Part shown: piece after piece, positions 1 through 64,000 of the stretch
Layout of the letters: the number at the start of each line of letters is the position of its first letter
How positions within the stretch are numbered: the first letter of the stretch is position 1
Assembly (NCBI RefSeq): GCF_964204645.1
Contig: NC_134032.1
Span: 3,372,175-3,436,174 of the forward strand
Origin: Tubulanus polymorphus
Taxonomy: Eukaryota; Animalia; Nemertea
Direction of reading: 5' to 3'
DNA: 64,000 nt
Notes under the pieces: generated by a model
Told to the model about the DNA's origin: nothing
The model's database searches: none
Seen by the model: only the letters and a program-made list of their open reading frames with translations
Program-made: the position numbers and the translations under genes

Positions 1-1317
1 GGTTGGGCAATGATGGAACCACAACCTTATGGAGTATTTGAATTAACTGAAGTTTTACAGAATGAAAATAATGATAAATTTGATTGGAAGAAAAGAATCC
101 TAGATATTGCAGATGATTCAGATACTGGTTACTTCTTTGTTGTAGATTTAGAATATCCTGAACATATTAAATTTAAATCTAGAAATCTAGCTTACTGTCC
201 AGAACATAAAACTGTAACTCATGAAGAATTATCAAATTACCAAAAAAGAATTAAACCCGAAAATCATATTCATACAGAAAAGTTAATGGTAACTCAAGAA
301 GATAAATATAATTATGTAGTACATTATAGAATGTTAAAATTCTATTTGAATCAAGGAATGATTCTAAAAAAAGTACATAGATATATTTCATTTAGTCAAT
401 CTAAGCGGTTAGAAAAATATATAGATTTTAACACCAAACAGATAACTGAAGCTAAAACTGATTTCGAGAAAGATTTCTTCAAGTTAATGAATAATGCATT
501 CTATGGTAAGACTTGTGAAAATATTAGAAATAGAAATGATATTGAGTTAGTAAGTAATGGCAAAAGGATAAGGTATTTACAAACATATCCTAAATTTATA
601 GGTAACAGAATATTTGATGAAAATTTAGCCGCAGTTAAAATGAGAAGAACATCAATGAAATTTAATAAACCAATCTATGTTGGCACTTCAGTTTTAGAAT
701 TATCAAAATTACTAATGTATGAATTCTATTATAATGTATTACAACCACTTTTTGGAGAAAAACATATAGAAATATTATATTTTGATACAGATTCTTACAT
801 ATTAAAGATAAAAACTGATAACATAACAGATGATTTAAAAACATTAAAACATCATTTTGATTTTAGTAATTATCCTAAAGATCATGACTTGTTTAGCAAT
901 GATAATAAAAAAGTTCCAGGGAAGTTTAAGGATGAATTAGGTGGTGAAGAAATGATAGAGTTTATCTGTATTAGATCTAAAATGTATTCATATAAAACTA
1001 AAGAACATGAAGCTAAAAAGTTAAAAGGAATAACCAAAAATGTAGTAGAAAAGAATATTCATTTCAAAGATTACATCAATTATATATTCAATGAAGAAGT
1101 TAGAAAACATAAGATGAGATGTTTAAGATCTGAGTACCACGAAATGTTTATTGAAGAAATTGAAAAGGTTAGTTTGAATCCATTTGATGATAAAAGATAT
1201 ATTTTAGATGATGGAATTCATACAGTTGCTTATGGTTGCAATTTAGATGAATACTTAAAATTTAAAAGAGAAGAAACAAAAGAGAACGAGATAATGAAAA
1301 GAATTCTAACGTGTTAA
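1..1317 (+). CDS. polB: Protein-primed family B DNA polymerase (pPolB), C-terminal part, intein-free allele
   Basis: Frame is open from base 1 (GWAMMEPQPYG, the end of motif A). Motifs KLMNNAFYGKT (motif B), KPIYVG, LYFDTDS (motif C), GKFKDE, RSKMYSY, KLKG, FDDKRY. Confidence 0.96.
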   Translation, partial: GWAMMEPQPYGVFELTEVLQNENNDKFDWKKRILDIADDSDTGYFFVVDLEYPEHIKFKSRNLAYCPEHKTVTHEELSNYQKRIKPENHIHTEKLMVTQEDKYNYVVHYRMLKFYLNQGMILKKVHRYISFSQSKRLEKYIDFNTKQITEAKTDFEKDFFKLMNNAFYGKTCENIRNRNDIELVSNGKRIRYLQTYPKFIGNRIFDENLAAVKMRRTSMKFNKPIYVGTSVLELSKLLMYEFYYNVLQPLFGEKHIEILYFDTDSYILKIKTDNITDDLKTLKHHFDFSNYPKDHDLFSNDNKKVPGKFKDELGGEEMIEFICIRSKMYSYKTKEHEAKKLKGITKNVVEKNIHFKDYINYIFNEEVRKHKMRCLRSEYHEMFIEEIEKVSLNPFDDKRYILDDGIHTVAYGCNLDEYLKFKREETKENEIMKRILTC

Positions 1318-1346
1318 TCAAATTTTAATAAAAATATGTTATTAAA

Positions 1347-1700
1347 ATGGAGAGTAAACAAGCAAACAGTGAGAACAACAAATCATTTCTAGATAGAATA
1401 AAAGATACTACAAATGTAAAATCTGTAGATTATAAATTCAAAAAGTTAACAGAATTAATAATCCATAAGAAATATCTAATTACAAATATTGTTACAGTTA
1501 CTAATAACTATGGAGATAAATTAGTTATACACTTAGAATATGAAGGATTAAAAGGAAATACATATAAATTCAGAACATATTTACCGGATAGATTTCATAG
1601 ATTATCAAGTGAAGATTTAGAAGAATTATGTTCTGGAGATTTCTATTTCGTATACAAAGGTAAGAATGAAAAGGGGCACCATGAAATAGATTTCGAATGA
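1347..1700 (+). CDS. Conserved small Polinton protein (KKL..YG.K..FLP..Y.GKN..GHH), possibly an OB-fold/ssDNA-binding protein
   Basis: Intact ORF, clearly homologous to 22719..23045(-) and 14516..14842(+). The fold is an inference. Confidence 0.7.
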   Translation: MESKQANSENNKSFLDRIKDTTNVKSVDYKFKKLTELIIHKKYLITNIVTVTNNYGDKLVIHLEYEGLKGNTYKFRTYLPDRFHRLSSEDLEELCSGDFYFVYKGKNEKGHHEIDFE

Positions 1701-1717
1701 GAAAATATGTAAAATAA

Positions 1718-2473
1718 ATGGTAGAATTAAAAGAATACAGAATATTTGTTGATTCAAGAAAACTTACTAATTATAAATCTCATAATTTACTAATACAATT
1801 AGATAGAGAATTCAAGAATTGTGTAGATTTAAAATTAGTTAATATAAGTTTATGTAATTCTTTTCATAATATATCGAATAAAAGTCTTGATCATTTAGCT
1901 TTTAAAATTTATGATAGAAATTTGAATAAATGGTTTCATCTTTATCTAAAACCAGGATTATATAATTTAGAATCATTAGCGCAAGAAATTAATAAAAGAG
2001 CTCGTTTAAAAATGGGCTCAGCTGCTCGATTTGAAATTAAATTCAGCAAAAGTGATAGTTCGAATAAAATAAGAATAAAGTTAACTAATGAACAACATAG
2101 ATTTCTAGTAAGAAAACCTTTAGCTAAACTGTTTGGAATTCTTCCGGATAGACATTATTCAAATATTGATACTTATACAAATATAATACCTTTTACACAC
2201 TTTTATATTTATTGCAATTTAATCGAGCCTACAAAAACTTTCGAAGCAACTAAAGATACAATTTGTAATTCTAGTATATTAAATATTTTACCATTAAAAA
2301 ATGTTAAACAATTTGGAACGCAAATAAATTATAATTTAGCCGAATGTGATTTCAAACCTTGTATTCCACATTTTAATAATTTTGGATTAGAAATTAGAAA
2401 TCATAATGGATACTTAATTGATTTGAATAACTTTCCTGTAATTTATGAATTAGTTATAAGATGTAAAGAGTAA
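1718..2473 (+). CDS. Putative minor capsid protein (penton, single jelly-roll)
   Basis: N-terminal IFVDSR, PGLYN, YIYCNLI, and C-terminal LEIRNHNGYLIDLNN..YELVI, a pattern typical of Polinton/virophage-like pentons. Confidence 0.75.
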   Translation: MVELKEYRIFVDSRKLTNYKSHNLLIQLDREFKNCVDLKLVNISLCNSFHNISNKSLDHLAFKIYDRNLNKWFHLYLKPGLYNLESLAQEINKRARLKMGSAARFEIKFSKSDSSNKIRIKLTNEQHRFLVRKPLAKLFGILPDRHYSNIDTYTNIIPFTHFYIYCNLIEPTKTFEATKDTICNSSILNILPLKNVKQFGTQINYNLAECDFKPCIPHFNNFGLEIRNHNGYLIDLNNFPVIYELVIRCKE

Positions 2474-2489
2474 TTTTTCACCTATATAA

Positions 2490-2846
2490 ATGAATATAAC
2501 TGTTGGACCGAGTATCTGTTTTGGGTTTGATTTTAAACGTGAGAAAGAAATGAAATTTAACGTTAATGATGTAATTACACACATCAAAAATATTACATTT
2601 TCTAATGAAACAACATTTGAGTATGAAACAACAATAGATAAAGAAACTGAAAATGTAGAAAAGATTACTAATTTAATTCGAGAATCTTTAAGATTTTATG
2701 AATTAGATGAAGATTTTATCATCGATGATATTAAAAAAATGATAATTGAAATATATACAAATGAAACTAGTCATGAAATAAATGTTGAATTAATCATCAC
2801 TAAGATAACTAAATATTTTGATGATAGTAATTTTTTTGATAAATAA
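2490..2846 (+). CDS. Polinton hypothetical acidic protein
   Basis: Intact ORF with TAAATG start; decayed paralog at 9208..9558. Confidence 0.65.
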   Translation: MNITVGPSICFGFDFKREKEMKFNVNDVITHIKNITFSNETTFEYETTIDKETENVEKITNLIRESLRFYELDEDFIIDDIKKMIIEIYTNETSHEINVELIITKITKYFDDSNFFDK

Positions 2847-3068
2847 ATGAGTGATAATAAGTGGATAATAACTGGATTATATAATGGAGCATTACTATCA
2901 GTTGGAACTGTTGGTTATTCAATGGTATTAAAAGAAGTATTTAAAATGGGAAGTGTTGATGTTGATAGATTTGATATAAATGATATTTTAAAATTAACAT
3001 TAGCAGTTACTTTATCTAATTTAACTATTGATTATTTGGAAAAACAAAAATATATTCCTCCCATATAA
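2847..3068 (+). CDS. Polinton small hydrophobic/membrane protein
   Basis: Intact ORF; second intact copy at 9562..9789. Confidence 0.7.
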   Translation: MSDNKWIITGLYNGALLSVGTVGYSMVLKEVFKMGSVDVDRFDINDILKLTLAVTLSNLTIDYLEKQKYIPPI

Positions 3069-3092
3069 ATGCATAATTTTTTTGCTAAATAA

Positions 3093-3515
3093 ATGGCTTC
3101 TGCAATTATAACTATTATAGGATCAGCAATTGTTAACGCTTTAGCATTTACTGGTGGTGGATATTTATTTAAACATATTGATAAAAATAGTTCATTAGGA
3201 GAACAAAGAAGACATAACTTAGCATTAGAGAAATATAATAAAGCTGCGGAAGAATATAGAGAAAAGAGGCAAAACTATATGGATTATATTAACAAAGAAT
3301 TATATGATCAGAAGATTTCACATAGAGATTTTCAATCAGTTGATGATGCAATGAGTTTATATAACGCGGTAACCAATAAAGAAAAATTACATCTATACAA
3401 ACCTAAATTATCAGATTATTATACCCCAAGTAATGAACAGAAGAAATATGAAATAATATGGATTTTAGGTGGAACTGTTATTGTTATATTTGTAGCATAT
3501 AAATTTACTAATTAG
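3093..3515 (+). CDS. Polinton conserved protein with N-terminal hydrophobic helix, coiled coil and C-terminal TM
   Basis: MASAIITIIGSAIVNALAFTGG..EQRRHNLALEK; decayed copy at 9806..10229. Confidence 0.72.
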   Translation: MASAIITIIGSAIVNALAFTGGGYLFKHIDKNSSLGEQRRHNLALEKYNKAAEEYREKRQNYMDYINKELYDQKISHRDFQSVDDAMSLYNAVTNKEKLHLYKPKLSDYYTPSNEQKKYEIIWILGGTVIVIFVAYKFTN

Positions 3516-3535
3516 TAATTTTTTTTGCTAAATAA

Positions 3536-3970
3536 ATGGAAGATAAAGTTGATAGTATTGATATTATTCCTCATGATATAAATAAAACTAAATTAAAAAC
3601 ATATTTAGAAAAACAAATATTAGAATTTGAAAGTGACTTAAAAGTTAAAAAGAAAATATATCTAAAAAGTAAAATTATATATTATTTGATTATAAGTGGT
3701 TCGGTTACAATTAGTTCTGTAATAACATTTCTAGCCATATTTTCACCATTAACACCTTTGGCTATATCAATTGGTGTGTTAGGATTAAGTTCAAGTGTTT
3801 TAACTGGTATAAGTTCAAAATTGAATATAAAAAGTAATAAAGAAAAAATTAAAACTAATATAAAAGAAATTAATAAATTAAAGAATACACTAGATTATAT
3901 AATAAGTTTAAATGGTCATATAACAGTTGAAGAACAAGATAAATTATTAAAAGAATTAATAAATTATTAA
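3536..3970 (+). CDS. Polinton 2-TM protein with coiled coils
   Basis: Two hydrophobic segments; paralogs at 10248-10425(+) and 17310-17738(-). Confidence 0.7.
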   Translation: MEDKVDSIDIIPHDINKTKLKTYLEKQILEFESDLKVKKKIYLKSKIIYYLIISGSVTISSVITFLAIFSPLTPLAISIGVLGLSSSVLTGISSKLNIKSNKEKIKTNIKEINKLKNTLDYIISLNGHITVEEQDKLLKELINY

Positions 3971-3986
3971 TCTTTTAATTATATAA

Positions 3987-5375
3987 ATGGTAGATAGTTT
4001 TCCAAAAGCTTTCAAATATAATAAATCAATTAAATATAATATTCCAGCAATAGATTTTAATAAAGATATTACATATAGAAATAAAGTTTTAGATTCATTA
4101 ACTAATTTAGAAATTTATGTTACTGAAACTAATAATTTTAATGCAAAGATGGAAAATATATTTCATGTATATTTAATTAATTTTTAAAAATTGAAAGATG
4201 AAAAACAATGGTTATTAAAATCTAATATGAAGTATTGGCAGAATCAATTAAATTTTGCTGTTTATTGTTCAACAACAGGTTGTGGAATTAGTTGGAATGA
4301 TCATTTGAATAATTCTTAATATAAATTAATTCAAAGTTTATTTAGATTTCATACATACTTTCAAATAAGAATAATATTAAATGAATTAGAGTGCGCTTTA
4401 CCAGGATCTAGGTATTTTAAAGAATTAGATAATGATATTAATTTATCGAAGTTTTATAAAATTTGCAATGAATTTAATATAGATATAAATAATTCTGATT
4501 TTAGAACAAAAATTGGAACAATAAGATCACTTCCTTGCCCTGAAAATGTTGCAGCATATTGTGCACTTCCCATACCATCTAATAGTTTTTATAATATCTA
4601 TAATAATAAATTAGGTTATGGTAAAATAGAAACAAAGGATTTAGAAACATTAAATTTCAATAAATTACCGAAATTTTATGATAATTTAAAACAAGAAAAC
4701 AATAATGGTTGGGTTTATTTTATTTTAGAAAATAGTGAAGGTTTTACTAAATCAGGTATAGAAAGAATAAATCAATCTATTAGAACTTATTTGATATGTA
4801 TTTTAGGTGCACAAGTTGAAACAAGATCACCGATAATTGGAAATTTGAATACATCATTCGATGCGCAGAAACAGTTTAAAGTTTTATTTGAAGATTCAAT
4901 TCATAATGATAAAAATAGATCGATTCCAGAAAACATTATAAGATATCAAAATTATTTAGATAAATCTCATGTAAGACTTAATTATTGTATAGGCCCTAAT
5001 CTATTAATTATTTCTAATGATTTAGTATTAAAGATGGGAAATATAATTGGTTATAATAATCTAATTAAAACTGCAACAATAAATAATTCATTTGGATTGA
5101 ATGATATAAATAAAAAGATTATTACTGCTCCAAAATTAATGGAAGGTGAAAAAAATAGAAAACATATTCAATCAACAGAAACTAAAACTAAGAATATTAG
5201 ATTGCATAATGATTCTAAAATAAAAGATTATAATACATCAGAAAATAATAGAACTGATATTATTCAACATGATATAATTAAACTAAATGATGATAATAAA
5301 TCCCATGAAAATACTAAATTAGCTATAACTTGTATAGGAATTGTAATCGGAGGAATATTAAATTTTAAATTTTAA
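3987..5375 (+). pseudogene. Polinton conserved protein (WQNQLNFAVYC.TTGCG motif) with C-terminal TM, disrupted by stops
   Basis: ORFs 3987..4187 and 4791..5375 lie in one frame separated by premature stops; the minus copy 16945-17289 reads through the first stop. Confidence 0.75.
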
Positions 5376-5391
5376 TTTTCTTATTATGTAA

Positions 5392-6031
5392 ATGGATGTA
5401 GAAGGTGGAGAAGATATTGGAATTGATAATTTAGATGAACCTGGTATAAGTGATGAACAACCACCTGATTTTAGTGAAACAAGTTTTAATGATGATAATA
5501 AGCCAGAATATAATACTAATTTAGGTGATGATTATGATGATGATTATGATGATGATCCCGAAATACGTGAAAAATAAATAAATATTTAAAAGCTCCTGAA
5601 ATTGGTAGAATTTCAACTAGAAGAGAAAGAGAAGAATTTATGAAACTATTAGTAAAACAACAAGAAAAATATCCTGATAAACCTATGGAATTATATAAAA
5701 TGAAATCTAGAGTAACAGATACAATTGTTAACGAATTATTACCAAAAGTTGTAATAGATGAAATTAATACTGAAGATGTTGTAGAACAAATTTTTAAAGA
5801 TGACCCATATTTCACGAATAATTTAGAATTTAAAAATGATTCATGGTATTATAATGTTGAATTAAATAACAAAACTGCATCAATACAATTATCTAAAATG
5901 GGTCAAGAAAATATTTTTGAACCTGAAATGCGAGCAATATCTACAATTGAAGGTTCAAAAGGTGGTAGAGAATTTCTCAGAATTATATGGAATGCACTCG
6001 ATAGAATAAATAAAGAAGAACCAATTCCTAA
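5392..6031 (+). pseudogene. Polinton acidic protein, frameshifted and truncated by fusion to copy 2
   Basis: ORFs 5392..5577 and 5640..; sequence switches abruptly to pPolB at ~6032. Confidence 0.6.
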
Positions 6032-7500
6032 TATGTTTTACAACCACTTTTCGGGGAAAAACGTATTGAAATATTATATTTTGATTCTGTAACAGCTGAC
6101 ACCCCAATATTATTAAAATATAATGATAAAATATTGATAAGAAGACTTTCAGAAATAATTCCAAAACAAAATAAACTTAATATTTCGTATGGTGAAAAAG
6201 AATTGATACAGATAAATGGATTAATGGGTGTTTGGACAAGAAATGGATGGAAAAAGTTGAAGAATATAATTAGACATTAAACAAATAAATTGACAAGAAA
6301 ATTGATAGAGATATAACTAAATTAGGACATGTAGATGTTACTGAAGATCATAGTTTAATTAAACGAAATGGTGATGAAATAAAACCAACTGATACAAAAA
6401 TTGGAGATGAATTATTACATAAAACATTTTTTTCCAAGAATGAATCATATGTCATTTGATGAAATAATTAATAATATTTATAGCATAGAACCAGAAAAAT
6501 TAGAAGAAAAGGAATATTTTATCAAAGGATTTTTTATGGGAGATGGTTCAACAGGTGTGTATAATTATGTTGGTGGCAATAAATATTGTTGGTATTTATG
6601 CAATCAAGATTTGAAATTATTAGAAAGAATACAGAAATTCTGTGAAAAAGTTTATTCGTCACATAAAACATTTAGAATCGTGGACCATATGAAATCATCA
6701 GCAGTTTATAGAATAATCGTGAAAAACCACAAACATATTGCTACAAAATATAATGATGAATTCTATATTCATGCAATAGTGAAAAGTAATACTTCAACAG
6801 AAGAAAATAAGTGCCAGATTATGTATTAAATGCAAAATATAATCTAAGAAAATGGTTCTTCATTGGATTCTATGCTGCAGATGGGCAGAAGAAATATACG
6901 AGATATCCAGTAATAACATTTGCGCAAAAAGGAAAAGTTGCTATATCAGGATTGTATATATAATGTAATTCATTAGGATTTTATATGAATATTGAATTAA
7001 TTAAATACAAACCAAATTGTTTTATTTTAAGGGTTTTTGGGTTCCCATTCATCCAAAAAATACGGACGCCTACATACTAAAAATCAAGACAAATGACATA
7101 ACAAAAACTTAAAAACATTAAGACATCATTTTGATTTTAGCAATTATCCAAAAGATCATGAATTATTTAGCAATGATAATAAGAAATTTCCTGGTACATT
7201 TAAAGATGAATTAGGGGGTGATGAAATGATTGAATTTGTTGGGATAAGAAGTAAAATGTATAGTTATAGAACAAAAGATCATGAAGTAAAAGGAATAACA
7301 AAGCATGTGGTTGATAAACATAGAGAATTTCAAGATTATATAAAGTGTTTATATAATTCAATTGTAATGAAACATAAAATGAATTGTTTAAGATCAGAAG
7401 ATCACGAGATGTACATTAATGAAGGTGAGAAAACTAGCTTAATTCGACGATAAAAGATATATTTTGGATGATGGAATAAAAACATTACCTTATGGTCATC
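6032..7500 (+). pseudogene. polB: pPolB pseudogene containing an intein
   Basis: VLQPLFGEKRIEILYFD (6035-6085), then an insertion, then TDAYILKIKT...HHFDFSNYPKDH...RSKMYSY...KRYILDDG, matching ORF 10..1317. Confidence 0.93.
6086..7061 (+). mobile_element. Intein with LAGLIDADG homing endonuclease in PolB motif C (decayed)
   Basis: Block A SVTADTPILLK right after YFD; VWTRNGWKKLKNIIRH; block B VDVTEDHSL (TEDH 6340-6351); endonuclease motifs KGFFMGDGS (~6524-6550) and VPDYVLN..IGFYAADG (~6862-6885); ends KN then +1 Thr (ACG 7062). Contains stops and frameshifts; block F is missing. Confidence 0.92.
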
Positions 7501-8365
7501 AAAACATAAAATCAATATCATCATACTCGAAATCACAACTGGTTTCTCCATATTCATCAAATTGTTTTCCAATAATTTCTTTAGATTCTACTATTTCAGT
7601 TTTCTCATTTAAATAAAAATCTATGTTACTCCACATTTCCTCTCGCTCTTTTTGTTTCTTTTTGTTTGTTAATTCATCAAATGGAATTATAATAGTTTGA
7701 AAAATTGACAATTTTTTCTATCAAATCTTTGTAATGGATATACATTAAGTTCTTTGTATTTTCTTACGTTTTCTTCATGTTTTATTGTTTTATTATTTGG
7801 ATTTGAATTACTTTTTGTAATAATCAATTTACAATATTTACAATAATATGGTTTTCTTACTAATTCATCATATGGTTTTTCTAACTTTCAAGTGTTTCTT
7901 TATTATCCGGTAACGTTTTCTCATATTTTTTTTCTAATATATTATTTTTTTCTTTCATTGATATCTGTTTCAAATTTATTAGAAATTTTATCTATATGTG
8001 CTTTACGAAATTGATGATTCTCCCAATCTTCTATATTTTCAGGGCTATATTTTATTTGACAATGCCCACAGAAATGATCTATTATATTATTCTTATCATA
8101 GAATAATAAAGGTCTTTTCCAAATAATTTCAGGTTCAACTTCAACAGAATTGATATTACTTTCGTAACTATCAACATTAACTGCTGGTCATTAATTTTAC
8201 ACTTCTCTGAATGTTTTTTGACATAATTTCTTGAGAATAATTTATTACAATTTGGGCAGTTTATTGTAGGGGGTTTATAATTTTTATCACGTTTTTTCAT
8301 ATGTCGAGCCATATTACTTTTTCTTTGAAGTTCACCACATATTTCACATTCTATCTTCTCATCTA
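7499..8365 (-). pseudogene. Zinc-finger-containing Polinton accessory gene(s), decayed
   Basis: CEICGELQRKSNMARH, CPNCNKLFSRNYVKKHSEKC, FCGHCQ in broken frames. Confidence 0.55.
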
Positions 8366-8434
8366 TTTATTTAGGAAAAATTTTGTTGAAATTAATTTTT
8401 AGTGGTTCGAAGTAATTTTATTATGTTATAAATA

Positions 8435-9191
8435 ATGGTTGAATTAAAAGAATATAGAATATTTGTTGATTCCAGAAAACTCACAAATTGAAAATCATAT
8501 AATTTACTAGTAAAATTAGATAGAGAATTTAAGAATTGTGTTGATTTAAAATTAGTAAATGTAAGTTTATATAATTCTTTTTACAATATATCGGATAAAA
8601 GTTTTGATCATAGAGCCATTTAGTTTTTATCAAAAATAAAATAAATGGGTTCATCTTATTCTAACGCCAGGATTGTATAATTTAGAAACATTAGCGCAAG
8701 CAATTAATAGAAAAGCTCGGTTGAATTTAGGTAGTGATGCTGGATTTAATATTAAATTTTTTTAAGTGAAAGTTCTGATAAAATTAAAATAAAGTTTGAT
8801 AATGAAAATAAATATGCTTTCGGGGTAAAAATACCTATAGCTAAACTGGGAATTACGCCAGATATTATTATTTTAGGAAACTACGTAAAAGGTAGTTCAA
8901 ATATAATACCTTTCACACATTTTTATATTTATTGCAATTTAATTGATCCTTCAAAAACATTCGAAGCAACTAAAGATACAATTTGTAATTCTAGTATATT
9001 AAATATTTTACCGCTTAAAATGTTAAACAATTTGGAACACAAATAAATTATAATTTAGCTGAATGTGATTTCAAACCTTGTATTCCGCAATTTAATAATT
9101 TTAGATTAGAAGTAAGAAATCATAATGGATACTTAATTGATTTAAATAATTTTTCTGTAATTTATTAATTAGTTTTAGATGTAGAGAGTAA
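8435..9191 (+). pseudogene. Minor capsid (penton) pseudogene, copy 2
   Basis: Nucleotide homology to 1718..2473 with frameshifts and stops. Confidence 0.85.
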
Positions 9192-9207
9192 TTTTTTCAC
9201 TACATAA

Positions 9208-10425
9208 ATGAATATAACAGTAGGACCGAGTATATGTTTTGGTTTTGATTTTAAACAGGAGAAAGAAATGAAATTTAACATTAACGATGTAATAACACGT
9301 ATTAAAAATATCGCATTTTTAATGAAACAACATTTGATTATGAAACAACAATAGATAAAGAAATTTATAATGTAGAAAAAGGTTCTGGTTTAATAAGAGA
9401 ATCTTTAAGATTTTATGAATTAGATGTCGATTTTCTTATCGATGATATTAAGAAAATAATAACTGAAATATATAAAAATGAAACTAATAATATTATCGAT
9501 GTTGAAATAATTATAACTAAGATAACTAAATATTTTGAAGATAGTAATTTTTGATTAATAAATGAGTGATAATAAGTGGATAATAACTGGTTTATATAAT
9601 GGAGCATTATTATCAGTTGGAACTGTTGGTTATACAATGATATTAAAAAAAGTATTTAAAATGGGAAGTGTTAATGTTGATAGATTTGATATCAATGATA
9701 TTTTAAAATTAACATTAGCAGTTACTTTATCTAATTTAACTATTGATTATTTGGAAAAACAAAAATATATTTCTCCTATTGACGGGTAATTTTTTTGCTA
9801 AATAAATGGCATCTGCAATTATAACTATTATAGGATCGGAAATTGTTAACGCTTAAGCATTTACAGGTGGTGGTTATTTATTTAAGCATATTGATAAAAA
9901 TAGTTCATTAGCAGAACAATGAAGACATAACTTAGCATTAGAGAAATATAATAAAGCTTCAGAAGAATATTGAGAAAAGAGACAAAATTATATGGATTAT
10001 ATTAATAAAGAATTATATTATCACAAAATTTCACTTAGAGATTTTCAATCAGTCGATGATGCAATGAGTTCATATAACGCAGTAACAAATAAAGAAAAAA
10101 CTACATCTATATAAACCTAAATGATCAGATTATTATACCCCAAGTAAAGAACAACAACAATATGAAATAATTTGGATTTTAGATGGAGCAGTTATAGTTA
10201 TGTTTGTAGCATATAAATTGACTAATTAGTAATTTTTTGTTAAATAAATGGATGATAAAGTTGATAATATTGATATTATTCCTCATGATAAAAATAAATA
10301 TAACTAAATTAAAAATATATTTGGAAAAACAAATATTAGAATTTGAAAATGACTTAAAAGTTAAAAAGAAAAAATATTTAAAAAGTAAAATTATATATTA
10401 TTTTATTATAAGTGGTCCAGTTACC
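9208..10425 (+). pseudogene. Copy-2 versions of the genes at 2490, 2847 (9562..9789 still open), 3093 and 3536 (truncated)
   Basis: Direct nucleotide homology to 2490-3715. Confidence 0.85.
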
Positions 10426-10632
10426 TTTTTTAAATTTTTAAATTTTTAATTTTATATCCTTAAATACTAATTTTTAAATAAATGGCACACATTGATATTT
10501 ATGACAGCAACACTATTGTGAATTAGCTGACTTAAAATGGTTGAAATTCTACAGAAGAGAATTCAATTTAGTATACATTGATATACCAAACAGCCTAAAC
10601 TTACGACACAGTAGTGCATATAGCTCTTTTAT

Positions 10633-10930
10633 CCTGGACCTACTGGTAGCCTTAACCTACTGGTAGCCTGAACGTACTGGTAGCCTGAACCTACTGGTAG
10701 CCTGAACCTGCTGGTAGCCTGAACCTGCTGGTAGCTTGAACCTACTGGTATCCTGAACCTACTGGTAGTCTGAACCTGGTGGCCTGAACCTACTGGTATC
10801 CTGAACGTACTGGTAGCCTGAACGTACTGGTATCCTGAACCTACTGGTAGCCTGAAGCTGGTTGCCTGAACCTACTGGTAGCCTGAACCAACTGGTAGCC
10901 TGAAGCTGGTGACCTGAACTTACTGGTAAC
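10633..10930 (+). repeat. Minisatellite, ~17-bp unit CCTGAACCTACTGGTAG
   Basis: Directly visible tandem array with some shortened units. Confidence 0.9.
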
Positions 10931-10952
10931 AACCTACAGGTAGGCTCGCGAA

Positions 10953-11004
10953 ATGGAGATACATTTCAACGATAGAAAAGCACTCGTTACAGGTGCGGGT
11001 AAGG
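10953..11004 (+). pseudogene. Orphan first exon of a DCXR/L-xylulose reductase-like short-chain dehydrogenase
   Basis: MEIHFNDRKALVTGAGK-G|GTAAGT (start of the Rossmann TGxxxG motif, phase-1 donor). Only the first bases of exon 2 follow. Confidence 0.65.
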
Positions 11005-11034
11005 GTAAGTATAGTTTATATATTAAAACCACTT

Positions 11035-11285
11035 AACGGGGCAGTATTTCAATGTATCCGTAATTCTAGTTAGTCCCACTAGGGGGCGGTTTATGTATTT
11101 TAGTTAGTCCATTGACAGGTATAGGTCCCGCTAAGGGGCGGTTTATGTATTCTAGTTAGTCTACTTACAGGTATAGTTCCTGCTTGGGGGGCGTTATATA
11201 TATTCTAGTTTCTATTGACAGGAATAGGTCCGCTAGGGGGCGGTGTATGTTTTCTAATTTGTCCATTTACAGGTATAGGTCCCGC
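11035..11285 (+). repeat. ~55-bp tandem repeat containing a splice acceptor and exon-2 start (ACAG|GTATAGGTCC)
   Basis: Units GGGGCGGTTTATGTATTCTAGTTAGTCC..ACAGGTATAGGTCCCGC, 4-5 copies. Confidence 0.75.
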
Positions 11286-11368
11286 CAAATAACAATATCA
11301 TGCTAACAACCTATATCAATGTGTCTTCATTCGGCGTTTCCTTCGAAAACCGATCAGCCAGTCATCTT

Positions 11369-11452
11369 GGACCCAGCTCCACAGCTGTGAGTAAGAGTTA
11401 ACTCTGAGTTAAAATAAAAGAGTAAAATCTTAACTCGGAGACATTGGAACCC
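11369..11452. mobile_element. Palindromic MITE fragment, same family as 23160-23269
   Basis: GGACCCAG.TCCACAG.TGTGAGT..GAGTTAACTCTGAGTT..TCTTAACTCGGA shared with the 23160 copy. Confidence 0.6.
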
Positions 11453-11608
11453 CGAGGGTCCCGGACTCAGTTGCGCAAGTCGATACTTCAGAGAGACTGA
11501 GAGAGGGGTGTTACTACAGAGTCAGATTACAGGGTGCTGAGAGAGCTAGAGAGAGAGAGAGGTTTGTGTTACTGCAGAGTCACTGATTACAGGTCTCTGA
11601 GCTTCAAC

Positions 11609-12688
11609 ATGAATTTTACCACGATCTCTACGACTACTCCGCAGTGTATGAGCCGGTATCCACCAGAACGATGGGATCACGTTTTCAGCTATAAGATTTA
11701 CTTGTACGGATATTTGCCGGCTTCGGCTTTCGGAATGATTCTGAACTCTGTTTCTATTCTGGTATTCACAAAGATCGGTCGCGACACTTATCAAACTATA
11801 ATCATTCTCGCCTGGTTTGATTTACTGTTCCTATTTTCAGTGTTTCTTCTTTATCCACTGCGGATACTAATTATCCATTCAATACAAAATGAATACGTTC
11901 TCGGCCGCTGGGATGACTGGTATTTTGGACACGAGATTATAATTTGGGTTCTACCGCTGTTTTATACGTTTCAAATGGCAAAAAATTGGGCCGTAGTTAT
12001 AATCAGTTTTGAAAGACTTCTGGTTGTCGCGAGTCCGCTGTATTTCAGGCGATTCTGGAACAAAAAACAAATCATTTTTCTGTCGGTTTTAAATGCCTTT
12101 TTTTCCGCCGTTTGTTACTGGCCGTATTATTTTCCACTATACTTACCCGGAAGGACCACAGATCCCTGTTTTGGTCATTTATTTACTATGGGAGCTTTTG
12201 GTGCCAAAACAAGTCAAACAACTTTTGTTTATGGGTCTGACATTGCATTCAACTACGTATCTAATTCCTATATTTTCATGTCTGTTCTTTCACCTTTTAT
12301 TTTTCTGATTGTGATAAATCTAACTTTGTTCGGAATTATGTTATTTAGAAAACTAAATCGAAAGAAACAATGTCACACGGGCGCAGCGGCGCCTGGTGAA
12401 AAATCTACCGAACTCAAAATATTAAAATTGGTTCTTATAATTGTAGCTATATTTTTTACCTGTGAAATTCCCGCATCGCTGGATCGTATGTTGCATTTCG
12501 TCAGTAGGGGGTTGAGATTACCTCACGGTCTTCCCGAGGATGAATTGATGATCATGCGTAAAGTAGGAATTCTGCTCAGTGTTTTAGACTCATCCGTAAA
12601 TTTCTTCGTTTACTGCGCAACAAACGGCGCCTTTAGAAAAAAAGCTAAACGAATTTTATTGATAGATTATTTTTGTGATTCTAAATAG
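11609..12688 (+). CDS. Class A (rhodopsin-like) GPCR, FMRFamide/neuropeptide-receptor-like, single exon
   Basis: Seven hydrophobic segments; N-glycosylation site NFT; LAWFD (TM2), SFERLLVVASPL (TM3), FFTCEIP (TM6), SSVNFFVYC (TM7), helix 8 FRK. Likely ATG at 11609. Confidence 0.9.
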   Translation: MNFTTISTTTPQCMSRYPPERWDHVFSYKIYLYGYLPASAFGMILNSVSILVFTKIGRDTYQTIIILAWFDLLFLFSVFLLYPLRILIIHSIQNEYVLGRWDDWYFGHEIIIWVLPLFYTFQMAKNWAVVIISFERLLVVASPLYFRRFWNKKQIIFLSVLNAFFSAVCYWPYYFPLYLPGRTTDPCFGHLFTMGAFGAKTSQTTFVYGSDIAFNYVSNSYIFMSVLSPFIFLIVINLTLFGIMLFRKLNRKKQCHTGAAAPGEKSTELKILKLVLIIVAIFFTCEIPASLDRMLHFVSRGLRLPHGLPEDELMIMRKVGILLSVLDSSVNFFVYCATNGAFRKKAKRILLIDYFCDSK

Positions 12689-13382
12689 AAAAGAAAACGG
12701 GGTGCACAGCCAAGACTTAAGTCCAAAAGTGAAGAACGTGGTCTAAGTAGTTTTTTATGAGTGGCTAATTCGAGTGTTAAACCGGTCCCTTTATTGATAC
12801 ACCGGTGCTATGGTATTTGGGGTGTAAAAATCTTTATGTAACAAAACCTATCTTGAAGTTATAAACAATATGATATGGGGTCCAGTATATATCCAATATA
12901 TTTCATATATATATATATATTTCATATACATATTTCATATACATATTGATGGCTGACTGCATTACACCGAACGCGTGCTCCCTCTCAAACCTGTCCAATG
13001 ATTGGCCGGCGACTACATGTGTAACGTCTTGGACACGACATGGGTTTTCAAACTGCTGTTGCTGCTGCTGCTGCTGTTTGGAATTATTTGAAGGGTATTT
13101 TGACCGGTGATGAAATAAATACTTTCATTTAAGATGAGACCCCTCCCCTCCCCCATGAAGTAAAAGGCAAACTTATTTTTGGGCCCGAAGTACACCTAGC
13201 GCGGACTTCTCCCGGGTTACATTTCTAAAAGGTGTTTCAAAAATGTTTAAATCAACTGTTAATCTAAACGGTGATGGGTACGTATGACGTCATTACTGCC
13301 GGGTTCACTTTGGATTTACATAAAACTAAAAAAAAATTCACGCAAATCATTTTCGTTTGGATGAACACGCAACACGAAATTT

Positions 13383-13633
13383 GAGTACTGGTGTGGACTG
13401 CTCATTTGGATCACCGAGTACTGGTGTGGACTGCTCATTTGGATCACCGAGTACGGTTGCGGACAGCTCATTTCGATCACGGAGTACTGGCGTGGACTGC
13501 TCATTTGGATCACGGAGTACTGGTTTGGACTGCTCATTTGGATCACCGAGTACTGGTGTGGACTGCTCATTTGGATCACCGACTACTGGTTTGGACTGCT
13601 CATTTGGATCACCGAGTACTGGTGTGGACTGCT
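13383..13633. repeat. Minisatellite, 33-bp unit GAGTACTGGTGTGGACTGCTCATTTGGATCACC (~7.5 copies)
   Basis: Head-to-tail copies with no spacers; produces 11-aa repeat ORFs in several frames. Confidence 0.92.
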
Positions 13634-14515
13634 CTTTCAACAGGGCATGATAAAGGAAAAAAGTGAAGAGATAGTCAGGTAGGACAATTTTACGGGAGCC
13701 AGTTCCACAGATAGTTACAAATAGTTATAGATAGTTGCAGATAATGATTGATAGTTATTACTTGGACATTGCACGACTCAATGATCGCATGTTCATTTAG
13801 ATTTTATAAAATACATGTGGTCAAAATCAGTTGATTTTCAATGAAATTTGAACCTGATCTAATTTCAACTATCAGTGGAACTGAGTCGAGGAGTTCAGGT
13901 CACAGGCCTCCCTTACAGATACCCCTTGCAACCCTATGGCCCGATGGACAGTGCCCATGGATGGAGCCCAATAACTCATCATTTGAATGTATTTTTGCTT
14001 GTGATAAAATCAATGTTTTTGACGGGTAAAACATAATTTTCAATATTTTGTGAAAGATTTAATTTTCACAGAATATCTACGATATCAATTTTGACGCATC
14101 AAATAAATACCGTTACGTAGTTTAAACAATATCTACAATAGTAAACTTGGTTTTGAAAGTGTATCGAAGATCAGATTTGACGCATCAAAAACGTTAGAGG
14201 AACATTTTGTATGAAGAGTGAACATGCAATGTGTAATTCTCTTCTGGACAGAGAAAAAGATCGATTTCATCGGGAATAGGCCCATTTGAACATCTCAAAT
14301 ATTTCAGCGGAAACAATGCTATACCAAATTTCTAGTGAAAATATCGGCGAATATACCTTATTGACTTCTTTCAAACTATAACATCATCACATTTACTTAT
14401 GTCCTGAAAGGCGAATTCACTGACGGCCGGAGTAATTGGTAAATCAGGGTTTCATAGCAGAGGTCGTGCGGTCGACACACCACTCATCACCACAAGTAAT
14501 TTTCCCCCGTAATAA

Positions 14516-14842
14516 ATGGGAGATAGAAAAGCATTCTAAGCAACAATAAATAACAGAATAAAACCAACAAAAAAACAATTTGAAATAAAAAGGTTAGTCG
14601 ATGTTACAAAAGAAATTGAACACAAAATATTAAAATTAGAAAAGATAAGAACTAAATATGGAGAGAAAGTAACAGCAAATTTAAGTTACTGTAATGTCAG
14701 TACAACGCGAGAATTTAAAGTATTTTTACCTGATAAATGGTTTGCATTGAGTACAGAGGAATTAAAAGATTTAGAAGGATTTAAAATAATTTACCATGGG
14801 ATAAATGAAGACGGGCATCATGATTTAGAAGTTGTTGACTAA
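14516..14842 (+). pseudogene. Paralog of 22719..23045 (small KKL/YG/FLP protein) with an early stop
   Basis: MGDRKAF*ATINNRIKP..TKYGEKV..FKVFLPDKW..GHHDLEVVD. Confidence 0.8.
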
Positions 14843-15280
14843 ATAATTAAGAAATAAAAAAATAAAAAAATGAAAATCAAGAATCCGAATGGACAATTCA
14901 ATTGCTCCGCAAGATAGACAAAAGTAGTGAGATATTCAATTAATTAAAATAAATTTTTTTTTGCTTTTTTTCTAAAATATTAATCCATTTTTTTATTGTG
15001 AATTTTGGAATTTCAGAATTTTTTTCATTTTTAATAGCACTAGTTTCAGAATTATTAAAATCATAAATTTTATTTGATTTCTTATACCAACTACACCCAA
15101 TCAAAATGAATACAATTACAAATCCAGTTGCAAAATATAGATATTTATCAAATATTCTATTATTAGACGGATTAGAAATAACAATATTTTCACCATTTTA
15201 ATTAACATTTTTATTACTTATTTTTTTTCTTTTACAGCTTTTTATATTCCTGTGATTTAATTTCTAATTGCCGAGAGCAT

Positions 15281-15872
15281 TCAATTTGTTTCTGAGTTCT
15301 CGGTTTTTTCTTCACAGTTAATTCTTTCACCTCTTCCACTTCTCTCATTTATTCTAGAAAAATTTTTACTTTCAATATTTGAAAATGTTATAACTCCAGT
15401 TGTTAATAGCGTCATAAATCCATCTAATTGAAATGATAAATATCCAATCCATTTATTTAATTCGGTCATAACTAAATAATCATTTTTTAAATCGGAATAT
15501 AATCTATTTTCAATAATTACATAATTTACTATAACCTTTTACTACATTTTCTGATATCGCATCATTAATTCTAGCTATTCTCGCAGTTTCATAAATCTTA
15601 AATAATTTAATAATTTCATCTGATTTCATTGTATCTAATTCATTATAAGTTAAATTTTTACTAATAAAACTTTTACATTTTCCAGATGCTATTATCATTT
15701 CTAATTGATGTTTGCAATAAAGATAATATTCATAATTATTGTTTGTAGTAATATCATTTAAAGCACCATTATTATCTGACGCTAATTTTGTTTCTGCTAT
15801 ACCTAAATCATCCAAAGTTTTTTCAATTGGAACATCACTACTTTTAGATTTTATTTTCTTTTCACCTCCCAT
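15281..15872 (-). pseudogene. Polinton hypothetical protein, paralog of 20772-21374
   Basis: ORFs 15510..15872 and 15281..15469 match 21009..21374. Confidence 0.75.
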
Positions 15873-16094
15873 TTATATAAGAAACAAATTACTTGTGTTG
15901 TTGCAACTAGAATTCAACTACAATTTAACTAGAATGTAACTAAAAATATACTAGATTAACAAGCTATTTGAAATATTGTTGTTTTTATTCATTTTGTGTT
16001 GAATTTTATTAGATTTTTGTTTCAACTACCAATAACTAGAATTCAACTAGAATGTAACTAAAAATATACTAGATTAACAAGTTAGTTGAGTTTA

Positions 16095-16701
16095 AATAAA
16101 TTCATATTTAAATGGGGGTTGTAATCGAAATAGAAATTTTTATCTTTAATTATTTTTCAATTTATCCATATATTCATTATGTAAATCATTTGGAATTATA
16201 TCATTTTCCTCAAGTGCATTTTTCATTGATTTTCTATCTTTATTGTTGAATAATACTATAAATCTAGTGTTTTCTCTAAAATCTTTAACAATTGAATTAT
16301 ATTTTTGATTTAAAACCCATGTTGTTATCCCAAAATGTCTCCCAGAGAAAAATAAAATAACATAACTCACTCTCTCTAACTTTTGAAGCATGTAAATTAG
16401 CACAATCATCTATAATGAATAATGTATTTGATCCTTTATAAATATAAATTGCTATTTTGATACAATAATCTAAATTTTCTTTAACTGTTTTAGGATTTAA
16501 TACAATAAATTTATCATTTCTAGTTATATTTCTATCATAAGTTTGATTAAATTCATACGTTGGACAAAATAATACTATATTATCAAAATAGTTTTTATAA
16601 ATAGTTTCTAATAAATTTGATATAAAATAAGTTTTTCCACAATTTGTTACACCAGAAATAAACATATTATGAGGCTCAAATATAAATAATTCCTTATTCA
16701 T
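16095..16701 (-). pseudogene. Genome-packaging ATPase (A32/FtsK-like), frameshifted
   Basis: Walker A SGVTNCGKT, Walker B LFIIDD, SGRHFGIT..LNQKY..RENTR. Confidence 0.88.
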
Positions 16702-17309
16702 TTATATTTTTTAAATTTACTTGATAATATCCATTCATTAAATTTATCTAGCCATCCAACCCATTTTACTAAATCTTCTAATTTATAGACATATGGTTTT
16801 GTTGTCATTACCTTTTTTATTTTATACATTTCTCTAGTAAAATTACGATCCTATCCTTTATCAAATATCTTTTTATGGTGGTTCCAAAAAAGTGCTTCCC
16901 GAGGCGTGATCTCCGCCACGACCCGGTGCAGTGAGGGAGGGAGGAATTAATTTATATTTAGAATTATTAAAATGTTCATTCCAACTAACTCCACATCCTG
17001 TTGTTGCACAATAAACAGCAAAATTTAATTGGTTCTGCCAATACTTCATATTAGATTTTAATAACCATTGTTTTTCATCTTTCAATTTTTTTAAATTAAT
17101 TGAATATACATGAAATATATTTTCCATCTTTGCATTAAAATTATTAGTTTCAGTAACATAAATATCTAAATTAATTAATGAATTTAAAACTTCATTTCTA
17201 TATGAAATATTTTTATTAAAATCTATTGCAGGAATATTATATTTAATTGATTTATTATATTGAAAAGCTTTTGGAAAACTATCTACCATTTATATAATAA
17301 AACAATTAA

Positions 17310-17738
17310 TAATTTATTAATTCTTTTTATAATTTATCCTGTTCTTCAACTGTTATATTACCATCTAAACTTATTATATAATCTAATGTATTTTTTAATT
17401 TATTAATTTCTATTATATTTATTTTTTTCATTATTACTTTTTATTACTTTAATTTTGAACTTGTGCCGGTTAAATACACTTGAACTTAAACCTAAAGCTC
17501 CAATTGAGATAGCTAAAGGTGTTAATGGTGAGAATAACGCAATAAATGTTATTACAGTACTTATTGTAACTGAACCACTAATAATAAAATAATATATAAT
17601 TTTACTTTTTAAATATTTTTTCTTTTTTATCTTTAAATCACTTTCAAATCCTAATATTTGTTTTTCCAAATATAATTTTAATTTAGTTTTATTAATATTA
17701 TGAGGAATAATATCAATATTGTGAACTTTATCAACCAT
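17310..17738 (-). pseudogene. Paralog of the 3536..3970 2-TM gene
   Basis: MVDKVHNIDIIPH..SKIIYYFIISGSVTIS; frameshifted near the 3' end. Confidence 0.8.
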
Positions 17739-17799
17739 TTAATTAGAAAATAAATTACTAATTAGTAAATTTATAAGCAACAAATAATACAATAACTGA

Positions 17800-18700
17800 A
17801 ATAATATGATATTTCAAGGCATTCAATCGGAAAACCATAATAAATTAAGATCAGGAGCTAATGACGCAATAGTAACTCGTGCCTACAGATAATTTGATTG
17901 AAAAGATTTATGGAAGCAAATATAAAATTCCATTAGACTTTGAATTGATAAATAATAATGCACCTTTATATAAATATGTAATTCAAGAAGATATTATATT
18001 TGAGATAAAATTTGCTCCTGTAAATGGAATTGTATTATCTAGCGTTGTTAAAGATATGGGTTATAAATTATCGAATATATGTATAGAATATGACACAGTA
18101 ACTAATGAAAATATTGCTAGCACAATTCAAACTCAATACAATCAAGGATTTTCATTATTATATGATTATATTGATAAATTTAAAACTGTAACTATTAATG
18201 CAAATGATGAAATAATTAATGAGAACATTAACTTCCCAAGAAGATCTATTAAAGGTATATTAATATTTTTTTACCATTGCAACATATTCTAATGGCGCAA
18301 TAAAGGTTGATAATTATTATAATCCTGAAATAACAAAAGTAGAAATAACTATCGAAGGAATAGCAAATAAAATATTTTGTCAAGGAATGAGAATGATAGA
18401 TCAGTGGCCAGAAATTGGAAAACATTTTATGAATGAAAAAGTAAAATCATTTGAAAATTGTAATATTAATCAAATTGTTTATTATACCGGCAATAAATAC
18501 GCACTATGGTTAGATTTTAGAACAACAGAGGATAATTCATTACATGGTTCTGGGAAAAAACTACAAAATACAAAAGATGGAATACAATTATTCATGACAA
18601 AGAAAAGAGGAGACAAAAATTTCAAAATGCACATTTATGTTATATCTGACGCACAATTAAATATTGTAAATTCACAATTAGATAGTATTCAATATTATAA
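17800..18700 (+). pseudogene. Major capsid protein (double jelly-roll, hexon-like), C-terminal part, frameshifted
   Basis: YKIPLDF, NENINFPRRSIKGILIFF, FYNPEITKVEITIEG, YALWLDFRT.EDNSLHGSG, DGIQL motifs. Confidence 0.82.
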
Positions 18701-18728
18701 ATATAAAGTTAAAATTAAGGATATATAA

Positions 18729-19855
18729 ATGGGTGGTAAAAAAACTCCTAATACTAAAGAACAATATTTAAGAAATTTATATTACAACCCTGAGAGTTCG
18801 GTTGCTTATTCTACTACCAAAAATATATGGCGTCAAATAAAACAAGATAAATTAGATAAGATAATCCCACAAAATTTAGTTAAATATAAAGATATAAATG
18901 AATTTATGTTAGAACAATCAACATATACAACACATAAAAAATTGTTAGAAAATATAAAACTCGTAAAACTATGGCAAGTTATGTAGGTCAACAGTGGCAA
19001 GGAGATTTAATTGATATGAAAAATGTTAAGAAAGATAATGATGATTATTGGTGGATATTGAATATGATTGATATTTTTAGTCGTTATGTATGGAGCTTCC
19101 CACTTTATAGAAAAGATGCTGTACAAAAATCAAATGTTTTAAGAAAATTTCTTTCGGATGATAAACTAAAACCAGAAAAAATACAGTTTGATGATGGAAA
19201 AGAATTTGATAATTCACTTGTTCATGAGCTCTTAGATAATCATTATATTAAATATTTTTCAACAAAATCGGATAAAAAAGCAGCAGTTGTTGAACGATTT
19301 AATAGAACATTAAGAACAAGAATGTGGAAATATTTTACAGCAAATAATACTTTTAAATGGATTGATGTTTTACCAAAATTGATAGAAGGATACAATAATT
19401 CTTATCATTCTTCTATTGGAATGAAACCTATTGATGCTAGAAAACCTGAAAATGCTGAAATTGTTTGGAAAAATTTATACGGAGCATTTCTTGTAGATGA
19501 TTTTGGTGAACCTAAATTTAAAGTTGGTCAAAATATTAGAATTTCTAAGTTTAAAAAGATATTTGATAAAGGATACGATCGAAATTTTACTAGAGAAATA
19601 TATAAAATAAAAAAGGTAATAACAACAAAACCATATGTCTATAAATTAGAAGATTTAGATGGTGAAGAAGTTGATGGCTACTTTTACGAAGAAGAATTAA
19701 GATTAACTACAGAAAATCGAGAACAAGAATATAAAATTGAAAAAGTATTAAAAACAAAAACTATTAAAAGAAAAAAATATTCTTTAGTAAAATGGGTTGG
19801 ATGGCCAGATAAATTCAATGAATGGATATTATCAAGTAAAATTAAAAATATATAA
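18729..19855 (+). pseudogene. Retroviral-type (rve) integrase with C-terminal chromodomain; one frameshift near 18950
   Basis: LYYNPES, WQGDLIDM, IDIFSRY, QFDDGKEF, VERFNRT, YNNSYHSSIGMKP; chromodomain YKIEKVL..LVKWVGWPDKFNEWI. Confidence 0.93.
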
Positions 19856-20465
19856 ATGAATAAGGAATTATTTATATTTGAGCCTCATAATATGTTAATT
19901 TCTGGCGTAACAAATTGTGGAAAAACTTATTTTATATTAAATTTATTATAAACTGTTTATAAAAAGTAATTTTGATAATATAGTATTATTTTGTCCACTA
20001 TATGAATTTAATCAAACTTATGATAGAAAAATTACTAGAAATAATAAATTTATTATATTAGATCCTAAAACAGTAAAAGAAAATTTAGATAATTGTATTA
20101 AAATAGCAATAGATATTTATAAAGGATCAAATACATTATTCATTATAGATTATTGTGCAAATTTACATGATTCAAAAATTAGAGAGAGTGAGTTATGTTA
20201 TTTAGCTTTTTCTGGCAGACATTTTGGGATAACAACTTGGGTTTTAAATCAAAAATTTAATTCAATTGTTAAAGACTTCAGAGAAAACATTAGATTTCTA
20301 GTTTTATTCTACAATAAAGATAGAAAATCGATGAAAAATGCACTTGAGGAAAATGATATTATTCCACATGATTTACATAATGAATATATGGATAAGTTGA
20401 AAAATAATAAAAGATCAAAATTACTATTTAGATTACAACACCTATTTAAATATGAATTTATTTAA
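19856..20465 (+). pseudogene. Packaging ATPase pseudogene
   Basis: SGVTNCGKT Walker A; homologous to 16095-16701; stops and frameshift. Confidence 0.88.
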
Positions 20466-20469
20466 ATTC

Positions 20470-20750
20470 AACTGGCTTGTTAATCTAGTTGAATTCTAGT
20501 AACATTCTAGTTGAATTCTAGTTATTGGTATTTGAAACAAAAATCAAATAAAATTCAACAATATTTTAACTAGCTTGTTAATCTAGTATATTTTTAGTTA
20601 CATTCTAGTTGAATTCTAGTTATTAGTAGTTGAAACAAAAATCAAATAAAATTCAACAAGAAATAAATAAAAACAACAATATTTCAGCTAGCTTCTTAAT
20701 CTAGTTGAATTCTAGTTACATTCTAGTTAAATTCTAGTTGCAACATCACA
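20470..20750. repeat. Intergenic repeats rich in TTCTAGTTGAATTCTAG / CTTGTTAATCTAG
   Basis: Three degenerate units; inverted copy at ~15890-16090; related motif at 52260-52330. Confidence 0.7.
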
Positions 20751-20771
20751 ACTAATTTTTTTGTTATATAA

Positions 20772-21374
20772 ATGAGAGGTGAAAAGAAAATAAAATCTAA
20801 AAATGGTGATGTTCCAATTGAAAAAACTTTAGATGAACTTTAGACAGAAAACAAATTAATTCCAGATGATGGTGCTTTAAATAATGTTACAACAAATAAT
20901 AATTATGAATATTATCTTTATTGTAAACATCAATTAGAAATATTAATAGCATCTGGAAAATGTAAAAATTTTATCGGTAAAAATTTAACTTAAAATGAAT
21001 TAGATACAATGAAATCAGATGAAATTATTAGATTATTTAAGATTTATGAAACCGCGAGAACCGCTAGAATTAATGACGCGATATCAGAAAATGTAGTAGA
21101 AGGTTATAGTAAATTATGTAATTATATACTACCAATTGAAGATGAAAATAGATTATATTCCGATTTAAAAAATGATTATTTAGTTATGACTGAATTAAAT
21201 AAATGGATTGGATATTTATCATTTCAATTAGGTGGATTTATGACATTATTATCAACTGGGGTTATAACATTTTCAAATATTGAAAGTAAAAATATTTCTA
21301 TAATAAATGAACAAGGTGGAAGAAGTGAAGGAATTAACAGTGAAGAAAAAACCGAGAACTCAGAAACAAATTGA
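20772..21374 (+). pseudogene. Polinton hypothetical protein with premature stops
   Basis: Homologous to 15281-15872(-). Confidence 0.75.
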
Positions 21375-21750
21375 ATGGTCTCGGCAATTGGGAATTAAAT
21401 CAAAAGAATATAAAAAAGCTGTAAAAGAAAAAAATAAGTAATAAAAATGTTAATAAAAATGGTGAAAATATTGTTATTTATACTCCTTCTAATGATAGAA
21501 TATTTGATAAATGTCTATATTTTACAGTTGGATTTGTAATTGTATTCATTTTGATTGGGCGTAAAATCAAATAAAATTCATGATATTAATAATTCTGAAA
21601 CAACTGCTATCAAAAATGAAAATACTTCTGAAATTCCAAAATTGATAATAAAAAAATGGATTAATATTTTAGAAAAAAAAAAAAAAAAAATAATTGAATA
21701 TCTCACTACTTTTGTCTATCTATGCGGAGCAATTAAATTGTCGAGATAAG
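21375..21750 (+). pseudogene. Small Polinton TM protein, decayed
   Basis: LYFTVGFVIVFILIG hydrophobic stretch; inverted copy at ~14900-15280. Confidence 0.5.
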
Positions 21751-22150
21751 TCATTTCGGATTCTAGATATTCACTATTTTTATTAATCTATTTTGTTTTT
21801 TAATTTGAAGTTTTTACTTGAATATTGTATTACAGTCGTTTCTTATTATTAGTTTTTTCTTAAATTGAAAGATAGTATCACTGGGCGTGATGCTAAATGA
21901 ATATTTGAATTTGAATTTGAATTTGTTAATCAATTAACATGGTAATTGATTACTAATTTGATTAAAAATTATATCATAATTAAGTTAAAAATCCATAATT
22001 CATTTATCAGTTTTCATTCCTATATTCTTTTCATTCAGAATAATTTATAATTTCAAATTTCACATATTTCTTTAGTAAACACCATACCAGCAACATTTAC
22101 TTAGGTGTTTTAGCTAAGTATATAAGGCAATTCATTCAACCACTGGAGTG

Positions 22151-22438
22151 CCGCCGGGCTTGGCTTGCAGGGGCATTTCGAAAATGCACCTTTGTCCACC
22201 CTCCGTGGTTCTCCTTCAGTTTCGACTTTCGATCCTCCTTTCGGGGGTAAGGGGTTGATAGGATATGCATTAGGCGCCTTTAATATAATGTGTTTCCTGT
22301 CAACCATTGAAGGAGAATTGGTGAGGTGTGGGTCACAGGGGTGTAAGTAGAAATGCTTGGGGATAGGTATCTCGTGGCGCCTCTCAATAACGGGATGCTT
22401 ATCCCCTAAAAACTCTGCGAGTCAAGTCGGGTGGTTTT
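22151..22438 (+). ncRNA. Candidate highly structured ~285-nt ncRNA within the Polinton terminal region
   Basis: Long helices with many G-U and no A-C pairs on the + strand; TATATAA at 22119-22125; TTTT at 22435-22438; two GGCGCC loops (see findings). Confidence 0.68.
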
Positions 22439-22718
22439 GCTAAAACTTACCTTAAAAACATTGAAATATTCCTTTTAATCACGAGAAAGAATGTATCCTC
22501 CTGTCCTGTATGTGGGTTGTATGTACTGCGTGCTTATTATATAACTGCTAGCTATCCAATATAACAACAACGTTGAATTGCAACACCTGTTTGATCGATC
22601 AATATTCAAATGAAGCACTATCTTATGATAACATGTAACAGATGTTTGGCTGTATGATTGTAGTTGTTTGTAAAACGACTCAGGTCATTTTTAGATATTC
22701 ATTATTTTTATTTTTTAT

Positions 22719-23045
22719 TTAATCAACAATTTCTAAATCATGATGACCGTCTTCATTTTTTCCATGATAGATTATTTTAAATCCTTCTAAATCTTTTAAT
22801 TCCTCTGTACTCAATGAAACCCATTTATCGGGTAGAAATACTTTAAATTCTCGCGATGTACTAACATTACAGTAACTTAAATTCGCTGATACTTTCTCTC
22901 CATATTTAGTTTTTATCTTTTCTAATTTCAATATTTTATGTTCAATTTCTTTTGTAACATCAACTAACTTTTTTATTTCAAATTGTTTTCTTGCTGGTTT
23001 TATTCTGTTATTTATTGTTGTTAAGAATGCTTTTCTATCTCCCAT
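22719..23045 (-). CDS. Terminal small Polinton protein, homolog of 1347..1700
   Basis: Intact ORF, TAAATG start; IKKL..TKYGEKV..FLPDKW..YHGKNEDGHHDLE. Confidence 0.78.
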   Translation of the reverse strand: MGDRKAFLTTINNRIKPARKQFEIKKLVDVTKEIEHKILKLEKIKTKYGEKVSANLSYCNVSTSREFKVFLPDKWVSLSTEELKDLEGFKIIYHGKNEDGHHDLEIVD

Positions 23046-23159
23046 TTATAAGGAAAAAAAATTACTTGTGGTGATGAGTGGTGTCTAGTACTCTAGTACT
23101 CTGGTACGAAACCCACATCTTCCAATTACTAATGCTTTGTCGAAATCCACCGTTGAACA

Positions 23160-23269
23160 GGACCCAGTTCCACAGTTGTGAGTTATAGTTAGCTCTGAGT
23201 TAAAGTTAGTTCATTTTCAATGAGTTAACTCAGAGTTGAATCTTAACTCGGAACTGTGGAACTGGACCC
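23160..23269. mobile_element. Palindromic MITE
   Basis: CCAGTTCCACAGTT...AACTGTGGAACTGG inverted ends plus internal GAGTT/AACTC symmetry. Confidence 0.7.
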
Positions 23270-24074
23270 AGGATTCTAAGACTGTGCAGAAAACCCGTTA
23301 TCGCTGCTTTGCAGCTATATTTTAGTTTTGATTTTAGTTTATTTCAGAGAAAAGCAGAAGATTAAAATTACAATTAAGTTAAACAATTCAAATAAGAGAG
23401 AGAATCTTCGTTTTTAGATAGTGGAATTCGTCAACGGAACACAAGCCCACTTTGTATTATTCAGTAATGTTCAAAATGTTTGGGCTGTATGGTCCGAATA
23501 TGGGAACCAGAAAATCCACTTTAACAAAACGTCGCCTCCCAGTGAGATCAACTCTATTCAAAATGAAAGCCCTATCTCTCAATTCAGACAACTACAAGCA
23601 GGCAGGTGTTTGGTTGAATGTGTTTATATTACAGTCGACTATGAATTATAATTTTTAGAAGAAGAGGCTTATTTTACTGCATTGTTCAAGTCCAGTTCTT
23701 CTTCTTCATGTTTTCTATTTAGGGATACATTTTTTTCCAAGCGATTTTTATACTAATTGATTTGGTTAGGTGCTCTAGGCAAAATGTTCAGGCAATTGGA
23801 TTTCAGAAATTTGAACAATACGAGCTGTTAAGATGTGTTGGACTAATCAGACTGAAACACCATGCGCCTTTCGTACCTACGCAGTCCTAGAAATGCATTT
23901 GGGGAGTGTTAAAATCTTTGGGAAAAAGCCAATGAAAATTGTATTCATATATGACATGATTAGTTAAAAAACCAATCAGATTTTTAGAGGTTGGTCCAGA
24001 TTTCGGAATGCATATATAATCAGTATTTTGGTGTCATCCACCGCATTCAACTGAGAATTTCATCAGACGAGATC

Positions 24075-26298
24075 ATGAACGCGATCAACATTTTACTGGT
24101 CGGTGTTTTCTGTTCCGTCGTCGCTGATGCGGTTTTAACCGAGTTCCGTATTCAACAATTCACTCGACTGCCAGAATGTTTGATAGGCGACAAACACCGC
24201 GAGATAAACTCACAAAACTGGGCGAAAACAAACCACGTGATCGCAAACAGAAATGTTCAAAACATCATCAAGTGCGCTCGTGATTGTATGAATGATCAGA
24301 AATGTTCGGCCATGTCGTTCAACGGAGGACATTGTTACCTGTATGACGTCAACACCGACTACGCGTGCAGTGCCATCAACGGCATAACCAAGTACTACAA
24401 GGTAGGTTCATTCAAATACTAAATATCAAGTAAATTACAGTAGACATAGTAACAATTTACTGAATGCATTCTTAGAATTTAAAAAAATCGTTCAACGCAA
24501 AAAGAAATGATCCAGTTCAATAACTGTTACAGTAAACTTTGAACTGGATTTTTAGACTCCTGTGTCCATATATTATCACAGCACCTACCAAATATACAAT
24601 ACATTATACGAATAATCGATTCATTTAAGCGAAGAGTTCATTCAGATTTAATTGAAATGTAGAAGGGAATTGAACGTTGGCGACCAACTGTCTACAAGCG
24701 ACACCTGGCGCATCCTCGCCTGCCATACGTGGAATCCTCGATTGCGACAGTAGCGGTGCGGGTATCTAATTAAAGCAGTTTATCGTAACGATTTTACTTG
24801 TTTAAAATCGGATGCAGAATAGCGCGAGGTCGGGACTCGAAACTAACAAATGTGGCTTGGACTCTTGTTTTTGAAGTTGTCATTCAAAGAGTTAGTTCGT
24901 TGATGAGGTATAGAACTGTTATAACTGAAATGTACCGTCCTCGTCAGTCTTTACAGTATGATATATACTTTCTATGGTCTCGCGCTTTAAGGAAGTCTAT
25001 TTTTCATGATATTATGTCATCAGTTAGTATAAAGTGACTTATAAGTCTTAATTACGGGTGGGTTCTAAATCTATGTATTAACATGTGATGTACAAGTCAC
25101 TATAATAGATAGATAAGTAAATACATGAAAACAATAAAATATTACGTTTCTGTCTCTTAATGCAAAATTATTTCGTGAACTAATACGTTTATTATTAACA
25201 TTTGTTTCAGAAGAGAGATGATGGACCGACCACTCCCGGTACGAGTCCCAGCAACCGAAGCAGCAGCAGCAACAGCAGCAGTCGCAGCCGTAGCAGCAGC
25301 AGTAAATCCATGTGTAGCAAAAACAGTAAGTTATTTGCCTATAATATTTGCATCTGGTTATCGCGGTAATCAAAGGGGATGAATTACACACGAAATCTGC
25401 CGTAAACTATGCATGATTCTAACCCACAAATCTGGAAAGGGGATACCTCAAACCAGTCGGCCATGGCGCTTTTATGATATCTCAAGACGACACTGTTACC
25501 AAAACGGAACGTTCTTAGTTTTGCCGCGCCTAAACGGACTTTTTAAGAAAGATTCGGCGTTTTCTTTTGTTTTAGCGAGCGTTCTGGTGTCCCCATATGC
25601 ATAGCAGGAATTGTGGAATTGTACACGATTGTCCTGATCAGCCACACCGTACAAACCACTAGTTCACTGTACCGCATTTATCAAACTGATGCACGGTATA
25701 TGTTCTTATTTCAGCTGATGAAGTCGTGCGACCAAATCTGCGCAAACTTTGTTATTTCTTCGATTTTGAGAAAGTTGATACTGAACGTGGAATCGTGTAC
25801 GGAGAGGGAGCCAATATGACGGCGTATGATCATGAAACAGGGAACAACGTGAAACTCACACTGGTCGAAGGTGCTAATAACAGCCAAGCTGTGAACTCGA
25901 CGATTAAGTATCTGAAATTGTATTTTGGAGTCAGAAAGAAACCTATAAAGATAAAGAGCTACTCGATTTCTCTATTAGTTGGTGGATTTGGTGCCGGATC
26001 GGTTTACATGAAGAAATACTTGCTGTTGTATCACAGTGGACGTAAAGTTGAGTGTGGGAAATATCCGGAGAAAAAGATACTAGAGTATCGAATCGATGGT
26101 AGTTTATTCGGCAAGGGGAAATGGGTTTCATTGAGATGCACAAACGGCGATTTGTACGTTAATCATGCGCGCATGTCAATCCATCAAATTGTTAAGGCGC
26201 CGATGTACCAAACGAAGGTTGGTTACCCAATTTTCCGCCATTTGTCACATACCAATTATGGCACTGTGGATAACCTTACATTAAATGTTTGGTATTAA
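24075..26298 (+). CDS. Secreted protein: signal peptide, PAN/apple domain, Ser-rich linker, probable ConA/LamG-like domain; exons 24075-24401, 25211-25325, 25715-26298 (341 aa)
   Basis: Canonical GT-AG sites give an uninterrupted frame (phases 0 and 1). PAN pattern CARDC...CSAMSF...CYLY; C-terminal KWVSL..LYVN..GTVDNL. Confidence 0.8.
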
Positions 26299-26829
26299 CG
26301 AACTCGAAGTAAATAAAGATCATCAAAGCACTACAGTCCTTATATTTTATTATAATTTTAATTATAATTATAATAATTATTATAATAAGTATAATTATTA
26401 TAATAAGTATAATTATAATGATTATTATTAATATTATTAATAATCATTAATTGTCACTAATTATTATTTATACTATTATTAGTATTTTTATTACCATTAT
26501 TATTACTGTTGCATGTATTATCATTGATATTGATTTAACTTTGTAAGCGATAGTGTAGTTGGCATTGACCGAATTATGTGAAATGCGCAGTACGTTTTCC
26601 GTGTGAGCATTTTTTTCGTTGGATCTCGGCCTAACAAAAAGAGAGATATAAAAACGAAAATTGGAGCATAGTTTTTATCATATCATATAATATGAAAAGA
26701 GAACGAAAATTGTCCTTCAATATTTGAATCGACTACTAATTGTGTGTTTAATGTTTAGAATTTGCGGATGACGGGTTTCGATTATTAAATTTGTTCCTTG
26801 AGAAGAATAACGTTCACCTTTTCTAAATG

Positions 26830-27775
26830 TTAAAATGTAAGAATAATTTTCTAAACAAATACGTTGTTATTTACGCTGGTTTCAGAAGAGATATGATGGA
26901 CCAACTGCCGCCAGCAGCTGCAGCAGTAGCACCAGTAGCAGAATCAGCTGTAGAAGCAGCGGTAGCAGCAGCAGCATCAGCAGCTATATCAGCAGGAGCA
27001 GCAGTAACAGCAGTAGTAGCACCAGCAGCAGCTATAGATTATTGAATAAAAATCAGAAGACTCAAATGGCAACTAACTTTCCGCCAAAATACATGGGGAG
27101 GAAACGCATGCATCTAATCATTCGTCATACCGGCTACATTTATAATACCATCTCAAATACGACAATATATTTGTTTTTTTTCGTTAACTTCAGCGAATTC
27201 ACAGTAATTTACCATTTACTGCAACCATCGCAACTATCACTTTCAACTGTAGCTACATCAACTGCAGCGAAAAGCAAAGATACGATTCTACAATCAACAC
27301 TTTTCGAACCTAAAGGCCTACATTCTAATTCCAGACAGTTTCTAGATTCTAAACGATTTAGTTTTTTTGCTTTTGGCGATAAATTCAGGCAATCGTTTTT
27401 CAGAAATTTGGACAATGCGAGCTGTGAAGATGTGTTGGACCAATCAGACTCAAACATCTTGCACCTTTCCACTGCAAATCGTTTTAAATGCAAAAAGGGA
27501 GTGATACATTTTCTTATTCATATATAACATAATCATAATCATAGAGGTGTCATTCAACACATTCAACTGAGAATTTCATCAGATGAGATCATGAACGCAA
27601 TCAACATTCTACTGGTCGGTGTTTTCTGTCTCGTCGTCGCCGATGAGGTTTTCACCGAGTTCCGCATTCAACAATATACTCGACTGCCAGAATGTTTGAT
27701 AGGCGACAAACACAGCGAGAAAAACTCACAAAATTGGGCGAAAACAAACCACGTGATCGCAAACAGAAATGTACG
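26830..27775 (+). pseudogene. Partial duplicates of the PAN gene: exon-2 copy (~26886) then promoter and truncated exon-1 copy (27591-27770)
   Basis: TTTCAG|AAGAGATATGATGGACC matches 25211; MNAINILLVGVFC..HVIANRN matches 24075. Confidence 0.7.
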
Positions 27776-30700
27776 TAGTCGAGTGCGGAGCTAATTGTAT
27801 TGAAGCTGCTTTTTGCATTTTTGAGGCAAATGGGAAAGCTCTACTGGAAAATCAATTGGCTGGATTTTAGCTTTTGTCTCCGTTACTTTAAACAAGGGGC
27901 CAGCTACACACTGCGCAAGTAAAAATAAAGTTAAATAAGAGACTGAAAATTATTTTACAAATAAAACAATTTTAGAAACATTAATGTTCTTTAGAACAAC
28001 GGTCCCTCAACCCTCGTTATAATTCCACTTTATTATACGGTTTATTGTTCAGTGTATTCTGTTTCAGCGAAACCTTTGTTGAAGTGGCCCGTAACCTTTT
28101 AACTGAGAAAATGAAAGTTTCTCTCGCTTCAGAAAGCAGTAAAGCTGTTTTAGACATAGCACATCGTATCGGATCGGGGAGTAAGTGCCCAAATAGTTAT
28201 CCGCCTCGCAGCGGGCAAATTGAAGCTATGACGTATAGCAAAAACCTAAAAGGTTCGAATTACTGCGTACGAGACCAACTACCCCTAAAAATGAAAGATA
28301 GAGCAGCCGCCCAAATCAACGACTTCAAAGCGCTAAAAGACAATGAACAAAACCGTGTGAGAATGGTTCGAGATATGCTCATGCTGAATGGTGAAATCAA
28401 GCGACCGGAGTTTCTCGCAACCCACTAACGCCCGACATAGTGGATTTAGTTGAAATTCACGAAACCGAATTAATTCAATCAAAAATAAAATTGATCGAAA
28501 ATTGTGAGATTCGCGCTTGTGCTATTCGTACTGAAAAGGTTCACGAAATCATTCATTCTAAAAGCTCAGGTTTTTAGCGTTTAGTGGATTGGAAGCAAAT
28601 TCATCCCAAAGTCGATATTTCGAATATCAGACCAGGTCAATTTTAGACAAAAAACCACAATAAAAAGAAAAACTATCTGGTAACCACTTGTCTATGGAAA
28701 CCAACAGGTCCATTTTCCTTCGTTTGACATTCCGAGGAATATTCCTCCCGAAGTCGATATGAATATCAGACCTGAAGGTCAAATTCTCTTCGTTTGACCT
28801 TGGGAGGAATATTCACAATCAATTTTTGTTGTTGATTAGAAAAAAATGTGGTGAACAATACGATTTGTTAGAAATCAGCGTTAGTAATTCGGTGGGAGAT
28901 CTTGCATGTGTGACCCCCAGGTATACGTATCTATCGGCAACCTCTTAGAGGGTATCAGGATCCCATCATCCCGCGCCGACATGATAGGAGCATCATTCCG
29001 CGGATTTCTCCAAAAATTCATCATACGTTCGAATTAGCAGAACGTGTTATTAAGGATAATGAAACGGAATAAGAGAAGTAAAGAAAACATATGGTTGTGT
29101 TTGGTATTTTTTAACATTATCAGATGAGATAGTTTTGCTCTATCCATGATCTAACGAGCTCGTTTTTAAAACTAAACAATCTATTGGTGGTGCAGTAATT
29201 GAATGTATATATCGCAAACCGTTCTAAGATTTTTCGGATTAAAGTTGCTTTATAAACGTATCATTTTAGTGAGGACCGGTAGAATACCTTACGTCAAAAA
29301 CGTTAGAATATTGCTTGAAGTTAGAATATATACAGGGTCAGTACAGCGGTGCTGGCAGTGCATTTTACGGTGTCCGTTGAACCGCATTATGACAATATCT
29401 GTTTACATTGTATCCTGTTATTGGGTTCGGTCTTTGAAATCATGTAATGCGTTCGATTTGTATTGTCAACCTGTTCCGAGGATTCATTCTTAACACACGT
29501 TGAATTTACTATACACGCGCATTACGACCGGTCCTCAGGCGAAGTTAGGTGAGTTGAATCTTAAACGGGATTTTTTTTTTTAATCTGAAACTTTTTTCGA
29601 ATACGAATGACTAATCGGCAGTTCACATTTCGGGGATAAAGACACCCTGTCTTGGGGGGGGGGGGTGGTCTCACTAGACTAGAGCATCAAACCTTTACGT
29701 ACTTCTTACGCCTAATAGTTTGTGGGTCCATCTATATGGAAAATGTCTATATTGCTGTTGTTGCTGACAATACCCACGGAAATTATGCCCTGGGTAAAAG
29801 TTACCAGTCCTTAAAACTTTCAACAGATTTTAAATGGGTATAGTGTTCACAATAAACAGAATAGTTTAATGATTGTATCTACATGTACACTGTTAAATGC
29901 ACACGTATTTACGGTTTTGTGAAATGTAGAATATCGCTTTTGGGACGCGGTCCTATGTTTCACTGTGCCATTGTGTGTATTCCATGTCATATTTGATTTC
30001 TATGGTTTACACTGTTCATATTGCAGTGACATATTGATATTGTTGCTTGAATAAATCTGTAAGCATTTGTAACATCAAATTGTAGGAATCAATTCTGTTT
30101 CTGGTCTCTCTAGTCAAACACCACGATCCTATATATGTTTAATATATTTTTAGAGGCATTTGCGTTTTGGAATTTTAAGAGTAAGCTGGTTGTTGCTATG
30201 TTTAGCTGAGACTCGGTGAGCAACTACTCTATAAGCCTATTCAGGGAAGTTAGTCGACTTGCACTCTTAACAATGCCATTTTTAATTACAGTGTGTCACC
30301 TGTGATGTGTCATCTTGCCTATAGCTGAACTCAGTAATTAGTAACCAAGCAATGGTACAGACATTTTTGAGTAATGTTTAGTGTGTTTGTGAAGGGGCCT
30401 CATTGCAGTTTTATACATTTCTTTCTCTTCAAGAACATCAAGTAGAACGACGTAAATCATAACATCATAGATATTATGATTTTTTCTTTAACTGAAAGGT
30501 GAGTCTATTACTTAAGTATTTTGTTTCTATTTGACAAGGTCTATGTTTGGAAATAGGAAATAGGCCCTAAGTTTGTTCGTGTCAATCTTTCTATAAATAC
30601 TATAATTGGGATGCCTTCTTATTAAAATATTTAAACGAAGAAAGTTCCTTCTCAAGGCCCTCGAACCATAGTTACCAGAAAATTAATCATCTCTGTATGA

Positions 30701-31339
30701 TATTCAACCTATAACATAACCTTTTGTCATACTTTTATTTCGCAGTCGTCAGTAGAATGCTTTCTGTAAAACTATTGTAAAACTATTTTTCCCATCAAAA
30801 CCAGTTTGCACAACTGTGATGAGTAATAAATATATACTATACTATACTAGTATAAATACTGTTGAATGCTGTAATATCGCATGATATACCCGATGAAACA
30901 ACTAAACAATAGTCAGAGCTCGTCCTTTGAATTTGGATACTAGATTACGGCATATCTAAAAACCACCTCAGTAGGCCTAATTTGTAATATTATACGGCAT
31001 TGTATAATATAGGGAAATAGCTAATCTTTTTTTTTTCTTTTAATAACTAATATTCAATCATTGGATTCAAGTATACATAATATACAGGCGTTATATGTTT
31101 TTTTGGTCGATAAAAAGAATTCTTTTTAGAAATATTCTTCGGTAGAGTGTTGAGATTTTTTTCTATGACCACAATTAACGATCAATCACATTTTTTTCAA
31201 ATAATTATTAAGCACTGTTTTCAGAAACAAATATTTTACCCGGTGAAATTTACCATACATTTCATCAGTAAATACATTAAGAGCAGTAATGTTATGAAAT
31301 GAACATGAAAAATTGCTCTTTTATGAGAAAAAAACTCTT

Positions 31340-31604
31340 TTATGACGAAATGTAATCCTTTAATTTGTGTAGGTCCGAAAAGTGACTTATATCCTGGTCA
31401 CGGCACCATGTGGGATTTTACGGGCTCAAACCCGGAGCTATGATCGACGACTTGATCGCCTTGAGTTCCATATCATAATTGACTCTATTGTTTTCATCGT
31501 ACACAAACAAACTTGTTACGAAGGGTCGATTAGGGTCGCCTCACTGGGGTCACCCAAGGGTCGTCGGTCTCTTACATATTTTCAACCTCATCCTCGATCC
31601 CAAC
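31340..31604. repeat. Dispersed repeat, direct copy at ~33270-33521
   Basis: GTGACTTATATCCTGGTCACGGCACCATGTGGG..CACTGGGGTCACCCAAGGGTCGTC shared by both copies. Confidence 0.8.
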
Positions 31605-32310
31605 ATCCTCATAATCCGCATCCTCGAACTCGTATGTATCCCCTCTTTATCCTGCCAGGCTTTCCGTGGTTGTCCAAGCGAAATGATAATATTTCAATAA
31701 AGACAGTTTGTGGTATATTGTGATATACGTATCTTTATTATGTTATTCAAAATTCAAAGAAATTGTCTAAGGGGTCCAAATCTAAACCAATACCCCTCCC
31801 TCTCGGAGTCTACCCGAGCCCATCGCGCCCTCAAATCGAAAGGCCGTTTCTCCCGCAGGCCTATATCGTCGTCGACCCGCCGGGTAGCTCGATTTTAGAT
31901 GTATACATTCCGCCGCCACCTCCGGCTTATCGACTTCTTCGTAACCTGAAAAGAAATAAAGCCAACTGTGACAAAATCTACCATTCGCTGTAAAAAGGGA
32001 TTCACTGATTCGGACGACTGTAAGACTCTTATGATGCGAGTATTGCGCATCTGTTTACTTTTCTGCCTATCTTATTCGCTTTGAGGAATTTCTAGGTAAA
32101 GTCGAGTCATATTAAATTTAGGCTAAGCGTGGCCTATATGATAATTCTGGACGAAACTCATGTATTTCTTGAGCCATCTGCTCAACGAGGCGTATCTTTC
32201 TTTTTCCGCAGTCGTAAGTTTCGGCTTCTGCCTTGATAAAAACACTATATAGAGAGAATCCTACAATGAAAACGAAAGACAATGTCAAAAAATATTTCCT
32301 ACAGCCATAG

Positions 32311-32357
32311 TTTATTCGACGTTTCGACTATATTCTAGTAGTCGTCTTGAGGAATGA
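32311..32357 (-). ncRNA. Minimal hammerhead ribozyme motif, Penelope type, mutated core
   Basis: Minus strand: cattc-CTCAAGA-cgactactagaatatagtc-GAAAC-GTC-gaata; core CUGAAGA altered to CUCAAGA. Confidence 0.6.
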
Positions 32358-33521
32358 CCAGGAATTTCTCGTTTGCAAAGGTTCCGGGATATCACATCTT
32401 AAAACATATTCTTTCCTCCGGTCGTTCGTTTTCAACATATGATCGAATTCTAGTGTCTACTGATATCTGATAATGATATACAACTATACCGCCGCATTTT
32501 GAAACAATTAAAAAGAAAATATCCATAGCATTTCCCTGTTATATATAGGAGATAAACCTAGTACGGCTTCAGTACGGTGCAGTTATTGGGTTCCTTCCTA
32601 TTGTACAGTTGCAAGGTTTCTTAGTCACAATTTTTAATGGTTTTTCTGTAAGACAATCCATAGCAATTCCCAGCAAATATAGCAAACTAGGTAGTAATGA
32701 TAACCTTTCATAGTGATGCAAGGGCTAGTAAAGCCCCTCATCAATGTATACTATACTGTTGTGCATGAATTTGATTACTTGACTGGGCCTATGTGCAGTT
32801 GCAAGATTGCATATGTAGACTCCTTAAAAGATTAAATGAACATGACAAATTGCGCTTCCAAACCATTTGCGAACATTTCTCATTACTTCATCGTTGAATT
32901 TATTTCTTCCGGTTACAACGATATCGCATCATCATCCTCTGACTCTGATTCCGACGATATCTCCGGCGAAATCTGATTTTTCTGCATTATCGGATTCATC
33001 TGATTCCTCATCTGAACTTCGATTTCGTTATGATCACCTTCAGAGAGTATTCGATTTACATCGGCGGCCGAAAAAACGCGTCGTGTTGCTGACATTGTAA
33101 CTATCTGAATGACTGAGCACAGACCCACTGATGCTACTACGCGGCCGGTCAACAAAAACACACGTGTTAAAATGATACAAATGCATTGGGAGATTGCGTT
33201 ACTTGGTTCTGGATCGCGTTGATATATTCCCAGTAACATGTGTTGGAAACAAATTTCAAAAAAACTCTTTAGTGACGAAATGTAATCCTTTTCTTTGTGT
33301 GGGTCCAAAAGTGACTTATATCCTGGTCACGGCACCATGTGGGCTTTTAAGGGCCCAAACCCGGAGCTTTAATCGACTTGATCGCCTTGAATTCCATATC
33401 ATAACTGACTCTTTATTGTTTTCATCGTACACAAGCAAACTTGTTACGAAGGGTCGACTAGGGTCGCCTCACTGGGGTCACCCAAGGGTCGTCTGTCTCT
33501 TACATATTTTCGACCTCATCC

Positions 33522-33914
33522 TGTAGTATATGCATGCCGAACTTAGACACAACCAACGTTAGGTTGTAAGATCCTCGGTTGATGGTGATTTCCAATGTGG
33601 GGTAACTAGTCAGAGGTATACAGCCAGGAACGGTAAGAGTCGAATATACGCGTGTTGTATAGATTTACTGGTCGATGATATAAAGTAAAATGACAATTTA
33701 ACATAATCGGGGGTTAGTTTATATAGATATATGGTTAGTTACAAGAAACATGATATGACATATATAATCTGATTAGTCGTGGTTAATAAGTTGATCTCCC
33801 GTGTTTGTAAACAACAAGGGGGTTTCCAAGAGATTAACCACGTCTAGACAAGAAAAGTTCGATATTAATAATTAATTACGTAAATAGGTCGATAGTAATC
33901 CTATCTGCGTAACA
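33522..33914 (-). repeat. 3' LTR of the Ty3/Gypsy element
   Basis: Minus strand TGTTACGC...ACTACA, preceded by purine tract AAAGGGGGAGG; its end coincides with loss of homology to the 31600 repeat. Confidence 0.7.
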
Positions 33915-36900
33915 GTGGCCTCCCCCTTTAAAAGCCAAGTGTTTGCCCTCGAACAATTGAAAAATGCTTATAATGTATGAAAACTGAATGAACGGTTTAA
34001 AGAAATGACATAATTATGATAATAGTTGCATGATAAAGATGTAATAATACGGTGAGAAAGCAATAACACAATGATAGAAGGTGAATGTACATAAAAATGA
34101 TAAAACGTGAATTGATATAATGTCCAACGACTAGAGGTAACAATGTCATGAGTTCCATACAGTACACAAAAAAATACTGAGTAGCGCGCTCGCGCACGAA
34201 AGAGTTCGTTAACTTGATTCGCGTAAGTTGGGTAAGGCCATTTTTATATCCGTTTCCACATGTCTCAGTGAGAGACAATTTTCCTATCAACTATGCCAGA
34301 ATATAATTTGAGCTTGCTCGCATGAGCCGCTGATGGCAATGTCCGACCGTCCATCGTTTTTAACTTGTATGTAATGGGATCTAGCTTTCCCGCCGGAACT
34401 GCCTGATAAATAGTAAAGGGGCCTGTCCACGGATGTTTCAATTTCTTTGTAAGCCGTTTCTTACTTACAGTTGGCTTATATAATAAAACCTTGTCTCCGA
34501 CTTTAAACGGTCTGCAGACCGTAGCGTTTTTCTGTCGTAATTTCTTTTTATTTCTATTTGCGAATCTTGTTGATTACCGATTGCAGTTTGATGGCTTAAA
34601 GCTAATGTCTGCTGGAGTCCGTTATAATATTCAATATGGGTTCTAGACCGTTGAGTTTCTGGTGGCAACAATAGATTATCCACTGGTAGCCTCGGCTCTC
34701 TTCCATATAGAAGAGAGAGAAAGACGATAACTTTGTCGCTTCGCTTGGTGCAACTCGATAAGCAAACAGGGCCGCTGGAATATAGACATCCCAATCATTT
34801 TGCCTTACATTAGCAGTGAGACGCGTTGCAAGGGTGGAATTGAATTTTTCCACTAGGCCATCGCATTGCGGTCTGTAACTGCTTATATGTGTCGGAGATT
34901 TTTTCAAATTCTCACAGAGCACTTCCACGATTTCTGTCAGAAAATTGGCACCTCTGTCTGAATGCAGTACGCGAGGGCAACCATGGCGGCATACTATGTG
35001 GTCGAATAGTAAATCAGCCGTGGTTTCTGCGGTTATATTTGGTACGGCGAAAGCTTCGGGCCAACGAGTCGGTATCTGCTAATATCCTGACATTAGATCG
35101 CAACACGTAAAGTATTGTGCCGATGCCTCCCCTAGTGTATCGAGGGTGTCATCTATCCTAGGTAAGGGATACGAGTCTTTAATTGTCGCTTCATTTAATT
35201 TCCTATAATCAACACAGAATCTATACGAGCCATCGGACTTTGGTACTAATACTGTAGGTGAGGCCCTTGCGCTAGAACTAGGGCGGATGATTTTTGAATT
35301 TAGCATGTCCGTTACAAGTTTGCATTCTATTTTCCTCATAGGAGGTGCCCTACGGTATGGTTGTTGTTTTATTGGCTTTTGGGTTCCTACGTCGATTTTA
35401 TGTTCCTCTTTAAAAGTTCAGCCTAATTCGTCGTTAGTTTTTGCAAATGTGTCCGAAAATTAATCGATGAGTGTTTTGAGTTTTTCCTTTTGAGAATGAT
35501 TTAGATCGGTTTCGTCTAATGAAATATGATTAGATTGTTTGAACTCCCCAGCTGCTTGTTCGGTAGCGGCATCTGTCTCGTCAAACGAGGAAGATACTTC
35601 GGGGGTAATCGGTATCAGATGAGCTAGGGTTAACTATTTCGGCAACGTTTGGGGTTCCTTATTCATGTTCTTTATTGGTACAGGGACTTTCCCCTGTTCT
35701 ACGGTGACTAAAGCCCGTCCAGGTAGAAGACCGATGACCTGAGAAGGAAATGCCTTGTTGGGTTCAGCGAGGACCGTGGTACCGTTCTTTACCATTCACG
35801 TGTGCATAATCTTCTGTGATAATGCGGGTAAACTTATGTTGTTGATGTTATGTACTGATTTTGCCCCATTGATAGCTATATTTTTCTGAAGCTTGATTGG
35901 CTTGCTACCATTTAGACATAGGGTTTCCTCATTGTAATTTACGATAGCACCATTAGTGTTAAAAAAAATCGAGACCCAATATGAGTCGATATTCCTGTGG
36001 TCGTGCCACATAGACCGGTTGTATTATATCAACTTCGCCAAGACTAATGGGTACCTGGGCTAAGCCAAGTATTTCTATTTTACTACAATTAGCTCTGTTA
36101 GCGTGATTGTATTTGCAGGGTTGTAATTCAATAGCTCGTATTTCCGATATCTGATTAAATAATTCCTTGCTCATCACAGAAATGGCGGCACCACTATCGA
36201 TCAATGTAGTGACGGGTGTGAGTCCATCAACTTTGGAATTGACCAGGTTGCCAATTGATGACAATATAATCGGATTTGGTGTTTCGTCACGATTTTTTGT
36301 TATTTGCCCTAGTGTATCTACTAGACTTTTTATCTGGTCGTTATAGAACTTCTTTTTATTTTCAATCAATTGTTTTGGTTGGTTTCAGCGACCGACTATA
36401 TTTTTGTTACTGTGGGATCGGTTTCTGCACGATGTGGGATCTATTCTATCTTTTCTACTACTTCGTTTGGAACCGTTTGGCCCTATAGGATGGGTTTCTG
36501 CTCCAGTAGTTTTGATTATACTGGATCCGCCTAAACCATCGACTTGGTCCAAACTTTTCGAAGCTTTGGTAGCCTCAATGGAATGATTTTCTATATTCTC
36601 GCCAAAAGTTCCAAAAGGGATAGTTTTGATTATATCACCGTTGTTTGGAGAACTTGGAGAGTTTGTTGTAGATTTATTTATTTATTTTGTAGCTGGCGTG
36701 AGTTTCAGGTCCTTTTGAAATTGCTGAGTTGTTGATGATTTGTTTTAGCTCAGAGTGGGACCTGTCAGCCTGAGCTATCGGCCGTTTCCCGAATTTCTGC
36801 TTTCGTTTCTTGGTGTACGTTTGAGGTGCTGCTGCTTTAGTGGAGGTGTCTGTTCGATAGCCAATTTCACGACATTTACTACAATACGGTTTCGCGAGAC

Positions 36901-37700
36901 ATTCGTTTTCATAATGTCCCATTCGACGGCAGTTTTGGAAACGGTCATTTGATTTAGCTTTTCTAGAATAGGTTCTAAACGTGTGAGGTGTCTTTGAGGG
37001 ATGCTATTGATATGGGAGTCGAAGTGATATGTGTGTCTACGGTGTTCACGATTTGACTGACATTCCTTGTTTCGAGCCATTGCGGGAGTCTGTTCAAAGT
37101 TAAGTGGATTCTGCGGCATTACAAACTCATTTAGGATAGCCTCAAGCCGAATCTGACGAATACGCTTAGTTTTACTTCTTCCGGTACATTGCAACACCTG
37201 GCCTCTTTGTTTATGGTTTTGATGAATGTTTCGAGTGACTCTCCGGGCTGTTGTTTAATCTCAATGAATTCGGTGAGGCCGAAATTTGCATTTTGTCGGG
37301 TAAAAGATTGTGTGAGATATGTCCTAATAGCCTCATACGTCGGTAGAGCTGTACGGTCAGTTTTCTTTTTGTGTATGTAAACTGATCTGGCTTTGTCAGT
37401 CAAATTCGTTGTCAGAAATTTCTTTTTATACGAAGCAGGCACCTCGAAGGTTTCAATGACCTCTTCGAAATGATCAACAAATTCATCAACTGAGATCTCG
37501 TCCTCCCCGTTAAATTTCGGCAGTTGTGTCAAGATCGTTCGAACTTGGGTTTCGTGTAGAATATCTGGTTTCAATAGTGATGTGTTCATTTGTTGATGAA
37601 ATGGATGTAATAACCGTGGCGGTTGTATAACTTCGGTATTTAGTACATGTACGAAAGGGGGAGTGTATTGTTGTTAGTTTATCCGAAGCATTTAAAATGA
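33522..37700 (-). mobile_element. Decayed Ty3/Gypsy LTR retrotransposon (gag, Zn knuckle, protease, partial RT, integrase); most of RT and RNase H deleted
   Basis: LPKFNGE..QQPGESLETF (gag); CRRMGHYENEC; LIDSGAAIS; RFCVDYRKLN..PLPRIDD..DLMSGY; YRPQCDGLVEKFNSTL; WTGPF. Confidence 0.93.
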
Positions 37701-38039
37701 ATATTTATAACGCGCAAAATATACCCGGAAATGAAACTGATGGAATTGAACCGATCCAACTCGGACCACCGTTCAGTCATGAGACCAGGTGATTGCGAGC
37801 TTCACGGATCTAGACATACTTACTTAACTTTCTGCATCATCTTGTCAATGGTGTGCCTCAGGTCACGTTCCAGTAATTTATTCCGCACCGCTTTCTTCTT
37901 ATCAACACGTGTCTTCTTGGGCTGCTTACCCAAGGGTACTGGCACGGGTTTATGTGAGGGAATCGACACAGGCATAATTCGTTCCATAGCTGGAACAATC
38001 GAAGCGATTCGTGTGAATGAAAAGCGAGTCGCTATGTTG

Positions 38040-38560
38040 GTCCTTAGCTCTCTCCGAAAATATGCCCGTGCATATTTAGCAAATCCTTAAACACCCTGAC
38101 GATTCAGGTGCAATCTATCTTTCGCAAACATTTCGGCTTTTACGTTCGATTTGGCTAGGAAGAATCGATACCCTCGCATGAATCGTATCTCGGCTCCGTG
38201 CGATTTCACCTTCTTCGCGACGTGTTGATTGACACTGACGATTTTGTCACCGGTTTTCTTTTCGTCGATTGGTCTGGGAAGAATTGCAGATATCAAAACG
38301 CAGCGGCAACCTTTTCCCGAAAACCTTGTGGCAATAGCCATGATATTGTTTGCTTTGTCTAACGCCGCAAGATTGCCGTTTATATCGTTGGTCCCAACAT
38401 TTAGAACAATGTAATCATACTGGCAACATAATCCAAGCTGGTCAAAGTTATTTTACATTTTCTCGTAAGTAATACCCCGGTGTGCTTGGACATCGACGTC
38501 CAAGCAGCTGCCGAGAAATTTCAACATCGAGTCACACCCAATACTACACGAAGCAGACAT
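38040..38560 (-). pseudogene. SGNH/GDSL hydrolase-like ORF with premature stops
   Basis: GCDSM (block I), VLNVGTND (block III), SAILPR, KDRLHLNRQG (block V). Confidence 0.75.
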
Positions 38561-41500
38561 GTTTATGAAGTTTGGCCTGGTGGTAGCTTGTCGAGGTCTA
38601 TATACACCCGAAACGCGGATAAGTAATGTATGCGTACAATCTGTGCATTGTTCTCAAGTAGTCATCTACTCGAGGCTAGTTATGCTAATTAACAATATCA
38701 TTGACTGGTGACGCGCAGATGTCACTAATGCTAGTGGCGCCATGGGACTAGTAATTGTACTATTTCAAAAATTATCCAATGCAATCCAAACGGCCCTTTA
38801 ACTACAACACCTTCATTGTTTAATACTAGTTCCATTTTGTTTTCACTAACAAAACGCCTTTTCTTGTTTGTGATTCTATTCTGCAATCGCTTATTGAACA
38901 CCTTTCAAGAATGATGAATTCGATGATTTAAATTTTGAATTTTAATATTTTTGAAATTGTAATTGTAATTTTTATTTTATCACTGTGTCCCGATTGAAAA
39001 TGATTTTAAATCGGGAGCCCAACCGGGAACCGGGGGCAAGCTTCATGGGGGTGGATCGGGTACCAATTTGTTTCAAAATCAGCATATGACGTATACTATT
39101 GCACTTTAAAGGGTGCGAGGTAAGCACACCAATTGATCTTTACAATTTTCCTCTCAATGTGGCCCGCATACTCTTCTTTTGCATTGCGAATCATTTACAC
39201 CAGGCCGCTCCTTGCACACGGGAGTCATCGTACGGTCTTCTCGTATTTCATTTCAACCGGATTTGGATATTTTTTTTTCTACGTCTGTTATGAGTTCAGC
39301 TTTGCATTTGTGAACAGTAAATTGCATCCGCATTTCCATTTTATTGCATGTATATTTTCTCCTGATATTTCTACTTGGTGATTCTTGATAATATTCTATT
39401 TCCTACTGTATGGTCGAATTCTTTAGTTTATCAGCGTGTAAATTATATGACCGCATCGAAACTTTCATCCCTGACTATCCCTTAAGAAAGTAGACCATTA
39501 CAGAACGTGTGTCGAGTTGATAAAGTTGACATTAGAAATAGATTCAATGTTTGTGACGATTTTATAATGTGTATGTAGTCGCATGTTTCAGATGCAGTTT
39601 TTCGATGTCCAAATTTTTCAAAGTCGCAATTATTTGGGAGAAAATAGAGTCCCATCTTGAGGAACAAATTATCTATTCATCCGAACTCTTCTATCGGACG
39701 CAACCGCATATAGTATCTTATTCTGCCTGTCAAATCTTTCCTAAAATAGGATAAGATGATTTGTAAGAGGATGGATCCTCGGATAATGGTCTTATGCTGT
39801 TAATACTAGGCTCAAGTTCTAACTCCTCACTATCTTAGAATTCCTTGACGTAACGTTCCTTCTCTCATCGATCATTTGAGATGAGGCCATCCACTAAATT
39901 CAGTTTTGACCTATTGGCGTTTTTGAGACGTGGAAATGCATTTCGTTAATAATCCCATTTCTAAGTTAGGCCAATGCCAGATTTCATGCTCTCGGATTTT
40001 TGTACCCCACTTTAACAGCATTTTTAATTGTAATCAACGCCCTCGCCCTACAGTTGTCTCTCCGTATCGCTGTGTTTGCAGTGTTATTTTTGGTCTCTGA
40101 CAAATTTCGAGCAATAGAAAATGAAACAATTCTTCCCCAGTTCATCGTTCGGCTTTCTATGGTGGCATTTCGCAAACCGAAAAGAACTGGCCTCTTTTTA
40201 ACGTACGCGCTGGTATATTATTTACTATCGAATCGAACGAATCCCTATTTTCGTCGAGCATTCCTTTTAGTGTAGGCGTCGAACTTCGTGGACGCCTGCA
40301 AGAAAGAATGTATTTACGAAATACGTGTCGTCTTTGCATGTTTGCAGTTCTTTTTCTTCAAAAGTTTATAAATTTTAACTTAGCGTCGCTCCAAAAAGGT
40401 CGCTCTGCCGCTCCTCGAAATTGTTCGATGCGCCGCTCCCGAAATAGTTCGCTGTGGTTCCTGTTGCTGTCAAAGATCTGTAGTAATTGTTGATCTGTGG
40501 TTCCAAAAATTTTTAAACGTTTGCTGAATGCGTCGTATCTGTCGAATTTATAATTTGCATGTCACGCAAATATCACTGATGATGAAAATCCACTGGTGGT
40601 ACGCGGAGTTTGGTACGCGGAAAAAAACAGTTTTACTTAACAATGTTTTTTATCACCAAGCTGGCTAAACTTCTGTGGCCGTAAAACTTTAACTACCACT
40701 AATAACAAGTGTCCTTCCGAATCACTTTCGAATCACGAACACAACTCCGTAATGATTAAAATTCAATCCCGTTAGAAGTTCTCCAACAGTAAAAAAAGTT
40801 TGTGACGATTATGACCACTGCCACAAAAGATTTCCTATATAAATTACGTATCAAGTTTTACTAGTTGTAAAAACTCAAAAATTGCAGGAGAGCTCGAGGT
40901 GAGCTTTCTCCTATCTCGAAATCTCAAAAGCGTCTACCCTCTCTCCAAACTATCCACGCCCAACTTCCTGCAGGGGCTCCCTTAAAAATAATCTCTCAAA
41001 GATCCATTCAAGTCAAAAAATTAGATAGTTTATCCCCTAAAATGTTGAAAAGGAACTTACCCAAAATAATACTAATGTATTTAACTCCCGCCACATAATT
41101 GTGAAATCCTAATATTCCTCTTTATAGAATAAAAATGAATACTTTATGAGATTAAAATAATTGAAATTCTTGTGAACCCCATAGCTTCCGGTAAAATTGC
41201 ATCAGCAAATACGTGTCAAAATTCACAACTCATAATAATTAACACCAAGGCTACATGAGCCAGCGACCTCATAAAACTTGAATATGTTTAAACTAGTGAA
41301 CTAAATTCAGCAAATGCCTGTTATGAAAACTAGACAACACGAACCAACAGATTTTACATTTAACTTTAAGATCAAACATTTAATGATAAACAAAATTAGA
41401 TATAACGTAAGGAATTTAAGGAAATATATATAAAACCGACTACAGGCTGTTCCAACTAAAATGATGGGACCCCCCATAGTAGTGGCTACATACATATATA

Positions 41501-44500
41501 CAATACCAGAATTACTAAAATATTTACCAAGAAAAAGTCAATGAGACAAGTACCATACTGTACATATGTAACTTCAGGCATGTTGGCTTTCTTTCTAATG
41601 TGCGAGTTTTGCAACATTTCTGCAGTTTTAGAAGGTATCCATTTTTTGCTTCATTAAGAGCCAATAAATATCACAAAGTTAGAACTATCTATCAAGTAGT
41701 CTTTGACGGTGCTTGCTTTGATTTTCCCCAACATCGAGTGTAAAAATTTTACTTCAACTTTTCGCATTTTCGCTGGCGAGTTAACTGTCAAACTTTTTAC
41801 ATAGGCACGCATTACCATTTCAATGTCCCTTGCCCTTTTATCTGCAAATGATCCTTCTTGGTCCCGCCTCCAAATGATTGGACCAATTCCTTTAAAGCTC
41901 AACTTCTCTCTAGTCGAGATATATAAAACTGTTTTCAATCCATCTATGGTTCAAATTCCTTTTCCAAGAAAGAGGAATGCTAACAAAGGCCGGCTGTACA
42001 TTTTTTAATTCAATTTATTTCATATCCGTACATAATATGGACTTTTCATATTTGCTTAAATAAACATCCATCCTCCAGATTTTTGTGAAAAAATGAACAT
42101 TTTGCTTCTTGTTCTGGGCTCCATTCTCAGAATTGGTTGCGTTCAACACCACTCTGCGAGAGATATCGGTAATACTGGTACGGAAAACCGATACGGTACT
42201 GGCGGCTTTTGTTTCACTCGATATCTTAAGTATATATTCTAATGATCTGTATGGATAGAACGGTATATTTTTTCAAAAAGTTATTTCGACCTAGGCTGAA
42301 GGCGCATTTGTATAAATGGTTTTCTTTAACGATTTCGATATCCTCTTCGATGCCTGATTTTCGAAGTTTAGATTTACCCACTCCTCCATATACAGCGAAA
42401 TTAACCATCATCCCGATGAAGTGAAGATCCTCATTACGCTCATCCTTGAGTTAAACGTTTGACTCCCCTTACGAAAACATTACTCGAGAATTTTTTTTTT
42501 TTACATGTGTGAAAATTCATTTCTCATGATGTGAAATGGGCAGTAATGGGAAGTAATGGGCGTAAATGTGACAATTCACATATGCAAAATATAGAAATTC
42601 ACACGTGTAATTTTCACACGTTTAATCCAAAATATTTCATTTTATAATCACGAAATCTCCGAATACCATCAATCGAATATCACAATCCTAAACTCCTTTG
42701 CCAAATCTTGTCAAAATCCTGCAATACTATTTTTGCACAATAGAAATACCCTAGTATTTTGTTTTGGTTTATTTAATGACTTCCATATATGTGAAAATTT
42801 GATTAATTTTTTCCAAATATTCCCGACCGGTCATACTTGATTTTCTGCGCCATTTTTGCTCGGATCTCGGCAGGTGTTATATCTGGAAATATTTCCATTA
42901 GATGGCCTAGGAGGAAAAAGTCAATAAAAGAAATAAATCCACGGGAGCTCATTATTTCATGAAAACTGACAATTTCTCAGAGTGTAATGAAACTTACGAA
43001 TAATGAGATTCACGCGCACTTGATTAAGCGCATTTGCTTCATCCCACCGCCTGTTACTGTTTTCATCGCCATCTCCTCAGAAGTAGTTAGAGCTGACATC
43101 AACGAAGACGTCAGTTTTCCGAAGGTTTTTGATGCTATCTATTTAGTATAGGATGACGTAGTTGGATCTAGCAGTGGATATGCTAACTGAAAGAGATCAT
43201 CATTCACCAATCTACTGTGTTGGAGACTTGCCGTATAATGACAGCGGTACTAGAACATTGTCCATAGAAGATTCATCGTGAAAACCTGAAAAAATAAAGC
43301 CAAAAAAATAGAAGTAACGACAAAGTGCAAAGAACTTCCTACATCGAAAAATATTTGCGGTTGCGCCGGACCGGGCACGTTTTTTTTATGACCGGCAGTA
43401 TATATTCTACAATATGGCCATCAGTAAATATCGAGAAGGAGTATCATGTTACCGTTGACTGCGTTTCTTGTTCCACAATGCAAAAGCCATATCTCTATCG
43501 TATTGTTCTGTCGTTAAAAGAACAATTGCTATGCTGTCTCTGTCCCATAAATTATGTGATTATTGGTTGATTTTCTTGCAATTTAGATAATTAACTTAAA
43601 CTAAGTAAATATTTACAGCTATACGTGGATTGGAGTCGCTGTCTTGGCAACTTCTGGTTGTCGAGCGAGGAATCAGCCTCTGAGGGAGTCACAATATTGT
43701 GTGTATGCTACGAGCAGTTATCTCGTATTGTTTCGTATTTTTACAGAAATATACAATAATACACAGGGATATAAAAAGCACATATATCTACGCAGCTATT
43801 TGCCGTTAATGTCATTACTCCCTACAGACGCTTTTAATCGATCGTACATGTCCGAAATTTCGAGTGCCATCTGAAATAGTCGATTGAGATTATACAGAAC
43901 CATCTGCATACTCGGCATCGTCGACGCGTTGTCGACGGCAATAGTTGCTATTAAATCGTTTTTGAAAAGCCATATATATTTCTTAGTAAACCTAATCCGT
44001 ATTTTACGTTTTTTAACAAGATATTACTATCGCACCCATGGTCGACATTTGAAACCAACCACGAGGTCGTTGGGGGCGCAAAGTTCTGTATTATGTCATC
44101 AAACACCTACCCACACGCGAACAAGTTGGTGAAGTATGTATTAACCTCGACTAGAACGTCGCACGCGAACGCTTAACATTGCGAGATGATTTATGCGGTG
44201 CTCAATACCTCGCAAGCAACAGCATCGGCGGCAGAAATTGATTTGTGTAAGTCGTTAGCTATAGTGGTTTGACGCGCCCGTCGCAGTATATGTTCCCGTA
44301 GGCGAACAAGTAGATTATTACGTTGACCTGACACATATTCGTTTTACTATTCATTTATCTTAAATAAATTTGCAGATTTTTATTCGGCGCCCGAATAACG
44401 AGATCTTCGCTCGTTTTTTTTTGTACACGACTCACTTAATCTTATTGCATACTTGGCAACCAGTTCTTTATCACCAGCGCGGTAGCGGAAAAATGCGTCG

Positions 44501-45800
44501 ACCTTCTCTTTTCGACCACTGAAATCTTTTTCAGTAGCCAAGATTTTATTTCTCCCGCTATATTGTACATCGGTATTGTTTCGCTTCAGGCAAAAATCTC
44601 GGCATCGAAAGGCCACTCGCGCGTACTTTCGGGTGCCGGTTCCTTCCTCACACGGATTCGTCATCATCATCGTCCTCGTCACTGCTCGCAGTGATTAATA
44701 TCCAAACCGCTACCGAAAAATCGTTGTCATTTTCGGTGAGTAGTGTCCGGGCGGATCACGCAAGTAGTCGTTTTCGGTACGCTGATTCATCAAGTTTTTC
44801 GTATATGGAGGCGATGCCCCATGAAGGCATTTAATTGAATTCATGACTTCGTCGAATTTTGATTCCATAGAATTTAGCAGTGAATTGATTGCCTCAACCA
44901 GCTGTTGATTTATTTCACCGATTATGGAGGGAAGATCCCGAATATCGTTTTCTAAAGTAAAATAATAACCCTCTGGAATTTCATGCACATTTAAAGAACC
45001 TCCGTCCATTGAAAGAACGGTCGGTATCACTAGCTGTCTGCAATTGGACTTGAAAAGTAATATCGTTCCCTTAAGGCCGCACTGGCGTTTGGTTTGCCTG
45101 CAAAGGATCAACTTCTTTGGCTGAACGAGACACAACTTTACGAGATGGCATTTGAAATTCCGATCTCGTTTTAGGGATTGCGCCGGCAGTTTTTTTGTGA
45201 CACTGATACATTGTAGGTTTTGTGTCCATAGTAAAGAGTAGTGAACGGTGTGAAAGAAAGATCGAAGAACCTTGAATAGCACCAAAAATTGATAAAAACA
45301 ACGTTTAACAGCACAGGGCTGAGTCAACTAAAAAAAACCCATGAATAGAAAAAGATAATTATACCAGAAAACTGTTGAATCTCGCGGCAGGGTTCTCCAC
45401 CATTGTAAGACTTTGATACATACGAATATGTAACTATAATCCAATATTATCCAGGATCAAACACGAGAGACAGCGATCGGTATAAATATATACAAGCGTA
45501 GTTTATTCTACGAGTGTTAGTTAGTAAATTGACAAAGTTGTCGAGAATGTTAGTATCTTATACATAACGGTTACTATTTACAATAACTACTCTAACGACG
45601 TATAAAATAATATTCAGTAGACTGCATATAATGACACTGAAAATTCTCAGCCATTGTACGCAACATTTTTCTGATTTCGTGGCCTCGTTCTTGAGTTTGG
45701 TTCGGATTGGAATGATACGTGTGAAACATCGTGTGATACAAGAGCATGAACCGATTCGCAGCATAACGTCCCGAAAAAAAAAACGAACAGAGTTAGTCCA

Positions 45801-46052
45801 CTAAGGACTCCAGTACATTTGTACCGTGGGCAGATGCACGACACCCATCTGGAATAATAATCCGATGAATGTCCAGAATTCCGTTGCATCGATATCGCAC
45901 CAATGACGGATACATGAATTCGACTTCAAGTTTCCCGCGGCGATCTTTTCGCTCGCGTATCGATTTATCTCCGTCACGATATTTTCTCCGACTTCATTGG
46001 TAAGAAATAAGCTAAAATATGCTATTGGATTGCCGACGTGAAAGAACGTCAA
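45801..46052 (-). mobile_element. piggyBac-like transposase fragment
   Basis: PIAYFSLFLT..IVTEINRYA..W.DI..EFWTFIGLLFQMGVVHLP..YWS. Confidence 0.85.
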
Positions 46053-46143
46053 ATATATAAAGAGTTAAACGTCGATATTAATATAAACGCGTATATAGAT
46101 ATTCTTGCATTTATTCGGGCGGTAATATTGAAATACGTGGTTA

Positions 46144-49130
46144 TTACCCGTACGGTATGGTTCTATGTTTGTCGAAGAACGCTCTTTTAGGGTAAACGAT
46201 TCGATGCCGTTTCTTTTCTACAGCCGACTTAAGTACATAGTTTCTAGTATCTCGTTGGATAGCCGAAGGGTTGATCACGGTTATAGGATCGTCATCGTTG
46301 TTTCTTCCGGACACGACGATGTCGCGCATAGATTCGAAATTCACCAATTGCGAATTCCTGAAGTTTAAACATATACCTTTAACTTTACAAACGGACTTCT
46401 CTGAGTTGTATTTGGTCGACTTTACTTTATACGCGTAATTCTTCGCTCCTCCCGACACGAATTCCGTGATGTAAGATCCTACACCGTAATCGCCCTCTAA
46501 TTCGTCGGTCATGTCGCCTAGAAAAATACCGGTCGGCGGTCGTACATACCCGGTTTGGCGATATAGATAACCAAGTCGGTGTCCATGTAAAGAACGCGAC
46601 TATCCAACGGTTCGATGTAAGAATACAGCTTCAGGCGAGCGTGAGCGGTAGTGAATGCGGCCAACACTACGTTCGATTTAGAGTCTGGGGTTACGATTCG
46701 TTCGTGTTTTTGAACTGCACCTTCTTCAACAGTTCTTCATTAAGGATAATAACATCGGATACTGTTACGGCCAGAAAAAGCCAAACTACAAACACAACTC
46801 GGAAGACTGCCATCTACATAACACCAACTGCTTTATTAAACAGAACTCAACTGAACTGCTGAATATCAACAGTACGAACATATATATACAGGAAACAACA
46901 ATAGAAGAATACAGACAGAGATTAAAGCTTACAATATTCACAATGAACACTGACATGCGACGAAATAGGAACTTGAAAACCAGTGATGCTAGACAAACAT
47001 CGAATACGTAACAGATACTTCGACGTCGTCCGATAAAAGCATGTCGTTGAGTAGAACGGTTCCGACACGAACTTCGCTTGGGTCTTAGTAGGTTTGATAC
47101 CCAACCGACCCCACATCGAGTTCAAACATAACTTACTGACGGCTCGCAGTCCTTGGTTGAATCGGACTTTTTCCGGATCAATTTCGACGCCCTCCCGATC
47201 TCTGTAAGCCCGCACGAATCGCTGTTTCTCGGTATCGGTTCTAACATTTTCCGGCCAGCCGCTCGCCTCGACTTTAATTTTTAAAAATCTATCGATGTAT
47301 TGGGCGAACAGACCGGTCTCTTTCTCTTCCCAATGCCACATTTAGTTGACTCGGACGATTCGATAACCCCGTCTAATCGCCGCCATCAATTCGACGGTTA
47401 CCCAAGTACCGGTGATACACCGTTCTTCGCCCGGGTGCCGACATCGTTCGTGCTGCTGCATCGTGTCGCAACAGGTTCGACACAACGGGAACGTCAGCTT
47501 AGAATCCGGTGAACGATACGGGAACACCGGCAAAATCAATTCTCTTGGCGGAAGAACGATGCATTTAACGATACTGTAATGTTCGGATATCGGTTTAAAG
47601 TTCTCCGTTACGATGATCGGATGCCCGATAGGATAGCTACAATGTTTATATACGAACGGGTACAGAGAACAAATGTCTATATATTTAATACGACAACCTG
47701 ATGAAGCTCAATAGCGTTGGTACAACCCCCGAAAAATGCATCTCCAGGGTCGATACCGTCTACGATGTCGGTATTACCGACGACAAACTCTCTTAACCCG
47801 ACGTCGTTGACCAGCATTTCGTTGTACGCGAGCTCCCATAACGTAACGACCGTGTACCCTCGCGATCGGAAATTTTTGTTTCGCGGATTGATAAAGTTCT
47901 TCTATGGTTCGACCGCAAACCGGGTTAACGGTTCCGCGGTTATAACAACGAACGCATCCGTGGTAGAAACAGCCGTTGAATTCGTAGACCGTCGCATCGG
48001 TACGGCCCTATGCGTACCTCGCCGCCGTTCAAGGCGTGGTCTAATCGAACGTTCTCCGTTTCGGCGACGAATTTCAACCAACGGGCGGTCATCCTCGACG
48101 TGTTATCCCCGCACCGGTACCGCCGAAGGGGATCAGACCTATTTTATTCGGTTGCAGGAATGATCGCCGTAATGCCTTGGTGCACGTGGATGCGATCGTC
48201 GTGTAGTTTTCGTAGGCCTCGACGTTGGTATCGAAAAAAAACAGTTCTTGAAATTCGAAGACCGACCTATGCAGAATATGGACGTCTGATCGACAGTACT
48301 CGTCGAGTTCCGTCGCCATATGGAAACGTTTCCCCACATTTTCTATATACCAGGCCGTAAAATTCCGTCTTTCTTTTACGTCCATACCGTCCGGGTTATA
48401 GAACCACGCGTCCCGTAACGGTCCGTCGTAGTTCATGTTTTCGGGTCTACAAAAAACGTAAGGGAAGTATCCTTTTTTCAATTCGTCGAAGACGAGGGTC
48501 AGACTCTTCGGTAATTTCAATAATTTCATCGGTAAGAAACTGAATGAGTCCAAAAATGTTCGACTCTCATCGAAAGAATCTTACCGCCGACCGGTATAAT
48601 CGACGGGATTATTTCGTTCTTGATCAGGTATTTTAATACAAAAATACCATCGAACGCCTTAAAGTTATGGATGAATACGGTCGCCCCGCGATGAGTGTCC
48701 GTAAAAACCCATCGGCAAAACTCGTCTAGCGTTTTGCATCTGAACATATTTCGCCCACCGCATTCTTCGCATTCGCTAATATCGGTGATACGATCGTGTT
48801 TGCATTTGTAGCAAAAACGATACGCCACGCAGTATGCTACGGTGTGTACGGACGACTAGAAGTCCGTCTCAAAATCGAAAACTATCGTTTTCTTGGTGAC
48901 CGTCGAATTGTTCTTTTTCGATTTAAAATGGGTTGCGAGACCCGCCGATTTATTATCATTCGTCACCGTGCGATCAACGGAGCCTGTCTTGATATAACAT
49001 TCGTGGTTGATCGGTTTATAATCTTTACACGGTTTACAATATCTTTCGCCGCCGTGATGAGCGTTTATTTTCTTTCGATTAACGATATTCGAACACAAGT
49101 TAACCGTTGTTTGGCTCTAATCAATGCTTA
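46144..49130 (-). pseudogene. polB: Second, divergent Polinton-type pPolB with exonuclease domain, decayed
   Basis: VFDFET, IHNFKAFDG, DSFSFLPM, KGYFPY, YCRSDV, DICSLYP, KLCLNSMWG, AFTTAHARL, YMDTD, GGAKNYAY, KVKG. Confidence 0.92.
46763..47013 (-). mobile_element. Solo LTR (251 bp) inserted in the polB pseudogene
   Basis: TGTTACG...CGTAACA termini; 5-bp TSD GATAC (46758-46762 and 47014-47018); TATA and AATAAA on the minus strand. Confidence 0.88.
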
Positions 49131-49354
49131 ATTAGTCACTACTTACATAATGTTTATTAATTTCGTCAAAGTGTTTACACTTGTATAACAATGATAATAA
49201 ACTGAACAAAATTACAAATACAGATGGCGTTACGTTTTCACAATACAATATCTTAATTGATATAGATAAGTAATTATTAAAATCATTTTGTTAGTGTAGA
49301 GAGAATTCCACAATATTAACGAAAAATTCCGAAAATGTAGTTTCGAGATAGTAG

Positions 49355-49403
49355 TTTATTTCAACGTTTCGACTATATCCTAATAGTCATCTTCAGCAAT
49401 AAT
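49355..49403 (-). ncRNA. Minimal hammerhead ribozyme motif in the Penelope terminal repeat
   Basis: Minus strand: ttattg-CTGAAGA-t-gactat-tagga-t-atagtc-GAAAC-GTT-gaaataa; stem II GACTAT/ATAGTC. Confidence 0.72.
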
Positions 49404-50639
49404 GAGATGTATACTACAGCAATTATGAGATATATATATACAATCCAGAGACAAAGAGACTGAATTCAAGTAATCAGAGATGATACAAACTATGGAAAAT
49501 TAACGTAGAAACAGTTAAACGCTAAAATGGATTAAAGGGAAGCAAACCAAAAGGTAATTATAAACAACAATAGTGAGTATAATTATAAATTGAAACTTGA
49601 CATCAGTAGTAAAGAGACAAACTTAGGGGCAGTTGAATTAAAACAAAGGTGATTACAAGTTAAGAGACTAAAATTAATGAGTGACAAATAACAAAGGATC
49701 AAAGGGGAAATCAAGTGTTGAGTTTAACCAGTTTACAGAGGAATTTTGATATTTTGATATTTGAAGTTTATTATGGGGTGAAAAATCATTGTTAAGATTT
49801 ACAACGTTGTTCGAATTTTCAATTATCAATGCAGATTCCAAAATATGTCTTTTAGTTTTATCGTTGCAAGGGTAAAATCAATTCATCATTAGCGAAATCA
49901 AAATTGTGTGAGTTCTGAAATACATGACTAGCAACTCCGCCTTCAGGTTTAAAGTTTTTTACATCTAACTTGTGCTCTTTTAAGCGTTGGTTAAGGTTCC
50001 GACCTGTTTCTCCTATATATACTTTGTCGCAAACTTTACAAGGTATTTTATAAATTTCACAGTTGAGGGATTCGGTTTTAGGTTTGTTATTAATCAATAT
50101 GAGTAATAGGGGTTTAGTTGTTCTAGGCTAAAGGTCGAACGTAGAGCTCATTAAAAAACAAATATTAAAAGTAATTTAAAACTATAATATATTTTCATAG
50201 CCGTGTGCATTTTATATTATAACTAGATATTTATTCTAAGATATTAATAATTTAAATTTTAAAAGCATATTGTATTAAATCAATTGGTCGCTCCGCTTCG
50301 GTACCGCTCCGCTCCGCGACCAATTGATTTATTTACAATACACAAATTCATATAATCAAATATATTCAAATAATAATAAATATTCTATTATTTAACTAAA
50401 ATACACACGGCTATGAAAATATATTATAGTTTTAAATTACTTTTAATATTTGTTTTTAATGAACTCGACCATTCAACCTTTAACCTAGAACAACTAAACC
50501 CCTATTACTCTTAAAATATTCATTTATATGAATAACATATAAATTGATAGATTATTCAATATAAAAGTAACGAATAATTAACGAGCTCTTATAGAATAGA
50601 TATATAGATATATTTTAAACATATTTCAATATTTATATT

Positions 50640-50905
50640 TGTATGAGTTAGATTTTTAAACATAAAAAATGTGGGTAAAGTGTGAGTGAAATAATTCATA
50701 TTTAAATCATTGAATATTTATATTTATATGTGTTAAATTCTTCTTTTTAAACATAAAAAGTGTGAGTAAAGTGTGAGTGAAATAATTCATATTTAAAACA
50801 GTGAATATTTATATTTATATGTGTTAGATTCTTATTTTTGAACATAAAAAGTGTGAGTAAAGTGTGAGTGAAATAATTCATATTTAAAACATTGAATATT
50901 TATAT
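50640..50905 (+). repeat. ~89-bp tandem repeat (3 copies) upstream of the cargo ORF
   Basis: AAACATAAAAAGTGTGAGTAAAGTGTGAGTGAAATAATTCATATTTAAA repeated. Confidence 0.8.
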
Positions 50906-50909
50906 TTGA

Positions 50910-51575
50910 ATGAGTTTTAATAAAAATTTTGTTATAAAAATGAAGAAAGAAGAAGAACCCAACTTTAAAATCGAAATCAATCAAACTAATAAATCATTTT
51001 CACAGTTTAACATTAGAAATTATATTTCAGCAACAAATTTTGTGTCCGCCAGACATTATAAAATCGATAACATAACTATGATTAATCAAATATTATCAAA
51101 TGAAATTTATTTAATTACTGAACTAGTAGATACTTTTGATAATGGCGTTAAAAATCCTAAATTGTTCAATACAGTTTTAAATTTTAAAGGAACTTCAGAT
51201 GAAAACATAATAAATATTCTTAAAACTCCTTTCAATGAAAGAAATGATGATATAATACTTTCTAAAGATTACAATGATTTGATTAACTTAAGAATTGAAA
51301 AAAGACAATTATATTTCAATTATGATAATAAACAAACTATCTATAATGAAAATTCATCAAATATTGGTATTCAATGTGAATTAGATAATGAAAAATCATA
51401 TATATCAGATATTGCAGTTCAATGTTATTTAGATGTTGAATTTAGAAAATTCAATCCTATTGAAAAAGTGTATTGTTATTGCGGCGGCAAATATTTAAGA
51501 TCACATAAATCAAAACATTATCAAACAGTTAAACATATCAATTATGAAAAGAATAATAAATATATATTGAAATAA
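50910..51575 (+). CDS. Mini-Polinton cargo protein with C-terminal CxC..H..H zinc finger
   Basis: Intact 221-aa ORF ending KVYCYCGGKYLRSHKSKHYQTVKH. Confidence 0.65.
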   Translation: MSFNKNFVIKMKKEEEPNFKIEINQTNKSFSQFNIRNYISATNFVSARHYKIDNITMINQILSNEIYLITELVDTFDNGVKNPKLFNTVLNFKGTSDENIINILKTPFNERNDDIILSKDYNDLINLRIEKRQLYFNYDNKQTIYNENSSNIGIQCELDNEKSYISDIAVQCYLDVEFRKFNPIEKVYCYCGGKYLRSHKSKHYQTVKHINYEKNNKYILK

Positions 51576-51733
51576 GAGTATGTTTCAAATATAAAGTAGT
51601 TAAAGCATCGAGAAATTAGTTTAATAAATAACTGTTAGGTAGTAAGTTTAATTGTAATTTGATTTGAAACATATAAAACTTATTTCTAAAATATTAAATA
51701 TTTATCAATTTAATAATTTTTTTTCTTAAATAA

Positions 51734-51952
51734 ATGGATGGTTTCATTCCAACTGGGAAAAGTGATTTGAAGCATTATCTTGTAGCAGGAGGATTAATAT
51801 TGGCAGCATTATATTTTTACTATGAGAATTTTTCAAAAGATTTGATGAATGAAAATAATAAATTAAGTAAAAAATTAAAGAAGTTAAAAGGAAACAATCA
51901 CAGAAATAAAAAGAATAAAAAATGTAATTTAGAAAATGATTTAGAGGATTAA
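51734..51952 (+). CDS. Small TM plus basic coiled-coil cargo protein
   Basis: T-tract followed by TAAATAAATG start, as in the Polinton genes; YLVAGGLILAALYFY. Confidence 0.55.
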   Translation: MDGFIPTGKSDLKHYLVAGGLILAALYFYYENFSKDLMNENNKLSKKLKKLKGNNHRNKKNKKCNLENDLED

Positions 51953-53277
51953 AACAGCATCTTTTAATTTCATATATTTTGACTATAAAAATGAGTGAAA
52001 ATATATTAAACTTATTACATCTATATATAAAAATCAACAGAATATTAAATCAATTATTATGCTTACAGGTTTATTTTCATTCTCAGTTTATACTACAAAA
52101 CAGTTGTTAACAATTCTATGATTGCTGTAAAATTAGATACACTGAATTAATAGAAAATATAAATTATATTTCAGATAGATAGAATAATATTAAATGCTGT
52201 GAAGTATGTAATAAAAGATATAAAAATTTAAAGAATTTAAAAACTCATAAATATATTCATGAATTTCTTGTTAAATCTATTTGAATTCTAGTCAATTCTT
52301 GTTAACCAATAGCGTGACTAGAATTCAAATAGAGCGGAGCGGCAGCGAAGCGAAGCGACCAATTGATTTAATACAATATGCTTTTAAAATTTAAATTATT
52401 AATATCTTAGAATAAATATTTAGTTATAATATAAAATGCACACGGCTATGAAAAAATATTATAGTTTCAAATTACTTTTAATATTTGTTTTTTAATGAGC
52501 TCGACCGTTCGACCTTTGGCCTAGAACAACTAAAACCCTATTACTAATATGTTACTAAGTTTATTATTGTATTTAAAGATAAGTTGTTTATTTAGTTACC
52601 GAAGAGAAACTTTAGAATTCTCGAGGAAAGGTACATACGGTACAATGATAGGCTGTTTATCGGTAGCCGACGTCGGAGTTCTAAGGTTCTTATTTCTAAA
52701 ATGGGTAGTACGAGCTGTAAGGAGAGCTTTTTTCAAGATGAAATCGGGTAGGCAAGTTTTTTTAGAGATTGGTTAATATGTTGTATTTCATCGGGCAGAA
52801 ATTAGGGGTCGCAAATTCTCAAAGCGTTTAATATCCGGAGAAGTAAAAGAGAAGTAATGAAGGTAGGATTCAGCGTTGGTAGGTTTCCTATAAACCGCGA
52901 ATTTCAAAAAGGATCCACTGTTAAAAATCAAAACATCCAGAAAAGGTATTTTACTATTAGATTCCCATTCATACGTAAAAGCCAGAGACGGGTAAAGGCA
53001 GTTTAAATATATAAGAAAGTTATCAACATTGAAGTCAGAGGGAACCAAAGCCAGAACATCGTCAACATATCTGAGCCAGATTTTACGGTGAATATCAGTA
53101 TAAAGAGGCAATATTTCAGTATATATCTTAGAAAGAATTTGACGATAATGATTTTGAGAAGTTTGCATTTGAAGAGATGAGTGATGACATAAAAGCTGTT
53201 GCATAGCGCTGTTTCTCTATTATCCTTTGCTGGTAACTAATCTGAGAAACAATTCAATTTTTTCTTTTCTTTTTTAG

Positions 53278-54900
53278 GGATGAATCGGATTTGCCGATTA
53301 GAGATCAGTCAAAATTTGTTGTCTTACAATCTGCCCTGCTGCTGCTTTTCGCATCGTGCGTCATTTGTAAGGCATCAAACAGGGTCTGGCGTCGAATTTT
53401 TTGAACTCAAATTACTGTGAGAACGAAATGCACTTCATGCCATCACGCAACTGAATGAAAGAGTGAACCAACAACCCGAGGCATTCCAGTGTGTAGCATA
53501 ATGCTAAGTGCCATGATAATTTCGACTGGTAATCTAACAACCAAAGTGACCCGCCTGTTCAAGTAAGTGTCACTTGAAATAGTATTTTTACATTTATTCT
53601 AACGGGTATATGGATTCTTTCTAGAAGGCTACTTCATAATATTTTGATAGACTGTTCCCATTAGTCAAACAGCTGATAGTCTTTATCATGATTTCAGTTT
53701 AATGAAAATTCATTGTTCCACAATAAGAACGGTTTACAGACACCAATCCCAGTATATTCACCTTGCAATAAGAAAATACTTCAATGAAAAGAGAAAGCTG
53801 CTATTGGATTCCATCGGAAATAAACCACTACTGCCGGGAAGGGATGGTCGCTGCGATAGCCCAGGTCATTCAGCGAAGTATTGCTTTTACACAATAATGG
53901 ACTTGCGGCAAAATAGAATCCTTACATCAGAATTAGTGCAGGTAAATTCAATCTTCAATTTTGCAGGATTTCCATTATTTTGATTGTCATACGTTGATCA
54001 ATGCAGATGTTTTTTTTTTTTTTAATTTGTTTACAGAGTAACAAAACAACGTCGTCATCTGCGATGGAATTGGAGGGGCTGAAACGATGTCAGAAGACCT
54101 TGGTGAAATTCAGTGTCAGCATTTGTTGCCGATATACACATTATCTGTTAGGAAGTGGACCCGCGAATATTGGAATGTTCCTCATTTCTATGACTGTTGG
54201 CATTGCGTTAAAGGTAGAGATCGTTCAAAAACACAACATGCCATGTATAACTAATGATAATGTCACAATTTTGATATTTTTGCCCTTTACATGTTTTTTC
54301 CTACGTCGAGTCAGAACATAAGATAACATTGTTATGGTAACTTTGGTATTATTCAGCATTTGCAAAGTAACTGGAGAAGCTGACAAAACGCAAAGGAAAT
54401 GAAGACATAAAACAATGGATTCAAAATATTAAAGTTCATCTGTACTTTTGTGCCTTGACGTCAAAGCCTGGAGAATTCAATAATATTTAGAAGAAATGGC
54501 TAGCGTGTGTTGAGCACGTTCAGAATATACACACTAACTGTAGCCACGGACCACTTGAACAAGAGAGAAAATGACTTTGAAGGTATTGTCACCAAGCCGA
54601 GGTAGTTAGCACAGATCCGAAACATGTCATCCTATGGTCAGACAAGTGGAGTTGAATCATTTCATAGTGTTCTCAACCATTTTTGTCCGAAGATGATTCA
54701 TCTTTCTTACACAGGAATGCTCAGTCGGTGAGTATGTTGCATGTTGGTTCAGGGGGTACAGGGGAAAACTTACCTGTAGATACGCTTCCACTTTAAATTG
54801 GCGAAATCATATCGTCCTGGGTTAACATAAAATATTATTTTCCATATTACATGTGGCTATTCTTCATTACAACAAAAACAGTTCCCGTGTCCAAGCAAAA
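53278..54900 (+). mobile_element. Decayed intron-containing Kolobok/Mutator-like DDE transposase
   Basis: DGRCDSPGHSAKYC.YTIMD, SSAMELEGL, YDCWH, TSGVESFHSVLNHFCPK in separate exons with GT-AG sites. Confidence 0.75.
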
Positions 54901-57038
54901 ACAAAAGTGGTCAAAAGAAGTATGCTGTACACTATCCAAAGCACAAGAATGGGCACGTTGTGAGAACGTTGATTCAAATATCCAACATCGGCGAAAGCTT
55001 GATTGTATACATGCACTGTAGGTTTTCATGTTGTATGAATATTTTGTAGTTCAAATGGGTATGATGCTGATTCAATGTACAATAAACACATGAAGTTAAA
55101 TGGTCAAGGACAGTCAACACCAAGATATCTCTCTTCGACCGATGTTGCACCATAGAAGATCTGATTCTTTCATCTCGAGGAAACGAGGAAAGTGATTCAA
55201 CACGATCAAACATAACACTGTGATAGGTTTGCAGTTCATTTCATTTAGTCCTTTTTTGGATTTTATTGTAATTGAAACTCTGGAACTGTTAACAAGAGAC
55301 AAGTAAGAAGTTGAAAAAACACAAGTTATGCTTGATTCTGACATTCAAATTAAATTCAAATTCAAATTTATTTTATTATATATTTACAAAACATATCATT
55401 GGTTCATACGGTAATAAACATTAGGACAGAACGAATATTATTATAGAATTTTCAAAAAGGCAATGAATTTCTATAACTAAATGAACATTATTTTTCTAAT
55501 AACTGAGATCAAGAGTGACTCTCCCGTTTATTAGGAAACACACACAAGTAGTGGCATTGGTTTGATTTACACACATGTTGCGGGTATAAATTGTTTATCA
55601 CTATAGAATTTGTAATCCACAAAAGCCAAAATCAACATCAGCCGGAAACCCAGACCAAATCAATTCATAATTGATTGATTGAATCTACACTACAATATAT
55701 GTATTTATTAAAATATTTCAATAAAAAGATTAACTTCTAAAATCTATTCCAAATCATAATACGTTCTTATCTGTAAATTCACTCAATCTATCGACTCAGT
55801 AGGTGCCTAAGATGAGTTCTTAATAGGACAGATCTATTTTAAGCATGGTGATAATACAGTATCGTGATGTTTGAATGCCAAAATAAATGCCTGGTCGAAT
55901 AAATTCATATTTGTTGATTGTACGTCCGCGTATGTTCGGTTTCAAAGCTGAATCATATTTGACGTTTACACAGTGGTTGCATATTAGGTTCGAATCTGTC
56001 AATGCATTTAATTCTATGTATCGGTATTTCAATTTACTACAATTCCCATCATTCTGAATGGCTTTGCAGAAAACCCGTCATCGCTGCTTAGCGGCTATAT
56101 TTAAACTTTAATTCTGTAATATTATTCACTTGAAAACGAAAACGTGCAGTTTTAATCAAATCTTTAATAGGAATAAAATATTTTTCTAATTCATGTAAAT
56201 CAATATCTTTGAAATGTGTCTGTTCTTTCATTTATTACTAATTTTTTAATTAAAATTGATATTGTTTTCAACTCGTTAATTACTCGTTACTTTTCATATT
56301 CTTTTAATTTTGTCATTTATTTTACATATTTTATTCATCGAAATCTATATAATTGATTTTCATACATATGATATTCATTTATATAATGTTCATATATATG
56401 AAATTATTAGAGTAATAAAGTATATGTTGTTTCATTTCAGAGGTTAAAAGGTTCAGTGAGTGAAAAATAAAAATAAATTCGAGCGTGTGAGAATTTATTC
56501 TTATTTTTTATGAGCTCGACCTCCTGTACGAAAAGATATATACCCTATTACTCTTCTAGTAGGTCGATTGGACTTTTCACATTTCGTGTGACAGATCCGT
56601 GTGAGCATTTTACAAGTTCCACATTCTTAATCAATAAGGTCAAGGACACTAATTCATCACTATAGTCGCGATCACACGAAGACGTGATTTTTCGAGGGAA
56701 ATATCAGAAACTGGGGCGCCCCAATCTCATGGATCGTGCTTAAAATTGTCTGTAAATCAAATATAAGTAGTAAGTAAATGTCATGGTGTATTGGGAAATT
56801 TAATGAGACTTGTTCATCCGAATTTCATTCGAATAAAGACATTTCTGGAATCGATCTGCGTGCAGACATCCATAGCACGTATCAGTCGAAATTACTGCGA
56901 AAAGCCGATAGTAATCCGACGGGCCTAAGAAATGTATCGGAATCTAAGAATAACACAACATGGATTTTATGACCGACATTTTTATTGGTTATTCAACCAA
57001 ATTATAATATGTGCCTAGGCATCTCAATCGTTTCAAGT

Positions 57039-57326
57039 TTAGTTTAGTTTATAACAATCTTCATATTCGTTTGCTATCGATTTACACAGCGTTTCACAAT
57101 GATCGGCACCACCATTACAATGTTCGGAATCGGCTTTCTTGAAACAATTGGCCGTCCCTTCAGCAAAAGGACACTGAAGTGTTTCTCCGTCATTTTCTTT
57201 TGCAGCACTTTCTTTGCAAGCCACAATCTTATCACTGTATGAATTACAACCGTCAGGTAAACCCGGCTTATGGCCAGCGGAAACCAGACCCAACGACAAC
57301 ACCATCACGGCTAATACCGTATGAAC
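57039..57326 (-). CDS. Last exon of a small secreted 8-Cys protein (first exon not located)
   Basis: Acceptor TTCAG|GTT; signal-like VLAVMVLSLGLVSA; 8 cysteines; stop followed by AATAAA. Confidence 0.68.
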   Translation of the reverse strand, partial: VHTVLAVMVLSLGLVSAGHKPGLPDGCNSYSDKIVACKESAAKENDGETLQCPFAEGTANCFKKADSEHCNGGADHCETLCKSIANEYEDCYKLN

Positions 57327-60300
57327 CTGAATATGAATGGAATTAAATCAGGTCATCTTAAACATCGTCTATCATTAAATCAATTATCGTTACTGCTAAA
57401 ATTGGTGGTGGTCCGTTCTATAATAGAAACGACTTATTCAAACCGTCCAAAAATACTTCGGGTCCGTTATAAACGGACATGACTGCAGCCGCATTTACGC
57501 TACATATTGGGGTCCGTTCTTATTTGGCCCAGTAGCTAGCGTGACGCAACGGAGTAATTTTACAGGCCATTTCAGAGCAGTTGCTACTTTCACGGAAATG
57601 GTCCGTTCTAGACAAGATTTATCGTATCAAGACTGAAGCAAAGGTAAGCGCGTTCAACACTTTTGGTGCGGAAAAATTTGAACTTTTTTATTGAATTGTG
57701 TCCATGATAGACATTGCTCATCGTGATTTGTCAAACCATCACAATTTAACCTTCATAAACACACTGTGACCCTGTGCACGTGATTTGGTACTTTATAACC
57801 AAATAATCTTTATAACCAAAACACAAAAATCGGATAAAAGCGGCATTAAAGACTTATTGGAAGAATGAATTCATTAAATAATGCATTCGTGTTGATTGGA
57901 ATTGGCGATTGAAACAATTCACCCGCCACAGTAGAAAATGCGACCTCGACTGTCTAGAGCTGTCCCGTTGTATAATAGCGGGAAAACGTGACCCGAAATT
58001 ACATTCGTTTTACAGAGCCTTTGAACGGCAGTAGCGAACGAACTCATGATTTACCGATTTGCGGACCAGATTCGCAGAAAACTCTCAATCTCTGAACAAA
58101 CCACATTGTTTAGAACTACGCAACTGGCAATTTTTCTATAGAAGAATTAGTTTTTTAAAAGAGTAGATTTGTATCTGAGTATCTCTAGAGAGTGGGTGAC
58201 AGGTTGATTTGTATTCTACATTGATTATTTTCTCGCAAGGTCAAGGAAGAAAAAAAGTGGAAGTTTTATCAATGTTGCGGATGAATGATAAACAAAAATA
58301 TAAATGACTAATTCATTCGGTAAACAATTGATAGGAGTATTCTAAGAGTAGAATACAACCAGCTACGTAGAAAAACCTAGCTCTTGCTTGATTATTTGAT
58401 CAACAGTGAAGACCACAATATTGTAAATGCTGTGACAAATATTTTTCAGATAACACGCAACTCAAAACGTACCACAAATTGGGGCATTAACAAATTGTCT
58501 TTGAAAAAGTAGCATTTAATACCGCTTAGTAGACATTTTACAAACCATGGGTTGCATCACGATAAACACAGCATGTGCAAACTTGGCTTGGAAAAGCTAT
58601 CAGAATGGCACAGTAGCTGCTATGATCTACGGATTGATTATGACAATGTTCTACGTACGTGTCTCCGCCAACCTACCTTTATATTCATTGTTTCTGCAAA
58701 TGAAGTGAACCCAAGTCAAAGTGACAAAGTATCGAAACTGCTTCACATTCTGAAGCTGAAAGAGCCGCGGCTTTTATTACGCGGAGCAAATCGATACACC
58801 ACGGCACACCTGGCTCTCAACCTGTCAACTCGTCAAAGTCTCATTATGAAAGTGGTAAATCTTTTTTATCGAATTTATGCAATTTTCCTGAATAACCATA
58901 AACGCATTATCTAATATAAATTGCGTATCTTATCGAATTCTAAAAAGCTCTACAGGGGCGAATCCAATTGGACCTGTGGTTCGAGAAATGTTTGAAAAAG
59001 ATACCTGCAGGCCCGCAGCGATGTCGGCGGCTGGTTCGTTTTTTGTTGGAAATAACCGAACGCAGATCTCCTAATGTTGTCGTCGCAGCAGCCCAAATCC
59101 TTGGAGTCGCCCCCTCTCCGAGCCACCCCTCTTCCTTGAATTTTAGCCATAATACTTCCGTCGTCTCTGGTTCCAGGTCTACTAAAAAACTCAGTTATCG
59201 CAACGTCGAGACACCGCGAGATGCGATGCACCAAGATGTCGCACGTGCATTCCCTCATCATAGAAACCACAGTTTGCCGCAGCCACCTAATAATGACGCA
59301 CACTTCTCACGCATCAGAACGAAGAAATTCGACTCCAGTCTCGGACTACCTCAATCGGGTCGACACGGTCTCCAACACTTATCAGGCTCGACGAGACCGA
59401 TCCGCGAAGCAGACCAACAACATCGGATAAGACGGCTCGAGAACAGCACACACCGAGGCATCAATGACCCGTAGACAGCCTCACTACCACAATTTGTACC
59501 TTTCTTACAGGGATCTCCTACTGCCCGTGCACTAGTGGGGTCTCCAAAGCTTCGGTTTGGTCCCCTTACCCTTAACTTTAATTCTAACTCTAGGTTCCAG
59601 GATTTTTTCCAGGCGGGGTTCATAAAGAAAGTTAATGTTAAACTGCCGACCAAAATCTCTAATGATAGGGGGCCTACGGCCTGTTGTTTGGCCAAACATA
59701 CGATGATATTGCACCGATCATGTGGTACTGTCAGCAAGAGTCGTGAGTACATTCCTCCAAGAAGACGATTCAAAAAAATTTTGGAAGCTGATCAGAGGGT
59801 GGGATCACGACCCCTGAAACCCCCTTCTGGATCCGCACCTGGACTGCATGGCCCAAGGTAACCACTTGACCACTGAGCCCTTGCGACTCTCGGTCAGTGT
59901 GTAGTAATTGGTGACCACCAGTTAGTAGGGTTCCCCTATTCAATACCCACTATCATTTTCCAATAATAACAAGAATGTGAAGAATATTTTCATCAGTATC
60001 GGGATTGCCATCACACCATTATTGTTCCGGTGGTAAAATTGCAAAGATCGACTTGAAAGGGAGTCGAATGTTAATGACGGGGTATAGACTGGTACTGATT
60101 TTAACCCTGGGCTAACTTCAATTCTTCATTTCAATTGTGTTTATGTTAATACTTGTCTATAAGACTAGCTCAATAGTTTGCTTTAAATACTATTTATACG
60201 TTTATATCTATTCCTTTAATGAAAAGGACTCGAGGAGTAGAGGCGAAATCGAAACACGTAAATAAAATCATTTTAATCACAGAAGATTATTATAGTTGCC

Positions 60301-60449
60301 TTGATTGATGTTATCTAATTTGCCTTAAATCGTGAATAATCCTATTACGCAGTAAGAAGTCCGTCCTTGCAGGTGTTTATTAAACGTCGATATTCATAAA
60401 TCGGAAATTTTTTTTAAGGTCTGCAGATGAAACACTACATGAATGACGT

Positions 60450-60870
60450 GGCGTCTGGAATTACCATATAATTTCAGCTAGATATTGAATCATATATCAT
60501 GCTGAGAAACATATAGCCGATTTACAGCAGCCATAATGGCTCTAGCGTTTCAGGCTCTTCTTTCATCAATTTAGCAATTATATCATGTTTATGATTTTCT
60601 GACTTTTCTAGAAAAACCTTCTTGTAATTCTGTTGATTATCATATATTTTCAATTTTTTTGGTACATAAATCTATCTTCAATCAGATCCGACAACTAACA
60701 GACGAAACCATTTTAGAACCTCTGAATAACTGAATTATTATAACAGAATTTGATGTTACAACGAAAGATAAAGGTATGAAATAAACGAAGATAACATATG
60801 ACATGAACAATGAAGCAACGGTGCGCGTAACTTTTTCATTGAATGACGTCATAAGTTGTAAAATCAACGA
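60450..60870 (-). pseudogene. GPCR-like fragment (TM5-TM6 region)
   Basis: YVIFVYFIPLSFVVTSNSVIIIQL (TM5-like), then RRARNARAIMAAV in another frame. Confidence 0.4.
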
Positions 60871-61007
60871 CTAGAAATGGTTAAAGACGGTTCTTTATTT
60901 CATTAGGGATAATCTCCTAAAAAATCATAGACCTTCCAGAGTGACTAGGTTGGAACACGAGGATAAAATAAACGAAAAAAATGCCGATAACCTTAAGATA
61001 CGCCTTA

Positions 61008-61071
61008 AGATGGACTCGAACCTACGACCTCCAGCGCACCGACAAGCACGCTAATCACTCGACCATAGACC
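61008..61071 (-). mobile_element. tRNA-derived SINE head or tRNA pseudogene
   Basis: A box TGGTCGAGTGA and B box GGTTCGAGTCC; no clean acceptor stem. Confidence 0.6.
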
Positions 61072-61689
61072 AGTAGTGGCTGAGGAAGTTTGTAAGTTTG
61101 TCTAGCGATTGAAGTGACTGGTGAAGTGACTCGGTGCATGGTGACTCTTGGCCGTTTCTATGGTCCGCTCATTCTATGGTTACTGCAGTACCTTATTGGC
61201 CCTAAACCCTCTCTGATTACGAGTCGCCCATTGTAAGAAATCAAACTAATATAGTTTGTGTACGCTGCAGTTCATGTATTTCTTGCTATATTTGGCATGC
61301 ATCAATCAATCTACGACATTTGATTTCACCTGTTTAGTTGCGGAATCGTCCATTATATGTATGGCGGTGTTATTTGCCAGTCGCCCGAATAAATGTTTCA
61401 ATATTCTGGAGTTTGTAGGCCACCTACACATGTATCTCCTCTTCTTACGGCGACGCACCGGAGAGTGGCCATTTTTCTTTGTAGAACGTATCTTGCAGAT
61501 AACAAATTTCTGTCGTTCTAAAAACAAATCGAAAAACAGTTTTAGTTTGAATGTTCACTTAGGAAAGTCGACTAGAGACCCTGTCTCCGGCTGAATGGTT
61601 GGGTTGAGCGAATTTTTCACGAGGCATTTGACAAATTTTCGGCGACTATCTTCACTGGCTGCTAAAGATATATCTACCGTTTGACTCGT

Positions 61690-62012
61690 CTGGATGTGTC
61701 GCACTTGGAGCTGGAGTCATGGTACTTGGAGTCGAAGTTATCTTCGAATTATGAGTCGATGTTGATGTTGGACGTTGGAGTCGTTGTCGTTGGAGCTGGT
61801 GTCATTGGAGCTGGGGTCGTTGGAACTGGAGTCGTTGGAGCATGAGTCGTTGGAACTGGAGTTGTTGGAGCTGGAGTCGTTGGAGCCGGAGTTGTTGGAG
61901 ATGTATCCGGTGTCATACAAGACACTTCTAAATCCTTCATCTCCAGGTTAGAATCGATCCCGTCAAACTGTTGCGTCACAATTTCATCCTTTATCACTTT
62001 TGTACAATTTAC
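61690..62012 (-). repeat. 15-bp tandem repeat encoding mucin-like TTPAP units, probably in a degenerate exon
   Basis: CCAACGACTCCAGCT-type units; acceptor-like TGTAG at ~62013-62017. Confidence 0.55.
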
Positions 62013-64000
62013 TACAGAACAAACGAGAAAATGAAGTTAATCAACGCCTTGAAAAATAAAACATATTGCGTAATGTTGTCGATAACGAATTATGTGATAC
62101 AAATTCTATGTTAAAAATAATATTAACACGTTCCCAAATGTTTTGATACTTTCTCAGTTTGTATCAAAAATATTGCCAATTTCTGGTCCTTGAGTCCTGA
62201 AAAATGATAAATTTACAGCGCAAAATCGTACAAACGTGTCAATTATACTTCTAAACACTTTATTTGCGGACCAGTTTATGAATTGAACGTGGGCCATAGA
62301 GCGCTATATCCGCCTATGATCTCAACTTTCAATTTATTACGTAAGCTATTCGTGAACAAAATGCGGTCGGCGCACAATAGAAACTTCGCTCTATTTATTC
62401 TTTCATTACCGCCGACAAAGAGGACCGATATTTCGCAAATTGGATTCGGGAGGTTTAAACCTCCCAAGGTCAAATCACTAAAATTGTGACCTTCGTGGAG
62501 ATTATCTAAAAAGCCGATGGTAATCAAATTTAGCATAACTTTTTACCCAAACGTTCAATGGCATTCCTAAGTATTTGATGAAAGTTGAGAAATCATAAGA
62601 TATTCATATAACCATGGACTCTAAAACCTAAATCGTATAAGAGTCTCTGATATAAAAAAAACTTCGCATAACGAAGAAGCAAAAATTCGAATCTGATTCA
62701 TCTGTTTGGAATTGATTCTTATGAAATGGAAACAAATGCGTGAGCACCTACTCATTCATTCAATTTACTTTGCGGCTTTACAACGGCTATTTCACTGGTT
62801 CTGCGTGATGAGATAATTCTGATTAAAGTTATTGTAATAATTTCTATATGTATATACGTAATGATACTCTTTCTGAATAAAGGATGCACGTTATTCGAAT
62901 CCCCACCATTGTTCTCTACAATGTACGTTAATCAAACTCACGATAAAACCAGATCCAAAACCATGGACTCAAAAACAAAGAATCCGTGGTCAAACATACA
63001 ATTCTAATTTCCCCGTTAGTTCACTGATGCCGCCATCGAATGCAAGGATTCTAGCCAATCAGAGAGGCGCATGTACACATCCATTGGCATGTTAGTTATA
63101 GTACAACTTAGACAATAATCAAGGTTCGAGCCAATGAACTAGAATATGTTCTTTCAACTAACTAGAATATGTTCTTTCATCGAATACAAATAACTCAGTA
63201 GTAGTCAGTTAGTTGAGTTTGTTTGACTTGATTTGTATTTCATCAATCAATCTATTTCATTTTATTTTAAAGTACAAACTAAACGCTTGAATTGCTTATA
63301 ACACGACCAGGTATGAATTAGAATAGATCGGCTTAATATTTCGAATGCAAATTTGGCGTTTAAGCAATCGGAAATTCGAAGTGCTTGAGAAATTTTTCAA
63401 TACGCACATTACTTCGAATAGCGATAAGTTCATTGACACATGTGACCATTGTTTTGTTACTTTCGATAGCGAGTCGAATAAGCTATGGGACAGCTAACGA
63501 CAGCACAATCGCAATATCAACAGAAGTTCATTTTATCCTACATGATGAGGCTAAATTCAGTGAAATCGATCGTGTTCTGAAATATAAATTTTCCTGGATA
63601 CATGTTGTTCATTGTAGCTATTCTATGCGGTTTTACATTAACCTGCTATAACATATTGACCGTTTTCAAGAACCCAAAAATTTGCTGGGAATCTGTTTTT
63701 TTTTCAAAAACAACCCAAACCCGAAATTGTGTACAGTTAGTACGCAGCGTATATAATGTCGGATTAGAGAATATTGAAAAAACTTTAAAAAAAGTTGAGT
63801 GAAGGGAAATAAGCTCAGCAGTGACAAATTGTCATTTCTACCCTTCACGTGATTAATTGATGTCCAAATATGTTCTACCGTGAAAACTCTGCATTTAGCA
63901 TCAAACGAATTTTTGTATACGTATCTCAGGATGCATGCTCTTCAAAAAGGTAGCCTATTAGGAAAAAACTTACCCGGTAAAATCCTAATTTGTCCTAAAC

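Follow-up and report, generated by a model that had tools for sequence, protein, structure and literature searches.

The window analysed here, a stretch of 64,000 nucleotides, contains nested and duplicated pieces of Polintons over its first 23 kb. Several components by which these elements are recognized are present in it, namely a protein-primed DNA polymerase (pPolB), an RVE integrase, a packaging ATPase, and jelly-roll capsid leads (Table 1), and no adenain-type protease was found among the 48 ORFs scanned against Pfam. Copy 1 of the polymerase, at the window start, has no Pfam match itself and has 5264 homologues at E ≤ 1e-10, some of them with PF03175. This copy had been described in an earlier note on this DNA as an intact pPolB; it is indeed intein-less, with an empty site in motif C (YFD/TDSY, the slash marking here and below the point of insertion), but the gene runs off the window start and only 438 aa of it are visible. 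In copy 2, only 53 nt of polymerase are left upstream of the insertion, 48 of which are like copy 1 before the likeness stops, which makes this copy a truncated piece belonging to a related Polinton subfamily. The gene block downstream of the polymerase is directly duplicated (1712-3708 and 8430-10424, 87%), which indicates that two related Polinton subfamilies became fused near 6030. The intein-bearing element is a truncated piece, and the inverted repeats detected correspond to duplicated gene blocks. At 14431-23130, a big imperfect palindrome mirrors the blocks of the ATPase and its neighbours about the capsid and integrase genes, with 87-96% identity.

The host marker of the region is an intronless GPCR gene, whose ORF has a weak PDB match to a peptide GPCR (E 1e-3). 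Just upstream of it, at 11369-11415, lies a high-copy repeat at which thousands of loose-ended reads accumulate. The GPCR region is followed by a PAN-domain ORF, the remains of LTR and GIY-YIG retroelements, and a decayed group-2 pPolB (46147-49059, minus strand), which is of higher GC, has an empty motif C (YMD/TDL), and is kin to the intein-bearing protein P0139 described below. Taken together, the GPCR neighbour and the Polinton setting make an animal the likely host of the window's intein, on evidence that is strong but indirect.

Table 1. Features of the window, with their positions and the observations that identify them.
Feature	Position	Strand	Observation
Intein-less pPolB (copy 1), sister subfamily	1..1317	+	Open at window start; empty site 786/787
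Probable Polinton virion protein, putatively penton-like	1718..2473	+	Atlas 0.98, unnamed Nucleocytoviricota/Preplasmiviricota clusters; second copy ~8430-9100
N-extein remnant (..EILYFD)	6033..6085	+	Short; polymerase gene cut off upstream
Broken pol-c-site intein (Hint + two-motif LAGLIDADG homing endonuclease), 976 nt	6086..7061	+	Between Asp and Thr of pPolB motif C
Hint N-terminal region with block A (Ser1)	6086..6277	+	39/64 residues identical to the intact P0012 intein
Hint block B (VDVTEDHSL, TxxH)	6298..6420	+	Second frame; 30/41 identical to P0012
LAGLIDADG endonuclease	6434..7029	+	Motifs GFFMGDG and GFYAADG; breaks near 6809 and at 6961
Block G remnant and terminal Asn codon	7039..7061	+	Preceded by loss of block F
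C-extein, Thr+1 through polymerase C-terminal motif	7062..7499	+	Frameshifted; 74% nt identity to copy 1
Rhodopsin-family GPCR gene, intronless, host marker	11501..12688	+	7TM_GPCR_Srsx above cut-off; 7tm_1 E 1.5e-5, below cut-off
A32-type packaging ATPase	16297..16701	-	PF04665 E 7e-7
Double-jelly-roll major capsid protein, frameshifted	17876..18728	+	Atlas 0.94-0.97 including Capsid_N and DJR clusters; recognition value below threshold
RVE integrase with chromodomain	18938..19855	+	PF00665 E 4e-9; PF00385 E 2e-4
A32-type packaging ATPase, second copy	19941-20465	+	PF04665 (Pox_A32) E 7e-5

What sets copy 2 apart is the insertion that interrupts its motif C. In an alignment of the two copies, the Asp codon has its last base at position 786 (copy 1) or 6085 (copy 2), and the Thr codon begins directly after it in copy 1, at 787, but only at 7062 in copy 2, so that the insert lies exactly between YFD and TD, as the earlier note had claimed. 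For this site we use the name pol-c and for the intein blocks the usual letters, both of which we take to be the established designations. The sequence motifs quoted in that note are all found in the insert, which comprises SVTADTPILLK, VWTRNGWKKLKNIIRH, VDVTEDHSL, the two LAGLIDADG-like motifs GFFMGDG and GFYAADG, and a terminal Asn codon (7059-7061) followed by Thr+1. A profile built from 56 non-Polinton pol-c inteins matches the insert in two frames (i-E 3.9e-34 and 2.2e-30), values that rule out a chance resemblance to inteins, and when run against the window's six frames it gives nothing above 0 bits outside the insert. The comparison with general Hint and LAGLIDADG profiles, which had also been suggested, turned out differently, since the pieces of the window intein alone reach no Pfam or NCBIfam cut-off (TIGR01445 intein_Nterm, E 0.008; LAGLIDADG_3 against the endonuclease, E 0.005). 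By its exact D/T site and the profile match, the insert is a pol-c-site intein that carries a LAGLIDADG endonuclease and resides in the pPolB of a Polinton.

The window copy is a dead intein within a 5'-truncated polymerase fragment, as had been proposed. It contains in-frame stops at 6278, around 6808, and at 6961, and the frame changes near 6290, 6427, and 6809, as well as close to the 3' end. Some 33-36 codons are missing after 7029, and with them block F. The earlier note was right about this deletion but not about its extent, which it had drawn up to the final KN: the motif GFPFI at 7039-7053, four of whose five residues are like those of P0012, is a surviving remnant of block G. Because this remnant is present, the idea that the deletion arose through an AAAAAT microhomology fails.

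Intact relatives, for which a search had been advised, do exist as full-length pPolB proteins in the databases. Copy 1 has 5264 longer homologues, and the best 120 of these include a single carrier, P0012 (1693 aa), which has a 354-aa intein at the same site that is 61% identical to the window pieces over 282 columns. Used as a query, this intein gives 3185 matches, the best 120 of which add the pPolB carriers P0124, P0139, P0142, and P0143; nearly all the others in that best 120 are RNA-primed PolBs with YGD/S inteins. Among the matches and cluster members listed, at least 12 full-length pPolB proteins with an intein are found, in five clusters. A search with the junction gave 186 matches at E ≤ 0.001, and the 150 listed include several decayed P0124-type fragments, P0294, which is 76% identical to the window's junction and has continuous polymerase upstream, and P0316, whose host is apparently yet another pPolB type. 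The 82-aa junction gave no match in a word-index search. In scans of viral, metagenome, and prokaryote contigs, the only Polinton intein locus was L086, an additional but broken one, and no intact element with flanks was seen; two Polinton-specific DNA patterns had no match in viral contigs, and a search of phages gave none either. Far from being a one-off fossil, the window copy belongs to an intein clade with intact members in other Polintons and a patchy distribution among divergent pPolB lineages, a point missing from the earlier note. One Polinton-type pPolB, P0117, is labelled Sulfurimonas in UniRef and is probably mis-binned.

The residues and blocks associated with splicing are well kept in this clade. 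As is typical of class 1 inteins, Ser1 and Thr+1 are present in the window copy and in all five intact representatives, and the frame is broken in the window copy and L086 only. All eight Polinton inteins that were aligned retain blocks A, B, C, E, and H, and all but the window's also retain F and G; the intact relatives also have the TxxH motif, the block F Asp, and the terminal Asn. The penultimate residue is His in five of seven, and Ser and Lys in one each, the exceptions being P0012 and P0139. Both LAGLIDADG motifs are found in all eight; the acidic residues of the two helices and the block D Lys are present, and between lineages the endonuclease (40-58% identity) is about as conserved as the Hint part (41-68%). 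Among four intact proteins, one reaches the Pfam cut-off for Intein_splicing and all reach that for PF14528 (LAGLIDADG_3), and with TIGR01445, P0124 scores above the cut-off and P0012 and P0139 just below. The AlphaFold model of the P0012 intein (pLDDT 91.5) consists of Hint and LAGLIDADG parts, and Foldseek aligns it to the TliVMA, PhoVMA, PI-PkoII, PI-PfuI, and PI-SceI inteins with E 2e-17 (TliVMA) to 7e-11; in the viral structure library, it comes closest to the PolB inteins of a phycodnavirus, pandoraviruses, and marseilleviruses. PI-PkoII was also recovered from the PDB sequences by a profile search (E 1e-17).

In the phylogenetic analysis, the inteins of pPolBs are monophyletic, both in a quick mixture tree (8 of 78 rows, SH-aLRT 100) and in an LG+G4 tree whose outgroup comprises 19 archaeal inteins (6 of 58 rows, 95/91). 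The latter was computed on thinned rows, from which alternate viral rows, close duplicates, inteins of other sites, and two long branches had been removed; viral rows are termed giant-virus from their GVMAG/IMG-VR labels and Pfam PF00136. A 99/99 branch separates the viral and Polinton inteins (39 rows) from the 19 archaeal rows, which rules out an archaeal source. This tree of viral and archaeal inteins, which the earlier note had called for, together with the viral structural matches bears out the assignment to the PolB intein family of large DNA viruses. The pPolB inteins fall inside the viral set in the quick mixture tree, and the LG+G4 tree places them, with weak support (48/94), as the sister group of the entire viral set. 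On a 49-row polymerase tree, intein presence takes six changes, and 137 of 500 shuffles are as low, so there is no extra clustering; monophyly of the six group-1 intein-bearing polymerases, P0139 being left out, is rejected (p-AU 2e-8). P0139 itself is a group-2 pPolB whose exteins are 23-24% identical to those of the other carriers and whose intein is 42-49% identical to theirs. An intein far more alike than its exteins points to acquisition by a horizontal jump between Polinton groups, even though nesting of the P0139 intein inside the group-1 inteins is not significant (p-AU 0.38).

The cluster of P0124 allows a direct comparison between filled and empty sites. Of its 136 members, the 15 listed come from separate contigs, which are 57 kb to 1 Mb long: seven are full-length and filled, six span the empty site, and two stop short. 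The seven filled copies and four full-length empty ones are 97-98% identical, and their ten fixed differences, among 1193 columns at the protein level, all lie between -6 and +44 of the site. The empty copies of this cluster vary among themselves at the site as well (YFD/TDAM, YTD/CDSM, and YGD/TDAM). Across 120 empty polymerases, the heptamer of the site takes eight, six, and seven forms in the three intein-hosting groups (32, 11, and 18 rows), whereas in the outgroup, whose mean pairwise identity of 61% is no higher, it is xTDTDSL in 59/59 rows. After thinning at 90%, six to seven forms remain per intein-hosting group against xTDTDSL in 32/32 outgroup rows, and in a comparison of 17 conserved windows, the site exceeds all the others in variability in two groups, and all but one in the third. 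These counts are at the protein level, over rows that are not phylogenetically independent, and may reflect few events. The fixed differences near the site and the variability of the site itself fit what would be expected from co-conversion plus escape from cutting, judging from the sequences, and a single recombination event could also be the source of the fixed differences. In the P0124-like group, the catalytic motif, usually DTD, reads DCD in 18 of the 32 empty pPolBs.

The stretch is represented in three runs of one study (X1-X3). A second study provides a run of raw reads under the same species label, and these reads were placed on window positions 1-12800 at 90% likeness. Their depth, which gives no copy number, is about 120x at the intein and 380-570x along the intein-less polymerase, and falls to 15-17x in the bins with the least coverage. 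Most of them do not have the window's breaks (105/174 near 6427, 111/119 near 6809, and 88/116 near 7102). Run X1, which may be the source sample, yields other-form contigs over the intein at a depth of about 6,000-6,900, besides the window-identical ones, and in X2 and X3 the depth ratio of other-form to window-identical contigs over the intein is about 10-25. The coverage in the second study and its reads without the breaks thus indicate that the intein is multi-copy in Tubulanus polymorphus and that some copies are less damaged; no intact copy was seen in this species among the short reads, which are blind to block F in those other copies. This multiplicity, and an animal-type GPCR gene next to the intein, agree with the host-genome setting that had been supposed at the outset.

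From these data, we propose that the intact relatives splice themselves out of pPolB and spread by homing into empty Polinton copies, a reading to which, on sequence evidence, we give a probability of about 0.8. According to this model, the intein would be translated in frame with the polymerase, and Ser1, the Thr and His of block B, the block F Asp, the terminal Asn, and Thr+1 would bring about its excision, restoring the DTD motif. The endonuclease would then cut the empty motif-C site in other Polinton copies of the same cell, and repair off a filled copy would carry over the intein with some flanking sequence. A multi-copy Polinton family would represent a standing pool of empty targets and keep the endonuclease under selection, and empty copies could escape through changes in the residues around the site. 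The inteins may have entered Polintons once, from the PolB intein family of large DNA viruses, and later crossed between Polinton groups, with invertebrate iridoviruses as one candidate contact in animal cells. Transfer during a co-infection, as put forward in the earlier note, would be one conceivable route.

Homing would not be needed if the intein had entered an ancestral Polinton once, been inherited vertically, and been precisely lost many times, without any current homing. All group-1 carriers do lie within one 30-row pPolB clade (SH-aLRT 100), and the pairs formed in the intein tree by the window copy with P0012 and by P0124 with L086 mirror neighbouring polymerase clades; gain and loss are not separable by change counts, and repeated precise loss fits the patchy presence of the intein as well. 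Vertical descent is, however, difficult to reconcile with a group-2 pPolB that shares the intein and whose exteins are half as similar as the intein, with endonuclease motifs that are intact across lineages, and with filled and empty copies that coexist at such high identity and differ only at the site, so we regard it as unlikely. Scarcely believable is a third possibility, namely that the insert is a fused nuclease or a non-splicing Hint domain, comparable to the HNH and VSR nuclease domains known to be inserted in other pPolBs (PMC10748475). The insert splits the catalytic DTD motif, so that an unspliced polymerase could hardly work, all splice residues are conserved, and the P0012 model shows a complete intein fold.

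A different objection concerns the host, since intein and Polinton might come from a protist, a symbiont, or a free virus, and have been joined to animal DNA by assembly or mere co-occurrence. No listed read or contig, among the short reads and contigs available, joins the intein to the GPCR gene, and the closest intact relative sits on a 13-kb metagenome contig. Against this stand the raw reads of a second study under the same species label, which cover the intein, and the window-identical contigs of X1, which occur at equal depth (54-60) on the Polinton and GPCR sides, even if this run may be the source sample. In addition, the Polinton pieces are decayed and nested and lie amid remnants of LTR elements, Penelope-like elements, and group-2 Polintons, as is usual in chromosomal DNA, and the nearest eukaryote-named pPolB match, among the matches listed, is from a coral (P0107). 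A foreign origin is thus very improbable in our judgement. The splicing and homing intein that we favour for the intact relatives can be extended to a wider reading, in which active inteins would exist in animal nuclear genomes, riding Polintons, homing within the germline, jumping between groups, and diversifying the DTD motif through an arms race; for this extension we consider the chances to be even.

The closest known systems are the inteins at YGD/TDS in the PolB (DdDP) of Nucleocytoviricota, described in Phycodnaviridae, Mimiviridae, and Iridoviridae, with invertebrate iridoviruses among the carriers of DNA polymerase inteins (PMC5784728). Polinton inteins share with them the site, the Ser1 and Asn/Thr+1 ends, the blocks, 37-45% identity, and the 99/99 branch. 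Contrary to them, they form their own clade, reside on an integrating multi-copy element, and have a protein-primed host, with YxD, ASD, or SSD before the site. Viral-type DNA polymerase inteins on nuclear scaffolds have been reported from Klebsormidium, Tetrabaena, and a labyrinthulid (PMC10710043), and here too a viral polymerase intein was endogenized in a eukaryotic nucleus. Those inteins are in viral-like polymerases, and the main text of that paper mentions neither Polintons nor animals, whereas the present case involves a pPolB, a likely animal host, many copies, and both filled and empty alleles. Endonucleases within Polinton polymerases are also represented by the HNH and VSR insertions, and PMC11161782 speculates that endonuclease insertions in pPolB stem from intein invasions. 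The HNH and VSR insertions are described, in the relevant part of PMC10748475, without a Hint domain, contrary to the window family, which has a full Hint plus LAGLIDADG at the catalytic motif C. With archaeal pol-c and the solved LAGLIDADG inteins (PI-PkoII, TliVMA, PI-PfuI, PI-SceI), the Polinton inteins share fold and domain order, and the archaeal PolB inteins found here have the same YGD/TDS site, but identity to archaeal inteins is only about 22-40% over parts and these lie on a separate branch.

According to passages in two reviews, inteins are absent from metazoan genomes (PMC5784728, PMC8529194). The full-text literature searched, with supplements, subscription papers, and repeat databases outside its scope, contains no Hint-containing intein in a Polinton polymerase or an animal genome, and the word "intein" has no occurrence in PMC8097293, PMC8502044, PMC10748475, PMC10120064, and PMC11131425. 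The supposition of a published intein in fish Mavericks is not borne out by the first of these. A viral-type pol-c intein clade in Polinton polymerases appears to be new, with no earlier report found in the literature searched. The absence of metazoan inteins is a premise of the design of intein-inhibitor drugs, to which a Polinton-borne intein would be an exception, located in a viral or transposon gene and not in a host gene. The clade extends pol-c inteins from RNA-primed to protein-primed polymerases. The intein would also mark contact of Polintons with large DNA viruses, and is relevant to the question of whether the Polintons of animals encounter these viruses within the cell. A multi-copy family with filled and empty alleles would be a testable system for homing and target-site escape in one eukaryotic genome.

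Some minor observations concern the wider intein family. The viral PolBs P0129, P0131, P0128, P0123, P0217, and L150 carry two back-to-back inteins with only the TD of motif C between them. The same intein family is found at DQD/S or EGD/S sites in P0140, P0263, P0366, P0403, P0418, and P0301, and since P0140 bears type II topoisomerase Pfam domains, the family has reached a non-polymerase host too. An 80-kb viral contig (L005) encodes, at 4066-7695, a PolB with a full giant-virus-type intein, the polymerase giving the impression of being atypical for a giant virus. Two contigs in bacterial MAGs (L166 and L167), probably mis-binned, encode a giant-virus-type PolB with an intein of the Polinton-related family.

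Follow-up and report, generated by a model that had tools for sequence, protein, structure and literature searches.

A candidate Pol III-type structured RNA with twin palindromic loops in a decayed Polinton of Tubulanus polymorphus

Pol III non-coding RNAs are known from a few vertebrate viruses and include the VA RNAs, the EBERs and viral miRNA precursors (PMC4378190, accessible text). VA-I, stem IV of EBER1 and nc886 have wobble-rich helices that bind dsRNA sensors without activating them, and these RNAs are PKR inhibitors (accessible parts of PMC6599070 and PMC4378190). In VA-I, a loop-loop pseudoknot keeps the RNA from activating PKR, as described in the accessible portion of PMC6599070. 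HIV-1 DIS and PEMV2 ATS carry a 6-nt self-complementary palindrome with conserved flanking letters in a single loop of an RNA genome (PMC10484742, accessible text). With respect to PEMV2, the legend of a review gives the letters as GGCGCC (PMC13662761, accessible part), whereas the primary text, as far as accessible, does not contain this string and has UA as the wild-type centre (PMC10484742). Since these sources disagree, identical letters are not claimed here.

Here, we describe a predicted structured RNA in a decayed Polinton, located in a window of 64,000 nucleotides of Tubulanus polymorphus DNA (the whole stretch that was analysed, to which positions refer). Like adenovirus VA RNA I/II as portrayed in the accessible sources (PMC6599070, PMC4378190), it has paired 5′ and 3′ ends, wobble-rich imperfect stems and a U tail, which here take the form of a 22-bp closing stem, 20 G-U pairs and T4. 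A loop-loop tertiary contact, here a predicted one, is a further likeness (PMC6599070, in part), as is the viral origin, the Polinton host element being adenovirus-related. It differs from VA RNA (~160 nt in the accessible text) in its length of 289 nt, its upstream TATA and its four- and three-way junctions, and a predicted 6-bp palindromic kiss takes the place of the 3-bp VA pseudoknot. The candidate may thus work like VA RNA, but it is not a member of the VA family: it has no Rfam match, no strict A/B boxes, and another size and shape. With EBV EBER1/2 and human nc886, as they appear in the accessible parts of PMC4378190 and PMC6599070, it shares a Pol III-type structured RNA with a closing stem and wobble-rich helices; unlike them, it is longer, has twin identical loops and resides in an invertebrate integrated element, and it has no sequence or Rfam likeness to either. 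It resembles HIV-1 DIS and PEMV2 ATS in its loop palindrome, but has two such loops in one small RNA of a DNA element.

The literature searched, at the level of listings of openly available papers, showed no Polinton-encoded structured or Pol III RNA, and the accessible text of the adintovirus paper has neither "noncoding" nor "VA RNA" (PMC8502044). By analogy, the candidate would add copy-level covariation and twin loops to the viral Pol III-type structured RNAs, with a function that we infer. If true, finding such an RNA, structured and covarying, in the Polinton of an invertebrate would extend the viral Pol III strategy to an adenovirus-related group, and would show that selection had acted on the element as a parasite actively working against host RNA defences. 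An abundant discrete RNA, if present, would moreover be a simple marker of the time and place of Polinton activity.

The Polinton element and its copies

A reading made from the letters of the window (the sequence-only reading) had placed the locus in a Polinton, and the integrase, the A32 ATPase, an AGT-type end and the read depth common to RNA and element bear this out. The decayed Polinton stretch covers 14431-23130, and the RNA gene lies between converging ORFs at a distance of 0.7 kb from one end. The element and its surroundings comprise:

1-1317, separate fragment: protein-primed PolB with 4203 relatives; the 14431-23130 copy is thus incomplete
18971..19855, plus strand: Polinton integrase with chromodomain (Pfam rve 3.8e-9, Chromo 1.9e-4)
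19941..20465, plus strand: A32-type packaging ATPase (Pfam Pox_A32 7.3e-5), its start region broken in this copy
21794..22686, no strand assigned: 0.9-kb block with the RNA gene, missing from the paralogous fragment 14431-16087
22719..23045, minus strand: ORF of 108 aa running towards the RNA gene; it shares 29% identity with the ORF that follows PolB (1347-1700) and has 2 unnamed relatives
23122..23130, minus strand: element end, AGTAATTGG on the minus strand, the same as the end at 14431

The AGT-type ends at 14431 and 23130 have no common target-site duplication. Among the ORFs listed, the A32 ATPase region holds no ATG-started frame of at least 60 aa, and a fragment at 17879-18289, which we take to be a putative capsid fragment, matched nothing in Pfam or PDB. 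The integrase is enclosed by two arms in inverted orientation (14431-16875 and 19552-23130, with 84-96% likeness between pieces of them), which are probably two subfamily fragments lying back to back.

Copies of the element were drawn from DNA reads of the same species (set X5, ~12% of the run). At least 42 of these reads skip the 21794..22686 block, compared with a depth of 472-828 on the RNA; depth on the terminal ORF is 701-866 (figures that do not stand for a copy number). Because the depth on the RNA is like that on the terminal ORF and few of the reads in the joints listed skip the block, the RNA belongs as a regular component to a Polinton family with many copies and is no isolated insertion. 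Of the two main subfamilies, one is near-identical to the window, with 1 other letter in 250 nt and 2 in 362 nt. The other, subfamily 2, differs at 31 letters and has 4 gaps over 197 nt; its 5′ third does not align, and its joint 22149 -> 22268 is found in 35 reads. Hairpin A or other arms are deleted in small groups of DNA reads (4-8 each) within 22226-22420, so some copies are decayed.

A 24-nt direct repeat (21761-21784 and 22689-22712) lies on either side of the block, and an 8-nt inverted repeat (22108-22115 / 22439-22446; chance 0.048, borderline) brackets the putative promoter and terminator. These repeats, the copies without the block and the converging ORFs on both sides would fit a cis-acting element at the 3′ end of a neighbouring Polinton mRNA, a host RNA gene that was captured, or an inserted SINE or MITE. 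This group of readings appears quite unlikely. Depth continues into the shared flanks with no place where many molecules start or end, and the loose ends beside the gene, among those listed, are specific rather than random (X5 agreement 0.80-0.98), although a few free copies may exist beyond the loose ends listed. These readings are further disfavoured by the lack of any tRNA or Rfam match and by GC steps at the TATA-defined start and at T4.

The predicted fold and selection on base pairing

The predicted fold of 22150-22438 has a free energy of -153.6 kcal/mol and 108 pairs (49 G-C, 39 A-U and 20 G-U), and its 1x1 mismatches are G.G and U.U, A.C being absent. All seven long helices that had been paired by hand were recovered at the same coordinates, with mean pair probabilities of 0.96-1.00. 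A small hairpin had been described as UUCG-capped; the prediction instead pairs 22234-38 with 22243-47 around a UUUC loop (probability 0.79), with no C(UUCG)G cap. The parts of the RNA are as follows:

22150..22438, plus strand: predicted structured RNA, 289 nt, 50% GC, start +/- ~2 nt (G22148 or G22150)
22150..22172, plus strand: 5′ strand of closing stem P1, pairing with 22413-22435 in the predicted fold
22173..22220, plus strand: 5′ side of the central P2-P4 rod, forming 41 pairs with 22306-22356, probabilities 0.96-1.00
22180..22184, plus strand: GAAAA side of a predicted internal loop, opposite AGUA at 22346-22349
22221..22232, plus strand: tandem TTCGA forming a 4-bp hairpin at the top junction; it resembles a B box without matching the strict pattern and is apparently kept in subfamily 2 (by eye)
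22234..22247, plus strand: optional small hairpin (probability 0.79), apparently missing from subfamily 2, which is ~18 nt shorter there
22253..22305, plus strand: hairpin A, predicted 20-bp stem and 13-nt loop
22359..22406, plus strand: hairpin B, predicted 17-bp stem and 14-nt loop

The GAAAA/AGUA internal loop is in the register of a loop E / sarcin-ricin-like motif; G>T at 22347 in 148 of 767 reads (19%) counts against its strict conservation.

The folding z-score of 22140-22445 is -10.86 on the plus strand and -4.26 on the minus strand, and on neither strand was it equalled by any of 100 shuffles; the comparison of strands that had been proposed as a check thus came out far stronger for plus. 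In addition, 22150-22438 ranks first in folding among 425 tiles of the 64-kb window, and it exceeds by 9 SD the GC trend drawn from 299 Polinton-like tiles.

The claim that the RNA resembles no known family stands, as Rfam gave only chance matches (E 1.9-8.6). SRP, 7SK, RNase P/MRP, vault, Y and telomerase RNA had no Rfam match even at E 10, although a very diverged lophotrochozoan RNA could escape the models; the tandem GAUC and free 3′ hairpin of 7SK and a telomere template are absent from the candidate. Searches for a retrozyme or ribozyme gave 0 hammerhead cores on both strands and no Rfam ribozyme match. The tRNA scan detected no tRNA head at the RNA gene, and Rfam no snRNA in the 64-kb window. 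Exact 21-mer matches in metagenome contigs came to 3 loci (60% GC) whose similarity ended with the seed, and exact 16-mer matches in viral contigs to 12 loci, none of which extends; the neighbouring Polinton proteins, used as queries, found no loci in viral contigs. A PolB search returned only distant elements, 31-45% identical (L004-L006, L019-L022), and a fold scan of six of these (L004-L006, L019-L021) revealed no similar architecture, with a BLAST comparison covering L004-L006. Some observations made in these contigs are recorded here. L021 has two long hairpins at 11290-11520, directly after its distant PolB (37%), with z-scores of -5.9 on plus and -7.1 on minus and no clear strand bias. 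L020 (1-9222, titled Rickettsia sp.) and L021 are contigs filed as bacterial MAGs with a Polinton-type PolB, and are probably misbinned host DNA. The PolB-bearing viral contig L006 holds a long near-perfect inverted repeat at 4560-4900 (-145 and -146 kcal/mol on the two strands), which is DNA-palindrome-like.

The sequence-only reading had ascribed the many G-U pairs to selection on the plus single strand. Because folding programs favour G-U, a strand-neutral inverted-repeat scan was run, in which G.T and A.C are scored alike. Its four best stems contain 12 G.T and 0 A.C (p 0.0005). Lower score cut-offs admit an off-register segment and give G.T:A.C ratios of 16:4 (p 0.012) and 16:5 (p 0.027). 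In five DNA inverted repeats of the window, by comparison, the two kinds are balanced (2:3, 3:2, 9:14, 20:15 and 5:9).

Changes between copies were compared with the window's fold for the 37 differences that fall within the RNA, among the 40 of 69 differences listed; all of this variation stems from two related subfamilies of one species, not from independent lineages. Ten of the 37 lie at unpaired sites, 17 still pair with the window partner and 10 do not. Two of these 10 (out of 27 listed changes at paired sites) are compensated hairpin-A sites, and most others sit opposite the unaligned 5′ third of subfamily 2. The changes at 22317, 22323, 22324 and 22326 do not pair with the window partner, their own partners not being visible in the reads, and 22356 C>A, at a helix end, is an apparent true break of a pair.

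In hairpin B, where both arms align, all 5 of the stem changes listed switch a pair from Watson-Crick to G-U or back, and none leads to A.C (p 0.03). In hairpin A, the four common 3′ changes (22293, 22296, 22300 and 22304; 33-36% of reads) are all compensated, at 22265, 22262, 22258 and 22254, with A-U going to U-A, G-C to A-U, A-U to G-C and G-C to A-U. These partners lie in the part of subfamily 2 that does not align and were read by eye from the loose end preceding 22268 (183 reads); the phase is taken from a depth step of ~275 at 22268, each change occurring in ~240 reads. The probability of these positions coinciding by chance is 0.004. A fifth 5′ change in hairpin A (by eye, subfamily 2) turns G-U into A-U. 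Moreover, the window's U.U mismatch at 22264/22294 becomes an A-U pair with the A found at 22264 in 455 of 455 reads, and the rewritten closing stem of subfamily 2 still pairs, by eye, as shorter interrupted blocks with a bulge. The strand-neutral scan and the pair-keeping changes between copies therefore agree with the claim of selection on the plus strand, and we consider it very likely that the structure is under single-strand selection. A 65-aa minus-strand ORF across the RNA was rejected, read indels there not being multiples of three.

The pairing could instead belong to DNA, as a structure of the single strand during strand-displacement replication or as a decaying DNA palindrome. The plus strand folds well as DNA too (z -7.8, compared with -3.8 for minus), and template switching in DNA hairpins can mimic compensation. 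Template switching would, however, erase G-T pairs, of which 20 remain and toggle, and the DNA repeats of the window are without G.T bias. The TATA/T4 anatomy and the loop-E-like loop would, moreover, have no role in DNA. This explanation is weakened by these points and now looks very improbable.

Putative promoter and terminator

The sequences flanking the predicted RNA are:

22105..22149, plus strand: upstream segment, likely the promoter, common to both RNA subfamilies
22119..22125, plus strand: TATATAA, -31 to -25 from G22150, with no change among the 40 of 69 differences listed
22435..22438, plus strand: T4, the likely Pol III terminator, directly 3′ of the closing stem in both subfamilies

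TATA ~25-31 nt upstream combined with a T-run end is the U6-type (type-3) Pol III geometry. The TATATAA said to lie ~30 nt upstream is present at 22119-22125; the motif is common, with 18 copies on both strands of 14431-23130, and only its spacing is informative. Listed changes affect 2 of the 45 upstream places (22128 and 22138) compared with 31 other letters in 197 in the subfamily-2 contig (Fisher p 0.053). Farther upstream, where a proximal sequence element was considered, 22081-22085 is frequently deleted in reads. The TTTT noted after the closing stem is the sole plus-strand T4 of 22150-22438, at 22435, and GC rises at the TATA-defined start and falls at T4. The A/B-box-like motifs that had also been proposed fail the strict test: strict box A and box B patterns gave 0 matches. 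On sequence grounds, the anatomy suggests an upstream U6-type promoter more than internal A/B boxes, and the predicted RNA is probably an independent Pol III transcript. Like the type-3 Pol III RNAs (U6, 7SK, RNase P/MRP and Y), the candidate has TATA at -31 to -25, a G start and a T-run end, and its length is SRP-like; unlike these RNAs, SRP and vault RNA, it rides in a mobile element and its sequence diverges fast.

The window copy has seven T3 runs and no internal T4 (p ~0.08), and subfamily 2 has a T4 near +25 (by eye). Yeast assays, in the accessible text of PMC9278858, indicate that a T4 beside a stem terminates Pol III with moderate efficiency and that T4 works mainly with adjacent structure. 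By analogy, this behaviour would fit the terminal T4 and may excuse the internal T4 of subfamily 2.

The twin loops and a proposed function

Hairpins A and B share a feature that the sequence-only reading had missed: loops A (22273-22285) and B (22376-22389) both start with GGCGCCU and end with AAUA. Their first six letters are:

22273..22278, plus strand: GGCGCC at the start of loop A, self-complementary, unpaired probability 0.97-1.0, no change among the differences listed
22376..22381, plus strand: GGCGCC at the start of loop B, self-complementary, unpaired probability 0.91-1.0, no change among the differences listed

GGCGCC occurs twice in the 8.7-kb element, in loops A and B only, and 8 times in the 64 kb. 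Six complementary letters were present in 1% of 20,000 draws of random loops, and the shared first 7 and last 4 loop letters have a probability of ~3e-7 for random letters (post hoc). In the predicted fold, the hexamer is exposed and self-complementary in a stable hairpin loop, as in DIS-type kissing-loop RNA. Among the differences listed, both hexamers are unchanged in both subfamilies covering them, which gives no covariation, and their pairing is thus predicted; changes in loops compared with stems (2/27 and 15/74) do not differ significantly (p 0.23). The loops offer a precise and cheap structural test. Judged from the letters, hairpins A and B may have arisen from one hairpin duplication, which would explain the loop likeness, the stems having then drifted and the loops not.

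It is improbable, in our estimate, that the twin loops are repeated sites sponging a host protein or small RNA, with stems that merely present them. The likeness exceeds the palindrome (first 7 and last 4 letters), and the sole common loop-B change among those listed brings loop B closer to loop A, as a sponge would have it; however, a recent hairpin duplication explains the same likeness, and a sponge needs no perfect GC palindrome. Yet less probable is a Drosha/Dicer precursor of small guide RNAs, like the Pol III miRNAs of BLV, foamy virus and MHV68. The predicted 17-22-bp stems and 13-14-nt loops suit such a precursor, and viral Pol III pre-miRNAs exist (PMC4378190, accessible text), but here the arms vary freely between subfamilies and the loops are kept, opposite to what miRNAs usually show, and hairpin A sits on a branched junction with no plain 35-bp stem.

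Stems that keep their shape and not their sequence fit a ligand that reads shape. The reading that we tentatively favour, while holding it somewhat short of probable, is that of a dsRNA decoy in the manner of VA RNA, held shut by kissing of its loops, with a function proposed by analogy. Host TBP-dependent Pol III would start near G22150 and stop at the T4 behind the closing stem. Hairpin A would then fold back from the top junction and kiss hairpin B via the GGCGCC loops; 20 + 17 + 6 pairs roughly equal the 41-pair rod plus its internal loop, and to judge from arm lengths alone the kiss would be possible within one molecule. This clasp would yield a compact body of short imperfect helices, which, as in VA-I, might bind proteins of the PKR, OAS or Dicer type while leaving them inactive, thereby protecting expression of the element. 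Several points count against the decoy. The T4 of subfamily 2 could end Pol III transcription early. An intramolecular kiss needs no identical palindromic loops, and palindromes are better suited to dimers. The total helix of ~100 pairs in the predicted fold is large for a non-activating decoy.

The twin self-complementary loops give more weight to the structural-RNA option that the sequence-only reading had raised, namely an RNA that joins into dimers, rings or chains via its palindromic loops and serves as a packaging or replication-site scaffold in the manner of phi29 pRNA or HIV DIS. Computed duplexes of loop A with A, B with B and A with B all reach -14.1 kcal/mol, and two sticky loops per molecule would permit chains. 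The RNA gene also lies downstream of the packaging ATPase. However, some element copies lack the block, the arm lengths also permit an intramolecular kiss, and we know of no RNA cofactor of A32/FtsK-type motors. According to the accessible text of PMC10484742, 6-nt loop palindromes drive PEMV2 and HIV-1 dimers. On balance, a scaffold of this kind seems unlikely. The same low expectation applies to a two-handed RNA brick whose kissing loops would self-assemble into rings or networks, as a scaffold, a packaging aid or a sensor-trapping condensate, so that animal Polintons would have Pol III RNA machines of their own; no such role for small RNAs of eukaryotic DNA viruses is described in the literature searched.

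A few further features of the window were recorded. A LAGLIDADG-like fragment at 6401-6829 (Pfam E 0.005) lies beside a second PolB remnant at ~7060-7496; the PolB relative P0011 has intein and LAGLIDADG domains, and by sequence likeness some PolBs of this family may hold inteins. Between the Polinton fragments, 11534-12688 is a single-exon host GPCR with one database match, a Tubulanus protein (48%). An element of 2.45 kb at 50097-52550 has 218-nt terminal inverted repeats, an internal 91-nt tandem repeat and a 221-aa ORF without Pfam match. Just outside the Polinton end, a 100-nt DNA palindrome at 23164-23265, with a partial copy at 11364-11413, is likely a host MITE.

Follow-up and report, generated by a model that had tools for sequence, protein, structure and literature searches.

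The nearest described counterparts of the RNA reported here are structured RNAs of DNA viruses, namely the VA RNAs of adenoviruses, EBER1 of EBV and BocaSR, which is reportedly a structured RNA polymerase III (Pol III) transcript of bocaviruses. The terminal stem and 3′ end of VA RNA bind Exportin-5 and are cut by Dicer (accessible part of PMC7589676), and a loop-loop pseudoknot shapes its wobble-rich rod, which then blocks the sensor without triggering it (accessible part of PMC6599070). EBER1 offers a case in which one protein binds three stem-loops (PMC4378190, in part). Adenovirids themselves descend from polintons, according to the available portion of PMC11161782.

Palindromic or complementary loops form the other point of comparison. 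In the HIV-1 DIS the palindrome lies near the middle of a short loop, and the phi29 pRNA, which is essential to a portal motor, carries two different loops that complement each other. The kissing loops of OLE and GOLLD were demonstrated by a switch from one palindrome to another, and some symmetric kissing loops are simply invariant (PMC12286853, in part). The hexamer GGCGCC itself also occurs in the primer binding site of MPMV, where it is predicted to mediate dimers (PMC3884649, in part).

No structured non-coding RNA in Polintons was found in the literature covered here, the scope of which left out most subscription journals, Repbase and Dfam; the words 'noncoding', 'non-coding', 'VA RNA' and 'hairpin' do not occur in the accessible text of PMC8502044, nor does 'noncoding' in that of PMC11161782. 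Here we describe a 286-nt folded unit that sits in a ~ 910-bp cassette carried by a Polinton that is decayed and present in multiple copies, within a stretch of 64,000 nucleotides of genomic DNA (the window), and compare it with the systems named above.

Two hairpins with near-identical palindromic loops

A preliminary description of the window had reported two hairpin loops built around GGCGCC. Both are present as described, GGCGCCTTTAATA at 22273–22285 and GGCGCCTCTCAATA at 22376–22389, and the hexamer is indeed palindromic and, in the predicted fold, exposed in both loops as a self-complementary sequence. With regard to the stems, said to be of 20 and 17 bp, hairpin 2 (22357–22408, + strand; stem 22359–22406 plus two outer pairs) has 17 standard pairs out of 17, while hairpin 1 (22253–22305, + strand) falls short by one (19 of 20), with a single mismatch at 22264/22294. 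Nor are the stems as different in sequence as had been stated, given that GATAGG followed by (A)TAT stands in both 5′ arms (22257–22266 and 22362–22370); this common sequence suggests that the hairpins may be an old duplication. The loop formula GGCGCC(Y)nAAUA likewise proved too strict in its (Y)n part, where a purine was found at 22281 in 118 of 724 reads.

GGCGCC occurs eight times in the window, and only loops 1 and 2 lie within such hairpins. A scan of the window for stems with 16 of 17 pairs returned five sites on the + strand, the three besides hairpins 1 and 2 being A+T-rich. Eleven letters, the six of the palindrome among them, are common to the two loops; the probability that a second loop would repeat the identical 7 + 4 letters was about 1.6 × 10−7 at fixed anchors, a figure calculated post hoc.

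Other readings of these letters were considered. Mimicry by the loops of the primer binding site for lysine tRNA would be a minor idea, the preceding U being found only in hairpin 2, where it is paired. The flanks of GGCGCC do not match the E2F consensus, and the candidate telomerase template CCCUAA (22404–22409) is altered in the second subfamily of copies described below.

A 286-nt fold on the plus strand

Hairpins 1 and 2 are parts of a larger, gene-like fold of 286 nt (22150–22435, + strand), which had escaped the preliminary description. According to the prediction, a 22-bp terminal stem (5′ strand 22150–22172, pairing with 22413–22435) leads into a lower three-way junction that bears hairpin 2, and from there into a central rod of 41 bp (22173–22356, + strand; 22173–22220 with 22306–22356) enclosing an upper junction, which bears two small hairpins and hairpin 1.

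The folding energy of the 441-nt region was −177.3 kcal/mol for the + strand (z = −8.24, with 0 of 100 shuffles as good) and −120.5 kcal/mol for the − strand (z = −3.42), and a 290-nt core reached −154 compared with −87.8 for the lowest-energy tile among 92 from the window. The core contains 90 Watson-Crick and 21 G·U pairs (111 in total) and four 1 × 1 mismatches, none of which is A·C (21 G·U vs 0 A·C, p = 5 × 10−7). As a decaying DNA repeat would give G·T and A·C about equally, this asymmetry points to selection on the single + strand, most simply as RNA.

Two further readings, a structure that single-stranded DNA adopts while the element replicates by strand displacement and the neutral remains of an inverted duplication, were also considered and would be very improbable. 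Polinton replication exposes single strands, and a fold is likewise predicted for the + strand as DNA (z = −5.94); Polintons are described as protein-primed replicons (PMC11161782, in part). However, the DNA fold amounts to just −59 kcal/mol, with the − strand weaker still, 21 of the 111 pairs are G·U (G·T in DNA), most single changes between copies pass through G·U or G·T, and the whole fold is bracketed by promoter-like and terminator-like signals. Given the double changes found in the hairpin stems of the second subfamily, neutral decay can be excluded.

Copies in public sequencing runs and conservation of the fold

Copies were compared using four contig sets of one study, each containing part of the cassette, and one raw genomic run (X5; 1,934 million letters), all under one species label. 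Read depth in X5 was about 450–840 over the RNA, similar to the Polinton flanks, which corresponds to some 50 to 900 copies if the genome is assumed to measure 0.2 to 2 Gb. A second subfamily, about 20% diverged, accounted for about 35–40% of the reads. One contig of this subfamily (set X1) spans 22268–22417 with 22 differences, all 22 of them also present in the read-variant table.

The second subfamily keeps all 37 hairpin pairs. In hairpin 2, 19 of 19 positions are paired despite six single changes and one double change. Hairpin 1, for which the unaligned 5′ letters of the X1 contig were read by eye against 22253–22267, is paired at 20 of 20 positions, with four double and two single changes, and the stem mismatch of the window copy is found in that copy alone, with 455 of 455 reads carrying another base. 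Conservation of palindromic loops in homologues had been named beforehand as a check on the loop-pairing proposal, and both loops are conserved and still palindromic between subfamilies ~ 20% apart, while the stems change: loop 1 is unaltered and loop 2 has one change in its U/C-rich middle. Changes affected 1 of 27 loop positions compared with 27 of 138 elsewhere (p = 0.02, for one subfamily pair and with a test chosen after seeing the data); for GGCGCC alone, the count of 0 of 12 among the difference rows listed did not reach significance (p = 0.07). The listed differences, which cover subfamilies within the species, include no replacement of one palindrome by another.

Differences were then placed on the fold of the window copy, using 34 of the best 40 of 52 difference rows (five upstream rows and the private mismatch were left out). 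Sixteen keep the pair, nine fall on unpaired bases and nine would break a pair unless the partner had changed as well. Three of these last nine are resolved by a change in the partner, and 22356 appears unpaired; the other five rows belong to the rod (22317 twice, 22323, 22324 and 22326), where the 5′ strand of the second subfamily is unaligned. Both members of the predicted pair 22160/22425 are variable, in 11% and 12% of reads, frequencies that do not show linkage. Hairpin 1 and the 3′ strand of the rod (+1, −1) keep their length in the second subfamily. Collectively, the kept pairs and the conserved loops indicate that structure and loops are under selection, and the 286-nt unit is, with high confidence, a selected RNA structure.

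A tandem TTTCGA at the upper junction (22219–22232) is found in both subfamilies, and the 5-bp hairpin adjoining it is absent from the second; the motif might form a small hairpin or act as a DNA signal resembling box B.

Transcription signals and searches for known RNA families

Upstream of the fold, TATATAA (22119–22125, + strand) probably represents a TATA box of the Pol III type-3 kind, 31 bases before the first paired base, at which transcription presumably starts. The first TTTT after it (22435–22438, + strand), a likely Pol III terminator, coincides with the end of the terminal stem; as a TTTT-free body was also obtained in 22% of shuffles, this signal is weak alone. The segment 22110–22149, TATA box included, and the TTTT end are common to both subfamilies, with no listed difference in the box, unlike the first ~ 25 nt of the RNA, which no longer align between them. 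Alternatively, the TATA box may belong to a decayed ORF on the − strand that starts near 22086. As for internal promoter elements, no match to the usual box A pattern (TRGCNNARYGG) was found within two mismatches and a relaxed pattern matched at five places, one of them at 22161; box B was matched once with one mismatch, at 22227, and its longer pattern not at all. Type-3 Pol III promoters have their TATA box near −30 (PMC7279448, in part). From these signals we predict that the 286-nt unit is probably a stand-alone Pol III transcript.

An upstream TATA box without good internal boxes is typical of the host type-3 genes U6, 7SK and MRP (PMC7279448, in part), and would suit a host Pol III RNA gene of a family outside Rfam that was captured, amplified as a Polinton passenger and selected for the host. 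The same could be said of the one listed difference in 336 between the decayed window copy and the read majority across the RNA, as opposed to many in the flanks, and of the read depth, somewhat greater for the RNA than for the flanks of the cassette. However, the flanks adjoining the RNA are also common to both subfamilies, and no Rfam match was obtained at gathering score or at a meaningful E-value. Specifically, the 64-kb window gave zero matches at gathering score; with E-values up to 10 allowed, region 21650–22750 gave two chance matches (E = 8.2 and 8.8) to unrelated bacterial models; covariance models of 7SK, MRP, RNase P, SRP, vault and Y RNA were without a match, and a tRNA and tmRNA search of the window returned none. 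In view of these results, and of the carrier element described below, capture of a host gene seems improbable.

Searches with the loops and hairpins gave no relatives either. The sole match to a two-loop pattern in viral contigs (L001) is a repeat inside a phage ORF (z = −2.2) without such stems, and 12 prokaryote loci with the pattern have 3–9 of 20 flanking pairs per loop compared with 18–19 in the window. Two single-hairpin patterns matched zero and zero times in viral contigs, and blastn of the RNA against phages returned nothing.

The carrier element and its accessory cassette

The window displays the hallmarks of a Polinton, namely an rve integrase, an A32-type ATPase, a capsid gene and a protein-primed polymerase, the last two recognised by atlas likeness. 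The integrase, with a chromodomain, was identified by profile match (18971–19855, + strand) and is followed by the packaging ATPase gene (19856–20465, + strand; Pox_A32, E = 7.3 × 10−5 for the C-terminal frame), interrupted by a stop at codon 32. The capsid-like gene (17806–18728, + strand) is in pieces, three of which match a 414-aa protein of the related element L002; its atlas likeness of 0.97 to Capsid_N/DJR-like clusters is a lead only, with a low recognition score. The C-terminal part of a protein-primed family B polymerase (1–1317, + strand) resembles DNA_pol_B_2 atlas clusters at 0.97, the family being assigned to 14–37% of their members, and this ORF had no match in Pfam, PHROG or PDB. 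A 108-aa Polinton ORF of no known family (22719–23045, − strand) is convergent with the RNA, and the element likely ends at 23130.

The statement in the preliminary description that the element encodes a polymerase and a packaging ATPase needs correcting. The ATPase gene is present, though it and the capsid gene are both broken in the RNA-bearing copy; the polymerase ORF belongs to another copy ~ 21 kb away, with a host-type receptor ORF in between.

An inverted sister copy of the same element end (14431–16875, − strand) matches both flanks of the cassette and lacks 21793–22687. Taken as inverted arms, 14431–16875 and 19552–23130 are about 88% alike and surround the capsid and integrase pieces; their matching ends, 14431 and 23130, are in inverted orientation and 88% alike, and the flanking 6-mers differ. 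Either the span 14431–23130 is a single element whose inverted arms are very long, or two copies have recombined there. The cassette with the RNA (21785–22691), absent from the sister copy, is bounded by direct repeats, of which the left one is 24 nt long (21761–21784, 92% like 22689–22712, with a similar motif after a stop codon in L002) and the right one (22689–22712) stands just past the stop of the 108-aa ORF. With the missing piece bounded in this way, loss by recombination between the repeats would be the simplest reading. A joint that skips the cassette, from 21771 to 22711, was also found in eight reads of run X5 and in one X3 contig, and in the X3 contigs the cassette had about one-tenth of the summed depth of the flanks (the depth of contigs does not measure copy number).

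A SINE or other retroposon with a target-site duplication is an unlikely origin, the RNA lying mid-cassette with 360 and 250 bases on either side and the repeat resembling an intergenic motif of L002. Related elements have shuffled gene blocks with different accessory genes after the same block (in L002, a nucleoside-kinase-like gene), and the RNA cassette resembles an accessory module of this kind. Both the occurrence of the bounding repeat between genes of L002 and the use of the same position for other accessory genes also speak against capture of a host gene.

Related Polintons were recovered by their ATPase at 13 metagenome loci (partial contigs), whereas viral contigs contained none by ATPase, capsid or integrase and prokaryote genomes none by the 108-aa ORF. 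No GGCGCC, G+C island or real blastn match to the RNA was found at the 13 loci (partial, L002 being without its first 574 bases). Four of them (L002 and L005–L007) have a capsid gene, an integrase and an ATPase, the ATPase being 72–79% identical, and the RNA is not in their available stretches. With the related contigs partial and animal genomes outside the collections, these data show that the RNA is optional without establishing its uniqueness.

A scaffold or packaging role had been put forward in the preliminary description, with the phi29 pRNA as a model. The absence of the cassette from the sister copy and from the available stretches of 13 of 13 related loci tells against it, and a packaging role is unlikely for an RNA that is optional beside ATPases 72–79% identical. 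A pRNA-like ring on the packaging ATPase or the capsid would be supported by the co-occurrence of the RNA on the same strand with an A32-type ATPase and a capsid-like gene, and by nothing else. The RNA is not found wherever a cognate ATPase is found (in partial related contigs, as above), and pRNA has two different complementary loops and serves a portal motor; we regard such a ring as barely credible.

Other features of the window and of a related element

In a second, decayed polymerase copy (6050–7120, + strand), the N-terminal piece of which had no Pfam match, an insert starting SVTADTP follows directly on the YFD motif; it contains TEDH in a different frame, as well as a LAGLIDADG-like ORF (6383–6829; Pfam E = 0.0047, below the cut-off). 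From these motifs, it appears to be an intein with a homing endonuclease at the pol-c site, which to our knowledge is unusual in an animal Polinton polymerase. The receptor ORF between Polinton copies (11501–12688, + strand) is intronless and of the 7TM kind (Pfam Srsx and 7tm_1, E about 1 × 10−5); taken with the type of element, it suggests that the host is likely an animal. The host-type DNA there has tandem arrays at 10592–10942, 11071–11288 and 13350–13670, with units of 17, 51–52 and 33 bases.

Just outside the element end, a short repeat (23158–23270) has 20–30 times the read depth of the Polinton and partial copies at 11364–11450 and 56045–56113, and about 2,100 reads have a joint at which 111 bases are missing; it is possibly a small non-autonomous transposon. 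A further element, A+T-rich and 2.4 kb long (50097–52550), has inverted ends of 219 bp (95% alike) and, internally, tandem repeats of 91 bp, together with a frame of 221 aa.

The ATPase gene is separated from the next ORF (20467–20777 and 15898–16089) by three 95-nt repeats rich in CTAG and GAATTC, and similar sequence occupies this place in L002, L003 and L011 as well; it is a possible regulatory or origin element. A 97-bp non-coding block (21685–21781) is 83% like L002 1859–1955, where it has different neighbour genes and the opposite orientation, and it is a possible promoter module travelling with gene shuffling. The accessory gene of L002, an apparently intact related Polinton, lies at 9769–10407 (− strand) and is thymidylate/nucleoside kinase-like (PHROG 761, E = 9 × 10−20).

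Pairing of the loops

The two loops are predicted to be each other's best pairing partner within the RNA (6 bp, −14.1 kcal/mol), and on this modelling we lean slightly towards their pairing with each other in some form. The alternative that both loops, with their GGCGCCU and AAUA ends, bind the same protein, of the host or of the element, and so form a two-site sponge or scaffold, in the manner of EBER1 and L22, agrees with the eleven letters held in common, not merely the six of the palindrome, and with the invariance without covariation that is expected of a protein site. It leaves a perfect all-G+C palindrome unexplained, however, and pairing of the two exposed hexamers is predicted in any case. 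Among random 13-nt loops, 1.4% have a 6-nt palindrome made up of G and C only (10.7% have any 6-nt palindrome), for which reason pairing is favoured over a pure protein site; we consider the latter rather unlikely.

If the loops do pair, the contact may lie within one molecule or between molecules. A path along hairpin 1, a 6-bp kiss and hairpin 2 measures 43–45 bp, compared with 41 bp for the rod plus about six unpaired steps, a loose match that chance could produce about a fifth of the time. The joint between hairpin 1 and the rod has no unpaired base on its 3′ strand; with hairpin 1 stacked on the rod, the loops would stand about 12 nm apart and could pair only between molecules. In each loop the palindrome is at the 5′ edge, with 7–8 nt behind it ending in AAUA. 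A loop strand crosses the minor groove in H-type pseudoknots, and the AAUA-ended half of the loop resembles such a strand. A two-molecule cofold (−321 vs −308) models strand exchange rather than kissing and was set aside.

The preliminary description had raised contacts between molecules, besides a kiss within one, with two loops per molecule giving dimers, rings or chains, as compared here with OLE, ROOL, GOLLD and manA. A palindrome is needed only for pairing of like with like, and a fixed pair within one molecule could have drifted into two unlike loops that still complement each other, yet the loops stay the same; subfamilies 20% apart are, on the other hand, too close to reveal drift. Contacts between molecules would be the sole option with hairpin 1 stacked on the rod. 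However, the helix lengths would allow closure within the molecule, which would compete at low concentration, and the position of the palindrome differs from that in the HIV-1 DIS. Natural RNAs shorter than 200 nt do form pentamers and cages by means of two kissing loops (accessible part of bioRxiv 10.64898/2026.07.01.735769). Assembly between molecules nevertheless seems unlikely as the main use of the loops, and the same grade is given to a combined possibility, an abundant, bivalent Pol III RNA that would switch between a closed monomer and rings or chains through its identical palindromic loops. In the model, helix lengths fit an intramolecular kiss slightly better than rings or chains, and pairing mainly within one molecule is our first choice, though of less than even weight, with twin protein sites and multimers not far behind.

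Discussion

Our best overall explanation, tentative as it is, is a small Pol III RNA with an intramolecular GGCGCC kiss that acts as a double-stranded RNA (dsRNA) decoy. Duplication of a hairpin with a palindromic loop would have provided a kissing partner at once. Hairpin 1 would fold back along the central rod and meet hairpin 2 head to head, with the A-rich 3′ half of each loop placed along the minor groove of the 6-bp kiss helix. The 22-bp terminal stem and U tail could be a handle for export and Dicer, and the compact rod could counter the RNA defences of the host in the manner of adenovirus VA RNA. That the RNA is a decoy for dsRNA-handling proteins is suggested by this analogy and is held tentatively.

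Polintons have been described as protein-coding elements, and a selected, probably Pol III-transcribed RNA would show that they also carry RNA effectors. Such an RNA would also bear on whether VA-type RNAs originated more than once in the lineage that gave rise to adenoviruses and on how Polintons handle small-RNA silencing. If the bivalent, switching RNA considered above is real, no RNA gene would have been described in Polintons before it, and it would be a Polinton counterpart of adenovirus VA RNA as well as a eukaryotic example of RNA-only kissing-loop assembly. A natural head-to-head kiss bracing a 40-bp rod and a two-valent ring former would both be of interest to RNA structural biology, and with a short RNA that is predicted to fold firmly and has natural variants, the question of kissing can be decided with one in vitro transcript.

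Among cellular RNAs, 7SK, RNase MRP/P RNA and SRP RNA are similar in size (270–340 nt), in a TATA box near −30, in a U-tail end and in paired ends. They differ in that the Polinton RNA has no Rfam match at E-values up to 10 and is carried at high copy by a mobile element, and none of their motifs was recognised in it. The phi29 pRNA shares the two loops per molecule and the proximity of a packaging ATPase gene, but the loops of the Polinton RNA are near-identical palindromes and the RNA is optional in its element family.

In common with the HIV-1 DIS, the MPMV pal and the PBS palindrome, a 6-nt G+C palindrome is displayed in a hairpin loop. Unlike in those retroviral dimerisation signals, there are two such loops per molecule, the palindrome is at the 5′ edge of a 13–14-nt loop, the RNA is not genome RNA and the context is not retroviral. 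OLE, ROOL, GOLLD and manA have symmetric loops with short palindromes, some of them invariant (PMC12286853, in part); these RNAs are bacterial or phage-borne, mostly far larger and held by many contacts, and the Polinton RNA matches none of them in Rfam. Palindrome switches, reported for OLE and GOLLD in the accessible part of that source, were not seen in the Polinton RNA.

EBV EBER1 and bocavirus BocaSR are structured Pol III RNAs of viruses, comparable with the RNA predicted here; the Polinton RNA has no likeness to them in sequence or Rfam, is longer and has what appears to be an invertebrate-type Polinton context. Compared with VA RNA, which is about 160 nt long, it has 286 nt, an upstream TATA box in place of good internal boxes, and two matching palindromic loops on hairpins of 17–20 bp. 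GGGU and ACCC do not occur in the VA order, the sole ACCC (22198) standing before all five GGGU, and the fold leaves them unpaired in that register. With neither box A, nor GGGU-ACCC, nor an Rfam match, this is not a VA RNA, although the terminal stem and the four-U terminator are those expected of one. The carrier of VA RNA I/II belongs to a related DNA virus lineage, and the likeness extends to paired ends with a stem of about 22 bp and a U4 end, to a junction domain, to a long wobble-rich stem and to the proposed loop-loop contact (PMC7589676 and PMC6599070, both in part). By this analogy the Polinton RNA, which is predicted to be expressed, would in our model work like a viral Pol III RNA.
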